Position numbers and translations under genes: made by a program
Assembly (NCBI RefSeq): GCF_030523955.1
Contig: NZ_JAUNHL010000006.1
Location: forward strand, 1,833 to 65,832
Direction: 5' to 3'
Origin: Neisseria sp.
GTDB taxonomy: Bacteria; Pseudomonadota; Gammaproteobacteria; Burkholderiales; Neisseriaceae
Length of the DNA: 64,000 bases
Part shown: positions 1 to 64,000 of the stretch, in pieces
How positions within the stretch are numbered: the first letter of the stretch is position 1
Layout: every line of letters starts with the position of its first letter
Notes under the pieces: generated by a model
Told to the model about the DNA's origin: nothing
The model's database searches: none
What the model saw: only the letters and a program-made list of their open reading frames with translations

Positions 1-674
1 GCGGCGCCGGCCACCGTTTGCAGGCGCACGCGCGCCACAGAGATGCCCATGCTCACGGCGGTGTCTTCGCCCAGCATCAGAATATCCAGCTTTCTGCCCG
101 CGCCCAACAGCAGCGCCAAACCCGCCAGCATCGCGCCTGCGGCATAAGCGGGTGGCGTAAAACCCGCTTCGGCCAAGCTGCCCGACAACCAAACGGTGGC
201 GCTGCGCAACACCAAATCGTCGGACAAAAACAGAATCAGGCTCACCAGCGCCGCCGAAAACGCGCTCAACACAAAACCCAACACCAGCAAACCCAGCGTG
301 CCGCCGCCCAGCAGCTTATGCGCCGCCAGAATCAACAGGCACATCGCCAGCGCACCGGCAAACGCCGCCAGCGGCACGCCGATGCCGCCGATGCCGAAAG
401 CCAGCACGCAGATCACGCCCAAGGCCGCGCCGCCGGAGGTGCCGATCAGGCTGGGGTCGGCCAGCGGGTTTTCAAACAGCGCCTGCAAAGCCGCCCCCGC
501 CGCCGCCAGCGCCGCGCCGACCAGCAACGCCGTCCACACGCGCGGCAGGCGGATGGCGCGCACGGTTTCGTCCGCTTGGTGCGGCATTTGCCATTCGCCG
601 AAACCGATGCCGGTGCAAAACCAGATTAAGGCGGCGGTGGCGGTTAAAGCGAGCATCAAGGGAACGGGTTTCAT
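1..674 (-). CDS. hmuU: FecCD-family ABC transporter permease, HmuU/BtuC-like; the N-terminal 224 aa are in the window and the C-terminus runs off the 5' edge
   Basis: Reverse-strand translation from the ATG at 674..672 reads MKPVPLMLALTATAALIWFC...AIRLPRVWTALLVGAALAAAGAALQALFENPLADPSLIGTSGGAALGV. The RLPRV motif and TM pattern are those of FecCD permeases. It lies downstream of hmuT and hemS in a heme locus. Confidence 0.7.
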   Translation of the reverse strand, partial: MKPVPLMLALTATAALIWFCTGIGFGEWQMPHQADETVRAIRLPRVWTALLVGAALAAAGAALQALFENPLADPSLIGTSGGAALGVICVLAFGIGGIGVPLAAFAGALAMCLLILAAHKLLGGGTLGLLVLGFVLSAFSAALVSLILFLSDDLVLRSATVWLSGSLAEAGFTPPAYAAGAMLAGLALLLGAGRKLDILMLGEDTAVSMGISVARVRLQTVAGA

Positions 675-707
675 GATATTGAAATAATGGGTAAATAGCG
701 GATTAAC

Positions 708-745
708 AGGCCGTCTGAATACCTTCGACAGGGTCTTCAGACGGC
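708..745. repeat. Canonical-dialect DUS inverted pair (aggccgtctgaa ... ttcagacggcct) forming a hairpin between hmuT and hmuU; a Correia TIR fragment (atagcggattaac) is adjacent
   Basis: Perfect inverted 12-mers containing GCCGTCTGAA, separated by a 16-nt loop. Confidence 0.7.
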
Positions 746-924
746 CTGGAACCTTTGCCAAATTCCTTGCAACATCTTCAAACCCCTACGTCATGCTCAG
801 GCTTGACCCGGGCATCTTTTGGTTTCAAAAGAAATATACAGATACTCGGGTTGGGCACGAGTATGACGGGATAAAAACATTTTCAGGGGGGAGGCGCCTT
901 TTTATAAAGCTCCCGGCCTGATGG

Positions 925-1713
925 TTATTTGGCCAAATCATGCAGTTTTCTCACCACTTGCGGCGTATCCAAACCGTAGCGGAACATATCGTTGGCCGGC
1001 CACAGGTAAATTCTGCCGTTTTTGGCGGCGGGGCTGGCGGCCACTTCGGGGCGCGCGGCAAACTGTTGCACGCCGCCGATAACTTTGGCGTTGTGGCCGG
1101 CAATCACAATCACATCGGGTTTGGCGGCCAGCCACGCTTCGCGGTTGAGCGGTTTCATGCCGTCGATATGGGCGGCGGCGTTGGTGCCGCCGGCGCGGCG
1201 GATGATTTCGTCGGCGGCGGTGTTGCGCCCCGCCGCAATGCGGCCGTCGTAGCTGAACAGATAACGCTTGCCGCTGGCGGGCTGTTGTTTCATTTCGGCC
1301 TGCCATTTGTTTGCCAGCGCATCGGCTTGGGCGGTTTTGTTAACCAGCCTGCCCAGCGTGCGGATGCTTTGCGGATAGGCGGCGATGCTGTCGTTTGGCG
1401 CAATGTTGACGGCGCGGATGCCGGCGTTTTTCAGGCGCTCATAAATCGCGGCGGGCTGCACCATCCACGAACCGACCGCCAAATCGGGTTTGGCGGCGAT
1501 AATCGGTTCGACCGAGAGCTGGCGGTAAATGCCTATACTCGGTTTGTTTTTCAGCGCGGGATTCTGATTGGTTTGGTCGCGGGCAACGATTTCGCCGGCC
1601 GCGCCCAGCGCCACGGCAATATCGGCCACATCGGGCGACAGCACCACAATGCGCTGTGCCTGCGCGGTTTGCAGGGCGGCAAGTAAAACGGCGGCGAGCA
1701 AGTATTTTTTCAT
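925..1713 (-). CDS. hmuT: Periplasmic heme/hemin-binding protein of an ABC transporter (HmuT/TroA class)
   Basis: The ORF is trimmed to the internal ATG at 1713 (MKKYLLAAVLLAALQTAQA signal peptide). It is 263 aa with a class III SBP fold pattern and sits in the heme locus; the longer N-terminal extension in the ORF track translates repeat DNA. Confidence 0.65.
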   Translation of the reverse strand: MKKYLLAAVLLAALQTAQAQRIVVLSPDVADIAVALGAAGEIVARDQTNQNPALKNKPSIGIYRQLSVEPIIAAKPDLAVGSWMVQPAAIYERLKNAGIRAVNIAPNDSIAAYPQSIRTLGRLVNKTAQADALANKWQAEMKQQPASGKRYLFSYDGRIAAGRNTAADEIIRRAGGTNAAAHIDGMKPLNREAWLAAKPDVIVIAGHNAKVIGGVQQFAARPEVAASPAAKNGRIYLWPANDMFRYGLDTPQVVRKLHDLAK

Positions 1714-1724
1714 GGCTATGCTTT

Positions 1725-2140
1725 CCTTTGCTTTTTTCAGACAGGCATGTCCGGTGCAAAGGCCTGTCTGAAAACTTGTTACGTATCGGTTGTTTTGGCG
1801 GCGCGGGGAGACAAATCTGAGATTTGTTGCCCTCTCCCTAGCCCTCCCCCGCGGGGGAGGGAATAAGGTTGCTGGAATAGCAGCCGTATTTGCTAATTTC
1901 GGCAATCCGTTCTTTTTTCAGACAGGCATGTTCGGTGCAAAGGCCTGTCTGAAAGCTTGTTACGTATCGGTTGTTTTGGCGGCGCAGGAAAATAGACCTG
2001 CGGTTTGTTGCTCGCTTCCTAGTCCCCACAGGGTAGGGAATGGATTGTTGGAAACCGCCATGCATGATTGATTATTCAGCAACCTGTTCCCTCCCCCGTG
2101 GGGGAGGGCTAGGGAGAGGGCAGTAAGCCGCAGGCTTACC
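1725..2140. repeat. NIME-like repeat block: two diverged tandem ~190-bp units, each opening with a DUS hairpin, bracketed by 20-bp palindromes (ccctcccccgcgggggagggaat / ttccctcccccgtgggggaggg)
   Basis: 1725-1800 and 1913-1988 are near-identical (ttttttcagacaggcatgtYcggtgcaaaggcctgtctgaaaRcttgttacgtatcggttgttttggcggcgc). dRS3-like GGGAAT/ATTCCC ends sit at 1846-1871 and 2083-2108. Confidence 0.7.
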
Positions 2141-2176
2141 TTTCACCAAGCACAAAAGCCAAACCGATTGTGCCGT

Positions 2177-3217
2177 TCAGACGGCCTGCAACAAGCGGTC
2201 GGTGATTTCCCGCCAAGCGGCCAGTTCGGGTTCGCCTTCCTGCCGTCTGCCGAAAATCTGAATCACCGTTTTGCGGCGGCTGTCGAAGCCTTCTACGCAG
2301 GTAACGAAGCCGTCGCGTATCGGGCGGCGCACTACCCAGGTTTCGGCGATTTCGTCGTCTTTCAGGTGCAGGCTGAAGCCTTCTTCTTGGCCGTCGAGAA
2401 TGTTCAGATAGCCGCGGGCGCGCACGAGGTTGTGCACTTTGCCGGTTTGAATCTGCACGATGCCTCGGTTGCCGGCGAAAATCATGATTTCCAAGCCTTG
2501 CTCTTTCGCCTGCTCCAGCACCTGCTGCCACGCTTCCTGCGTGAGCAGACGGGTGGCGCCGGCGGGGGCGTGGCGGTAGGCGGTTTGGCGGTCGAGATTG
2601 AAAGTTTCGAGCAGGCCGCCGAAATGGTGCACGTCTTTCAGTTCGTTCCAACGCTCTTGAAACGCGGCTTCTTTTTCGGGCGTTAATGCGGCGGCGGCTT
2701 CCACGGGCGGCAGCCCGCCGCTTTGGAACGCGGGCTTGCCGCTGCGGCCGAAAGCGGCCAGCAGCGCCTGCCATTCGGCTTCTTTACCCTCTTCTTTTAA
2801 AAACACTTTCTGCACCGCCACGCCGAATTCGTCGTAAAACTGCACCGAGCGCGAAACCTTGCCGCCGTCGCGGGTGGTAACGGCCAGCGCATGATGCCAG
2901 CGCGCGGGGAAGATGCGCAGGTCGATGCCGCCGATATTGAGGGCGATGCCGGAAGTGGGCGCCATGCTCACGTTTTCATAAATGCCTTGTTTTTCGTGTA
3001 CGCACACACTGTTGCGCACCACGCACTGCACCCGCCCCAAGGTGTGCAGTTTCAATACGATGTCGCGGATGTTTTCTTTGCCGCCGAGGTAAACGCTTTC
3101 GGGCGCGTCGGCCATCAATGCGCCTTCGCTCACGCCCAGTTCGGCCGCGCCTTCGCGGGGAAAATAAACGCCTTGTTTGCCGGCTTTGTTGGCTTGGTAT
3201 TGTTGCCAGAGGTTCAT
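2177..3217 (-). CDS. hmuS: Hemin transport/degrading protein, ChuS/HemS/HmuS family
   Basis: 346 aa, against ChuS at 342 aa, with a two-repeat architecture; it lies between the heme receptor and hmuT. Confidence 0.75.
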   Translation of the reverse strand: MNLWQQYQANKAGKQGVYFPREGAAELGVSEGALMADAPESVYLGGKENIRDIVLKLHTLGRVQCVVRNSVCVHEKQGIYENVSMAPTSGIALNIGGIDLRIFPARWHHALAVTTRDGGKVSRSVQFYDEFGVAVQKVFLKEEGKEAEWQALLAAFGRSGKPAFQSGGLPPVEAAAALTPEKEAAFQERWNELKDVHHFGGLLETFNLDRQTAYRHAPAGATRLLTQEAWQQVLEQAKEQGLEIMIFAGNRGIVQIQTGKVHNLVRARGYLNILDGQEEGFSLHLKDDEIAETWVVRRPIRDGFVTCVEGFDSRRKTVIQIFGRRQEGEPELAAWREITDRLLQAV

Positions 3218-3236
3218 CAGTTGTTTCCTTTCATGT

Positions 3237-3279
3237 TTTCAGACGGCCTGTCCCATACCGCAAAGGCCGTCTGAAAAAA
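3237..3279. repeat. Canonical DUS inverted pair (ttttcagacggcct ... aggccgtctgaaaa) hairpin between the heme receptor and hmuS
   Basis: Inverted GCCGTCTGAA copies with a 13-nt loop; likely a terminator or attenuator. Confidence 0.7.
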
Positions 3280-3289
3280 CGGTTTGCCG

Positions 3290-5479
3290 TTAAAACTTCA
3301 CCTGTACCGTGGCCGCCACGTTGCGGCCGCTCATGCTGTACAAATCCATCACGCCGGTATCGGCCATGCCGGCCACATCAACGTGCTGCCAGTATTTTTT
3401 GTTGCCGAGGTTGTAGAGGTTCAGCCCCAATTCGACGTTTTTCACCGGTTTGTACCACGCGCCGATGTCCCACACGCCGTAGCCCGGCGTTTTGAAGAAA
3501 CTTTCGTCGCTCACGCGTTTCTGCTTGGCCGCCCAGCGCAGCTTGGCGCCTGCACCCCATTTTTCCTGCACATAATCCAAGCCGAGCACGCCGTTGAGCG
3601 GATAGGCGGTGTCGAGCGGCTTGCCTTCGCCGTCTTCGCCGCGCATCCAGGCGATGCTGCCGTTGAGATGCCAGGCATCATTCAAACGGTGGGAAGCGGC
3701 CGCTTCGATACCGTAGGTTTTCACTTTGTCGAGATTACCGTATTGATACACCAGCACACCGTTTTCGGTGCCGATGAGTTGGCGGTTGATGAAGTCGCGG
3801 TAGCGGTTGTAGAACGCGGTTACTTGCGCCTTGCTGTTTTCGCCTTTGTATTTCAAACCCAATTCAAAGCTGTTGGAACGCTCCGATTTCAGATTATTGT
3901 TGGGCACGATTTGGTAACCGTATTGGGTGTTGGAAAACGACATGGTGGCCGAATCGAACGGCGGCGTGCGGAAGCCCTGCGAATAGGTGGCGAAACCGGT
4001 GAATGCGTCGCCCATCGGCCAGCTTAGGCGCAGGCTGGGGGTGATTGCGCTGTCGCTGAAGTTTTGCGGCAGGCTTTCGGGGTTGGCGTTCAGATAGGCT
4101 TGGTCGATTTGCGGCTTCAGCTTTTCGTATTCGTAGCGCAGCGCGGGCGTGAGCACCACGCCGTTGGCAAAGGCGATGCTGTCTTGCGCATACACGCTGA
4201 AGGTGCGCCGTTTGCTGTCGGGGAAGGTTTTATTGGGATAGAGGCTGCCGGCATAGCTTTTGCTGGTGCTGCCGTCCGAATTAACCGTGAGGCTGTCGCG
4301 GCTGCGCTCGGTGTCGACGTGTTTGAATTCCGCCCCCGCCACCACCGTGTGTTTCAGACGGCCTGTGTCAAACTCGGCCACCGCACGGCTGCTGATACCG
4401 TTGGCGGTTTGGTCGAAGCCGTAGTCGGAATAACGGACGCCGCTGCCGACGGTGCGGCCGTTAATCGCGGTTTCGCTCGTGTTCACCGCATCGTCCTGTG
4501 CTTTGAGCTGCTGGCGGTAAAACATGATCTCGGCTTCTTTCAGACGGCCTCCGCCCATATAACGGTAGCCCAAGCCGAAGCGTTGGCGGCGGGCGGAATC
4601 ATACGCTTCGGCCAGGCTCTGCGTGGTGATAACCGTGGTCGGGCCGCGCACCACGCTGCTGCTGCCCAGCGTGTTGAGCAAATCGGTTTCGTTTTTGCGG
4701 TAAAACTGCTCGAGCACGGCTTCGAGGCGGTGGTTTTCGTTGCCGATATTGCCTTTGGCCAAAATATTGTAGCCGTTGTTGTCTTGCGGATTGTTTTTGG
4801 TGCGGCTGCTGTCGCGCGTATCGACGCTGCCTTTGTTTTTGATTTCATGCCCTTGGCGGCGGGTGAGCATCAGCAGACCCTCGGCGTTTTCGGTGTAGCC
4901 CGCCGCCGTGGCGGTTAGGCCGTGGCTGTTGTCGCGGCTGCGGTAGCCGTATTTCAGGCCGAAGTGATAAGGCTTGTCGGCATCGACGAAATCGCGCGGC
5001 GAATAAGTGGCCAGATTCACCACCCCGCCCAGCGCATCGCTGCCGTAGAGCGCGGAATACGGCCCTTTCACGATGTCTGCCTGCTTGAGCGTATCGGGTT
5101 CGACCAGATCGCGGCCCGAAATCGCACCGTTGCTGCCGCCGCCCGCATACGCCTCCGGCAGGCGCACGCCGTCCACCATCATCAGGATGCGGTTACCGTC
5201 GATGCCGCGGATATTTACGCCCGCGTTACCGCGGCGGGTGTTGTCGGAGGGCACCCACACGCCCGGCTCGTATAAAAACACATCATCCAGATTCGCAGCC
5301 GCAGCCTGATTCAGGGTTTGCCGCGACACCACCGCCACATTCGGCGCGGCTCGGTCGAGCTTCTGCGCGTTGCGGTCGGCGGTTACAGTAACGGTTTCCA
5401 ATTCGGCGGTTTGGGCAGCGGCATAAGGCAGGGCGCTGAACAAGATGGCGACGGCGTAGACGGTCGGTTTGAGTTTCAT
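3290..5479 (-). CDS. TonB-dependent heme/hemoglobin outer-membrane receptor
   Basis: 729 aa with a signal peptide MKLKPTVYAVAILFSALPYAAA, a TonB box ETVTVTA and a C-terminal ...QVKF. FRAP-like (GFRTPPF) and NPNL-like (VPNNNL) boxes are present, and hemS is adjacent. Confidence 0.8.
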   Translation of the reverse strand: MKLKPTVYAVAILFSALPYAAAQTAELETVTVTADRNAQKLDRAAPNVAVVSRQTLNQAAAANLDDVFLYEPGVWVPSDNTRRGNAGVNIRGIDGNRILMMVDGVRLPEAYAGGGSNGAISGRDLVEPDTLKQADIVKGPYSALYGSDALGGVVNLATYSPRDFVDADKPYHFGLKYGYRSRDNSHGLTATAAGYTENAEGLLMLTRRQGHEIKNKGSVDTRDSSRTKNNPQDNNGYNILAKGNIGNENHRLEAVLEQFYRKNETDLLNTLGSSSVVRGPTTVITTQSLAEAYDSARRQRFGLGYRYMGGGRLKEAEIMFYRQQLKAQDDAVNTSETAINGRTVGSGVRYSDYGFDQTANGISSRAVAEFDTGRLKHTVVAGAEFKHVDTERSRDSLTVNSDGSTSKSYAGSLYPNKTFPDSKRRTFSVYAQDSIAFANGVVLTPALRYEYEKLKPQIDQAYLNANPESLPQNFSDSAITPSLRLSWPMGDAFTGFATYSQGFRTPPFDSATMSFSNTQYGYQIVPNNNLKSERSNSFELGLKYKGENSKAQVTAFYNRYRDFINRQLIGTENGVLVYQYGNLDKVKTYGIEAAASHRLNDAWHLNGSIAWMRGEDGEGKPLDTAYPLNGVLGLDYVQEKWGAGAKLRWAAKQKRVSDESFFKTPGYGVWDIGAWYKPVKNVELGLNLYNLGNKKYWQHVDVAGMADTGVMDLYSMSGRNVAATVQVKF

Positions 5480-5557
5480 GAGTCCTCCAGGCGGTTCTGC
5501 AAAAATAATCAGCAGCTTTTGTTTGCTTTTTAACTAACACAAATCAAAGTTCAATAA

Positions 5558-5576
5558 AATAATAACAATAATGATT
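5558..5576 (-). promoter_or_regulatory. Putative Fur box upstream of the heme receptor
   Basis: aataataacaataatgatt matches GATAATGATAATCATTATC at 13/19 positions, about 80 bp upstream of the start. An inverted repeat tgattcctatttgtaaacaggaatca overlaps it. Confidence 0.35.
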
Positions 5577-5662
5577 CCTATTTGTAAACAGGAATCATTC
5601 ATATTTAAGCTGTATAATCAGAAATTCAGACAGGCATTGATATGGAAAGGGAGAAAATTTTT

Positions 5663-5821
5663 TATAGCGGATTAACTTAACTTTCGCTACGGCGTTGCTG
5701 CGCCTTAGCTCGAAGAGAACGATTTTGTAAGCCGCTAAAGCGGCAACAGAATCGGTTCCGTACTTACTTGTACTGTCTGCGGCTTGCTGCCTTGTATCGA
5801 AAGCTAATTAAATCCGCTATA
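5663..5821. mobile_element. Correia-like repeat-enclosed element, long form of about 159 bp
   Basis: Terminal inverted repeats tatagcggattaac ... ttaatccgctata. The core (ggcgttgctgcgcctt...tgtactgtctgcggcttgctgccttgt) is homologous to the neisserial Correia element consensus. Confidence 0.75.
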
Positions 5822-5895
5822 TTAATCTATTGCTTAGCTTGATTAACTGTTTTTGCTTTGATGAAACAAATGAGTGGATACAGAGAAGTGCCGGT

Positions 5896-5923
5896 TTGAC
5901 AATATTTGCCGGCTTTATATGAA
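5896..5923 (+). promoter_or_regulatory. Candidate sigma70 promoter (TTGACA-16-TATGAA) upstream of the efflux OMF gene
   Basis: Hexamers read directly from the sequence; this would give a leader of about 290 nt. Confidence 0.3.
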
Positions 5924-6211
5924 ATGAATATTTGTTCAGGTGCTGGCATGAAGCGGTGCGTTTTCAACATGGCCCGCGTTTTGCACAAGTTGTATGTTGA
6001 AATTTTCAGACAGGCATTTTGCAACGTTTCATTTATCTGCCTGATTCTTATGAGAAGCAAACAGCGTGGAAGAAAATACATCAGAAATTCACTGCTTCCG
6101 GTGTGGTTTCTTAACACGCAAAACGGTGGTGGATGGGTGCTGACGGTTGAGCTTGACACTGATTTGTGTAACCATCGGTGCCGTTCGGATGATTTGGGAA
6201 AAACCGTTTTT

Positions 6212-7633
6212 ATGAATATTTTATTTGCACGATTAGCTGCCGCCGGTGTGCTGGTTGCTACGCTTGCCGCTTGTGCGGTAGGGTCGGATTATCAAAGGCC
6301 GTCTTTGAACGTGCCCTCTGCGTTCAAGCAGGCGGAGGCGGGCGGGGCTTTGTGGCAGCCGGCTGCGGTGCGGTCGGTTGACAGTGCGCGTTGGTGGACG
6401 GTTTACGATGATGAGGTGCTCAACGGTTTGATGGACAAGCTCAACCGCCAGAACTTCAGTATTGCCGAGGCCGAGGCGCGATACCGTTCGGCTGCGGCGG
6501 CGGTGCGCCAAGCCGAAGCGGGTTTTTACCCGACGGTGGGCGCGGATGCTTCGCGCAGCCGCAGCCGTGCCAACAGTAACGGCGAGGCGGTGTACGGTAC
6601 TGTTGATGCGGCGGGTTTGAGCGTATCTTGGCTGCCGGATTTATGGGGCAGCGTGCGCCGCCAAACCGAGGCGGGAAGGGCTTCGGCCGATGCGGCGGCG
6701 GCGGCGCTGGCGGCGGCGAAACTGGCGGCGCAGGCGCAATTGGCGGATGCTTATCTGAAATTGGTGGTGGCCGACCGCCAGCTGGCTGCTTTGCAGCAGA
6801 ATGTGAAGGATACGAAGCAGTTTTTGCAGTTAACGCAAAACCAATACCGCGCCGGCATCGCCGACCAAAGTACGGTGGAGCAGGCCAACAGCCAGCTGAA
6901 AACCTTGCAGGCACAACAGGCGGCTTTGCACTTGAGCCGTGCGCAATTGGAGCATGCGATTGCGGCGGCGCTGGGCGAAGCGCCGGCGGCTTTCTCGCTG
7001 GATAGCAGGCATGAGGAAGTGGGTCTGCCGCAGATACCTGCCGGGCTGCCTTCCGGTTTGTTGCAACGGCGGCCGGATATTGCCGAAGCCGAGCGTGAAG
7101 TAGCGGCAGCCAATGCGCAAATCGGTGTTGCACAGGCTGCTTATTTTCCGTCGTTAACGCTGGGCGGCAGCATCGGTTTTCGCGGCAGCAGCTTTGCCGA
7201 TTTATTGAATTTGCCGAATTTGGTGTGGTCGGTCGGTCCGCAATTGGCGGCGACCTTGTTTGACGGCGGGCAGCGCCGTGCCGCCACCGCTCAGGCACGG
7301 GCGGATTATGAGGCGGCGGTTGCGGCCTACCGGCAAACGGTGATTACCGCGTTTCAGGAAGTAGAAGACAACCTAGCGGCGCAACAACGCTTGGCTGAGC
7401 AGGCGCGTTATCAAGGCGAAGCGCTGGAGTCGGCGAGAAAGGCGGAAACCATAATGATGAATCAATATAAAGCCGGTGTGGCCAGCTATCTTCAGGTGCT
7501 CACCGCACGCAGCAGCCGTTTGAGCGCCGAGAGCAGCTGGTGGAGCGTGAAAAGCAGCCAATACAGCGCCAGCGTGAACCTGATTGCGGCTTTGGGCGGC
7601 AGTATTCCGGCGGAAGGCTCAAGCAATCGGTGA
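6212..7633 (+). CDS. RND/T1SS outer-membrane factor lipoprotein, NodT/OprM/TolC family
   Basis: Start trimmed to the ATG at 6212; the lipobox is MNILFARLAAAGVLVATLAAC. The protein is 473 aa with the two-repeat coiled-coil OMF architecture; the 5' extension in the ORF track translates a DUS. Confidence 0.75.
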   Translation: MNILFARLAAAGVLVATLAACAVGSDYQRPSLNVPSAFKQAEAGGALWQPAAVRSVDSARWWTVYDDEVLNGLMDKLNRQNFSIAEAEARYRSAAAAVRQAEAGFYPTVGADASRSRSRANSNGEAVYGTVDAAGLSVSWLPDLWGSVRRQTEAGRASADAAAAALAAAKLAAQAQLADAYLKLVVADRQLAALQQNVKDTKQFLQLTQNQYRAGIADQSTVEQANSQLKTLQAQQAALHLSRAQLEHAIAAALGEAPAAFSLDSRHEEVGLPQIPAGLPSGLLQRRPDIAEAEREVAAANAQIGVAQAAYFPSLTLGGSIGFRGSSFADLLNLPNLVWSVGPQLAATLFDGGQRRAATAQARADYEAAVAAYRQTVITAFQEVEDNLAAQQRLAEQARYQGEALESARKAETIMMNQYKAGVASYLQVLTARSSRLSAESSWWSVKSSQYSASVNLIAALGGSIPAEGSSNR

Positions 7634-7642
7634 AACCGTAAA

Positions 7643-7682
7643 ATGCCTGTCTGAAACGGTTTTTTGTTTTTCAGACAGGCAT
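7643..7682. repeat. DUS inverted pair (atgcctgtctgaaa ... tttcagacaggcat) terminator-like hairpin
   Basis: Perfect inverted 14-mers of the ATGCCTGTCTGAA dialect. Confidence 0.7.
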
Positions 7683-7723
7683 TGGCCTGTTGTTTATACT
7701 CACTTTATTTTCGGGAATTTTTA

Positions 7724-8620
7724 ATGACACAATCTATGCAAACTTTGGCCGACTGCATCGGCAATACGCCTTTGGTGCAACTGCAACGCGTGGCGGCGCA
7801 CACAAATTCGACGGTGTGGGCCAAGCTGGAAGGCAATAATCCGGCCGGTTCGGTGAAAGACAGGCCGGCTTTCCATATGATTATCGAGGCAGAGCGGCGC
7901 GGCGAGATTCGGCCGGGCGATACGTTGATCGAGGCCACCAGCGGCAATACCGGCATCGCGCTGGCGATGGCGGCGGCCATGCTGGGTTACCGCATGATTT
8001 TGCTGATGCCGAAAAATTCCACCCAAGAGCGCAAGGATGCGATGGCGGCATACGGCGCGGCTTTGCTGGAAACGGAAAGTATAGAGGCGGCGCGAGATCA
8101 GGCGCTGGAAATGCAGCGGCAGGGCTTGGGCAAAGTACTCGACCAGTTTAATAATCCGGATAATAAAATGGCGCATTATCTGAGCACCGGGCCGGAAATT
8201 TGGCAACAGAGCGGGGGCAAGATCAGCCATTTCGTCAGCTCGATGGGCACCACCGGCACCATCAGCGGCGTGGCGAAATATTTGAAGGAACAGAATCCCG
8301 CTATTCAGGTTATCGGTTTGCAACCGGATGAGGCTTCTTCGATTCCCGGCATCCGCCGCTGGCCGCAGGCTTATCTGCCGGGCATTTTCGAGGCGCAGTG
8401 GGTGGACAGGATTTTGGATGTCAACCAGCAGGATGCCGAACGTTTTATGCGTAAGCTGGCGCGGGAAGAAGGGGTGTTTGCCGGTGTTTCTTCCGGTGCG
8501 GCGGCGATGGCGGCGGTGCGGATTGCCGAAGAAAATCCCGGCGCGCAGGTGGTGTGTATTGTTTGCGACCGGGGCGACCGCTATTTGTCTACCGGTTTGT
8601 TTGGTGCGCAGGATGATTAA
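7724..8620 (+). CDS. cysM: Cysteine synthase (CysM-like, PLP-dependent)
   Basis: 298 aa from the ATG at 7724. It carries GNTPLV, LEGNNPAGSVKDR and SSGNTG motifs and is collinear with E. coli CysM. Confidence 0.7.
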   Translation: MTQSMQTLADCIGNTPLVQLQRVAAHTNSTVWAKLEGNNPAGSVKDRPAFHMIIEAERRGEIRPGDTLIEATSGNTGIALAMAAAMLGYRMILLMPKNSTQERKDAMAAYGAALLETESIEAARDQALEMQRQGLGKVLDQFNNPDNKMAHYLSTGPEIWQQSGGKISHFVSSMGTTGTISGVAKYLKEQNPAIQVIGLQPDEASSIPGIRRWPQAYLPGIFEAQWVDRILDVNQQDAERFMRKLAREEGVFAGVSSGAAAMAAVRIAEENPGAQVVCIVCDRGDRYLSTGLFGAQDD

Positions 8621-8860
8621 ACTGTGTGTTGATTGATCACACTGTTATCCCGAGCTTGATGCAGGTATCTTGGAACCGGCGGAATGAAAGATGCTTGGGT
8701 TAAGTCTGAATAGGAATGCCTGTCTGAAAACGGTTTTTAGACAGGCATTTTATGACTTGGCATAGGGAATGACTTTCGGATTGGATTTGCACGTGTGTTT
8801 GCCGTTTCCATGAAAACGCGTGGCTGCTTGGTTTGCTTGAATATAAAGGAAATAATAAGA

Positions 8861-8893
8861 ATGCCTGTCTGAAACGTTTTTTCAGACAGGCAT
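8861..8893. repeat. DUS inverted pair; a second, degenerate pair lies at 8716-8748
   Basis: atgcctgtctgaaacgttttttcagacaggcat. Confidence 0.65.
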
Positions 8894-8903
8894 TTGGCCT
8901 TAT

Positions 8904-10676
8904 TCACGGGCAGGCGGTTTCGCCGACGCGGATGTTTTGGTTGTGGAAGGCTTGCAGGGTGTTGCGGTGGCCGATGCTGATCAGTATGGTATCGGGCAGG
9001 CGCTGCCGGATGAGGGTGTAGAGCATGGCTTCGGTGGGTTCGTCCAGCGCCGAAGTGGCTTCGTCCAGCAGCACGACTTTGGGGGCGCTGAGCAGAATGC
9101 GGACGAAGGCGATGCGTTGCAGTTCGCCGGGTGAGAGCCTGTGTTGCCAGTCGTCGGTTTGATCGAGTTTTTCAATCAGGTGCTCCAAACGGCAGTCGGC
9201 GAGGGTGGTTGCCAGCGCGGGATGATGCGGATCGATGTCGGGGTAGCAAATGGCTTGGCGCAAGCTGCCTTGCGGGGTGTAGGGGCGTTGCGGTACGAAC
9301 AGCAAATTTTGCGGCGCGGGCCGGCGGATGCTGCCGCTGCTGCCGAACGGCCACAAACCGGCCAAGGCGCGCATCAGCGAGGTTTTGCCGCAGCCGCTGG
9401 GGCCTTGGATCAACAGGGCATCGCCGCTTTGCGCTTGCAGGCGGATGTTGTCGAGCAAGATGTCGCCGTTGTTGCGGTAAAGGGTAACGCCGTTTAATGA
9501 GATGCTGCCGTCGTCGGCTTCTTCGATATCGGGCCGGTGCAGCGGTGTCGGGTTGTCCATGCTGGCCAGAAAGCCGCTCAAGCGTTCGAGGCGGGCGCGG
9601 TAGACGGTGAATTCTTCATAGAAATTGCGGAAGAACGATAGGGCGCGTTGCAGGCGGTTGAAGGCTTGTACGGTTTGGTGCATATCGCCGATTTTAATCT
9701 GGCCGGCGAAAAAACGGGGAGCTTGCAGCATCAGCGGCAAAAGTTGTACACCTTGGGTGAGCAGGTCGTTGAAGCCGTTAAGGCCGACGCTCTGGCGGGT
9801 GATTTTCCAACGGTTGCGGATGATGGCGCGAAAGCGTTCGCCCAATTGCTGTTTTTCCTGCCATTCGCCGTTGTAAAAGGCGATGCTTTCGGCATGGTCG
9901 CGGATGCGGATGAGGGCGTAGCGGTAGTTGCCGTTGAGTTTTTCGTTGTCGTAGTTGTAGCGGATGAGGGGTTTGCCTATCCACATGGCGGCAACGGTGG
10001 AGAGCAGTACGAAGATGAATACGAAAAATACGATGCCGCGCGGGATTTCGACGCCGAATAAGGAAAGAATGCCGGATAGCCCCCACAATACGATGGTGAA
10101 TTCGATGGCGGAGAGGACGGAATTGAGCATGCCCCGTATGAATTCGATGGTGGTGGTGATGAAGTCTTGTGCGTCTTGCTGGATACGCTGGTCGATGTTG
10201 TCGGGCGTGTGGCGGCGCATTTGCAGGCGGTAGTAGTTTTTATCGGCCAGCCAGCGCTCGGTGAGCACGCTGTTGAGTTTTTCCGACCATTTGATGGCGA
10301 GCGATTGGTCGAGAAAGTCGTTGATGATGCCGTTGAGGGTGCGCAGGATGACCACGCCGGCGTTAATCAGGGCGAAAAACCAGAAAGCTTGGGCTTTTTG
10401 GTCTTGCAGGGCGCTGTATAAGCCGTTGTAGAAAAAGGTGTTTAATACGTTAAGACGGATTTCGGTGAGCAGCAGAACGATCATCAGGGCTGCCAGCAGC
10501 AGTACTTTGCGGCTGCTTTTTTTGTCGAGGCAGGGTTTTAAAACGTGCCAGAATTGTTTGCCGAAGCGGGTTTTGCCGCTCAGGGCGATGATGAGGGCAA
10601 GCGCTACTAATACGCCGCCGAAAGTCTGCAACAGCCACATGGGGGTAGCGTGCAGTTCGATTTGCCATTTTTCCAT
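8904..10676 (-). CDS. Fused permease/ATPase ABC transporter, YddA/SbmA/BacA-like (COG4178)
   Basis: 590 aa with N-terminal 6-TM domain and a C-terminal NBD (GPSGCGKTS, LSPGELQRIAFVRILL, LLDEATSALD). It lies 120 bp downstream of a TonB-dependent receptor on the same strand. Confidence 0.7.
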   Translation of the reverse strand: MEKWQIELHATPMWLLQTFGGVLVALALIIALSGKTRFGKQFWHVLKPCLDKKSSRKVLLLAALMIVLLLTEIRLNVLNTFFYNGLYSALQDQKAQAFWFFALINAGVVILRTLNGIINDFLDQSLAIKWSEKLNSVLTERWLADKNYYRLQMRRHTPDNIDQRIQQDAQDFITTTIEFIRGMLNSVLSAIEFTIVLWGLSGILSLFGVEIPRGIVFFVFIFVLLSTVAAMWIGKPLIRYNYDNEKLNGNYRYALIRIRDHAESIAFYNGEWQEKQQLGERFRAIIRNRWKITRQSVGLNGFNDLLTQGVQLLPLMLQAPRFFAGQIKIGDMHQTVQAFNRLQRALSFFRNFYEEFTVYRARLERLSGFLASMDNPTPLHRPDIEEADDGSISLNGVTLYRNNGDILLDNIRLQAQSGDALLIQGPSGCGKTSLMRALAGLWPFGSSGSIRRPAPQNLLFVPQRPYTPQGSLRQAICYPDIDPHHPALATTLADCRLEHLIEKLDQTDDWQHRLSPGELQRIAFVRILLSAPKVVLLDEATSALDEPTEAMLYTLIRQRLPDTILISIGHRNTLQAFHNQNIRVGETACP

Positions 10677-10697
10677 AGTTTTGCTTAATTAAGGGTA

Positions 10698-10728
10698 ATG
10701 CCTGTCTGAAAAGTTTTCAGACAGGCAT
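10698..10728. repeat. DUS inverted pair hairpin between the TBDR and the ABC gene
   Basis: atgcctgtctgaaaa g ttttcagacaggcat. Confidence 0.7.
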
Positions 10729-10796
10729 ATGCCGTTGTATCGGGCAGGATGACGTTTGGCGCCGGCCTTGCCCGGTCGGGCCGGCGCCGCCGGGAG

Positions 10797-12986
10797 TTAG
10801 AAGCTCAGTTTGGCGCCCAGGGTAATGCTGCGCGGATCGCCGATGGAGAGGAAAGGCATGGTGCTGTTGGAGCCGGTGCTGGACACGTAATACAGCTTGT
10901 CGCTCAGGTTTTTGCCGGTGAGGCGGATGTTGAGCGGGTATTTGCCGACTTTGGTGTCGTAGGAAACGAAGGCGTTGTAAATCGTCGCCGAGGGCAGGGT
11001 GAACCAGCCGCCCGCATCGTTGCCGACGCCCCAGCTGCCGATATAACGTGCACCGGCGCCGGCGCGCCAGTTACCGCCGGCGGCTTGGCCGAAGTCGTAA
11101 GTGAAGGTTAAGCCGGCTTCGTGTTCGGGCACGCTGTCGAACGGTTGGCCGACAATCAGCGGATTGCTGTCGTTTTGCAGGATTTTGGTGTGGGTGTAGG
11201 TGTAGTTGGCGGAGATGCCGAGTTTGTCGGTCAGCTTGCCGTTTACATCAATCTCTGCGCCGTAAGAGCGGTTTTTGCCGATGATGCGGGTTTCGTCGTC
11301 CACCGTACCGGCAACGTTGCGTTTGGTGATGTGGAAGAGGGCGAAGTTGGCGCTCAGGTTGTCGCCGTTGTATTTGGTGCCCAATTCGAACGAACGGGCG
11401 AGTTCGGGCGGTATTTCCGCGCCGTTAAAGTCGGTGCCGCGCGAGGCGTTGGGGTTCAGCGATTCCGAGTAATTGCCGTATACCGACCAATCCGGGCGGA
11501 TCAGATACACCGCGCCCAATTGCGGCAGCAGGCGGAAGCCTTCGCTGTAGTTGCGGAAATAACTATCGCCGCGTCCTTTGCCGGAAATGCTGCGGTAATA
11601 CTGGCCGCGCAGGCCGCCGGAGATAATCCATTTGTCGCCTACGTACATATTGTCCTGCACCAAGAGGGCGGCGGTTTTCAGGCGCTCGTATTGGTCGCTT
11701 TCGGAATTGCGGATGCTGGTACCCGAACTTTCGATCAGGCTGGGGCCGACGTATTGCGGGTCATCGATGCTGAAGCCGGCAATATTGGCGCTGCGGTACA
11801 TGTCGCCGAGGGTGAGTTTGTTGTCTTGTGCCTGCAAGGCGATACGCAGTTTGTGGGTGATGTTTTCGCCTTGGTCGACGATACCGTTGGCGGAAAGATT
11901 GAGGCTGTGGCCGGTATGGTCGGACGGCCGGGTGCCGTCGATGCGGCGGGTAACGGTACGGGTGGCGGCATTGTAGGCGGTAATCCGGGCCTGCCAGTCG
12001 CTGTAATGGTTGGTGCTGTAGCCGTAGGTGGCTTTCAGGGTCCAGTCGTTATTGATTTTGTGTTCGCCGCTCAATTGCAGGTTGTGGGCGTAACCATCGG
12101 AAATATTGAAGTTTTCGTCCAAACGGCGTTCGGCGGGAATGTCGATCGGTTTACCGTAGCTGGCATAGCCTTGGTTGTTGCTGTTCAAATCGAGGTAAGT
12201 GCCGCGGTCGAACGGTATCGAGTAGTTTTGATACTCGTAAGCCGCCAAGAGTTTGGTGTTTTCGTTTTGCCAAGAGAGCGAGGGTGCGATGATGCTTTGG
12301 CGGTATTTTGCGTGTTCGCCGTCGTGATCGCGCCAGTGTTTTTTGCCGCTGTAATCGGCGATAAAGCGGTAAGCCAAGCCGCTGTCGGCAATCGGGCCGG
12401 TAAGATCGATGCCGATTTGGCGTTGGTTCTGGGTGCCGATAGAGGCGTTGATGCTGTTTTCGGCTTTATAAAGCGGTTTTTTGGAAACGATATTGATCAC
12501 GCCGCCGGGGTCTTGCACGCCGTAGAGTACGGAAGCGGGACCTTTCAATACTTCGACGCGTTCGGCGGTGGCGGTGTAGTTACGCGCTTGCGTGGATTCG
12601 ACGCCGTTGCGCATGATGGAATGATCGCGGTTGCCGCCGTAGCCGCGTTTGACGATGGCATCTAGGGTGCCGGCCAGATTATTGCCTTGGTGCAGGCCGC
12701 TGATACCGGTTACCGCATCTTCCAGGGTTTGCGGCTGTTTGTCTTCCAGCTGCTGTTGGGTGACCACGTCGATGCTGTAGGGGGTATCCAGAATGGAGGT
12801 GTTGACACCGGTGATGTCGCTGCGTTCGGCTTTATAACCCGTTTCCATGGTCAGGCGTTTGGCGCGTACTTGCAGGGTTTCCAGTTGGGTGGGGGAGGCG
12901 CTGTTGCTTTCATCGGCAAATGCCGGAGCGGCTGCGCTGAGGCTTAATACGGCCAGCGCACAAGGGGTGAGGCGTGTGATTAGCAT
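10797..12986 (-). CDS. TonB-dependent outer-membrane receptor (siderophore, FhuA/FhuE/FusA type)
   Basis: 729 aa from the ATG at 12986. It has a signal peptide ...AAPAFA, a TonB box QLETLQVRA, a plug plus 22-strand barrel pattern, and ends KLSF. Confidence 0.8.
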   Translation of the reverse strand: MLITRLTPCALAVLSLSAAAPAFADESNSASPTQLETLQVRAKRLTMETGYKAERSDITGVNTSILDTPYSIDVVTQQQLEDKQPQTLEDAVTGISGLHQGNNLAGTLDAIVKRGYGGNRDHSIMRNGVESTQARNYTATAERVEVLKGPASVLYGVQDPGGVINIVSKKPLYKAENSINASIGTQNQRQIGIDLTGPIADSGLAYRFIADYSGKKHWRDHDGEHAKYRQSIIAPSLSWQNENTKLLAAYEYQNYSIPFDRGTYLDLNSNNQGYASYGKPIDIPAERRLDENFNISDGYAHNLQLSGEHKINNDWTLKATYGYSTNHYSDWQARITAYNAATRTVTRRIDGTRPSDHTGHSLNLSANGIVDQGENITHKLRIALQAQDNKLTLGDMYRSANIAGFSIDDPQYVGPSLIESSGTSIRNSESDQYERLKTAALLVQDNMYVGDKWIISGGLRGQYYRSISGKGRGDSYFRNYSEGFRLLPQLGAVYLIRPDWSVYGNYSESLNPNASRGTDFNGAEIPPELARSFELGTKYNGDNLSANFALFHITKRNVAGTVDDETRIIGKNRSYGAEIDVNGKLTDKLGISANYTYTHTKILQNDSNPLIVGQPFDSVPEHEAGLTFTYDFGQAAGGNWRAGAGARYIGSWGVGNDAGGWFTLPSATIYNAFVSYDTKVGKYPLNIRLTGKNLSDKLYYVSSTGSNSTMPFLSIGDPRSITLGAKLSF

Positions 12987-13407
12987 ATCTTCTTTAAATG
13001 GTATTCGAAAGGGAAGTGGAAAAAACGGCGGAAAAAGGAGTTCCGTCAACATAAGGGATTTATATAATGGATTTATTCTATTTTAAATAAAAATAATAAT
13101 AATTACCATTAATTAATAAGCTCTTTTCTTGTTAGTAGTTTGTTAAAAAAGAAAATATTTTTTTGTAATATTGGCAGAAAGTGGCAAGTACCCGGGATAA
13201 CGGAAAAAAGGCAGAAAGAAGCGAGAAAATCGGCGCTTTGCCTTGAAAACGGCGGCAAACAGGCGCAAAATACAAGCATCTTGTTCAGAGCGTGTCGTAC
13301 AACACCGGCACGCTTTTCGGTTTTTGCAAAAATGGTGGAAATGGTGCGGCGCTTGCCGCGGCGCATCATTTTGCCGCTGTACGATAGATTCGCTAAGGAT
13401 AATTGTT

Positions 13408-14577
13408 ATGTCGCAAGCGCTACACCCCGAAACACTGGCTATTCGCGGTGCTAAATTACAAACGGAATATAACGAACACCATCAGGCCTTGTTTTTAACC
13501 AGCAGCTTTATGTTCGACACCGCCGCCGAAGGTGCGGCGCTGTTTTCCGGCGCGCAGCCGGGCTTTACTTACAGCCGTACCGCCAATCCGACGGTAGAGA
13601 CGTTTAATCGGCGTATTTCGCTGTTGGAAGGCGCCGAGCAATCGGTATCGATGGCCACCGGCATGGCGGCGATTCAGGCGGCGATGCTGACTTTTCTGAG
13701 CGCGGGCGACCATTTGATTTGCAGCCGCAGCCTGTTCGGTACCACCATGGGGTTTATCATGAACCATGTCACGCGTTTCGGTATCGAAGTGACTTTGGTG
13801 TCGCAAACCGATTTGGCCGAATGGCAGGCGGCGTTGCGGCCAAATACCAAAATGCTGTTTTTGGAAACGCCGTCCAATCCTTTGAACGAAATCGCCGATT
13901 TGGCGGCGCTCGCCGAAATCGCCCATGCTGCCGGTGCGCTTTTGGTGGTGGACAACAGTTTTTGTTCGCCTGCCTTGCAGCGTCCGTTGCTGTTGGGCGC
14001 CGATTTGTCGGTGCAGTCGGCGACCAAAGCCATCGACGGCCACGGCCGGGTGCAGGGCGGGGTAGTGAGCGGCAGCCGCGAGCTGATGGGTAAAATCCAG
14101 CTTTATATGAACAGCGCCGGTTTGTCGATGTCGCCGTTTCATGCTTGGGAATTGCTGAGCGGCTTGGAGACCTTGTTCGTTCGCATGGAGAAACAATGCG
14201 CCAATGCGGATAAAATCGCGGCATGGTTGCGTGAACAGCCGCAGGTATTGAATGTTTACCACGCCGGTTTTGCCGATCACCCGCAGGCGGAATTGGTGAG
14301 AAAGCAGCAGCGCGCCGGCGGTATTGTGGTGGCTTTTGAAGTGGAAGGCGGCCAAGAGGCGGCATGGAAGTTGATGGACAGCGTACAGATTTTCTCGCGC
14401 ACCGCCAATCTGGGCGATGTGCGTTCCACCATCACCCATCCTTGGACCACCACCCACGGTAAAATGGCGGCGGAGGCCAAATATGAGTCAGGCATTCGCG
14501 AAGGTTTGTTGCGGCTGGCAGTAGGCATGGAATATGCCGATGATTTGATTGCCGATTTGGCGCAGGCGATGGCGTAA
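13408..14577 (+). CDS. metZ: O-succinyl/O-acetylhomoserine sulfhydrylase (Cys/Met-metabolism PLP enzyme)
   Basis: 389 aa starting MSQALHPETLAIRGA; the N-terminus is typical of the MetZ/CGS family and the RBS is aagga. The ORF-track extension is unsupported. Confidence 0.65.
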   Translation: MSQALHPETLAIRGAKLQTEYNEHHQALFLTSSFMFDTAAEGAALFSGAQPGFTYSRTANPTVETFNRRISLLEGAEQSVSMATGMAAIQAAMLTFLSAGDHLICSRSLFGTTMGFIMNHVTRFGIEVTLVSQTDLAEWQAALRPNTKMLFLETPSNPLNEIADLAALAEIAHAAGALLVVDNSFCSPALQRPLLLGADLSVQSATKAIDGHGRVQGGVVSGSRELMGKIQLYMNSAGLSMSPFHAWELLSGLETLFVRMEKQCANADKIAAWLREQPQVLNVYHAGFADHPQAELVRKQQRAGGIVVAFEVEGGQEAAWKLMDSVQIFSRTANLGDVRSTITHPWTTTHGKMAAEAKYESGIREGLLRLAVGMEYADDLIADLAQAMA

Positions 14578-14614
14578 ATGCCTGTCTGAAACGATTTGAT
14601 TGAAGGATGAATAC

Positions 14615-14821
14615 ATGGATGAGGCAACGTTTGCTTCGTGGTCGTTAAAAATCGGTTTGACCGGATTGATTATTTTCCTGGGCTTCATTATCTGGGATTT
14701 GGGTAAAAAATCCCAAGCCGGTAAATTGGGTATGTTTATTCTGTTTTTGGTATTGGGATTGGGCATATTCGGTTTTATTTTCAAAAACGTATTAGTCGAA
14801 TTTTTTGTGTTGAGCAAATAA
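14615..14821 (+). CDS. Small two-TM membrane protein (DUF2788-like)
   Basis: 68 aa reading MDEATFASWSLKIGLTGLIIFLGFIIWDLGKKSQAGKLGMFILFLVLGLGIFGFIF, with RBS gaaggatg. Confidence 0.5.
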   Translation: MDEATFASWSLKIGLTGLIIFLGFIIWDLGKKSQAGKLGMFILFLVLGLGIFGFIFKNVLVEFFVLSK

Positions 14822-14825
14822 TCAC

Positions 14826-14869
14826 CATGCCTGTCTGAAAAGCAATCAAGGCTTTTTTCAGACAGGCAT
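14826..14869. repeat. DUS inverted pair hairpin
   Basis: atgcctgtctgaaaa ... ttttcagacaggcat. Confidence 0.7.
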
Positions 14870-14892
14870 TTTTATACTGTTTCGGATTGCTT

Positions 14893-15951
14893 ATGCTGCG
14901 CTACATCTTGCAACGACTGCTGCTGCTGATTCCCACACTGTTCGGCATTCTGGCGATTACTTTTGCCGTGATCCAATTCGTGCCCGGCGGGCCGGTCGAG
15001 CAGATGGTTACCCAACTGACGCAAAGTACGGTTATGGGCGAAGCGGGCGGCAGCGCCACTTCTTCATCGATGTTGCAGCGCGGCGGCAGCCGGCTGAGTG
15101 CAGAGGATATGGAGAAAATCAAAGCCTTATACGGTTTTGACAAACCGGCGCTCGAACGTTTCACTGATATGATAGCGCGCTTTTTACGTTTCGATTTGGG
15201 CGAGAGCTTTTTCCACCACCAAACGGTGTTCGAATTGGTGAAGGAAAAACTACCGGTATCGATGAGCCTGGGTTTGTGGACTTTCTTTCTGACTTATTTA
15301 ATTTGTATTCCGTTGGGCATTGCCAAAGCAGTGCGCGACGGCAGCCGTTTCGATGCGGCCACCAGTCTCGTGATTCTGGTAGGCTATACGATTCCGCCTT
15401 TTGTATTGGGTTTGGTGTTGCTGGTGTTGTTCGGCGGCGGCAGCTTCTGGGCGTGGTTTCCTCAAGGAGGCTTGGTGAGCGACGATTGGGCAAGCTTCAG
15501 TTGGCCGCACAAAATCGCCGATTATCTCTGGCACATGGCGTTGCCGATTACCGCTTCGGTGGTCGGCAATCTGGCGGTGATGACGGTGCTCACCAAAAAC
15601 GTATTTCTCGAAGAAATCCGCCGCCAATATGTGTATACCGCGCGTGCCAAAGGCCTGTCTGAAAAACACATCCTGACCCGCCATGTATTGCGCAACGCCA
15701 TGATTCCGCTGATTACCGGATTTCCCGCCGCTTTTATCGGCGCGTTTTTCACCGGCAGCCTGTTGATCGAAACCCTGTTTTCGCTCGACGGCTTGGGCCT
15801 GCTCTCTTACGAAGCGGTGATGAAACGCGATTATCCGGTGGTGATGGGCACGCTGTATGTGTTCACGCTGATGAGTTTGATAGCGAAATTATTGTCGGAC
15901 ATCTCTTATTCTTGGGTGGATCCGCGCATTCATTTCGGCGGGCAGAAATAA
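14893..15951 (+). CDS. yejB: Microcin C/oligopeptide ABC transporter permease YejB
   Basis: Collinear with E. coli YejB (LLLIPTLFGI...FVPGGPVEQ...GLVLLVLFGGGS...VDPRIHF). Confidence 0.75.
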   Translation: MLRYILQRLLLLIPTLFGILAITFAVIQFVPGGPVEQMVTQLTQSTVMGEAGGSATSSSMLQRGGSRLSAEDMEKIKALYGFDKPALERFTDMIARFLRFDLGESFFHHQTVFELVKEKLPVSMSLGLWTFFLTYLICIPLGIAKAVRDGSRFDAATSLVILVGYTIPPFVLGLVLLVLFGGGSFWAWFPQGGLVSDDWASFSWPHKIADYLWHMALPITASVVGNLAVMTVLTKNVFLEEIRRQYVYTARAKGLSEKHILTRHVLRNAMIPLITGFPAAFIGAFFTGSLLIETLFSLDGLGLLSYEAVMKRDYPVVMGTLYVFTLMSLIAKLLSDISYSWVDPRIHFGGQK

Positions 15952-15966
15952 TTGCGCAAGGGGTAG

Positions 15967-16995
15967 ATGTTGATGCGAAAAATCTTTTCTTCACCTGTCT
16001 GGCAGGCATTCAAACGGCACAAGCGCGGCTGGTTTTCACTGCGTCTGCTGGCCGTGTTGTTTGTGTTGGCGCTGCTCGCGCCGTTGTGGAGCAACGATAA
16101 ACCTTTGTGGATACACTATCAGGGCGAATATTATTTCCCGTTGGCCAATACCTATCTCGACCGCGATTTCGGCGGCGATTTCGAAACGCCGGCCGATTAT
16201 TTCGACCCGCTCATCCGCAGAAACATCACCGAAAACGGTAACAGCGCCGTTTATCCGCTCAACCCCTACGCTGCCAACACCTTAAACGACTTCGATACCG
16301 CGCCCGACCCGGCGCCGCCTTCGGCCAACCACTGGCTGGGTACCGACGACCGCGGCCGCGATATTCTGGCGCGCTTGGTATACGGTTTCCGCGATTCGTT
16401 GCTGTTTGCATTGGCGTTAACGGTGATTACCACGATTATCGGCGTGCTGGCCGGTGCGATACAGGGTTATTTCGGCGGCAAAGTCGATTTGGTGATGCAG
16501 CGTCTTATGGAAATCTGGGGCGGTATGCCCGAATTGTATCTGCTGATTATTTTGCTGTCGTTTTTTAATCCCAGCCTGCTGATATTGCTGTTGCTGCTTT
16601 CCTTATTCGGCTGGATGGGTTTGTCGGATTACGTGCGCGCCGAGTTTTTGAAAAACCGCCAGGCCGATTATGTATTGGCGGCCAAAAGCATGGGCGTGGG
16701 CAACCGCGCGATTATGTGGCGGCACATTCTGCCCAACAGTCTCACGCCGGTATTGGCCTTTTTACCGTTTCGCATTTCCGGCGCGGTATTGGCCCTAACC
16801 AGCCTTGATTTTTTGGGTTTGGGCGTGCCTACTTCGCAGGCGAGCCTGGGCGAATTGCTTTCGCAAGGCAAAGAGAACCTCGATGCTTGGTGGATAGGCT
16901 TGCCGGCTTTCGGTACGCTGACCATGATGCTGTTGCTTCTGGTGATGGTGGGCGAGGGTTTGCGTTATGCATTTGATGTACGCGGCAGAAAATAA
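15967..16995 (+). CDS. yejE: Microcin C/oligopeptide ABC transporter permease YejE
   Basis: 342 aa OppC/DppC-type permease, immediately after yejB. Confidence 0.7.
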   Translation: MLMRKIFSSPVWQAFKRHKRGWFSLRLLAVLFVLALLAPLWSNDKPLWIHYQGEYYFPLANTYLDRDFGGDFETPADYFDPLIRRNITENGNSAVYPLNPYAANTLNDFDTAPDPAPPSANHWLGTDDRGRDILARLVYGFRDSLLFALALTVITTIIGVLAGAIQGYFGGKVDLVMQRLMEIWGGMPELYLLIILLSFFNPSLLILLLLLSLFGWMGLSDYVRAEFLKNRQADYVLAAKSMGVGNRAIMWRHILPNSLTPVLAFLPFRISGAVLALTSLDFLGLGVPTSQASLGELLSQGKENLDAWWIGLPAFGTLTMMLLLLVMVGEGLRYAFDVRGRK

Positions 16996-17005
16996 GGTGG
17001 ATGGC

Positions 17006-18547
17006 ATGAACATTCTGGAAATCGAACATCTGCATGCCGCTTTCCCCGGCAATACGGTATTGCACGACATTCATTTGCAGGTGAAAACCGGCCGCAAACT
17101 GGCGGTGGTGGGGGAGAGCGGCAGCGGCAAAACCGTGCTGGCGCAAGGCATTATGCGGCTCAATCCCGATGTGTCGCTGCAAGGCGAAATCCGTTTTCAG
17201 GGCGAAAATCTGCTGGCTTTGCCGGAAAAATCGCTGCGCAAACTGCGCGGCCGCGATATCGGCATGGTGTTTCAAGAACCGATGACGGCGCTCAACCCTG
17301 TGATGCAGGTTGGCCGGCAGATTGCCGAAGTGCTGATTTTGCATCTGGGTTTGGACAAGCGCGCCGCTTGGCAAAAAGCCGTTGATTTGTTGCGAGAAAC
17401 CGGTATACGGGATGCCGAAGAAAAAGTATCTGCCTATCCTTTCCAGCTTTCCGGCGGCCAGCGCCAGCGGGTGATGATTGCGATGGCGGTAGCAGCCGAG
17501 CCGAAGCTGCTGATTGCCGACGAGCCGACTACTGCGCTCGATGTGGCGGTGCAGGCACAAATATTGGATTTGCTCGACCGTTTGCAGCGCGAGCGCAATA
17601 TGACCATTTTATACATCACCCACGATTTGAATTTGGTGCGCCGCTTTGCAGATGATGTGGCGGTGATGCGTTACGGCAGAATCGTCGAGCAGGGCGCGGT
17701 GGCCGATATTTTCGATCGCCCGCAACACGAATATACCCGCCTGCTGCTGGATGCGGTGCCCAAGCGCGAAATCGAATGCCTGTCTGAAAACGCGCCGACC
17801 GTATTGCAGGCCGAAGGGCTGGGAGTAACGGTGAGCCGCAAAACCGGTTGGTTTAAAAAAGAGCAAAAAACCATTTTGCAGCCTTTGAGCTTTAATTTGA
17901 AAAGCGGCGAAACTCTGGGGGTAATCGGCGAGAGCGGCAGCGGAAAAACCACGTTGGCTAAGGCTTTGCTGCATTTGATGGAGGCTTGCGGCCAAGTGGT
18001 GCTCGACGGCAGGCCGTGGTCGCCGGCGAGCCGGCGCGATATTCAGATGGTGTTTCAAGACCCGTTCGGCGCATTCAATCCGCGCATGACGGTGCTCGAT
18101 ATCGTTTCCGAAGCCTTGGGTGTATACGAAAAAAACCTCGGCGAGGCTGAAATTGAGGCGCGGGTTCGCGAAGTGTTGCAGGCAGTGGGGCTGGAAGGCG
18201 AGATACTGGCGCGCTATCCGCACGAATTTTCCGGCGGCCAGCGCCAGCGCCTGGCGATTGCCCGTGCGATTATCGTCAAGCCCAAAGTATTGGTATTGGA
18301 CGAGCCGACCAGCGCACTTGATGTGCAGTGGCAGCGCGAAATTCTGAAGCTGCTGGCCCGTTTGCAAAAAACTTACGGCCTAAGCCTGATTGTTATCAGC
18401 CACGATTTGGCCGTTATCGGCGCACTGTCGCATCGTGTGATGGTGCTCAAAGACGGCGCAGTGGTGGAAGAGGGCGATTGCGAAAAGGTTTTTGCCCATC
18501 CCTATGCAGACTATACCCAAAAGCTATTGATGCATCACAGGGCTTGA
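17006..18547 (+). CDS. yejF: ABC transporter ATP-binding protein with duplicated ATPase domains, YejF
   Basis: Two Walker A motifs (GESGSGKT twice) and two LSGGQRQR signature motifs. The start is trimmed to MNILEIEHL with RBS aaggtgga. Confidence 0.75.
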   Translation: MNILEIEHLHAAFPGNTVLHDIHLQVKTGRKLAVVGESGSGKTVLAQGIMRLNPDVSLQGEIRFQGENLLALPEKSLRKLRGRDIGMVFQEPMTALNPVMQVGRQIAEVLILHLGLDKRAAWQKAVDLLRETGIRDAEEKVSAYPFQLSGGQRQRVMIAMAVAAEPKLLIADEPTTALDVAVQAQILDLLDRLQRERNMTILYITHDLNLVRRFADDVAVMRYGRIVEQGAVADIFDRPQHEYTRLLLDAVPKREIECLSENAPTVLQAEGLGVTVSRKTGWFKKEQKTILQPLSFNLKSGETLGVIGESGSGKTTLAKALLHLMEACGQVVLDGRPWSPASRRDIQMVFQDPFGAFNPRMTVLDIVSEALGVYEKNLGEAEIEARVREVLQAVGLEGEILARYPHEFSGGQRQRLAIARAIIVKPKVLVLDEPTSALDVQWQREILKLLARLQKTYGLSLIVISHDLAVIGALSHRVMVLKDGAVVEEGDCEKVFAHPYADYTQKLLMHHRA

Positions 18548-18634
18548 AATTCGGGCGGTAAAGCCCTATTCTAGCTGCAAGCACAAGGTGCGGGCATACG
18601 CACACACCAACCATTGGAAAAACGAAAGGAAATA

Positions 18635-18967
18635 ATGATGAGCAGCGATTTGATCGTACATGCTACCGATGCGAGTTTCGAACAAGATGTATTGAAATCC
18701 GACGTACCGGTATTGTTGGATTTCTGGGCGCCGTGGTGCGGCCCCTGCAAAATGATCGCCCCGATTCTGGACGAAGTGGCCGCTGAGTTCGAAGGTAAGC
18801 TGAAAGTGGTTAAAATCAATATCGACGAAAACGAGAACACCCCCGCCCAATTCGGCGTACGCGGTATTCCGACGTTGATGGTATTCAAAGACGGCCAAAA
18901 CGTCGCCACCAAAGTAGGCGCATTGGCTAAAACCCAATTGATGGCTTTTGTAAACGCTTCTTTGTAA
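18635..18967 (+). CDS. trxA: Thioredoxin
   Basis: Active site WAPWCGPCK, about 110 aa. Confidence 0.9.
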
Positions 18968-27838: not shown

Positions 27839-29167
27839 ATGTCAGATTCTGTTCAACTGCGTAACAACCCCTATAAGGTTGCGGTGGCTTCCATGATCGG
27901 CACCGCCATTGAATTCTACGATTATTATATTTACGCCGCTGCGGCGGTATTGGTGTTTAACACTCAGTTTTTCGATAAAAGCGATCCCGGTGCTGCTACG
28001 TTGCTGTCGCTCTCCACGCTGGCGTTGGCTTTTTTTGCCCGCCCGATCGGTTCGGCCGTGTTCGGCCATTTCGGCGACAAAATCGGTCGTAAGAAAACAC
28101 TGGTCGCCTCTTTGCTGACCATGGGTTTGTCGACGGTTGCCATCGGCCTGCTGCCTACTTATGAAAGCATCGGATTGTGGGCGCCGCTGTTGTTGTGCAT
28201 CTGCCGTATCGGGCAAGGACTGGGCTTAGGCGGCGAATGGGGCGGTGCGGCACTGGTAGCAACGGAAAACGCACCGGAAGGCAAGCGCGCTTGGTTCGGT
28301 ACTTTTCCGCAGTTGGGTGCCCCCATCGGCTTGTTTCTGGCCAACGGCATATTCTTTGCCATCAGTTGGCTGATCGGGCCGGAAGCATTGGTGGAATGGG
28401 GCTGGCGGATTCCGTTTGTCCTATCGCTGGTTTTGGTGGTAGTCGGCCTGTGGATGCGGCTGACCCTGCATGAAAGCCATGTCTATCGTGAGGCAGAAGC
28501 AGAAGGCAAAACAGTCAAAGCGCCGGTGCAAACCGTTTTGTTGCGGCATTGGAAACCGATCGTACAGGGCACCTTCATCATGGTGGCAACTTATGTCTTG
28601 TTCTACATCATGACTGCTTTCGTGCAGGTTTATTCGAAAGGAAAGCCGGTATTGTCGGATGCAGGGTTCCCGCTGGGGCTGGGTATTCCGGCCAATACTT
28701 TTACCGGCTTTTTGCTGATCGGTGCGGTAGTGTTCGGTATTTTTACCAGCATTTCCGGCGTGTTAGCCGATAAAATCGGCCGTCGCCGCCTGTTGTTGGT
28801 GGTAACCGCCGGAATTATTCTGTTGGGGCTGACCCTGCCAGCCTTCCTGCACCACGGTACACCGGCCAGTGTGTTGGCGTTTCTGATTGTCGGCATGGCG
28901 CTGATGGGCATGACGTTCGGCCCGATGGCTGCTTTCCTGCCGGAATTGTTTCCTACTGAAGTACGTTATTCCGGAGCGTCGCTGGCCTACAATTTCGCTG
29001 CCATTGTCGGTGCGTCTGTCGCTACCATGGTCGCCATTGAGTTGAATAAGGCCTATGGCCTGATGGGTGTGGGCATTTATTTGGCGGTAAACGGCTTGCT
29101 GACCATCATCGCTCTGTTGTTGACGCACGAAACCAAAGACGTCGATTTGTTGGCGGTAAAGGAATAA
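27839..29167 (+). CDS. MFS transporter, metabolite:H+ symporter family (ProP/ShiA/KgtP-like)
   Basis: 442 aa, 12 TM. The N-terminal motif AVASMIGTAIEFYDYYIY and the loop GHFGDKIGRKK are typical of the MHS family. Confidence 0.75.
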   Translation: MSDSVQLRNNPYKVAVASMIGTAIEFYDYYIYAAAAVLVFNTQFFDKSDPGAATLLSLSTLALAFFARPIGSAVFGHFGDKIGRKKTLVASLLTMGLSTVAIGLLPTYESIGLWAPLLLCICRIGQGLGLGGEWGGAALVATENAPEGKRAWFGTFPQLGAPIGLFLANGIFFAISWLIGPEALVEWGWRIPFVLSLVLVVVGLWMRLTLHESHVYREAEAEGKTVKAPVQTVLLRHWKPIVQGTFIMVATYVLFYIMTAFVQVYSKGKPVLSDAGFPLGLGIPANTFTGFLLIGAVVFGIFTSISGVLADKIGRRRLLLVVTAGIILLGLTLPAFLHHGTPASVLAFLIVGMALMGMTFGPMAAFLPELFPTEVRYSGASLAYNFAAIVGASVATMVAIELNKAYGLMGVGIYLAVNGLLTIIALLLTHETKDVDLLAVKE

Positions 29168-29185
29168 TGAAGGCGGATTGAAGAA

Positions 29186-29216
29186 ATGCCTGTCTGAAAA
29201 TATTTTCAGACAGGCA
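29186..29216. repeat. DUS inverted pair hairpin
   Basis: atgcctgtctgaaaa ta ttttcagacaggcat. Confidence 0.7.
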
Positions 29217-29269
29217 TTTTATTTTTTACAGGGCAAACCGGCCGGATGATGTGGAACGGCACTTTAAAA

Positions 29270-29420
29270 ATAGCGGATTAAACGAACTTTCGCTACGGTT
29301 CTGCTACCCCTCGTTCCAAGAGAAAGATTTTATCAGCCGCTAAAGCAACAATAGAATCGGTATCGTATTGCTTGTTGTACTGTCTGCGGCTTGTTGCTTT
29401 CTATCGAAACGGTATTATCC
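29270..29420. mobile_element. Degenerate Correia-like element
   Basis: The left TIR atagcggattaa is intact and the core ...ttgtactgtctgcggcttgttgctttctatcgaaa is homologous; the right TIR is decayed. Confidence 0.5.
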
Positions 29421-29459
29421 ATTGCAGCGGGCAAACAAATTTTGCCCTAACCGCGCCAA

Positions 29460-29762
29460 TCAGGCTTTGCTTTTGCGCCACTCAAAATAATCGCGCAAAG
29501 GCGGCATGGGCGGATTGATACAATGCGGGCATACGCCGGTAATATCTTCATCGTCGTCTTCGATGTGCAATGCGTTCGGATCAAATTTAGCCTGCTGCAT
29601 CACCGCTTGTACCAAAGCCTGCTGTTGTACCACATCAAATTCAAACTGCTGTAAAATTTCCTGCAATAGGGCCGTTTCTTGTGGGCTGAAATCGCTACTG
29701 TGCCGGCCGATTAGGCGGGCGTAATCGGCGTTGTGGATTTTTTGGTTTAACAAATCAAACAT
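29460..29762 (-). CDS. Hypothetical small acidic protein with a single C-terminal CPHC
   Basis: 100 aa from the internal ATG MFDLLNQKIHNADYARLIG... The longer ORF-track version runs antisense across tRNA-Leu and is rejected. No clear SD, so the start is uncertain. Confidence 0.35.
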   Translation of the reverse strand: MFDLLNQKIHNADYARLIGRHSSDFSPQETALLQEILQQFEFDVVQQQALVQAVMQQAKFDPNALHIEDDDEDITGVCPHCINPPMPPLRDYFEWRKSKA

Positions 29763-29840
29763 GGTAAACAGCTTTACGCAGGCAAATGGAAAAGAAAAAT
29801 AACAAAAACCGGCTTTGAAGCAAGCCGGTTTTCGGAAATT

Positions 29841-29927
29841 TGGTGCCCAGAAGAAGACTCGAACTTCCACACCCGTGAGGATACTAGCACCTGAAGCTAG
29901 CGCGTCTACCAATTCCGCCATCTGGGC
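29841..29927 (-). tRNA. tRNA-Leu(CAG), type II with a long variable arm and encoded CCA
   Basis: The reverse complement gcccagatggcggaattggtagacgcgctagcttcaggtgctagt...gggcacca is collinear with E. coli tRNA-Leu(CAG). The anticodon loop is uuCAGgu. Confidence 0.9.
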
Positions 29928-29966
29928 AAAATATTAAATCAGCCAGTATATTTGACTTCAGCAAAG

Positions 29967-30053
29967 TGGTGCCCAGGAGAAGACTCGAACTTCCACACCC
30001 GTGAGGATACTAGCACCTGAAGCTAGCGCGTCTACCAATTCCGCCACCTGGGC
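29967..30053 (-). tRNA. tRNA-Leu(CAG), second tandem copy
   Basis: Same body as the first copy; the acceptor stem differs by a compensatory A-U to G-C pair (GCCCAGG / CCUGGGC). Confidence 0.9.
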
Positions 30054-30135
30054 TTTGCTTTAATTTTCGGTTTGGGTTAAAGTGCTGACTTACTTAACCT
30101 TAACGAAGTTGTGCATTATATATCCTAGGACATGG

Positions 30136-32616
30136 ATGTCAATCGTTGAAATGAAAAAAAATACTAATACTTTAAATCTTCGGGAAAAAGATCCCTTTCT
30201 CGCGCGCGAGCAACAGCGCTATGACCAACCTCTGCCCAGCCGCGAATGGATTATCAGCGTACTGGAAGACAGCGGCGTACCGGTGAAAATACCGGATTTG
30301 GCCGGAAAACTATCGATTACCGAGGCCGAATATGAGTTTTTCGAACGCCGCATCAAAGCGATGGCGCGCGACGGCCAGGTATTGATTAACCGCCGCGGTG
30401 CGGTTTGTGTCGCCGATAAACTGGAATTGGTGAAATGCCGAATCGAAGCGCATAAAGACGGTTTCGGTTTTGCCGTGCCGCTGATTCCGACCGGACAGGG
30501 TGATTTTGTTTTGTACGAACGCCAGATGCGCGGGCTGATGCACGGCGATATCGTTACCGTACGCCCCGCAGGTGTGGATAGACGCGGCCGTCGCGAAGGT
30601 CAGGTGCTCGACATCATCGAACGGGCCAACACCGATGTGGTCGGACGGTTTTATGTCGAACGCGGCGTTGCCATTATGGAGCCGGAAGACAAGCGGTTGA
30701 CGCAGCCGATTCTGTTGGAGCCCGATTCGGTAGCGGAACTACAGCCGAAAACCGGCCAGGTTATCATGGCGGTGATTGAAAGTTATCCTGAAAACCATCA
30801 TCCGGCGGTGGCCAAACTCACTGAAGTGCTGGGTGATTATGCCGACAGTGGTATGGAAATCGAAATTGCGGTACGCAAACACCACTTGCCTTATCTATTC
30901 AGTGATGCTTGTCTGAAATCCGCCGAGAAAATTCCCGATAAAGTACGTGCTGCCGACCGTAAAGGCCGCGAAGATTTGCGCGAATTGCCTTTGGTAACCA
31001 TAGACGGCGAAACCGCCCGCGATTTTGATGATGCGGTGTATGCAGAAAAAATCGGTCGAAATTTCCGCTTGGTGGTGGCGATTGCCGATGTCAGCCATTA
31101 TGTGCGCCCCGGTGATGCCATTGATCACGATGCCTACGAGCGCGCCACCAGCGTATATTTTCCGCGCCGGGTGATTCCGATGCTGCCGGAGAATTTGTCC
31201 AACGGCATTTGTTCGCTCAATCCAGAAGTCGAGCGCTTGTGCATGGTATGCGATATGGAAATCACCTATGCTGGTAATGTAAAAGACTACCGATTCTATC
31301 CGGCGGTGATGAAATCACATGCACGCCTTACCTACAATCAAGTTTGGGAATGGTTGGAACAAAGCGGCAATCATCCGTTTAAAAAAGAATTGGGCGCGCT
31401 TTACCAATTGTTTGGCGTGTTGCAGAAAAAACGGCGGATACGCGGGGCGATGGAGTTCGAAACCGTCGAAACCCAGATGATTTTTGATGACAACGGCAAA
31501 ATCGAACGCATTGTGCCGGTGGTGCGCAATGATGCGCATAAGCTGATTGAAGAATGCATGTTGGCAGCCAATGTGTGTGCGGCGGATTTCTTATTGAAAA
31601 ACAAACACGGTGCACTTTACCGTAATCACTTAGGCCCGACGCCCGAGAAGTTGAGCACTTTACGCGAACAACTCGGTCGGCTGGGACTTTCTTTGGGCGG
31701 CGGTGATAAACCTACGCCGAAAGACTATGCCGAACTTGCGGCCAAAATCAAAGACCGTGAAGATCAGGAATTGCTGCAAACCATGCTGCTGCGCTCGATG
31801 CAGCAGGCTATGTACGAAGCGCATAACGAAGGCCACTTCGGCCTGGCTTACGAGCATTACGCCCACTTTACTTCGCCCATTCGCCGCTATCCCGATTTAA
31901 TGGTGCACCGTGCGATTAAGGCGGTATTGTTGCAGCAGAAATACCAACCGCAATCCTGGGCGCAAGCCGGCGCACACACTTCATTTGCCGAGCGGCGGGC
32001 GGATGATGCCAGCCGCGATGTGGAAAATTGGCTGAAAACCTATTATATGCAGGATAAGATAGGCGAAGTATTCGGTGGCAAGGTTACCGGCATGACTAAT
32101 TTCGGTTTGTTTGTTACCCTTGACGATATCCATATCGAAGGTTTGGTACACATCAGTGATTTGGGTGAAGATTATTTCAATTATCTGCCGGAAATTATGG
32201 CGATAGAAGGTGAGCGCAGCGGCGTGCGTTTCAGCATGGGCGAGCGTGTCACGGTAAAGGTTGCCCGTGCCGATTTGGATACCAGCAAAATTGATTTGGT
32301 ATTGGTTAGCGGCGGTACTGTCGGTAAAAAAGGTCGCAAAGCCTCTCGCAAAAGCAGCGTTGCTGAAGCAGAGACAATTAAGTCTACAAGCAAAAAAGCC
32401 AAAGCTAAGGCGCAAACTGCATCACAAAGCAGCAAAGAAACCGGTAAAAGTGCAAGCCAACCGGCAGGCAAAGGCGGTCGCAACAAGCAAACTACTGCGT
32501 CGACAGTTCAGCAACAAAGTCTGCAAATGGTGGATGGCAAAATTACTTTGGTGAAAAAGAAGAGTGCAGAAAACGGCAGCCGGAAAGCGGCAAAAAGCCG
32601 CGGCAAACGTAAATAA
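30136..32616 (+). CDS. rnr: Ribonuclease R (RNB exoribonuclease with cold-shock and S1 domains and a lysine-rich tail)
   Basis: The N-terminus DPFLAREQQRYDQPLPSREWII matches the E. coli RNase R start. The C-terminal tail is KKGRKASRKSS...KSRGKRK. Start is 30136 or 30151. Confidence 0.85.
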   Translation: MSIVEMKKNTNTLNLREKDPFLAREQQRYDQPLPSREWIISVLEDSGVPVKIPDLAGKLSITEAEYEFFERRIKAMARDGQVLINRRGAVCVADKLELVKCRIEAHKDGFGFAVPLIPTGQGDFVLYERQMRGLMHGDIVTVRPAGVDRRGRREGQVLDIIERANTDVVGRFYVERGVAIMEPEDKRLTQPILLEPDSVAELQPKTGQVIMAVIESYPENHHPAVAKLTEVLGDYADSGMEIEIAVRKHHLPYLFSDACLKSAEKIPDKVRAADRKGREDLRELPLVTIDGETARDFDDAVYAEKIGRNFRLVVAIADVSHYVRPGDAIDHDAYERATSVYFPRRVIPMLPENLSNGICSLNPEVERLCMVCDMEITYAGNVKDYRFYPAVMKSHARLTYNQVWEWLEQSGNHPFKKELGALYQLFGVLQKKRRIRGAMEFETVETQMIFDDNGKIERIVPVVRNDAHKLIEECMLAANVCAADFLLKNKHGALYRNHLGPTPEKLSTLREQLGRLGLSLGGGDKPTPKDYAELAAKIKDREDQELLQTMLLRSMQQAMYEAHNEGHFGLAYEHYAHFTSPIRRYPDLMVHRAIKAVLLQQKYQPQSWAQAGAHTSFAERRADDASRDVENWLKTYYMQDKIGEVFGGKVTGMTNFGLFVTLDDIHIEGLVHISDLGEDYFNYLPEIMAIEGERSGVRFSMGERVTVKVARADLDTSKIDLVLVSGGTVGKKGRKASRKSSVAEAETIKSTSKKAKAKAQTASQSSKETGKSASQPAGKGGRNKQTTASTVQQQSLQMVDGKITLVKKKSAENGSRKAAKSRGKRK

Positions 32617-32761
32617 ATAAAGTCGTAATGAATAAATAACCCGATCCGCTATGAGGTTCGGGTTGTTTTTTTGAGGAAGACTGTTTGCAGCTGGCTGCCT
32701 TGTATCGAAAATAAATTGAATCCGCTATATAACTATAAGATTGGAGTTTATTTAAAGATTA

Positions 32762-32804
32762 ATGCCTGTCTGAAAACTTATAAAAGTAGTTTTCAGACAG
32801 GCAT
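32762..32804. repeat. DUS inverted pair hairpin; a Correia right-end fragment lies just upstream at 32681-32730
   Basis: atgcctgtctgaaaa ... ttttcagacaggcat; and ...ctgccttgtatcgaaaataaattgaatccgctatata. Confidence 0.65.
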
Positions 32805-32819
32805 TTGTTCTGCTTTGCA

Positions 32820-33638
32820 TTAAAAACGCCGCTTCAATTGGCAAGCCTGCATAATGTTTACTGCCAACTCTTCCACCGACTGATTGGTGGTATTGGCAAA
32901 CGGAATATTGTGGCGGCGGAACATGGCCATCGCATCGGCGACTTCGTTTTTACAAGTCGAGAGTTTGGAATAAGTGGAATCCGGGCGGCGCTCTTGGCGG
33001 ATTTCCTGCAAACGCTCGGGTTGGATGGTGAGGCCATAGAGTTTTTGGCGGTAAGGTTTCACCATGCGCGGCAAGTCGGTGGATTCCAAATCGTCGGGCG
33101 TCAGCGGATAATTGGCCGCGCGGATGCCGTATTGCAGTGCCAGATACAGGCAAGTGGGTGTTTTGCCGCTGCGCGAAACGCCCATGAGGATTACATCGGC
33201 ATTCTTTAAATCTTTATCGCTGATACCGTCATCATGATTGAGCGAAAAGTTGACCGCGTCAATGCGCGCTTCATAGCGTTGCATATCGGCGATGCTGTGG
33301 TGTTTGCCTACCGAATTTCGTGCAGGTACGCCAAGCTCGGTTTCTAACTGGTTCAAAAAAGCGTCAAAGAAGCTCAGATGCAAGCCGGAGCTGCTTTTTA
33401 CGATTTCACGGATTTGCGGATCGATGATACTGCTGAATACCAGCGGCCGGGCGGCAGACTGCTCGGCCGTGCTTTCTATGATATGCACCATTACCCGTGC
33501 CTTTTCCACGGTATCGACAAAAGGGTAAGTGGTACGCTTGAATTGAATGCCTTCGAATTGTTCAAGCAAGGCTTCGCCCATGCTCTCGGAAGTTAAGCCG
33601 GTACGGTCGGAAATGAAAAAAGCGTGGCGGCGCGCCAT
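32820..33638 (-). CDS. ppsR: PEP synthase regulatory protein (bifunctional kinase/pyrophosphorylase, DUF299)
   Basis: 272 aa from MARRHAFFISDRTGLT, with P-loop GVSRSGKTP; it is divergent from ppsA, the conserved synteny. Confidence 0.8.
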   Translation of the reverse strand: MARRHAFFISDRTGLTSESMGEALLEQFEGIQFKRTTYPFVDTVEKARVMVHIIESTAEQSAARPLVFSSIIDPQIREIVKSSSGLHLSFFDAFLNQLETELGVPARNSVGKHHSIADMQRYEARIDAVNFSLNHDDGISDKDLKNADVILMGVSRSGKTPTCLYLALQYGIRAANYPLTPDDLESTDLPRMVKPYRQKLYGLTIQPERLQEIRQERRPDSTYSKLSTCKNEVADAMAMFRRHNIPFANTTNQSVEELAVNIMQACQLKRRF

Positions 33639-34076
33639 AGGTTCCTCACTCTTCTTACTAAATGGATGTAAATGGTTAAAACCCGTATCATAACCAAGGG
33701 CGACGGCGAGAGAAAGCGCTTTACTCAAAAAGGTTTTTTATTGCTACATATGGTTACAGTTATTTTTATGGTTTTTAAAATAAGAATAATGTTTTAATAT
33801 TTTATTATTATTGATATAATATTTTAATAAATAAGAGAAATGTTACACGCCAAAATTAAAGTTTGGCTTGTGATAACTCTTATTTTACAAAGACTAACGA
33901 AATCATTCCGGTTGTTTGAAGTAATATTTCATATTACTACAATCGCTAAAGCCGCAATTTTAAGTATCGCTTTTTACACCAAAACGGTTTAAAAATACAT
34001 GACATACTGCGGTGGTCTGGTTAGAATGGGTGTTCGAGATTTACCTTTTATTCAACTTTGAAACTTGGATGGAACA

Positions 34077-36476
34077 ATGTCTGCAAATTACGTTATCTGG
34101 TTTGAAAATCTGCGTATGACCGATGTTGAAAGCGTCGGCGGCAAAAATGCTTCTCTGGGTGAGATGATCAGCCAACTGTCTGAGAAGGGAGTGAGAGTGC
34201 CGGGCGGTTTTGCCACTACGGCCGAAGCCTATCGCGCATTTTTGGCGCATAACGGCCTGAGCGAACGCATTTCTGCTGCATTGGCTGCTCTGGATGTCGA
34301 TGATGTGGTCGAGTTGGCGCGTGTCGGAAAAGAAATCCGCCAATGGATTTTGGATACGCCATTTCCTGAGCAGTTGGATAATGAAATTGCCGCAGCTTGG
34401 GAAAAAATGGTGGCTGATGCCGGTACCGACCAAATTTCCGTAGCCGTGCGCTCTTCCGCTACCGCTGAAGATTTGCCGGATGCCTCGTTTGCCGGCCAGC
34501 AGGAGACATTCCTCAATATCAATGGCTTGGAAAACGTAAAAGAAGCAATGAAACACGTTTTCGCATCGCTCTATAATGACCGCGCTATTTCTTACCGCGT
34601 ACACAAAGGCTTTGCCCATGATATCGTGGCCCTGTCTGCAGGCGTGCAGCGCATGGTGCGTTCGGATAGCGGTGCTTCCGGCGTATTGTTCACTATCGAT
34701 ACCGAGTCGGGTTTTGAAGATGTGGTATTCGTAACCGCATCTTACGGTTTGGGTGAAACAGTAGTGCAAGGTGCTGTGAACCCCGACGAATTTTACGTGC
34801 ACAAACCGACCCTGAAAGCAGGCAAACCGGCTATTCTGCGTAAAACCATGGGCTCTAAGCTGATTAAAATGACTTTTACCGATAAAGCGGAAGCAGGCAA
34901 ATCGGTACAAGTGGTAGATGTACCTGCCGATGAGCGTAAAAGATTCTCTATTTCCGATGAGGAAATCACCGAATTGGCTAAATATGCGCTAATCATTGAA
35001 GAGCACTATGGCCGCCCGATGGATGTAGAGTGGGGCCGCGATGGTGTAGACGGCAAGCTTTATATTTTACAGGCGCGTCCGGAAACCGTGAAATCCCAAG
35101 AGAACGGTAGCCGTGTATTGCGTCGCTACAGTATTGAAAATAAAGGTGAGGTTCTGGTTGAAGGCCGTGCAATCGGTCAGAAAGTCGGCCAAGGTAAAGT
35201 TCGCTTGGTGAAAAGCGCTGCGGAAATGGATGTGGTGGAAGCAGGCGATATTTTGGTTACCGATATGACCGACCCCGATTGGGAGCCGGTAATGAAACGT
35301 GCAGCAGCTATCGTGACCAACCGAGGTGGCCGTACCTGCCATGCCGCGATTATTGCGCGCGAGTTGGGCATTCCGGCAGTGGTCGGTTGCGGTAATGCCT
35401 CCGAAGTGTTACAGCAAGGCCAGGAAGTAACCGTGTCTTGTGCGGAAGGTGATACCGGTTTTATTTATAACGGTCTGGCCGATGTACAAGTTAATGAGGT
35501 GGCGCTCGATAATATGCCGCCGTCTCCGACTAAGATCATGATGAACGTAGGTAACCCCGAGTTGGCGTTTTCTTTCTCCGGTTTGCCGAGCGACGGTATC
35601 GGCTTGGCACGTATGGAGTTCATCATTAACCGCCAAATCGGCATTCACCCGAAAGCTCTGTTGGAGTTCGATGATCAGGATGAGGATATCAAAGAAGAAA
35701 TCCAAGATCGTATCTCAGGCTATGCTTCACCGGTGGATTTCTATGTAGACAAGATTGCAGAGGGTGTGGCTACATTGGCTGCCTCGGTTTATCCGCGCAA
35801 AGTTATCGTGCGCATGTCCGACTTCAAATCCAACGAGTATGCCGGTTTGGTTGGCGGCAGCCGTTACGAACCGCATGAAGAAAACCCGATGTTGGGCTTC
35901 CGTGGTGCCGCACGTTATGTATCCGACGATTTCAAAGAGTGTTTTGCGCTGGAATGCAAGGCTTTGAAATATGTGCGTGATGACATGGGTTTGACCAATG
36001 TGGAAATCATGATTCCGTTTGTGCGTACCCTGTCTGAAGCAGAGCAAGTCATTAAAGCTTTGAAAGAAAATGGCTTGGAGCGCGGTAAAAACGGTTTGCG
36101 CCTGATTATGATGTGTGAGGTACCGAGCAATGCATTGCTGGCCGAACAATTCCTGCAATATTTCGACGGCTTCTCTATTGGTTCTAATGATATGACCCAA
36201 TTAACCTTGGGTGTGGACCGTGACAGCGGCGGCCCGATTGCAGCGACCTTCGATGAACGCAATGCGGCGGTAAAAGTGATGCTGCACTTGGCGATTTCAG
36301 CTTGTCGTAAGCATAACAAATATGTTGGTATTTGTGGTCAAGGCCCGTCTGATCATCCTGATTTCGCCAAATGGCTGGTGGAAGAAGAGATCGGCAGCTT
36401 GTCACTCAACCCTGATACGGTGATTGAAACTTGGTTGTATTTGGCCAATGAATTGAAAAATCAGAAGGCTAGCTGA
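34077..36476 (+). CDS. ppsA: Phosphoenolpyruvate synthase
   Basis: 799 aa. The N-terminus [25 protein letters not shown] matches PpsA, and the catalytic His region [21 protein letters not shown] is present. Confidence 0.9.
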
Positions 36477-36575
36477 TAAATACAACGAGATGAACTGAAA
36501 GAAACCGCTGCTGTTCACACGGCAGCGGTTTTATTTTTTATAGATTTACGATTCATACTATAGGGGGAATACTAA

Positions 36576-36611
36576 ATGCCTGTCTGAAAAAATATTATTT
36601 CAGACAGGCAT
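36576..36611. repeat. DUS inverted pair hairpin
   Basis: atgcctgtctgaaaaaatattatttcagacaggcat. Confidence 0.7.
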
Positions 36612-36667
36612 TTATGCATTGATATGGATTGTTTAGCCGCTTTTACAGGCGATTTAACTCATCCATT

Positions 36668-37618
36668 TTAAGAGCGGCGTTGCTGGTTTACCCAAGATTC
36701 AATCTGGCGCGCATCATTCACGCGGGTAGAAGAAGAGGGGGAGTTAAGCAGAACGATGGTAATGGGTTGATTGTTAATACGTGCTTTAACCACCATAGAA
36801 CGGCCGGATTCACGGATATAGCCGGTTTTTTGCAAGTCAATGTTCCAAGAGCCCTCGCGCACTAAGGCATTGGAATTTTTATAACTTTGCTGACGCCCCG
36901 AACTTGTGTAGACCGAGCCAAAATTGGAAACGCTGTCCCGGCGGATGACAGGATAGTCACTGGCTGCGCTGACCAATTTACCCAAATCGCTGGCGGTAGA
37001 AACATTACGCGAATCCAAGCCGGTCGGCTCATAGAAACGGGTGTTGTTCATGCCAAGAGATGCAGCTTTTGCATTCATGGCCGATACAAAAGCGCTCATA
37101 CCGCCGGGATAGGTACGACCGAGCGCATGAATCGCACGGTTTTCGCTGCTCATCAAACCAAGATGCAGCAATTCTCGGCGGGTCAGCGTGGTGCCGATGG
37201 ATAAACGGCTACCGGTACCTTTGAGGCGGTCGATCTCGTATTCGGTAATGGTTACTGGTTCGTTCATATTTTGTTTGCCGTCCAGTACTACCATAGCAGC
37301 CATGAGCTTGGAAATCGAAGCAATGGGCATCACACGATTAATATTTTTCTGGTAAAGGATCTCGCCTGTTCTGTTGTTCATAATCAAAGCGGCTTGAGAA
37401 GAGAGCAAGGGGCCGGCGATGGCAGCTTGTTCACTGATTTGGGCGTTGGGGTTTTCAACCAGAAACGCGCCCAGAGGATCTTTTTCATCAGGGAAATTTT
37501 GTTGCAAAAACTGACCCAACACGTCTAAATCATCGGCAGCAGCCGGTGCGGCACTAATGGCTAACATCAAGCCCACGCCTAGGGTGGCAGCAGTTTTATT
37601 GATACGGGAAATAAACAT
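36668..37618 (-). CDS. pbpG: D-alanyl-D-alanine endopeptidase/carboxypeptidase (PBP7-like low-MW PBP)
   Basis: 316 aa from MFISRINK, with a signal peptide and the SISKLM (SxxK), SENR (SxN) and KTG motifs. Confidence 0.75.
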   Translation of the reverse strand: MFISRINKTAATLGVGLMLAISAAPAAADDLDVLGQFLQQNFPDEKDPLGAFLVENPNAQISEQAAIAGPLLSSQAALIMNNRTGEILYQKNINRVMPIASISKLMAAMVVLDGKQNMNEPVTITEYEIDRLKGTGSRLSIGTTLTRRELLHLGLMSSENRAIHALGRTYPGGMSAFVSAMNAKAASLGMNNTRFYEPTGLDSRNVSTASDLGKLVSAASDYPVIRRDSVSNFGSVYTSSGRQQSYKNSNALVREGSWNIDLQKTGYIRESGRSMVVKARINNQPITIVLLNSPSSSTRVNDARQIESWVNQQRRS

Positions 37619-37969
37619 AATTCTCTTCCGGATTAATAGCTTAATCAAAGAAAGTCCAAAACCTGAACGGTTTGGATACAACTATACCGTTATTAGGATT
37701 GGATAAGGCTCGTTATTCGGTAGAAGGTTGCTTGGGAATTGATATATCAAGAACAACCGCCATATTTTATGATAACCGGCTCCGAGCTTGGCATTGAAGA
37801 ATTTACATTGCCGATCGAATCATATTTCTATTTATTCAGGCGGCAACAGCTGGTTAGGGCGTATTTTTAAACAAACGAAAGGACTCTGTAAAGTCTTAAA
37901 TGCATATCTTTTCATTTACTTTCATGGCTTTGCCCTGAATGTAGCATAAAAAGAGCTTAAGGTGTGAGT

Positions 37970-37998
37970 TTGAAAAAATGCGTGATACTCTTTATACT
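37970..37998 (+). promoter_or_regulatory. Candidate sigma70 promoter of clpX (TTGAAA-17-TATACT)
   Basis: Hexamers read directly, about 130 bp upstream of the clpX start. Confidence 0.4.
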
Positions 37999-38125
37999 TA
38001 GTTTTTTCCGGCCGAGCGTTATGTTTATAAATAGTAGATTTTCAATTTCAATCTTCTCACATTTATTCTATTCCGGCACACCGGATTTATTCTAACCATT
38101 ATTTTATTAGCGGACCTGATTCAGC

Positions 38126-39394
38126 ATGACCACAGAAAACCGTAGCTGCTCGTTTTGCGGCAAACCAGAACATGAAGTCAAAAATTTAATCGAGGGGGAG
38201 CACGCCTATATCTGTAATGAGTGTGTCGAAGCGTGCGGCGTAATGCTGGGTGGCAGCGCTGAGGAAGCGGAGGAAACGGCCAAAGGAGCAGAGCATGTTA
38301 TTTCAGCCAAATTACCGACTCCTGCGGAAATCGTGGCCAATCTGAACGACCATGTGATTGGTCAGGAACAGGCGAAAAAGGCGCTTGCGGTGGCGGTATA
38401 CAACCATTACAAGCGTTTGCGTCATCCGAAAAGCAATGAAAACGTAGAATTATCGAAAAGTAATATTTTGCTTATCGGCCCTACCGGATCGGGTAAGACC
38501 TTATTGGCGCAATCTTTGGCGCGAAAATTGGATGTGCCATTTGTGATGGCCGATGCCACCACGCTGACCGAGGCAGGCTACGTGGGCGAAGATGTGGAGC
38601 AGATTATTACCAAGCTCTTGGGCAAATGCGACTTTGATGTGGAAAAGGCGCAGCGCGGTATTGTTTACATCGATGAAATCGACAAAATTTCGCGCAAGAG
38701 TGACAACCCGTCGATTACTCGGGACGTATCAGGCGAGGGTGTGCAACAGGCTTTGCTGAAGCTGGTGGAAGGTACTGTGGCCAGTGTTCCCCCGCAAGGC
38801 GGCCGCAAGCATCCGAATCAGGAATTTATTCAGGTTGATACCACCAATATCCTGTTTATTTGCGGCGGAGCGTTTGCAGGTTTGGAAAAAGTGATCCGCC
38901 AACGTACCGAAAAAGGCGGTATCGGTTTCGGTGCGGCGGTGCACAGCAAAGACGAAGATGCCAAAGTTACCGAATTGCTGCAAACGGTAGAGCCGGAAGA
39001 TTTGATTAAATTCGGCCTGATTCCCGAGTTAATCGGCCGCTTGCCGGTGATTGCCACCTTGGCGGAGTTGGATGAAGCGGCATTAATCAATATTCTTACC
39101 GAACCGAAAAATGCGTTGGTGAAACAATACCAGGCATTGTTTGCGATGGAAGGGGTGGAATTGGAAATCGAACAATCCGCTTTATCCAGCATCGCTAAAC
39201 TCGCGATGGCGCGCAAAACCGGTGCCCGCGGCCTGCGTTCCATCGTTGAGCAATCGCTGTTGGAAACCATGTATCTGCTGCCGAGCTTGAAGGAAGTAAA
39301 AAAAGTGGTGGTGACTGCCGAGGTGATTGATGGTGGCAAACAGCCGTTGATGCTGCGCGAAGATGGGACGGAGTTTATTCCATCGGCTGCTTAA
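38126..39394 (+). CDS. clpX: ATP-dependent Clp protease ATP-binding subunit
   Basis: Zinc finger CSFCGK...CNEC, Walker A GPTGSGKT and the overall AAA+ pattern. clpP is not adjacent. Confidence 0.9.
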
Positions 39395-39417
39395 TCAGCC
39401 CGAATTTTAGTGGTAAG

Positions 39418-39465
39418 GTTTCAGACAGGCATTCGGATACAACATCTATCCGTGCCTGTCTGAAA
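39418..39465. repeat. DUS inverted pair; a second pair lies at 39574-39617
   Basis: gtttcagacaggcat ... tgcctgtctgaaa. Confidence 0.65.
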
Positions 39466-39634
39466 TTATTATCGTTAAGCGTTTTGGGGTCTTTGCAAAA
39501 TTGATTGTGGCAGCTTAAAAAGCTACGCCATGCTCGGGTTTGAACTGACTTTTTCGTTTTATCAAATATACAAATGCCTGTCTGAAAAACTAGGAATAGC
39601 AGTTTTCAGACAGGCATTTTAGTTATCAGAAGGT

Positions 39635-39955
39635 TTAAACGTGAAAGCTTTCGCCGCAACCGCATTCGTCTTTTACATTCGGATTTTGGAATTTGAAGCC
39701 TTCCTGCAAACCTTCTTTGGTGTAGTCCAATTCGGTGCCGTCCAAGTAAACATGGCTTTTGGGGTCGACAAACACTTTCACGCCGTGGCCTTCGAATACC
39801 ATGTCTTCCGGTTGTACCTCGTCGACAAATTCCAAGGTATAAGCCATGCCGGAGCAGCCGCTGGTTTTTACGCCCAAGCGGATACCTTCGCCTTTTCCGC
39901 GCTTGGTCAAAAAGGTTTGGATATGGTTGGCAGCTTTTTCGGTTAGGGTGATCAT
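39635..39955 (-). CDS. iscA: A-type Fe-S cluster carrier (IscA/ErpA, HesB family)
   Basis: 106 aa with the conserved cysteines ...SGCSGMAY... and ...CGCGESF. Confidence 0.8.
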
Positions 39956-40036
39956 GGTCTGAATCCTTAATGGAGAACGTCTTGAATCAATTATATATTC
40001 AGGAAAGACAGTATCTATTAATACGGTTGTTGCTTT

Positions 40037-40285
40037 TCAAGCATCAATTGTTTGTTGCCGTTTCGCCCATGCTACGGCTGCTGTAATAGCGGCTTTGGCT
40101 TGCGGGCTGTTTTTCCAACAGCTAGAGCCGGTTAGGGCTGAACCTTGCTGCAAAATATCGTGAACATCGGCCTGCGCCAGTTTGGCGGTATCGTCCAAGC
40201 CCATTTGTTGCAAACGCAATAACACGGTTTTACCTATGCCTTTTTCGGCCAATAAAGATTGGGTTTCCTTTTCGGTAAACGGCAT
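40037..40285 (-). CDS. Small helix-hairpin-helix-like protein, hypothetical
   Basis: 82 aa from the second ATG, which has an AGGA at -9. The HhH-like motif is EKGIGKTVLLRLQQMGL. It is inserted between iscU and iscA. Confidence 0.4.
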   Translation of the reverse strand: MPFTEKETQSLLAEKGIGKTVLLRLQQMGLDDTAKLAQADVHDILQQGSALTGSSCWKNSPQAKAAITAAVAWAKRQQTIDA

Positions 40286-40329
40286 GGGAGTCATCCTAAA
40301 AATAAAATATTTTCAGACAGGCATACACT

Positions 40330-40596
40330 TTATTTCAGTTGGCTATCTTTACTGCCGCGCCGATTATAAGCGGCGTGGAAAAACTGCTGTTTATCCGCTT
40401 CTTCTTGGCAGGAGACGCACAATTGTACGCCGGGTAGTGCAGTACGGCGAGCCTCGGGAATGGATTCGCCGCATTCCGCGCATTCATGTGCACTGTCGCC
40501 GCTCGGCAGATGCTGGCGGGCAAACGCCAGTGCATCATCTAAAGAAGCGTCGATTTGTGCCTGTTCCGCACCATCGGGTGCCCAACCGCCGGCCAT
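40330..40596 (-). CDS. DksA/TraR-family C4 zinc-finger protein (YbiI-like)
   Basis: 88 aa with CAECGESIPEARRTALPGVQLCVSCQE, a C-x2-C-x17-C-x2-C arrangement typical of PF01258. Confidence 0.6.
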   Translation of the reverse strand: MAGGWAPDGAEQAQIDASLDDALAFARQHLPSGDSAHECAECGESIPEARRTALPGVQLCVSCQEEADKQQFFHAAYNRRGSKDSQLK

Positions 40597-40618
40597 TATA
40601 AATGCCTGTCTGAAAACA

Positions 40619-41002
40619 TTAAGAATTGTGTTTCTTTTTGTAATCAGCTACCGCTGCTTTGATGGCATCCTCGGCCAGAATGGAGCAGTGTACTTTTACC
40701 GGCGGCAATTCCAGCTCTTCGGCGATTTCGCTGTTTTTAATCGCCAAGGCTTCATCTAGGCTTTTGCCTTTTACCCATTCGGTAATCAATGAAGAAGAGG
40801 CGATAGCCGAACCACAGCCGTAGGTTTTGAACTTGGCATCTTCGATGACACCTTCGTCGTTCACTTTGATTTGCAGTTTCATCACATCGCCGCAGGCAGG
40901 AGCACCGACCATGCCGGTACCGACGGAATCGTCGCCTTTTTCGAACGAACCAACATTGCGGGGATTTTCGTAGTGGTCGATTACTTTATCACTGTATGCC
41001 AT
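40619..41002 (-). CDS. iscU: Fe-S cluster assembly scaffold
   Basis: 127 aa with MAYSDKVIDHYENPRNVG...GAPACGDVMKL...; a canonical IscU. Confidence 0.9.
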   Translation of the reverse strand: MAYSDKVIDHYENPRNVGSFEKGDDSVGTGMVGAPACGDVMKLQIKVNDEGVIEDAKFKTYGCGSAIASSSLITEWVKGKSLDEALAIKNSEIAEELELPPVKVHCSILAEDAIKAAVADYKKKHNS

Positions 41003-41155
41003 GGTATGGGTTCCTTGTTGTGTGGTGGTTTACATGCCGCCTAGGGTAATCGGCATGTTCCGTGGTGAACACGGTATTGGTTTATCACATGGGGGCAGGA
41101 TGGTTTTCTTCAATAACTTCTTGTAAACCTTTAAACTATCCTGCATCGTTTGGTT

Positions 41156-41929
41156 TTAAGAGCCTGCCTGGCGGGCCAATAATGCTTCCCAATCATCGTA
41201 TTGGCCTTGGAATTGTTCGGCCAATTCCTCCAAATCGGCAGCGGTTTGTGCCAGTTTGTCGGCATGGATGGAGCCGATATGGGTAAGTTTGACTTGATAG
41301 GCTTCGGTGTGGTCGGCAGACTGAATAATGTCACTCAAATAATTTCCGAGCCGGCTGACGGCTTGGGTATAGGCTTGGGCATTTTCTAAGCTGTCGAAAT
41401 AAATATAGTGGTGTATCGGACGCAATTGCTCCAGATTGTCTCCATGAGCAATCATGGCATCTATAGTGCCTTGATTGCGTTCATAAGCCTGTATCTTGCG
41501 GCTGGGCAATAAGCTGTTGCGGTAAAACAACCATTTTGCATCTTCTTCGGCATTACCTGCTATTTGGAAATCAATCTCAGGCAGGCTGTTTAAATAGGCG
41601 GCATTGTTTTTATGGAACAAATCCGCATCGGTGGCATAGAAAAACTCCACCCGCCGGTGACCGCTGGTCAGAGAACCTACCCATAAGCCGCTGCGGTTTT
41701 GTGCGGCATGTTCACTGATTTGTCCGGCTATTTTTTCCAGTTTCCTAGCATCATCGCTGTTTGGCAGGCCGCTGGCGGTGTCGCCTTGATAGCCGAAAAC
41801 GACGCTACATAAAACCGGTAGGCCGTTTAACGGCGCATTTGCAGCAAAATCGGTGCGGACGCTGACGATGCAGGGCGCTCCGCTGGAAAAAATAGCGTGG
41901 TAGTGATAGTAGGTAGCTTGGTTTGCCAT
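41156..41929 (-). CDS. DUF695-like N-terminal domain fused to an RraB-like (regulator of RNase activity B) C-terminal domain; hypothetical
   Basis: 257 aa. The C-terminal ...IHHYIYFDSLENAQAYTQAVSRLGNYLSDI...YQVKLTHIG... resembles PF06877. It is inserted between iscS and iscU. Confidence 0.4.
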   Translation of the reverse strand: MANQATYYHYHAIFSSGAPCIVSVRTDFAANAPLNGLPVLCSVVFGYQGDTASGLPNSDDARKLEKIAGQISEHAAQNRSGLWVGSLTSGHRRVEFFYATDADLFHKNNAAYLNSLPEIDFQIAGNAEEDAKWLFYRNSLLPSRKIQAYERNQGTIDAMIAHGDNLEQLRPIHHYIYFDSLENAQAYTQAVSRLGNYLSDIIQSADHTEAYQVKLTHIGSIHADKLAQTAADLEELAEQFQGQYDDWEALLARQAGS

Positions 41930-42015
41930 AATGTGCGGACACCGTTAATAGTAAATATTGTTGCTTGGATTATAAGCGATTTTACCATTCTCGGTTAACA
42001 CATTGTCCTACCTGC

Positions 42016-43230
42016 TTAATGCTCTGCCCATTCTACGGTGCTCAAATCGATACCGTCTTGATACATTTCCCACAAAGGCGAGAGTTCGCGCAGTTTGCCA
42101 ATTTTCGATTTGATCAGTTCGGCGGCGAATTTCACTTCTTCTTCGGTGGTCATGCGGCCGAAGGTGATGCGCAGGGAAGAGTGGGCGAGTTCGTCGTTGC
42201 GGCCGAGGGCGCGCAAAACGTAGCTGGGTTCCAATGAAGCCGAAGTGCAGGCCGAGCCGCTGGATACGGCCAGCTCTTTCACGGCCATAATCAGGCTTTC
42301 GCCTTCGACAAAGTTGAAGCTCACGTTGAGGTTGGTGGGCACGCGCCGTTCCAAATCACCGTTGATATACACTTCTTCGATGCCTTCGATGCCTTTTAAG
42401 AACACTTCGCGCAGTTTGAGGGCATGGGTGCGGTCTTGTTCCAATTCTTCGCGGGCGAGGCGGAAGGCTTCGCCCATGCCGACGATTTGGTGGGTGGGCA
42501 GGGTGCCCGAGCGGAAGCCGCGCTCGTGGCCGCCGCCGTGCATTTGGGCCTCGAGGCGCACGCGCGGTTTGCGGCGCACATACAGGGCGCCGATGCCTTT
42601 GGGGCCGTAGATTTTGTGGGCGGAAAGGCTGAGCAGGTCGACTTTGGCGGCTTCTACGTCAATCGGGGTTTTGCCGGCGGCTTGGGCGGCATCGACGTGG
42701 AAGATGATTTTGTTTTCGCGGCAGATTTCGCCGATGGCGGGAATATCTTGGATCACGCCGATTTCGTTGTTGACCCACATCACGGAGATCAGGATGGTGT
42801 CGTCGCGGATGGCGGCTTTGAGTTCGTTTAAATCAATCAGGCCGTTTTCCTGCACGCCCAGATAGGTTACTTCAAAGCCCTGGCGTTCGAGTTCGCGCAT
42901 GGTGTCGAGCACGGCTTTGTGTTCGGTTTTCACGGTGATGAGGTGTTTGCCTTTGCTTTTGTAAAACTGCGCCGCGCCTTTGATGGCGAGGTTGTTGGAT
43001 TCGGTGGCGCCGCTGGTAAACACGATTTCTTTGGCGTCGGCGTTAATCAGTTTGGCGATTTCGGCGCGGGCGTTTTCTACGGCTTCTTCGGCCGTCCAGC
43101 CGAAGCTGTGGCTGTTGGAAGCGGGGTTGCCGAATTGTTCGGTCAAATAAGGAATCATTTTGGCGGCCACGCGCGGGTCGACGGGTGTGGTGGCGGCGTA
43201 ATCAAGGTAAATCGGGGTTTTGATGCTCAT
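42016..43230 (-). CDS. iscS: Cysteine desulfurase
   Basis: 404 aa from [21 protein letters not shown], with the PLP Lys region and the active-site loop SSGSACTS. Confidence 0.9.
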
Positions 43231-43264
43231 GGTTGGTGTTCTTCCGATATTTGTGGTTATCAAA

Positions 43265-43702
43265 TTATGGTTTGGATTGGAAATTGATAATGCGGTTGTC
43301 TTCGCGCTGATTTAACACGCTTTGCAGGGTGATGCTGCTCAAATAATCATTGATGGTTTGGTTCAAATCTTCCCACAATTGGTGGGTGAGGCAGGGGGTA
43401 CCATTGTGGCAGTTCGCTTTGCTGCTGCACTGGGTGGCATCCAAACTGTCTTCTGCGGCGGCGATGATTTGCGCGATATTAATTTGGTCGGCAGGGGTTG
43501 CCAGAATATAACCTCCGCCGGGCCCGCGTATGCTTTCTACTAAGCTTGCGCGACGTAATTTACTGAACAATTGTTCGAGATAGGAGAGCGAAATTCGTTG
43601 CCGTTCGCTGATGGCATTGAGTTTGACCGCGCCGTGGGGCGAATGCATGGCCAAGTCCAGCATCGCGGTTACGGCGAATCGGCCTTTGGTTGTCAGTCGC
43701 AT
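43265..43702 (-). CDS. iscR: Rrf2-family Fe-S cluster regulator
   Basis: 145 aa with [18 protein letters not shown] and cluster-ligand cysteines at CSSKANC...C. Confidence 0.85.
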
Positions 43703-43783
43703 GGCGGTTTGCCTTTACTTAAATCATTATGAGTATTTTGTATTATGTGGTGTGTTCGGGTGCTGCGTGGGAGGAATTGTCGT

Positions 43784-43808
43784 ATATCCGAGTGATTTAG
43801 TCAAGTAT
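43784..43808 (-). promoter_or_regulatory. IscR type-1 binding site overlapping a -35-like TTGACT
   Basis: The minus strand reads ATACTTGACTAAATCACTCGGATAT, which matches ATASYYGACTRWWWYAGTCRRSTAT at 23/25 positions, about 80 bp upstream of the iscR start. Confidence 0.5.
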
Positions 43809-43895
43809 TGGCGTGGGCGCAAGATGAAAGCTATCGGGTTGATTGGTACTTCGGGCTATAATCGCTGCTTTGTACTTCATAAAATATAATACGAA

Positions 43896-44306
43896 ATGGA
43901 TTTGTTTTGGCAATATGCCGCATTGGCGCTTTCGGCTTTGACTTCGGCAACGATATTGCCGGGTACGTCGGAGGCGGGGCTGGCTGCTTTGGTTTACAAT
44001 TCGCCGAATGTTTGGATGACGGCATTGGCGGTTGCGACGCTAGGTAATGTGGCGGGCAGTATGATTTCTTACGGTATGGGGTGGTTGTTGCCGAAAAAAT
44101 ATCAGCCGAGCGAACAGGTACAAGATAGGCTGCGACGTTTCGGTCCATGGATGCTGGTGTTGGCGTGGGTGCCTTTGGTAGGGGATGCGCTACCGATTGC
44201 GGCGGGCTGGTTGCGGTTGAATGTGTGGCTGAGCTTGCTGGCGTTGTTTATCGGTAAAGCGGGGCGGTATGCGGTGGTGGTGTGGCTGGCTTTGAAGGCG
44301 GTTTAG
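43896..44306 (+). CDS. YqaA/DedA-family inner-membrane protein
   Basis: 136 aa, 4 TM, with a YqaA-like pattern (...GTSEAGLAAL...GN..G....Y..G). Confidence 0.55.
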   Translation: MDLFWQYAALALSALTSATILPGTSEAGLAALVYNSPNVWMTALAVATLGNVAGSMISYGMGWLLPKKYQPSEQVQDRLRRFGPWMLVLAWVPLVGDALPIAAGWLRLNVWLSLLALFIGKAGRYAVVVWLALKAV

Positions 44307-44319
44307 GTTTGATAAACGA

Positions 44320-44361
44320 ATGCCTGTCTGAAAACCTTGAATTTGGTTTTCAGACAGGCAT
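44320..44361. repeat. DUS inverted pair hairpin, followed at 44425-44512 by a Correia right-half fragment
   Basis: atgcctgtctgaaaa ... ttttcagacaggcat; then ...cttgtattgtctgcggcttgctg...ttttccgctata. Confidence 0.65.
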
Positions 44362-44553
44362 TTTACAGATCCGGCCATAAATGCTGTTTTGGCTTTTTAT
44401 GGCGAAAAAACTTTATTCTGCCACGGTGTTGCTGCGGCCTTGCTGTACGACTTGTATTGTCTGCGGCTTGCTGTTTTGAGGTAAAAATAAGTTTTTCCGC
44501 TATACAAACGCCGTTATAATACCGGATGACTTTTCGCTCTTTAGAAGAACGGC

Positions 44554-45345
44554 ATGAAAGAACATAAAGCCCGCAAACGTTTCGGGCAGAATTTTTTGCA
44601 AGATACCCGCATTATCGCCGATATTGTGAACGCCGTCCGCCCGCAACCGGGTGATACGGTAATCGAAATCGGCCCCGGCTTGGCGGCGATTACCGAGCCT
44701 TTGGCGCGCAAATTGGATAGGCTGCATGTGGTGGAAATCGACCGCGATATCATTGCGCGGCTGAAAAACCTGTCGTTTGCTGATAAGTTGGTGATACACG
44801 AGGGTGATGTGCTGCAATTTGATTTCCGGTCGGTTCCCGGGCGGAAAAAAATCGTCGGCAACCTGCCTTACAATATCTCCACGCCTTTGCTGTTTCGCTT
44901 AAGCGAAGTGGCCGACGAAGTGGCGGAAATGCATTTCATGTTGCAAAAAGAAGTGGTAGAGCGCATGGTGGCGGAGCCGAAAACCAATGATTATGGTCGT
45001 TTGGGCGTGATGCTGCAATATTTTTTCGAAATGGAGCATTTGATAGACGTGCCGCCGGAGTCGTTCGATCCGGCGCCGAAAGTCGATTCGGCGGTGGTGC
45101 GCATGATTCCTTTGCCCGGCCGTATTGGGGTGGCACAGGATTTCGAACATTTTGCCAAACTGGTGAAACAGGCTTTTCATCAGCGGCGTAAAACGATACG
45201 CAATAATCTGAAAGAGTTGGCGGGTGATGAGGATTTGCAGGCGGTGGGCATCAACCCGCAAGACAGGGCGGAGCATATCGCGCCCGAGCTGTATGTGAAA
45301 CTGAGTAATTACCTGGCAGGCAAAAGCCTGTCTGTAAAGGCATAA
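44554..45345 (+). CDS. rsmA: 16S rRNA (adenine1518/1519-N6)-dimethyltransferase
   Basis: The KRFGQNFL start, the SAM motif [12 protein letters not shown] and [16 protein letters not shown] at 44515-44520 lies next to the Correia fragment. Confidence 0.9.
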
Positions 45346-45347
45346 GC

Positions 45348-46073
45348 ATGATCCAATTTAAAAATGTACACAAATATTTCAAAGATTTGCATGTGATTAA
45401 TGGTGTGAACTTGGAAATTAAAGCGGGTGAAGTGGTGGTGGTTTGCGGCCCATCGGGTAGCGGCAAGTCTACGCTTATCCGTACCGTCAACCAGCTTGAG
45501 CCGATCCAGCAGGGTGAAATTTGGGTAGACGGCGTGAATGTGGCCGATCCGGCAACCGATTTGAACAAAATCCGTACCGAAGTGGGCTTTGTGTTCCAGC
45601 ACTTTAATCTTTATCCGCATTTGACGGTGTTGGAAAACATTATTTTGTCGCCGATGAAGGTGAAGAAGCAAAGCCGGGCCGACGCTGAGAAAAAGGCGGT
45701 GGAGTTGCTTGACCGAGTGGGTTTGAAGCATAAAAAAGATGCTTTGCCCAGCGAATTGTCGGGCGGCCAGCAGCAGCGTGTAGCGATTGCGCGTGGATTG
45801 GCCATGGAGCCGCGCGTGATGTTATTCGACGAACCGACTTCGGCGCTTGATCCGGAAATGGTGGGCGAGGTATTGAAGGTGATGAAAGACTTGGCCAAAA
45901 CCGGTATCACCATGATGTGTGTGACCCATGAAATGGGTTTTGCGCGCGAAGTGGCCGACCGCATTATCTTTGTCGACCACGGCCAGATTTTGGAAGAGTC
46001 AGACCCGGAAAGCTTCTTTAATCATCCGCAAACCGATCGTGCCAAGCAGTTTCTGGCACAGATTAAGCACTAA
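45348..46073 (+). CDS. Polar amino acid ABC transporter ATP-binding protein (GlnQ-type), orphan
   Basis: 241 aa with Walker [10 protein letters not shown] and signature [13 protein letters not shown]. It starts 2 bp after the rsmA stop, with no adjacent permease or SBP. Confidence 0.8.
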
Positions 46074-46093
46074 GTTACTGTATTAAAAACCAA

Positions 46094-46125
46094 ATGCCTG
46101 TCTGAAAAATATTTCAGACAGGCAT
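46094..46125. repeat. DUS inverted pair hairpin
   Basis: atgcctgtctgaaaaa ta tttcagacaggcat. Confidence 0.7.
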
Positions 46126-46166
46126 TTTGTGTTGAGGGGAAGGTGGGGTATGGCGTTGTACAGACC

Positions 46167-46284
46167 GGTTTTATTGTATAGGGGATTAACTTAACTTTCG
46201 CTACGGCGTTGCTGCGCCTTGCCGTACTACTTGTACTGTCTGCAGCTTGCTGCCTTGTATCGAAAATCAATTTAATCCGCTATA
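46167..46284. mobile_element. Correia-like element, short form of about 118 bp
   Basis: tataggggattaacttaactttcgctacggcgttgctgcgccttgccgtactacttgtactgtctgcagcttgctgccttgtatcgaaaatcaatttaatccgctata. Confidence 0.75.
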
Positions 46285-46289
46285 TCAGC

Positions 46290-48347
46290 CTATTGTCCGT
46301 ATTTCTCCCATAAATCTTCTTGCAAATCAACGGGAATGACGCCTTCGCCGCATTCGATGCGGGTGTAACTGCCGTCGCCGTGCATTTCCCAAGCTTTTTG
46401 GTTGTCTTCCAGCGCCATAATCAAACCTTCGCGCAGCACGCGGATTTTGGCTTCTTCATTTTCAATCGGTGTGCAGGTTTCGATGCGGCGGAAGAAGTTG
46501 CGTCCCATCCAGTCGGCACTGGAAATATAGAGGTTTTCTTCGCCGTCGTTATAGAAATAATATACGCGGGCGTGTTCGAGCTGGCGGCCGATAATCGAGC
46601 GTACGCGAATGTTTTCAGACAGGCCTTCTACCTGCGGGCGCAGTGCGCACATGCCGCGCACGATTAAATCGATTTCCACGCCGGCAGCGCTGGCTTCGTA
46701 AAGTGCTTCGATGATGGTGGGCTCAATCAATGAATTGAGTTTGGCGCGGATCAGTGCTTTTTTACCGGCTTTGGCATGTTCGATTTCGCGGCGGATGCCG
46801 GCTATCAGCATCGGATAAAGGGTAAACGGGCTTTGATACACTTTTTGCAAGCGTTTGGGTTGCCCCAAGCCTGTGATTTCCATAAATAAAGTGTTTACAT
46901 CAGCCGTAATCGCTTCATCGGCGGTGAGCAGGCCGAAGTCGGTATAGATACGGGAAGTGCTTTGGTGGTAGTTACCGGTACCCAAGTGGGTGTATCGCTT
47001 CAGGCGGCCGTTTTCGCGACGTACCACCAGCGCCATTTTGGCGTGCACTTTGTAACCGAATATGCCGTAAACCACATGCGCGCCGGCGTTTTCCAGTTGC
47101 TGCGCCCAGTTGACGTTGTTGGCTTCGTCGAAACGCGCCATCAGCTCTACCACCACGGTAACTTGTTTGCCGGCAAGGGCGGCGGCCATCAGTGATGCGG
47201 CCAGTTCTGAATTGGAACCGGTGCGGTAAATCGTCATTTTAATCGCGACCACATCGGGATCGTGTGCGGCTTCGCGGATAAAGTCGACTACCGGCTGGAA
47301 CGATTGATAAGGATGGTGCAGCAGGATGTCTTGTTCCCTGATGGCGTCCAATACCGACAGGCTTTTGCGTAACTGCTTGGGAATGCTGGCGGTTTTGGGC
47401 GGAAATTTCAAATCGGCACGCTCGACCATATCCGGAACCGTCATCAGCCGAACCAGATTGACGGGGCCGTCTACCTGATAAAGGGCGGAAGGGTCGAGTT
47501 TAAAGTGGCTCAATAAATAGGCGGTGATGTGCATAGGGCAGTTTTCGGAAACTTCCAGCCGTACGCCGTCGCCATAATCACGGTCGCGCAATTCGCTCTG
47601 AATGGCAGTACGCAGGTTTTTCAAATCGCTTTCATCGACACTCAAATCGCTGTCACGGGTAACGCGGAACTGGTAATAACCTTTAATCTGCATACCGGGG
47701 AACAGCTTATAGGCATATTCGTGCACGATGGAAGATAAAAAGACAAAACAATCTTGTCCGTCGCACAACTCCTGCGGAAGTTTGATGATGCGCGGCAGGA
47801 TGCGCGGCGCTTGTACGATAGCCATGCCAGAGGCGCGACCGAAGGCGTCTGTGCCTTCCAACTCGATGGCGAAATTCAGGGATTTGTTCAACGGGCGGGG
47901 AAAGGGGTGCGAAGGATCCAGGCCGATGGGGGTGAGAATGGGCAGCAGTTCGTCGTCGAAATATCGCTCAAGCCAAGTACGTTGTTCGGGCGTCCAAGTG
48001 CGGCGGCGGCAGAAATGAATGCCTTCGGCGGCCAGCGCCGGTAACAGTTCCTGATTGAAGAGAGCGTATTGCTCCTTAATAATGGCGTGAGCCTCGGCAC
48101 TGGCGGCCAGTATGGTCTCAGCGGGCGTCATACCGCTGTCGAGAATCAACTGCGGGCGCAGATTATGCTCGCGTTTCAGATAGGCCATACGCACTTCAAA
48201 AAATTCGTCGAGATTGGAAGAGACGATGCAGAGGAAACGCAAACGCTCCAATAGCGGTACCCTTTTGTCTTCCGCTTGTGCCAATACGCGGCGGTTAAAG
48301 GCTAAAAGACTTAATTCGCGGCAAAGAAGACGGTTGGACTGCGGCAT
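46290..48347 (-). CDS. ppk: Polyphosphate kinase 1
   Basis: 685 aa; the N-terminus NRELSLLAFNRRVLAQAED..PLLERLRFLCI.SSNLDEFFEVR is typical of PPK1. Confidence 0.9.
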   Translation of the reverse strand: MPQSNRLLCRELSLLAFNRRVLAQAEDKRVPLLERLRFLCIVSSNLDEFFEVRMAYLKREHNLRPQLILDSGMTPAETILAASAEAHAIIKEQYALFNQELLPALAAEGIHFCRRRTWTPEQRTWLERYFDDELLPILTPIGLDPSHPFPRPLNKSLNFAIELEGTDAFGRASGMAIVQAPRILPRIIKLPQELCDGQDCFVFLSSIVHEYAYKLFPGMQIKGYYQFRVTRDSDLSVDESDLKNLRTAIQSELRDRDYGDGVRLEVSENCPMHITAYLLSHFKLDPSALYQVDGPVNLVRLMTVPDMVERADLKFPPKTASIPKQLRKSLSVLDAIREQDILLHHPYQSFQPVVDFIREAAHDPDVVAIKMTIYRTGSNSELAASLMAAALAGKQVTVVVELMARFDEANNVNWAQQLENAGAHVVYGIFGYKVHAKMALVVRRENGRLKRYTHLGTGNYHQSTSRIYTDFGLLTADEAITADVNTLFMEITGLGQPKRLQKVYQSPFTLYPMLIAGIRREIEHAKAGKKALIRAKLNSLIEPTIIEALYEASAAGVEIDLIVRGMCALRPQVEGLSENIRVRSIIGRQLEHARVYYFYNDGEENLYISSADWMGRNFFRRIETCTPIENEEAKIRVLREGLIMALEDNQKAWEMHGDGSYTRIECGEGVIPVDLQEDLWEKYGQ

Positions 48348-48725
48348 GACGATTCCTCTAAATTAAATATTAAATAAATTAAAGTTTTTTCGATAATATT
48401 CTAGGCCTGTCGATAACACGCCTAAGCAAATAATCTTTAAGTATACCGTGTTTTTCGGCCTGTTTAAGATGACGAACCAATATGCTTGCATAATTTTTCG
48501 TTGGGTTATTTTCAGACAGGCATTTGCATTAAATCAAAGACAGAAGTAATAGGTGAAGGTTTGGGGCAGGAAGATTTGTAGTATCCTGTAATCACGCAAA
48601 AAAATGCTTGCTATCGCCGAATTTAAAGGATATATTTTTGAGACCGTAATGAATTGTAAACAAAAGGCAGCTTTATGGCTGGCTGTGTAAGCAAACTCTA
48701 ATAAACAATCGGAAGGAATAGTAAA

Positions 48726-50366
48726 ATGGAAAAACCATTATTCAAATTAACCGCCTTGGCGGCGCTTACTTTAGGCTTGGCCGCTTGCGGTGGTGAGAAG
48801 AAACAGGATGCGGCGGCAGGCAGCTCGGGAGGTTCCGGCGGCAGCGCTACTTTCGTTTATTGCTCGGAAGGCAGCCCAAGCGGCTTCGACCCCGGCCAAT
48901 ATACCGACGGCACAACCTTCGATGCGGCGGCGCATACGATTTATAACGGCTTGGTTCAATTCAAAATCGGCAGTACCGACATCGAACCGGGTTTGGCAGA
49001 AAAATGGGATGTTTCCGAAGACGGCAAAACCTATACTTTCCATTTGCGCAAAGGCGTGAAATTCCAAACTACCGATTCCTTCAAGCCTACCCGTGATTTT
49101 AATGCCGATGACGTGGTATTCACCTTCCAGCGGATGCTGAACAAAGATTTCGCCTATAACAAAGCTTATCCCTCCGAATTCCCCTATGCTTCCGATATGG
49201 GTTTGACCGAAGATGTGGCTTCCGTCGAAAAAGTGGACGACCATACCGTTAAATTCACCTTGAAGAAAGTGAATGCGCCGTTCGTACAAAACCTCGGCAT
49301 GCCGTTTGCTTATATTTTGTCCGCCGAATATGCCGGCCAGTTGGAAAAAGCAGGCAAACAGGCGGATATCAATACCAAACCGGTCGGTACCGGTCCGTTT
49401 ATGCTGAAGTCTTATCAGAAAGACCAACAAATCCGTTACGTGAAAAACCCCGATTATTGGAATAAAGATCAGGTGAAAATCGATAATCTGATTTTCGCCA
49501 TCACCAAAGATTCCGGCGTGCGCGCGCAGAAAGTGGAAGCCGGCGAGTGCAATTTGTCGCGTTACAACAAAGTGGCCGAAGTGGAAGCGGCTAAAAAATC
49601 AAGCAAAGTTGCCGTTGAATCGGCACAAGGTTACAACACCGGCTATCTGGCCTTTAACGTGAAAAAAGGCAAACTCGGCGATGCCAAAGTACGCGAGGCT
49701 TTGGATTTGGCGGTGGACAAAGATGCGATTTTGAAAGCGGTTTATGCAGGCGCCGGTGTGCGTGCGGCCGGTTTGCTGCCGCCCAGCCAGTGGGGCGTGG
49801 ATGCCGCGTTGAAGCCGTCGGCTTATGATCCTGAAAAAGCCAAAGCGCTGCTGAAAGAAGCGGGCGCCGAAAACCAAACGCTTGAATTGTGGTATATGCC
49901 GGTACAACGTCCTTACAACCCCAACGCCAAGCTGATGGCCGAGATGATTCAGGCCGATTGGGCAAAAGTGGGCGTGAACGCCAAGTTGGTTACTTATGAA
50001 TGGGGCGAATATTTGACCCGCGCCAAAAAAGGCGAGGCCGAAACCATGCTGATCGGCTGGACCGGCGATAACGGCGATCCGGATAACTGGTTCGGCAATC
50101 TGTTCAGCTGCCAGGCAGTCGGCGGCAGCAACTACGGCCAGTTCTGTAATGAAGCGTTCAATAAAGCCGTGGTTAGCGGGCGTGAAACGAACGACAAAGA
50201 GCAACGTACCGCTTATTACATGACCGCCCAAAAAGTGATGGCCGAGCAAAAACCGGCGATGATGATCGCCCACTCGGTTACCGACGCTCTGTTGAGCAAA
50301 AACGTAAAAGGCTATGTATTGGAGCCTTTGGGTTCGACGCGCTTCGAAGGCGTGAGCGTGGAATAA
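48726..50366 (+). CDS. dppA: Dipeptide/heme ABC transporter substrate-binding lipoprotein (SBP family 5)
   Basis: Lipobox LGLAAC, 546 aa, and head of the dppBCDF operon. Confidence 0.75.
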   Translation: MEKPLFKLTALAALTLGLAACGGEKKQDAAAGSSGGSGGSATFVYCSEGSPSGFDPGQYTDGTTFDAAAHTIYNGLVQFKIGSTDIEPGLAEKWDVSEDGKTYTFHLRKGVKFQTTDSFKPTRDFNADDVVFTFQRMLNKDFAYNKAYPSEFPYASDMGLTEDVASVEKVDDHTVKFTLKKVNAPFVQNLGMPFAYILSAEYAGQLEKAGKQADINTKPVGTGPFMLKSYQKDQQIRYVKNPDYWNKDQVKIDNLIFAITKDSGVRAQKVEAGECNLSRYNKVAEVEAAKKSSKVAVESAQGYNTGYLAFNVKKGKLGDAKVREALDLAVDKDAILKAVYAGAGVRAAGLLPPSQWGVDAALKPSAYDPEKAKALLKEAGAENQTLELWYMPVQRPYNPNAKLMAEMIQADWAKVGVNAKLVTYEWGEYLTRAKKGEAETMLIGWTGDNGDPDNWFGNLFSCQAVGGSNYGQFCNEAFNKAVVSGRETNDKEQRTAYYMTAQKVMAEQKPAMMIAHSVTDALLSKNVKGYVLEPLGSTRFEGVSVE

Positions 50367-50415
50367 ACCTCGGACGACACCGTTTGGCTGCTATGCGCAG
50401 GCAGACGGTGTTTTC

Positions 50416-50456
50416 TTTTCAGACAGGCATCCTGAACGAAATGCCTGTCTGAAAAG
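50416..50456. repeat. DUS inverted pair (ttttcagacaggcat ... atgcctgtctgaaaag) hairpin between dppA and dppB
   Basis: Inverted 14-mers with an 11-nt loop; a likely attenuator that sets the SBP:permease ratio. Confidence 0.65.
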
Positions 50457-50494
50457 AAAACGCAAACCCAATCATCATCTTAAGAGTTACGCCG

Positions 50495-51508
50495 ATGTTT
50501 CTTTATATTCTGCGACGAATTTTATTAATGGTGCCGATTTATATCGGTTTGACGATTTCTACTTTTACCCTGATACGGCTGGTGCCGGGCGATGTGGTTA
50601 CTGTAATGATGGGCGAGCGTTCGGTTGATCCGGCCGTACGCGAAGCCATGATGCAGCGCTTGGGTTTGGACAAACCGATTATCGTGCAGTATTGGGATTA
50701 TCTGATGAAGGTGCTCGGCGGTGATTTCGGCCAAACTTTCCGCACCCGCACGCCGGTATTGGAAGACTTTTTCCATCATTTCGTTCCCACGCTGGAGTTG
50801 GCCTTATGCGCTATGCTTATCGCCACGGTTGTCGGCGTGAGCTTAGGCATCATTGCCGCATTAAAGCGGGGTACTTGGCTCGACTACATTCTGATGAGCG
50901 GCGCGCTGGCCGGCTATTCGATGCCGATTTATCTGTTAGGCCCGATTCTTACCGGTATCTTTGCCCATTATCTCGGTTTGTTGCCGGTATCGGGGGTAAT
51001 CAATGTGATTAAGTATATTGATGTGGAACCGGTTTACGGATCATGGCTGTTGGGCGCCGCTTTGTCGGGCGTTCCGGGGGCTTTGTGGGATGTGGTTAAA
51101 CACTTTATTTTGCCCTCTATCGCGTTGTCCACCATTCCGTTGGCCATGATCGCCCGCATGACGCGCTCGGCTATGCTCGAAGTGTTGGGCGAAGATTATG
51201 TGCGTACCGCCAAAGCCAAAGGCCTCTCGCCTGCGCGGATTATTCTGGTGCATGTGTTGCGCAACACCATGATTACCGTGGTGACTGTGGTAGGCCTGCA
51301 AATGGCCACGCTGATGGCCGGTGCGATTCTCACCGAAACCATCTTCAGCTGGCCGGGTGTCGGTACTTGGCTGCTCGACGGTTTCTTCAGCCGCGATTAC
51401 CCGATTGTGCAAAACGGTATTTTGCTGGTGGCGACCGCGCTGATGTTTATCAGCCTGTTGGTCGATATTACTTACGGTTTGATTAACCCGCGCATCCGCC
51501 ACGCTTGA
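50495..51508 (+). CDS. dppB: Dipeptide ABC transporter permease
   Basis: Collinear with E. coli DppB over the whole length (ILRRILLMVPIYIGLT...NPRIRHA). Confidence 0.85.
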   Translation: MFLYILRRILLMVPIYIGLTISTFTLIRLVPGDVVTVMMGERSVDPAVREAMMQRLGLDKPIIVQYWDYLMKVLGGDFGQTFRTRTPVLEDFFHHFVPTLELALCAMLIATVVGVSLGIIAALKRGTWLDYILMSGALAGYSMPIYLLGPILTGIFAHYLGLLPVSGVINVIKYIDVEPVYGSWLLGAALSGVPGALWDVVKHFILPSIALSTIPLAMIARMTRSAMLEVLGEDYVRTAKAKGLSPARIILVHVLRNTMITVVTVVGLQMATLMAGAILTETIFSWPGVGTWLLDGFFSRDYPIVQNGILLVATALMFISLLVDITYGLINPRIRHA

Positions 51509-51532
51509 TACCTGTATTCCAAAGGATTTTTT

Positions 51533-52438
51533 ATGTCTGCACAAACCAATCATTCCGTTGCCGCCGCCGTGACGCCGCCCTCCGAATGGCAGCAATTTGT
51601 TAGCGCATTCCTCAAAAACCGCGGAGCGACCGTCGGCCTGCTGGTGTTGGCGTTAATGGTATTGGCTTCCATTTTTGCTCCGCTGATCGCGCCTTATGAT
51701 CCGAATATCCTGCATGCCGGCAAAGAACAGTTGCCGCCCATTTTGTTTGGCGGCACATCCGAATTTATTTTCGGTACCGACGATGCGGGGCGCGATACTT
51801 TGTCGCGTATTTTGTACGGCAGCCGTTATTCCTTGCTGATCGGCCTGGCGGCTACCCTGATTGCGATGTTGGTAGGGGTTACCTTGGGCATGATTGCCGC
51901 TTTTTGGCCGCGAACGATTGGTAAAATCATCATGTTGGGCAACGATATTTTGATGTCCTACCCCGGCCTGCTGCTGGCAATCATCATCGCCGCGATTCTC
52001 GGCCCCTCGATGACCAACACCGTGCTGGCGATTTCGCTGGTGTGTATGCCGCCGTTTATCCGCATCACCCGCGCCACCGCGCTGGTGGAATTGCAAAAAG
52101 ACTACGTTACCGCCGCCCGTGTGATGGGCGCCGGCCTGCCGCGCCTGATGCTGATTACCGTGCTGCCCAACTGCATGGGGCCGCTGATTGTGCAGGCCAC
52201 CATGATTTTTTCCACCGCCATTCTCGAAGCGGGCGCCATCGGCTTTTTGGGCTTGGGCGTGCAGCCGCCTTCCGCCGAATGGGGCGCGATGCTGGGCAAT
52301 GCGCGGCAATATATCCAAAGCAACGTGTGGATGGCCGTGTTCCCCGGTTTGGCGATTTTTATCGCCGCCTTGTCGATTAACCTTACGGGCGACGGCCTGC
52401 GCGACGCGCTCGACCCGAAACTGAAGCAGGTGTCGTGA
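51533..52438 (+). CDS. dppC: Dipeptide ABC transporter permease
   Basis: Collinear with E. coli DppC (...[17 protein letters not shown]...[14 protein letters not shown]). Confidence 0.85.
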
Positions 52439-53433
52439 TGGAAGCGAAACAACCTTTATTAACCATCGAAAACCTGCAAGTGGTTTTCGGGCAGGGCACG
52501 CGCGCTTTTCGCGCGGTCGATTCAGTGAGCCTCGAAGTATCGTCGGGCGAAGTGCTGGCGGTGGTGGGCGAATCCGGCTCGGGCAAATCGGTGTCGATGA
52601 TGGCGCTGATGGGTTTGTTGCCCAATACCGCCGCCATCCGGGCCGATAAAATGCTGTTCGACGGCAAAGACATGCTGAAACTTTCTGCCAAAGAAAAGCG
52701 CAAGATCATCGGCAAAGATATTTCAATGATTTTCCAAGACGCGATGACCAGCCTCAACCCGAGCTTCACCATCGAAATGCAGATTACCGAAGTGCTCAAG
52801 GCGCATTTGGGGCTGAAAGGCGCGGCGGCCAAGGCGCGGGCGGTCGAGCTGCTCGAGTTGGTAGAAATTCCCGATGCCAAAGGCCGTCTGAAAGCCTATC
52901 CGCACCAATTGTCGGGCGGTATGAGCCAGCGCGTGATGATTGCGATGGCGCTGGCCTGCGAGCCGAAACTGTTGATTGCCGACGAGCCGACCACCGCGCT
53001 TGACGTAACCGTACAGGCGCAAATCATGGATCTGCTCCACCGCCTGCAACAAGAGCGCAAGATGGCGATGATTCTGATTACCCACGATTTGGGCTTGGTG
53101 GCGCAACACGCCGAGCATGTAGCGGTGATGTATGCCGGCCAAGTGGTCGAGCAAAGCAGCGTGCCGCATATATTCGACACACCCGCCCATCCTTACACCG
53201 AAGCCTTATTGCAATCCATTCCCGAGTTTTCACACGGAAAAGGCCGTCTGAAATCGCTGCCCGGCGTGGTGCCCAGCCAATACGACCGCCCGGCCGGCTG
53301 CCTGCTCTCGCCACGCTGCCCTTATGCCCGCGAAGCCTGCCAAACCCCGCCGCCCGTGTTAAACAGCCGCTACGGTAAAGTACGCTGCATCAGCAGCAGC
53401 CTAACCGAACTGCAAGCCAAGGGAGCCGCCTGA
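52435..53433 (+). CDS. dppD: Dipeptide ABC transporter ATP-binding protein
   Basis: Walker A GESGSGKS and signature LSGGMSQRV. It contains two canonical-dialect DUS copies (aaggccgtctgaaa) in-frame. Confidence 0.85.
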
Positions 53434-54422
53434 TGAGTGAAGTAAAAACCGTTGAAGCAAAAACCGTTTTGGAAGCCCACGATTTAGCCCGCCACTATCC
53501 GGTCGGCGGCGGCTTGGGCAAAGAGAAAAAAGTGGTGAAAGCCCTAAACGGCGTATCGTTCGAGCTTCAGGCAGGCAAAACGCTGGCGGTGGTGGGCGAA
53601 TCCGGCTGCGGCAAATCCACGCTGGCTCGCCAGCTCACCCTGATTGAAACGCCCACTTCCGGCAGCCTGGCCATCAACGGCACCGAAACCGCCAAATTGG
53701 GTTCAGGCCGTCTGAAAGCAATGCGCACCGAAATCCAAATGGTGTTTCAAAACCCGTATGCCAGCCTGAATCCGCGCCAAACCATCGCCTTCCAACTGAT
53801 GGAACCGCTTGCCATCCACACCAAACTGAGCAAAAAAGAGCGTTACGAGCGGGCGGTGGAAATGATGAAAACCGTCGGCCTGCGACCCGAGCATTCCTCG
53901 CGCTATCCGCATATGTTTTCAGGCGGCCAGCGCCAGCGCATCGCCCTTGCCCGCGCCATGATGCTCAACCCCAAAATCGTGGTGGCCGACGAGCCGACTT
54001 CCGCGCTCGACGTTTCCATTCAGGCGCAGGTGCTCAACCTGTTTATGGATTTGCAGGAGCAATACGGCACGGCTTATGTGTTTATCTCGCATAATTTATC
54101 GGTGGTCGAGCATGTGGCCGACGACATCATGGTGATGTATCTCGGCCGCGTGGTGGAACACGGCAACAGCGAAACCGTATTCGCCAAGCCGTTGCACCCC
54201 TATACCCAGGCGCTGCTTTCCGCCGCACCGAGCTTGAAAGAGCAGAAAGTGCAGCTCAAACTCGCCGGCGAACTGCCCAGCCCGCTCAATCCGCCTAGCG
54301 GCTGCGCCCTACACCAGCGCTGCCCGCACGCCCAAGCTCGCTGCGCGCAGGAAGTGCCCGAACTGCGCGAATGGCAGGGGCGCAAAGTGGCCTGTTTGCG
54401 GCTGGAAGAGATCGCTGTGTAA
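53433..54422 (+). CDS. dppF: Dipeptide ABC transporter ATP-binding protein
   Basis: Walker A GESGCGKST and signature FSGGQRQRIALAR. It contains one canonical DUS copy. Confidence 0.85.
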   Translation: MSEVKTVEAKTVLEAHDLARHYPVGGGLGKEKKVVKALNGVSFELQAGKTLAVVGESGCGKSTLARQLTLIETPTSGSLAINGTETAKLGSGRLKAMRTEIQMVFQNPYASLNPRQTIAFQLMEPLAIHTKLSKKERYERAVEMMKTVGLRPEHSSRYPHMFSGGQRQRIALARAMMLNPKIVVADEPTSALDVSIQAQVLNLFMDLQEQYGTAYVFISHNLSVVEHVADDIMVMYLGRVVEHGNSETVFAKPLHPYTQALLSAAPSLKEQKVQLKLAGELPSPLNPPSGCALHQRCPHAQARCAQEVPELREWQGRKVACLRLEEIAV

Positions 54423-54621
54423 AACTGTTGTAATAAATCGATAAAAGGTAAAAATCACCGATAAATGGCTTGATAATTTTTTGAAATTGTTTCATACTAA
54501 ACTAAACGCCAAGCAGAAAACGGCGTATATATAAAAGGGGTGGAGAACCGGAAACATCACGGTATTCTCCCAATTACAACAAGGCAAAGACCTTGTACAA
54601 ACACTTATGGGACTAAATAAA

Positions 54622-54768
54622 ATGATCGAAAAATTCATGCCAATCTTCGCCGTTATCGGCGTTATCTCTTTCTCTGCTTATCTCGCTTTATTCGTTTATG
54701 TAGGCTGCAAGAAGTTCGGTATCGAACGTTTCCTGCCGAAACACAACGGTGCTCCTGAAGCGCAATAA
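54622..54768 (+). CDS. Putative unannotated 48-aa single-TM small protein
   Basis: ATG...TAA reads MIEKFMPIFAVIGVISFSAYLALFVYVGCKKFGIERFLPKHNGAPEAQ. Codon usage (gtt, ggt, gct, cgt, atc, ttc) matches highly expressed genes in this window such as trxA. It is shorter than the ORF-track cutoff. Confidence 0.4.
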   Translation: MIEKFMPIFAVIGVISFSAYLALFVYVGCKKFGIERFLPKHNGAPEAQ

Positions 54769-54847
54769 GCCGTACCTTATACTTACTTAAATAGATAGAG
54801 GCAGCCGCTCCGAATCACCGTATTCCGAGCGGTTTTTGTTTGTCAAA

Positions 54848-54879
54848 ATGCCTGTCTGAAAACTTTTTCAGACAGGCAT
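54848..54879. repeat. DUS inverted pair hairpin
   Basis: atgcctgtctgaaaa c tttttcagacaggcat. Confidence 0.7.
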
Positions 54880-54897
54880 TGTTGATAGAAGCGGAGC

Positions 54898-55719
54898 CTA
54901 TTTCAATTTATCTCTTAGTTTTTTCAACTCCCTCCAAGCATCGGCCTTGAGCTGTGGCTGGCGCAGTAATTGGGCGGGATGGGGAACATAAAATACCGGT
55001 AAGTGTCCGGCCAAGCTTTCAACCAGCGGCTTGCGCCCGTCGGCGGCAAAGAAGCGACCAAGCAGGAGCAGCGCTTGCGGCCGGCTTAAGGCGCATTCGG
55101 CTTGCATACGCGGCAGGGCGCGTTCAATGATTTCCGCCGGCGGCTCGGCTTCGTAAGTCGGCATCTCCAGCCAACTGGTTTTGTGGACATCCGCGGCGGC
55201 CAGCCCGATGGCGGCCAGCATGTTGTCGAGCAGTTGGCCGGTAGCGCCGCTAAACAGTTTGCCGGCAACTTTGTCTTGCGGAGAAGGGCAAATGCTTACG
55301 ACCATCAGTTTGGCCGGGGCAATGCGCCCGGCAAGCGTTTCGAGGTAATAGGCGATATCGTGTGCCGGAGGGAGCGGCTCATTAGTGGTTTTTGCGGCCG
55401 GTTGGTTTTCCTGGCTTTTGTCTTCGGCCGCACCAATGTGGCTGCCGACTGCGGCCAAGGCGGCGGCGCGGGCGTTGTTGACAGGAGCGGCTGCGGTACG
55501 CACGGCTGCGGGTGTGTTTTGTGCAGCAGGGGTGGCTTGTTCACGGTGTTCGGCTGTTGCTTGCGGCGCATGCGGCGGTTCGGCAGCAGGTATCGGGGCT
55601 GATACGGTATCAACGGTGCGGGCGGCAGGCGGAGTGGCGAGCACTTTGGCATCGCGCTTCAACCACATCGGGCCGAGGCCGAGGGCTTCGTGCAGATAAA
55701 GATAGCGGCTGCTTAACAT
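54898..55719 (-). CDS. Uracil-DNA glycosylase superfamily protein (family 4-like) with a Pro/Ala-rich N-terminal extension
   Basis: The C-terminal domain ...LMVVSICPSPQDKVAGKLFSGATGQLLDNML...VFYVPHPAQLL.. follows the UDG-like PF03167 pattern. The tsaB-rimI-udg synteny is common. Confidence 0.6.
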   Translation of the reverse strand: MLSSRYLYLHEALGLGPMWLKRDAKVLATPPAARTVDTVSAPIPAAEPPHAPQATAEHREQATPAAQNTPAAVRTAAAPVNNARAAALAAVGSHIGAAEDKSQENQPAAKTTNEPLPPAHDIAYYLETLAGRIAPAKLMVVSICPSPQDKVAGKLFSGATGQLLDNMLAAIGLAAADVHKTSWLEMPTYEAEPPAEIIERALPRMQAECALSRPQALLLLGRFFAADGRKPLVESLAGHLPVFYVPHPAQLLRQPQLKADAWRELKKLRDKLK

Positions 55720-56177
55720 AATTTCTCCATGATAACAGCGTCTTCACGCCCGTTTTCGCTACGGTAATAAGCGGGACGCCGCCCGCTTTCGTGAAAGCCG
55801 TAGCGGCGGTAGAGCGTTTGTGCCGCTTGATTGCCGGCACGAACTTCCAGCATCAGCCGTTGTACGCCGCTTTCTTGGCTTTGTTGCAGCCAGAGCGACA
55901 TAAGGGAAGCGGCAATGCCTTGGCGGCGGGCGGCGGGAGCGGTGGCAATCAGGTGCAGCTCGCTTTCTTCAAACAGTTGTTGCCAGATAATGAATCCGCA
56001 AATTCCGGATATAGCTTCGGCCAGATAAACGGCCGTATGTTTTTCCGCCAGTGCCGAGGCAAACTGTTCTGCCGACCAAGGCGAGGGGTTGCAAACCGAA
56101 TCGATAGCGGCCAGCGCAGGGCAATCGGCGGCAGAAGCGGGGCGGATGTGAACGGGCGGCATAGCGGGTTTTCTCAC
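55713..56177 (-). CDS. rimI: Ribosomal-protein-alanine N-acetyltransferase (GNAT)
   Basis: 154 aa with the GNAT motif RRQGIAASLM; it overlaps the tsaB stop (ATGA). Confidence 0.8.
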   Translation of the reverse strand: MRKPAMPPVHIRPASAADCPALAAIDSVCNPSPWSAEQFASALAEKHTAVYLAEAISGICGFIIWQQLFEESELHLIATAPAARRQGIAASLMSLWLQQSQESGVQRLMLEVRAGNQAAQTLYRRYGFHESGRRPAYYRSENGREDAVIMEKLC

Positions 56178-56854
56178 AAGGCGGAATTTTGTTTGCGTTC
56201 GGCTTGCTCGCGGGCGGTAAGCGCGATTTTGTCGCGAACGTATAACAGAGCAGCCTCATCGGCTCGGATAGCCGGATAACGGCCACTTTGCGCCAGAACC
56301 AGGTAATCGGCGGCGGTAGGCATATCGGTTCGGCCGGCAAACGGCGGCGGCTCGGCCAGAGCAAAGGCATTGCCTATGCCTTGCGACTGCTTGGCTGCTG
56401 CGGGCGGTTCGATGGCAGCTGCTGCGCCGACTTGGGCATCGCTGAGCCGCCGGTGGTTAACGGTGTCGAACCAAGCATAAAACACCTCGCCCATGCGTGC
56501 ATCGGTAGCGGCCAGCACGCAATCGGCCTGTATTTGGAAGGCGACAGCATCGAGGCAGGGGATGCCGATCAGCGGGGTATCGAACGGCGCGGCCAAACCT
56601 TGTGCGACGCCGATGCCGATGCGCAGGCCGGTAAAGGCACCGGGGCCTTGGGCGTAAACAATGGCGGCCAAATCGGCGGCACCGATGCCTGCCTCGGCAA
56701 ACAGCTCTTGAATCTGCGGCAAAATCCATTCGGATTGGCGGTTACCCGCTTCCAGATGGCGGCTGAATATTTGATTGCCTGCCGACAGTGCCAGCGAAAG
56801 ATGGCTGGTACTGGTGTCGATCGCAAGCAAGGGGCGGGTGAAATCGATTTGCAT
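56174..56854 (-). CDS. tsaB: tRNA threonylcarbamoyladenosine biosynthesis protein TsaB
   Basis: 226 aa from MQIDFTRPLLAIDTSTSHLSLAL; YeaZ family. The ORF-track 5' extension translates a DUS. Confidence 0.8.
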   Translation of the reverse strand: MQIDFTRPLLAIDTSTSHLSLALSAGNQIFSRHLEAGNRQSEWILPQIQELFAEAGIGAADLAAIVYAQGPGAFTGLRIGIGVAQGLAAPFDTPLIGIPCLDAVAFQIQADCVLAATDARMGEVFYAWFDTVNHRRLSDAQVGAAAAIEPPAAAKQSQGIGNAFALAEPPPFAGRTDMPTAADYLVLAQSGRYPAIRADEAALLYVRDKIALTAREQAERKQNSAL

Positions 56855-56948
56855 GGTGTATTTTTTCAGACAGGCATCAGGCTTGTGTGGTTCGGTAAAT
56901 TGTTCGGTAAATAATGATGCGGCGCATAAACGGTTTTTCAGACAGGCA

Positions 56949-57443
56949 TTACTCAGTAGCCGGTACTTTGGGCGGGCGGAAACTCGGTTTGAGGCGCACA
57001 TAAATCACCCGCTTGGCAATGGCGACGGTTTCGCCGCTTTTATCGAAAATACGTACTTCAAATTCGGGGAAAAACTTTTCGCCCTCTTTGGTGCGTTCCT
57101 GGATTTCCGCCAGTTGTTCGCTGCTGATATGGCACTCGATATACACTTCGCCGCGGCCGGGCTTGATGAAATCAATGTGCGAGGATTTGTCCCACACATA
57201 ATATTTCTTACTCATCAAGCCGTTGAGCATCAGCGAATAGGCCGCATCGGTCATCGCAAACAGGCTGCCACCGAATTGGGCGCCGTGCAAATTGCGGGTG
57301 AGCGGCCAGTTGCGCAAGCGCGCTTTCATATAGCGGTAGTCTTCCGACATTTCCATAATTTGGATGCCGCTAAACAGCAGCGGCGGCCATAAATTCATCA
57401 CGCGGCGCAAGCCGTTGGCGGTACGGCAGAATCTTCTTAACAT
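56949..57443 (-). CDS. Hotdog-fold protein, DUF4442/YiiD_C-like putative thioesterase
   Basis: About 150-164 aa; the precise start is uncertain. It lies 10 bp downstream of ygfZ. Confidence 0.45.
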   Translation of the reverse strand: MLRRFCRTANGLRRVMNLWPPLLFSGIQIMEMSEDYRYMKARLRNWPLTRNLHGAQFGGSLFAMTDAAYSLMLNGLMSKKYYVWDKSSHIDFIKPGRGEVYIECHISSEQLAEIQERTKEGEKFFPEFEVRIFDKSGETVAIAKRVIYVRLKPSFRPPKVPATE

Positions 57444-57452
57444 GGTGGCGGC

Positions 57453-58322
57453 TTATTCGGTTGGTGTGTTGTCGGCTTCGAAAAATAGCGTTTGCACGGT
57501 AAGCGGGTTGCCTTCGTTATCACTCAATTCGGCGCGGGCGACTGCGTGTTTGATGACAGCCAAACACAGGCTGCCGTTTTCCGCCGGCACACTGTTGATG
57601 ATGATGCCGGCCTCTTCGCCGTTATGGCGCAGCGAGACGCCGGCAGCTTCGAGACTTTGGGCGGCCAGCACGGCCAGCCCTCTTTTCACTTGGCCGCGAT
57701 ATTGCGCACGGGCGATGATTTCCTGGCCGGGATAACAACCCTTTTTGAAATGTACACCGCCGATGGTGTGCTGGTTGAGCATTTGGGCAACGGCGGTTTC
57801 GCGGGTGGCTTCGGCAATCCAAGAGTAGCCGCTCTCGATTTCGTGGCGCTGCCAAGTATATTCGGCGGCGGCATCGTAAACGGGCAACAAGCTTTTTTCG
57901 CCAACCAGCAACACGCCGCCGTGCGGCAGTTCGACACGGCAGATATGGTCGTGTTGTGCAGCGGCGAAACTCAGCTTCGGCTCGGTCGGCGGTTGCGGCG
58001 GCAGATTATCGGCCAGTTCGCCGGCGGCGCCGAAATCGGGCAGGGGTTCGAACACTGCTTTGGCGCGCAACACAAACATCCGCAGCCGTTTGACGGTACT
58101 TTCCAATAAATCGTTTGCCATAACCAGCAGCAAATCTTCGCCACGGTTGATGACGAGCATATTGGCGATAACGCGGCCTTTGGGCGTGTTGTAAGTAGCA
58201 TAACAGGCTTGGCCGGCCGCCAGCGCTTCGATGTGGTTAGAAAGCTGGTTGTGCAAAAATACAGTACGGTCGTCGCCGCTGACGCGTACGACGCCGAAGA
58301 AAGGAAGCAGACTGGATTTCAT
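57453..58322 (-). CDS. ygfZ: Folate-dependent Fe-S cluster repair/tRNA modification protein YgfZ
   Basis: 289 aa with the signature KGCYPGQE motif. Confidence 0.8.
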   Translation of the reverse strand: MKSSLLPFFGVVRVSGDDRTVFLHNQLSNHIEALAAGQACYATYNTPKGRVIANMLVINRGEDLLLVMANDLLESTVKRLRMFVLRAKAVFEPLPDFGAAGELADNLPPQPPTEPKLSFAAAQHDHICRVELPHGGVLLVGEKSLLPVYDAAAEYTWQRHEIESGYSWIAEATRETAVAQMLNQHTIGGVHFKKGCYPGQEIIARAQYRGQVKRGLAVLAAQSLEAAGVSLRHNGEEAGIIINSVPAENGSLCLAVIKHAVARAELSDNEGNPLTVQTLFFEADNTPTE

Positions 58323-58404
58323 GTGGGTATCCGTGTGTGATTTATCGTATTCGGTTTTTAGAATGGGTGGCAGGCACGGATTTTCAATGCCTGTCTGAAA
58401 ACAA

Positions 58405-64000: not shown

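Follow-up and report, generated by a model that had tools for sequence, protein, structure and literature searches.

A siderophore-type receptor gene conserved beside a BclA-type ABC transporter gene in Neisseria: a candidate uptake pair independent of a binding protein

Results

A 64-kb stretch of DNA from Neisseria sp. (hereafter the window) carries a gene for a TonB-dependent siderophore receptor followed by a gene for a fused ABC transporter, and the orthologue of this ABC gene directly abuts a siderophore-type receptor gene in 46 of 54 species-level loci of Neisseriaceae, Pasteurellaceae, and Moraxella. This conserved pairing, of which we found no earlier description in the searchable literature, is the main new result of the analysis. 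The adjacency strongly supports the functional coupling of the two genes that an earlier note on this DNA had proposed. On balance, the sequences favor the view that the two genes encode a conserved two-part system for taking up a ferric xenosiderophore or another hydrophilic iron chelate of this kind.

Layout of the locus

The earlier note had described a 729-aa receptor and, 120 bp downstream on the same strand, a 590-aa fused TMD–NBD protein, and this layout was confirmed. The receptor ORF occupies positions 10797 to 13052 of the minus strand, with an ATG at 12986 giving the 729-aa product (10797–12986), and the ABC ORF occupies positions 8904 to 10676 of the same strand. The receptor gene lies upstream, and the gap is exactly 120 bp (10677–10796). 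As the note had also said, neither a binding protein nor a FecCD permease nor an M16 protease is encoded next to the pair; a dedicated TonB gene was likewise not found near it. Siderophore biosynthesis genes were absent beside the pair in the window and in every context examined, and a search of the window region and of six related loci gave no cobalamin or other riboswitch. A canonical heme system, 3.4 to 10 kb downstream of the pair, comprises a TonB-dependent receptor (3290–5479), HemS, a Peripla_BP_2 protein (925–1905), and a FecCD permease, and is a separate operon. The gene for this permease extends past the start of the window. The canonical binding-protein-dependent transporter of this system, 8 kb away, could, in principle, serve the receptor of the pair.

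Sequence features of the receptor

The receptor carries a signal peptide (MLITRLTPCALAVLSLSAAAPAFA) and a TonB-box-like segment, LETLQVRA, and ends in phenylalanine. Pfam identified the Plug and TonB_dep_Rec_b-barrel domains (1.9e-52) but no STN signaling domain at the N-terminus. The protein scored 298 bits on the siderophore-receptor model TIGR01783 (cutoff, 223.5). Its best PDB matches were FoxA (6i97 and 6z8a, E about 1e-53), with an alignment that begins at residue 98 of the FoxA chain, followed by FetA and FhuA (E about 1e-32 for FhuA), whereas no similarity to YddB was detected (best E, 0.21). These matches place it among FoxA/FhuA-like siderophore receptors, apart from YddB, and not with the YddB/FusA type considered in the earlier note. 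Its substrate is not assignable because every score on equivalog-level NCBIfam models was far below the cutoff.

Sequence and predicted structure of the ABC protein

The 590-aa protein matched ABC_membrane_2 (1.5e-55), SbmA_BacA (6.8e-20), and ABC_tran in Pfam, and its Walker A, signature, Walker B with the catalytic glutamate, and H-loop motifs are all canonical. Its best solved relative is Rv1819c (6tqe; 408 bits, E 4.6e-121, residues 22–582). An AF2 model (mean pLDDT, 75.5) gave 6tqe_A as the top Foldseek match (E 2.4e-33, 36% identity), and IrtAB structures were among the fold matches. Identity to E. coli YddA was 31% (E 5e-70). The analogy with yddB–yddA and fusA–fusD drawn in the earlier note holds for the ABC protein but not for the receptor. 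With 189 bits for ABC_membrane_2 versus 80 bits for the MsbA model, in addition to the YddA and Rv1819c matches, the protein groups with the YddA/BclA/Rv1819c clade and not with MsbA or CydDC exporters, the outcome that the note had named as refuting its reading; within the clade, it is closer to Mycobacterium tuberculosis Rv1819c than to YddA.

An orthologue from Basilea psittacipulmonis (IX83_RS01710, "BclA"), 67% identical over 400 aa, has been classed as "Mycobacterium_BacA" (SSN cluster 1, BclA). In a Sinorhizobium meliloti bacA mutant, it rescued the gentamicin phenotype in part and left the NCR247 peptide phenotype uncomplemented (PMC12003926), which we read as inward transport without BclA-like peptide specificity. 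Rv1819c itself has been described as importing cobalamin, bleomycin, and other hydrophilic compounds without the help of a binding protein (PMC3603451, PMC13316013).

Conservation of the receptor–ABC pairing

Against the 46 paired loci stands a background of 2 other TonB-dependent receptors among roughly 970 flanking genes. At least five unrelated receptor clusters are found next to the ABC gene; both orientations occur, as do many genomic contexts. T2 receptors, which are BauA/FemA-like, are divergent from the ABC gene in most Neisseria and share its strand in K. pumchi, Rodentibacter, and A. pleuropneumoniae. T61, the type in the window, is on the same strand as the ABC gene in N. wadsworthii, N. 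sp. 83E34, N. canis, A. filiformis, N. shayeganii, A. actinomycetemcomitans, G. parasuis, Pasteurellaceae LFhippo2, and Pelistega, where exbB, exbD, tonB, the receptor gene, and the ABC gene follow one another on one strand. T353 is the partner in Moraxella boevrei, and T194 and T404 are further partner clusters. The gaps of 5 bp in M. boevrei and 9 bp in Rodentibacter indicate operons. All five partner clusters match TIGR01783; T61, T353, T404, and the Rodentibacter T2 receptor score above 223.5 bits, whereas N. sicca T2 and T194, at about 189 bits, fall under the cutoff.

The pairing extends across Neisseriaceae, Pasteurellaceae, Moraxella, and Alcaligenaceae, and the pair stays together in at least six contexts with different flanks. 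The tree of the ABC proteins tracks taxonomy but the receptor type does not, which fits a generalist ABC partner. The ABC gene is also intact in N. gonorrhoeae, N. lactamica, N. polysaccharea, K. denitrificans, and A. crassa, where no receptor gene adjoins it, and Pseudomonas homologues (35–37% identity) lie beside a two-component system with no TonB-dependent receptor within 10 kb; the ABC protein is thus not strictly dependent on a neighboring receptor. In N. meningitidis 11-7, the receptor partner is missing and the ABC orthologue is truncated; split ABC genes have also been recorded (PMC13316013). Distant T61 homologues (39–41%) in H. pittmaniae and P. syringae have no ABC partner.

Intergenic hairpins and expression signals

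The gap contains an inverted pair of DNA uptake sequences (DUS; TGCCTGTCTGAA, TG-wadDUS dialect) at 10699–10710 on the plus strand and 10716–10727 on the minus strand. On the minus strand, the pair forms a hairpin (10698–10728) with a 14-bp stem and a 3-nt loop, 21 nt upstream of the ABC start codon. A GC-rich 10-bp hairpin (10758–10788, minus strand) directly follows the receptor stop codon, and folding of the gap RNA gave two stable hairpins between the genes (−53.4 kcal/mol, z-score −4.5). The DUS hairpin has no U-tract after it and was not called as a terminator by terminator prediction.

The earlier note, which had correctly placed a DUS hairpin in the gap, suggested that it could set the expression ratio of the two genes. 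However, the 64 kb contain about 20 inverted DUS pairs, of which this is one, and equivalent hairpins precede the ABC gene in N. dentiae, N. musculi, K. pumchi, N. elongata, and A. crassa; that of N. dentiae lies about 22 nt before the ABC start although the receptor gene is divergent. The hairpin is, therefore, a generic feature of this genome and not an element specific to the receptor–ABC junction, and what is left of the suggestion is a possible damping of ABC expression. Another inverted DUS pair with a 15-bp stem and a T-rich tail (CTTATTATTT) at 8860–8894 on the minus strand is the likely intrinsic terminator of the ABC transcript.

About 100 nt upstream of the receptor start, overlapping Fur-box-like sites (13086–13113) form the densest such cluster in the window and may constitute an iron-responsive operator/promoter, although they match GATAATGATAATCATTATC at only 13 to 14 of 19 positions in AT-rich DNA. 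Sites upstream of orthologous or analogous receptor genes likewise reach 13 to 14 of 19, whereas receptor–ABC gaps reach only 9 to 11. In the gap of the window, neither a Fur-box-like site nor a sigma-70 promoter was predicted.

Proposed function and alternatives

The most likely function of the pair, judged from homology and gene context, is xenosiderophore import independent of a binding protein. Iron limitation would lift Fur repression at the receptor promoter, and the receptor, powered by TonB–ExbBD encoded elsewhere, would carry the chelate into the periplasm. The Rv1819c/BclA-type homodimer would then take up the chelate directly, with no periplasmic binding protein involved, into its large hydrophilic cavity and spend ATP to deliver it to the cytoplasm. 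The ABC gene may be expressed by read-through of the non-terminating gap hairpins, from a weak promoter of its own, or both. As one ABC orthologue accompanies several unrelated siderophore receptors, the protein probably serves as an inner-membrane gate of broad specificity and not as a permease for one substrate. Siderophore import by type IV "exporter-fold" proteins without binding proteins has precedents in YbtPQ (PMC10967856) and IrtAB (PMC10246721, PMC11779899).

A clearly less likely reading is that the coupled pair imports another cargo, such as a peptide or thiopeptide antibiotic, a sideromycin, an aminoglycoside-like compound, or a vitamin, in the manner of microcin J25 via FhuA and then SbmA. 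Rv1819c, BclA, and SbmA take up bleomycin, antimicrobial peptides, aminoglycosides, and cobalamin (PMC3603451, PMC12003926, PMC13316013), lasso peptides enter via siderophore receptors (PMC13316013), and the gentamicin result for the Basilea orthologue points the same way. The NCR247 result does not, and the TIGR01783 matches of the five partner clusters, albeit below the cutoff for N. sicca T2 and T194, together with the Fur-box-like sites and the lack of a riboswitch in the loci searched, favor an iron chelate. Moreover, no scanned receptor was best matched by models of B12, heme, or oligosaccharide receptors. The entry of antibiotics would more likely be a by-product than the selected function.

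It is improbable that the ABC protein is an exporter acting in efflux, lipid or acyl transport, or the secretion or recycling of a chelator that the receptor recaptures. Related ABCD proteins operate in both topological directions, and the related ExsE and ABCD1–3 carry fatty acyl substrates in the direction away from the NBD side. The type IV "exporter" fold, the best NCBIfam match (a peroxisomal acyl transporter model, far below its cutoff), and the report of E. coli YddA as a drug/multidrug efflux protein (PMC9728188) would also fit export. By contrast, the closest characterized relative, Rv1819c, imports, as does the Basilea orthologue on our reading of gentamicin; the Pelistega gene order resembles an uptake operon; and the contexts examined lack siderophore biosynthesis genes. 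Inward transport is the more probable direction.

A similarly low probability attaches to the absence of any functional link, with the ABC protein a housekeeping envelope or stress transporter that receptor genes adjoin by chance or at a DUS-rich recombination hot spot. Such a reading would account for the near universality of the ABC gene in these families, also where no receptor adjoins, for the DUS elements on its flanks, and for the hairpins separating the window genes. It agrees poorly with the retention of the pair across five or more unrelated receptor clusters, two orientations, and six or more flanking contexts or with the gaps of 5 to 9 bp in two lineages, and a fixed-site hot spot cannot account for a pair that moves as a unit.

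Finally, protease-associated import of the FusABCD or PqqL–YddB–YddA type, with iron taken from a host protein and the protease encoded elsewhere, is very unlikely despite the homology to YddA, the proposal that FusD/YddA-type proteins import iron released from ferredoxin (PMC6793856), and the host-associated life of the organism, because the receptor is of the small-molecule siderophore type and unrelated to YddB, no dedicated TonB lies nearby, and neither the 64-kb window nor 87 related loci contain a PqqL/M16 protease or YddB-like sequence.

Comparison with known systems

FoxA of Pseudomonas aeruginosa and FhuA of E. coli, the closest solved structures, share with the window receptor the plug and barrel and the match to TIGR01783; unlike FoxA, the window receptor has no N-terminal signaling domain. 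FhuA works with the binding-protein-dependent FhuBCD and FoxA with FoxB, whereas the neighbor of the window receptor is a BclA-type ABC protein. Toxins exploit the cooperation of FhuA and SbmA in E. coli, where, to our knowledge, fhuA and sbmA have not been described as adjacent; the pairing in the window is genomic. The microcin J25 route, invoked in the earlier note, resembles the present pair in that a siderophore-type receptor is followed by an inner-membrane transporter of the SbmA_BacA fold, a Pfam domain also found in the ABC protein. It is nevertheless the wrong mechanistic comparison because SbmA has no NBD and is proton driven (PMC13316013), whereas the window protein has a complete ATPase.

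In the PqqL–YddB–YddA system of E. coli and FusABCD of Pectobacterium, a TonB-dependent receptor gene also adjoins a gene for a YddA-type fused ABC protein and no binding protein is involved. The E. coli order is yddA–yddB–pqqL, whereas in the window the receptor gene precedes the ABC gene, its product is unrelated to YddB, and the protease and dedicated TonB are missing; here the pair probably carries a small chelate and not a protein-derived cofactor. YbtPQ (with the FyuA/Psn receptor) and IrtAB share the proposed import of a ferric siderophore, once it has crossed the outer membrane or envelope, by a binding-protein-independent type IV ABC protein, but these are heterodimers with ABC_membrane (PF00664) TMDs, whereas the window protein is presumably a homodimer with an ABCD/Rv1819c-type TMD (PF06472) and lacks the siderophore-interacting reductase domain of IrtA.

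The nearest counterparts are Rv1819c ("BacA", 6TQE/6TQF) and the BclA family (Smith et al. 2025, PMC12003926), in which an ABC_membrane_2/SbmA_BacA-type TMD is likewise joined to a C-terminal NBD. Rv1819c is similar over its full length and also uses no binding protein, although the window protein has a shorter periplasmic TM1–TM2 loop, and the Basilea orthologue did not act as an NCR247 peptide transporter. M. tuberculosis has no TonB-dependent receptors and its Rv1819c stands by itself, with cobalamin, bleomycin, and peptides as known cargoes, whereas genes of the window type are systematically paired with siderophore-type receptors.

Characterization of the ABC protein

Both ORFs are present at the coordinates given in the earlier note. 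The ABC gene (8904-10676, minus strand) lies downstream of the TonB-dependent receptor (TBDR) gene and encodes a protein of 590 amino acids; P0001, which derives from a metagenome-assembled genome of Neisseria sp., is 100% identical to it. In a Pfam search it matched PF06472 (188.9 bits, residues 47-323), PF05992 (72.2 bits), and PF00005 (61.4 bits, residues 408-542), that is, an ABC_membrane_2/SbmA_BacA-type transmembrane domain (TMD) fused to a C-terminal ATPase domain (NBD) in one polypeptide. Among solved structures, Mycobacterium tuberculosis Rv1819c (6tqe_A) was by far the best match (E = 4.6e-121, residues 22-582), and the eukaryotic ABCD transporters came next; a Foldseek search with an AlphaFold2 model (mean pLDDT 75.5) also placed 6tqe_A at the top (E = 2.4e-33, 36% identity), followed by ABCD1/3/4. 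Escherichia coli YddA showed 31% identity over 508 amino acids (E = 5e-70). Sequence, domains, and fold agree on the membership of the YddA-type family proposed in the earlier note, and the group can now be given as the BclA/Rv1819c ("Mycobacterium BacA")/YddA clade. Clustering with the MsbA or CydDC exporters, named there as the contrary outcome, was not observed: Rv1819c was closest, classical exporters matched through the ATPase domain only (CydD through the NBD only), and the MsbA model scored 80 bits.

The SbmA/BacA (SLiPT) proton-driven transporters consist of the TMD only, with a TM0 domain and a complete glutamate ladder, whereas the window protein has a complete NBD; it scored 62 against a cutoff of 492 with the SbmA equivalog model and is not a member of that group. 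The motifs GPSGCGKTS (Walker A), VPQRPY (Q-loop), LSPGELQR (signature), VVLLDEATSALD (Walker B with Glu), and IGHR (H-loop) were all found, and these motifs, including the catalytic glutamate, were invariant in 26 orthologues. The NBD is predicted from these residues to be catalytically competent.

The YddA family was described in a 2026 structural paper as being "of unknown function," with Rv1819c as the closest structure (PMC13316013). In the catalogue of Smith et al. (2025), the BclA proteins of Neisseriales and Pasteurellales are listed as antimicrobial-peptide transporters; antimicrobial-peptide uptake is the only theme of that family survey, which left out gene context (PMC12003926). Basilea psittacipulmonis IX83_RS01710 (Dataset S2, PMC12003926) shares 67% identity with the window protein across the 400 residues listed there; in a Sinorhizobium meliloti bacA mutant, it rescued the gentamicin phenotype in part but failed to complement the NCR247 peptide phenotype (PMC12003926), which we take as evidence of inward transport that lacks the peptide specificity of BclA. 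The Eikenella exigua "BclA-like" protein of the same survey was considered as an orthologue and rejected; it shares 26% identity with the window protein and 31% with E. coli YddA, and its assay data were set aside because it is a different paralogue.

Characterization of the receptor

The receptor ORF spans 10797-13052 (minus strand), with ATG at 12986 as the likely start, giving a protein of 729 amino acids. The translation has a signal peptide (...APAFA/DES), a TonB-box-like sequence (LETLQVRA) near the mature N-terminus, and a terminal phenylalanine (...GAKLSF before the stop codon). Pfam detected the plug (PF07715) and barrel (PF00593) domains, and the N-terminal signaling domain is absent. 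The protein belongs to the siderophore-receptor subfamily TIGR01783 (298 bits against a curated cutoff of 223.5), and its closest solved structures were Pseudomonas aeruginosa FoxA (about 1e-53), then the enantio-pyochelin receptor and FhuA. The scores with substrate-specific equivalog models (FhuA, FoxA, FhuE, FecA, and similar) were all far under the cutoffs, for example, 178 against 803 for FhuA and 160 against 1300 for FoxA; a hydroxamate-type substrate is our guess.

A receptor of the YddB/FusA type, as in the systems to which the earlier note had likened the pairing, was rejected in favor of the siderophore type. The best BLASTP E value against YddB was 0.21, tblastn with YddB gave no matches in the window or 87 related loci, and FusA was absent among PDB matches of the receptor at E <= 1e-10.

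Conservation of the receptor-ABC pairing

When one genome was scanned for each species with the ABC protein as the single query, 79 loci with relatives were obtained, around which ORFs were called and clustered and a receptor profile was built. A TBDR gene directly adjoined the ABC orthologue in 46 of the 54 non-Pseudomonas loci (the window included), and only two other receptor genes were found in the roughly 10-kb flanks of those loci. Extra look-ups that took the receptor, or ABC orthologues of Pasteurellaceae, as the starting point gave seven more loci, all of which were paired: Neisseria canis, Alysiella filiformis, Neisseria shayeganii, Aggregatibacter actinomycetemcomitans, Pelistega sp. 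(cluster order exbB-exbD-tonB-receptor-ABC), and, with a split receptor gene in the strains examined, Glaesserella parasuis and Actinobacillus pleuropneumoniae. Paired loci come from Neisseriaceae, Pasteurellaceae, Moraxella, and one Alcaligenaceae member with its own exbBD-tonB. The flanking genes vary between loci, indicating that the pair moves as a unit; in the window, no GC anomaly indicative of horizontal transfer was detected across 2-20 kb.

The neighboring receptors formed at least five sequence clusters. Those of cluster T2, which are related to BauA (E = 2.8e-83) and FemA (1e-68), are divergent from the ABC gene in most Neisseria but share its strand in Kingella pumchi, Neisseria sp. 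HSC-16F19, and Rodentibacter, and those of the window's cluster (T61, FoxA/FhuA-like) are on the same strand. Three receptors were singletons, found in Moraxella boevrei (gap of 5 bp), in a metagenomic bin, and in one locus with the receptor downstream. In a neighbor-joining tree, the ABC proteins tracked taxonomy and the receptor type did not, which indicates that a vertically inherited ABC gene gained different receptor partners. A 288-amino-acid ABC_membrane_3 (PF13748) protein follows the pair in Neisseria wadsworthii, Neisseria sp. 83E34, and N. canis (loci L008, L048, and L081) and is not present in the window.

The pairing has exceptions. Intact ABC genes without a neighboring receptor or its remnants occur in the Neisseria gonorrhoeae/lactamica/polysaccharea group and in some Kingella and Alysiella, and no ABC gene accompanies the distant homologues of T61 in H. 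pittmaniae and P. syringae. The Pseudomonas homologues (35-37% identity) lie beside a two-component system, with no TBDR within 10 kb (L055-L080), and the association is therefore not family-wide. In these loci of the Pseudomonas fluorescens group (about 7900-11650), genes for a histidine kinase and a response regulator always precede the homologue on the same strand, a different conserved context for the same ABC family. In Neisseria meningitidis 11-7 (CCD84_RS04350), the ABC orthologue is truncated and the receptor neighbor is lacking (PMC12003926, Dataset S2), in agreement with the split gene that PMC13316013 mentions for meningococci. Frameshifted or split receptor genes lie beside an intact ABC gene in an uncultured Neisseria, A. 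pleuropneumoniae, and G. parasuis (L053, 610-2920; L085, 2771-4613; L086, 3321-4762). These truncated-ABC and split-receptor loci show signs of one partner decaying.

Intergenic region and regulation

The gap between receptor and ABC genes is 120 bp (10677-10796). A GC-rich hairpin directly follows the receptor stop codon, and an inverted pair of the DUS 12-mer TGCCTGTCTGAA (10698-10728) forms a 14-bp stem 21 nt 5' of the ABC start. The DUS hairpin in the gap has no U-tract; the one after the ABC gene scores as a terminator. The 12-mer occurs in 52 copies in the 64 kb, against 0 expected, and makes up about 20 inverted pairs, most of which lie at gene ends. One of these (50418-50453) is inside a dpp-like cluster (48726-54422), where it separates the binding-protein gene (48726-50366) from the first permease gene (50495-51508), a position that would suit an attenuator.

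Inverted DUS pairs were also found 2-60 nt 5' of the ABC start in several other Neisseriaceae (L054, 9945-9990; also L004, L010, L012, L038, L041, and L052), regardless of whether the receptor gene shares the strand, is divergent, or is missing. Because they precede the ABC gene even where the receptor is divergent or absent, the hairpin is better regarded as part of the ABC leader than as an element of the receptor-ABC junction, where the earlier note had suggested that it could set the expression ratio of the two genes. The inverted pair may form a hairpin conserved in the leader of the ABC mRNA, and in the window it may lower ABC expression.

No match to the strict Fur consensus (<= 3 mismatches) was found. 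Fur-box matches of 13-14/19 upstream of the receptor (13086-13113) form the densest such cluster in the window, and comparable matches lie upstream of receptor genes in related loci, with receptor-ABC gaps reaching 9-11; these matches are weak evidence because the DNA is AT-rich. A sigma-70 promoter scan predicted none in the gap or directly upstream of the receptor.

Transport genes near the pair

A scan of the neighbors confirmed that neither a periplasmic binding protein nor a FecCD permease is encoded with the pair; the neighboring genes encode PLP enzymes, an OEP protein, and Opp-like permeases. The window's only Peripla_BP_2 and FecCD genes belong to a separate, canonical heme-uptake operon (1-5479, minus strand) a few kb downstream, which comprises a TBDR (3290-5479), a HemS/ChuX-type protein (2177-3217), Peripla_BP_2 (925-1905), and a FecCD-type permease truncated by the window start; a Fur-box-like site (13/19) lies upstream of it at 5558-5576. 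The pair is accordingly not a canonical binding-protein-dependent (type II) importer of the FhuBCD/FepBDGC kind.

A YejBEF-like set (14887-18547, plus strand) encodes two Opp/Dpp-type permeases and a 526-amino-acid double ATPase with an oligo_HPY domain; no solute-binding protein is adjacent, and a Cys/Met-metabolism PLP enzyme lies directly upstream (13408-14577, plus strand). YejABEF is a known peptide-antibiotic importer, so the set gives the neighborhood of the BclA-type gene a second promiscuous uptake system. Farther along, a 627-amino-acid protein (19587-21470, minus strand) with a class-3 lipase domain, RTX calcium-binding repeats, and a serralysin-type C-terminal domain is likely a lipase secreted by the type I route; its gene adjoins one for a CopA-type heavy-metal P-type ATPase (21729-23924, minus strand).

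Proposed function and alternatives

We lean toward reading the pair as a conserved two-gene uptake module for ferric chelates, the best supported of the readings considered. The siderophore-type receptor would hand the ferric chelate to the ABC protein, which would act as a broad-specificity, binding-protein-independent importer of the Rv1819c/BclA type.

Cargo other than iron is one alternative. A cobalamin route, considered by analogy with Rv1819c, was rejected: an Rfam search (E <= 1) found no riboswitch or other family in the window at 8500-13500 or in six related loci, and the receptors are not BtuB-like. Export or recycling by the ABC protein is another alternative; E. coli YddA was reported as an efflux pump (PMC9728188), and transport by the window protein may therefore be outward rather than inward. 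The adjacency of the two genes could also be coincidental, but a functional link of some kind is likely.

A protease-associated import system (FusABCD; PqqL-YddB-YddA) was rejected: a YddA-type ABC gene is adjacent, but the receptor is not YddB-like, tblastn with PqqL, the M16 protease, found nothing in the window or 87 related loci, and Pfam found no M16 protease among the pair's neighbors. Together with the absence of TonB/ExbBD genes from the window, these results confine the likeness to yddB-yddA (pqqL) and fusA-fusD drawn in the earlier note to the ABC component.

Returning to ferric chelate import, a wider proposal is possible, although we hold it as tentative. In Gram-negative bacteria, the YddA-family proteins of the BclA/"Mycobacterium BacA" branch would have the physiological role of a promiscuous, binding-protein-free gate in the inner membrane for ferric siderophores, to which interchangeable TBDRs (BauA/FemA-like, FoxA/FhuA-like, and others) would deliver, with uptake of aminoglycosides, bleomycin, and host peptides being collateral. 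One ABC homodimer serving several receptors would account for receptor swaps beside a vertically inherited ABC gene, and such a gate would account for ABC decay in some meningococci that lost the partner.

Comparison with known systems

The conserved mobile pairing with siderophore receptors provides a concrete, genetically testable hypothesis for the YddA/BclA/Rv1819c family. If true, it would explain possible xenosiderophore use by binding-protein-poor commensal Neisseria and veterinary Pasteurellaceae, and it would represent a two-gene entry route open to siderophore-drug conjugates and aminoglycoside-like drugs in these bacteria. Siderophore import without binding proteins is established for the type IV ABC proteins YbtPQ and IrtAB (PMC10967856, PMC10246721, PMC11779899). 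A literature search that covered few subscription journals turned up no account of a pairing between a siderophore-type TBDR and an ABC protein of the BclA/Rv1819c type, and two papers on iron restriction in A. pleuropneumoniae (PMC1832192, PMC12507848) contained nothing attributable to the pair; the kind of system is known, and this lineage and its receptor partners appear to be undescribed so far. If the proposal holds, the ABC proteins would constitute a third, homodimeric ABCD-like lineage of binding-protein-independent siderophore importers beside YbtPQ and IrtAB.
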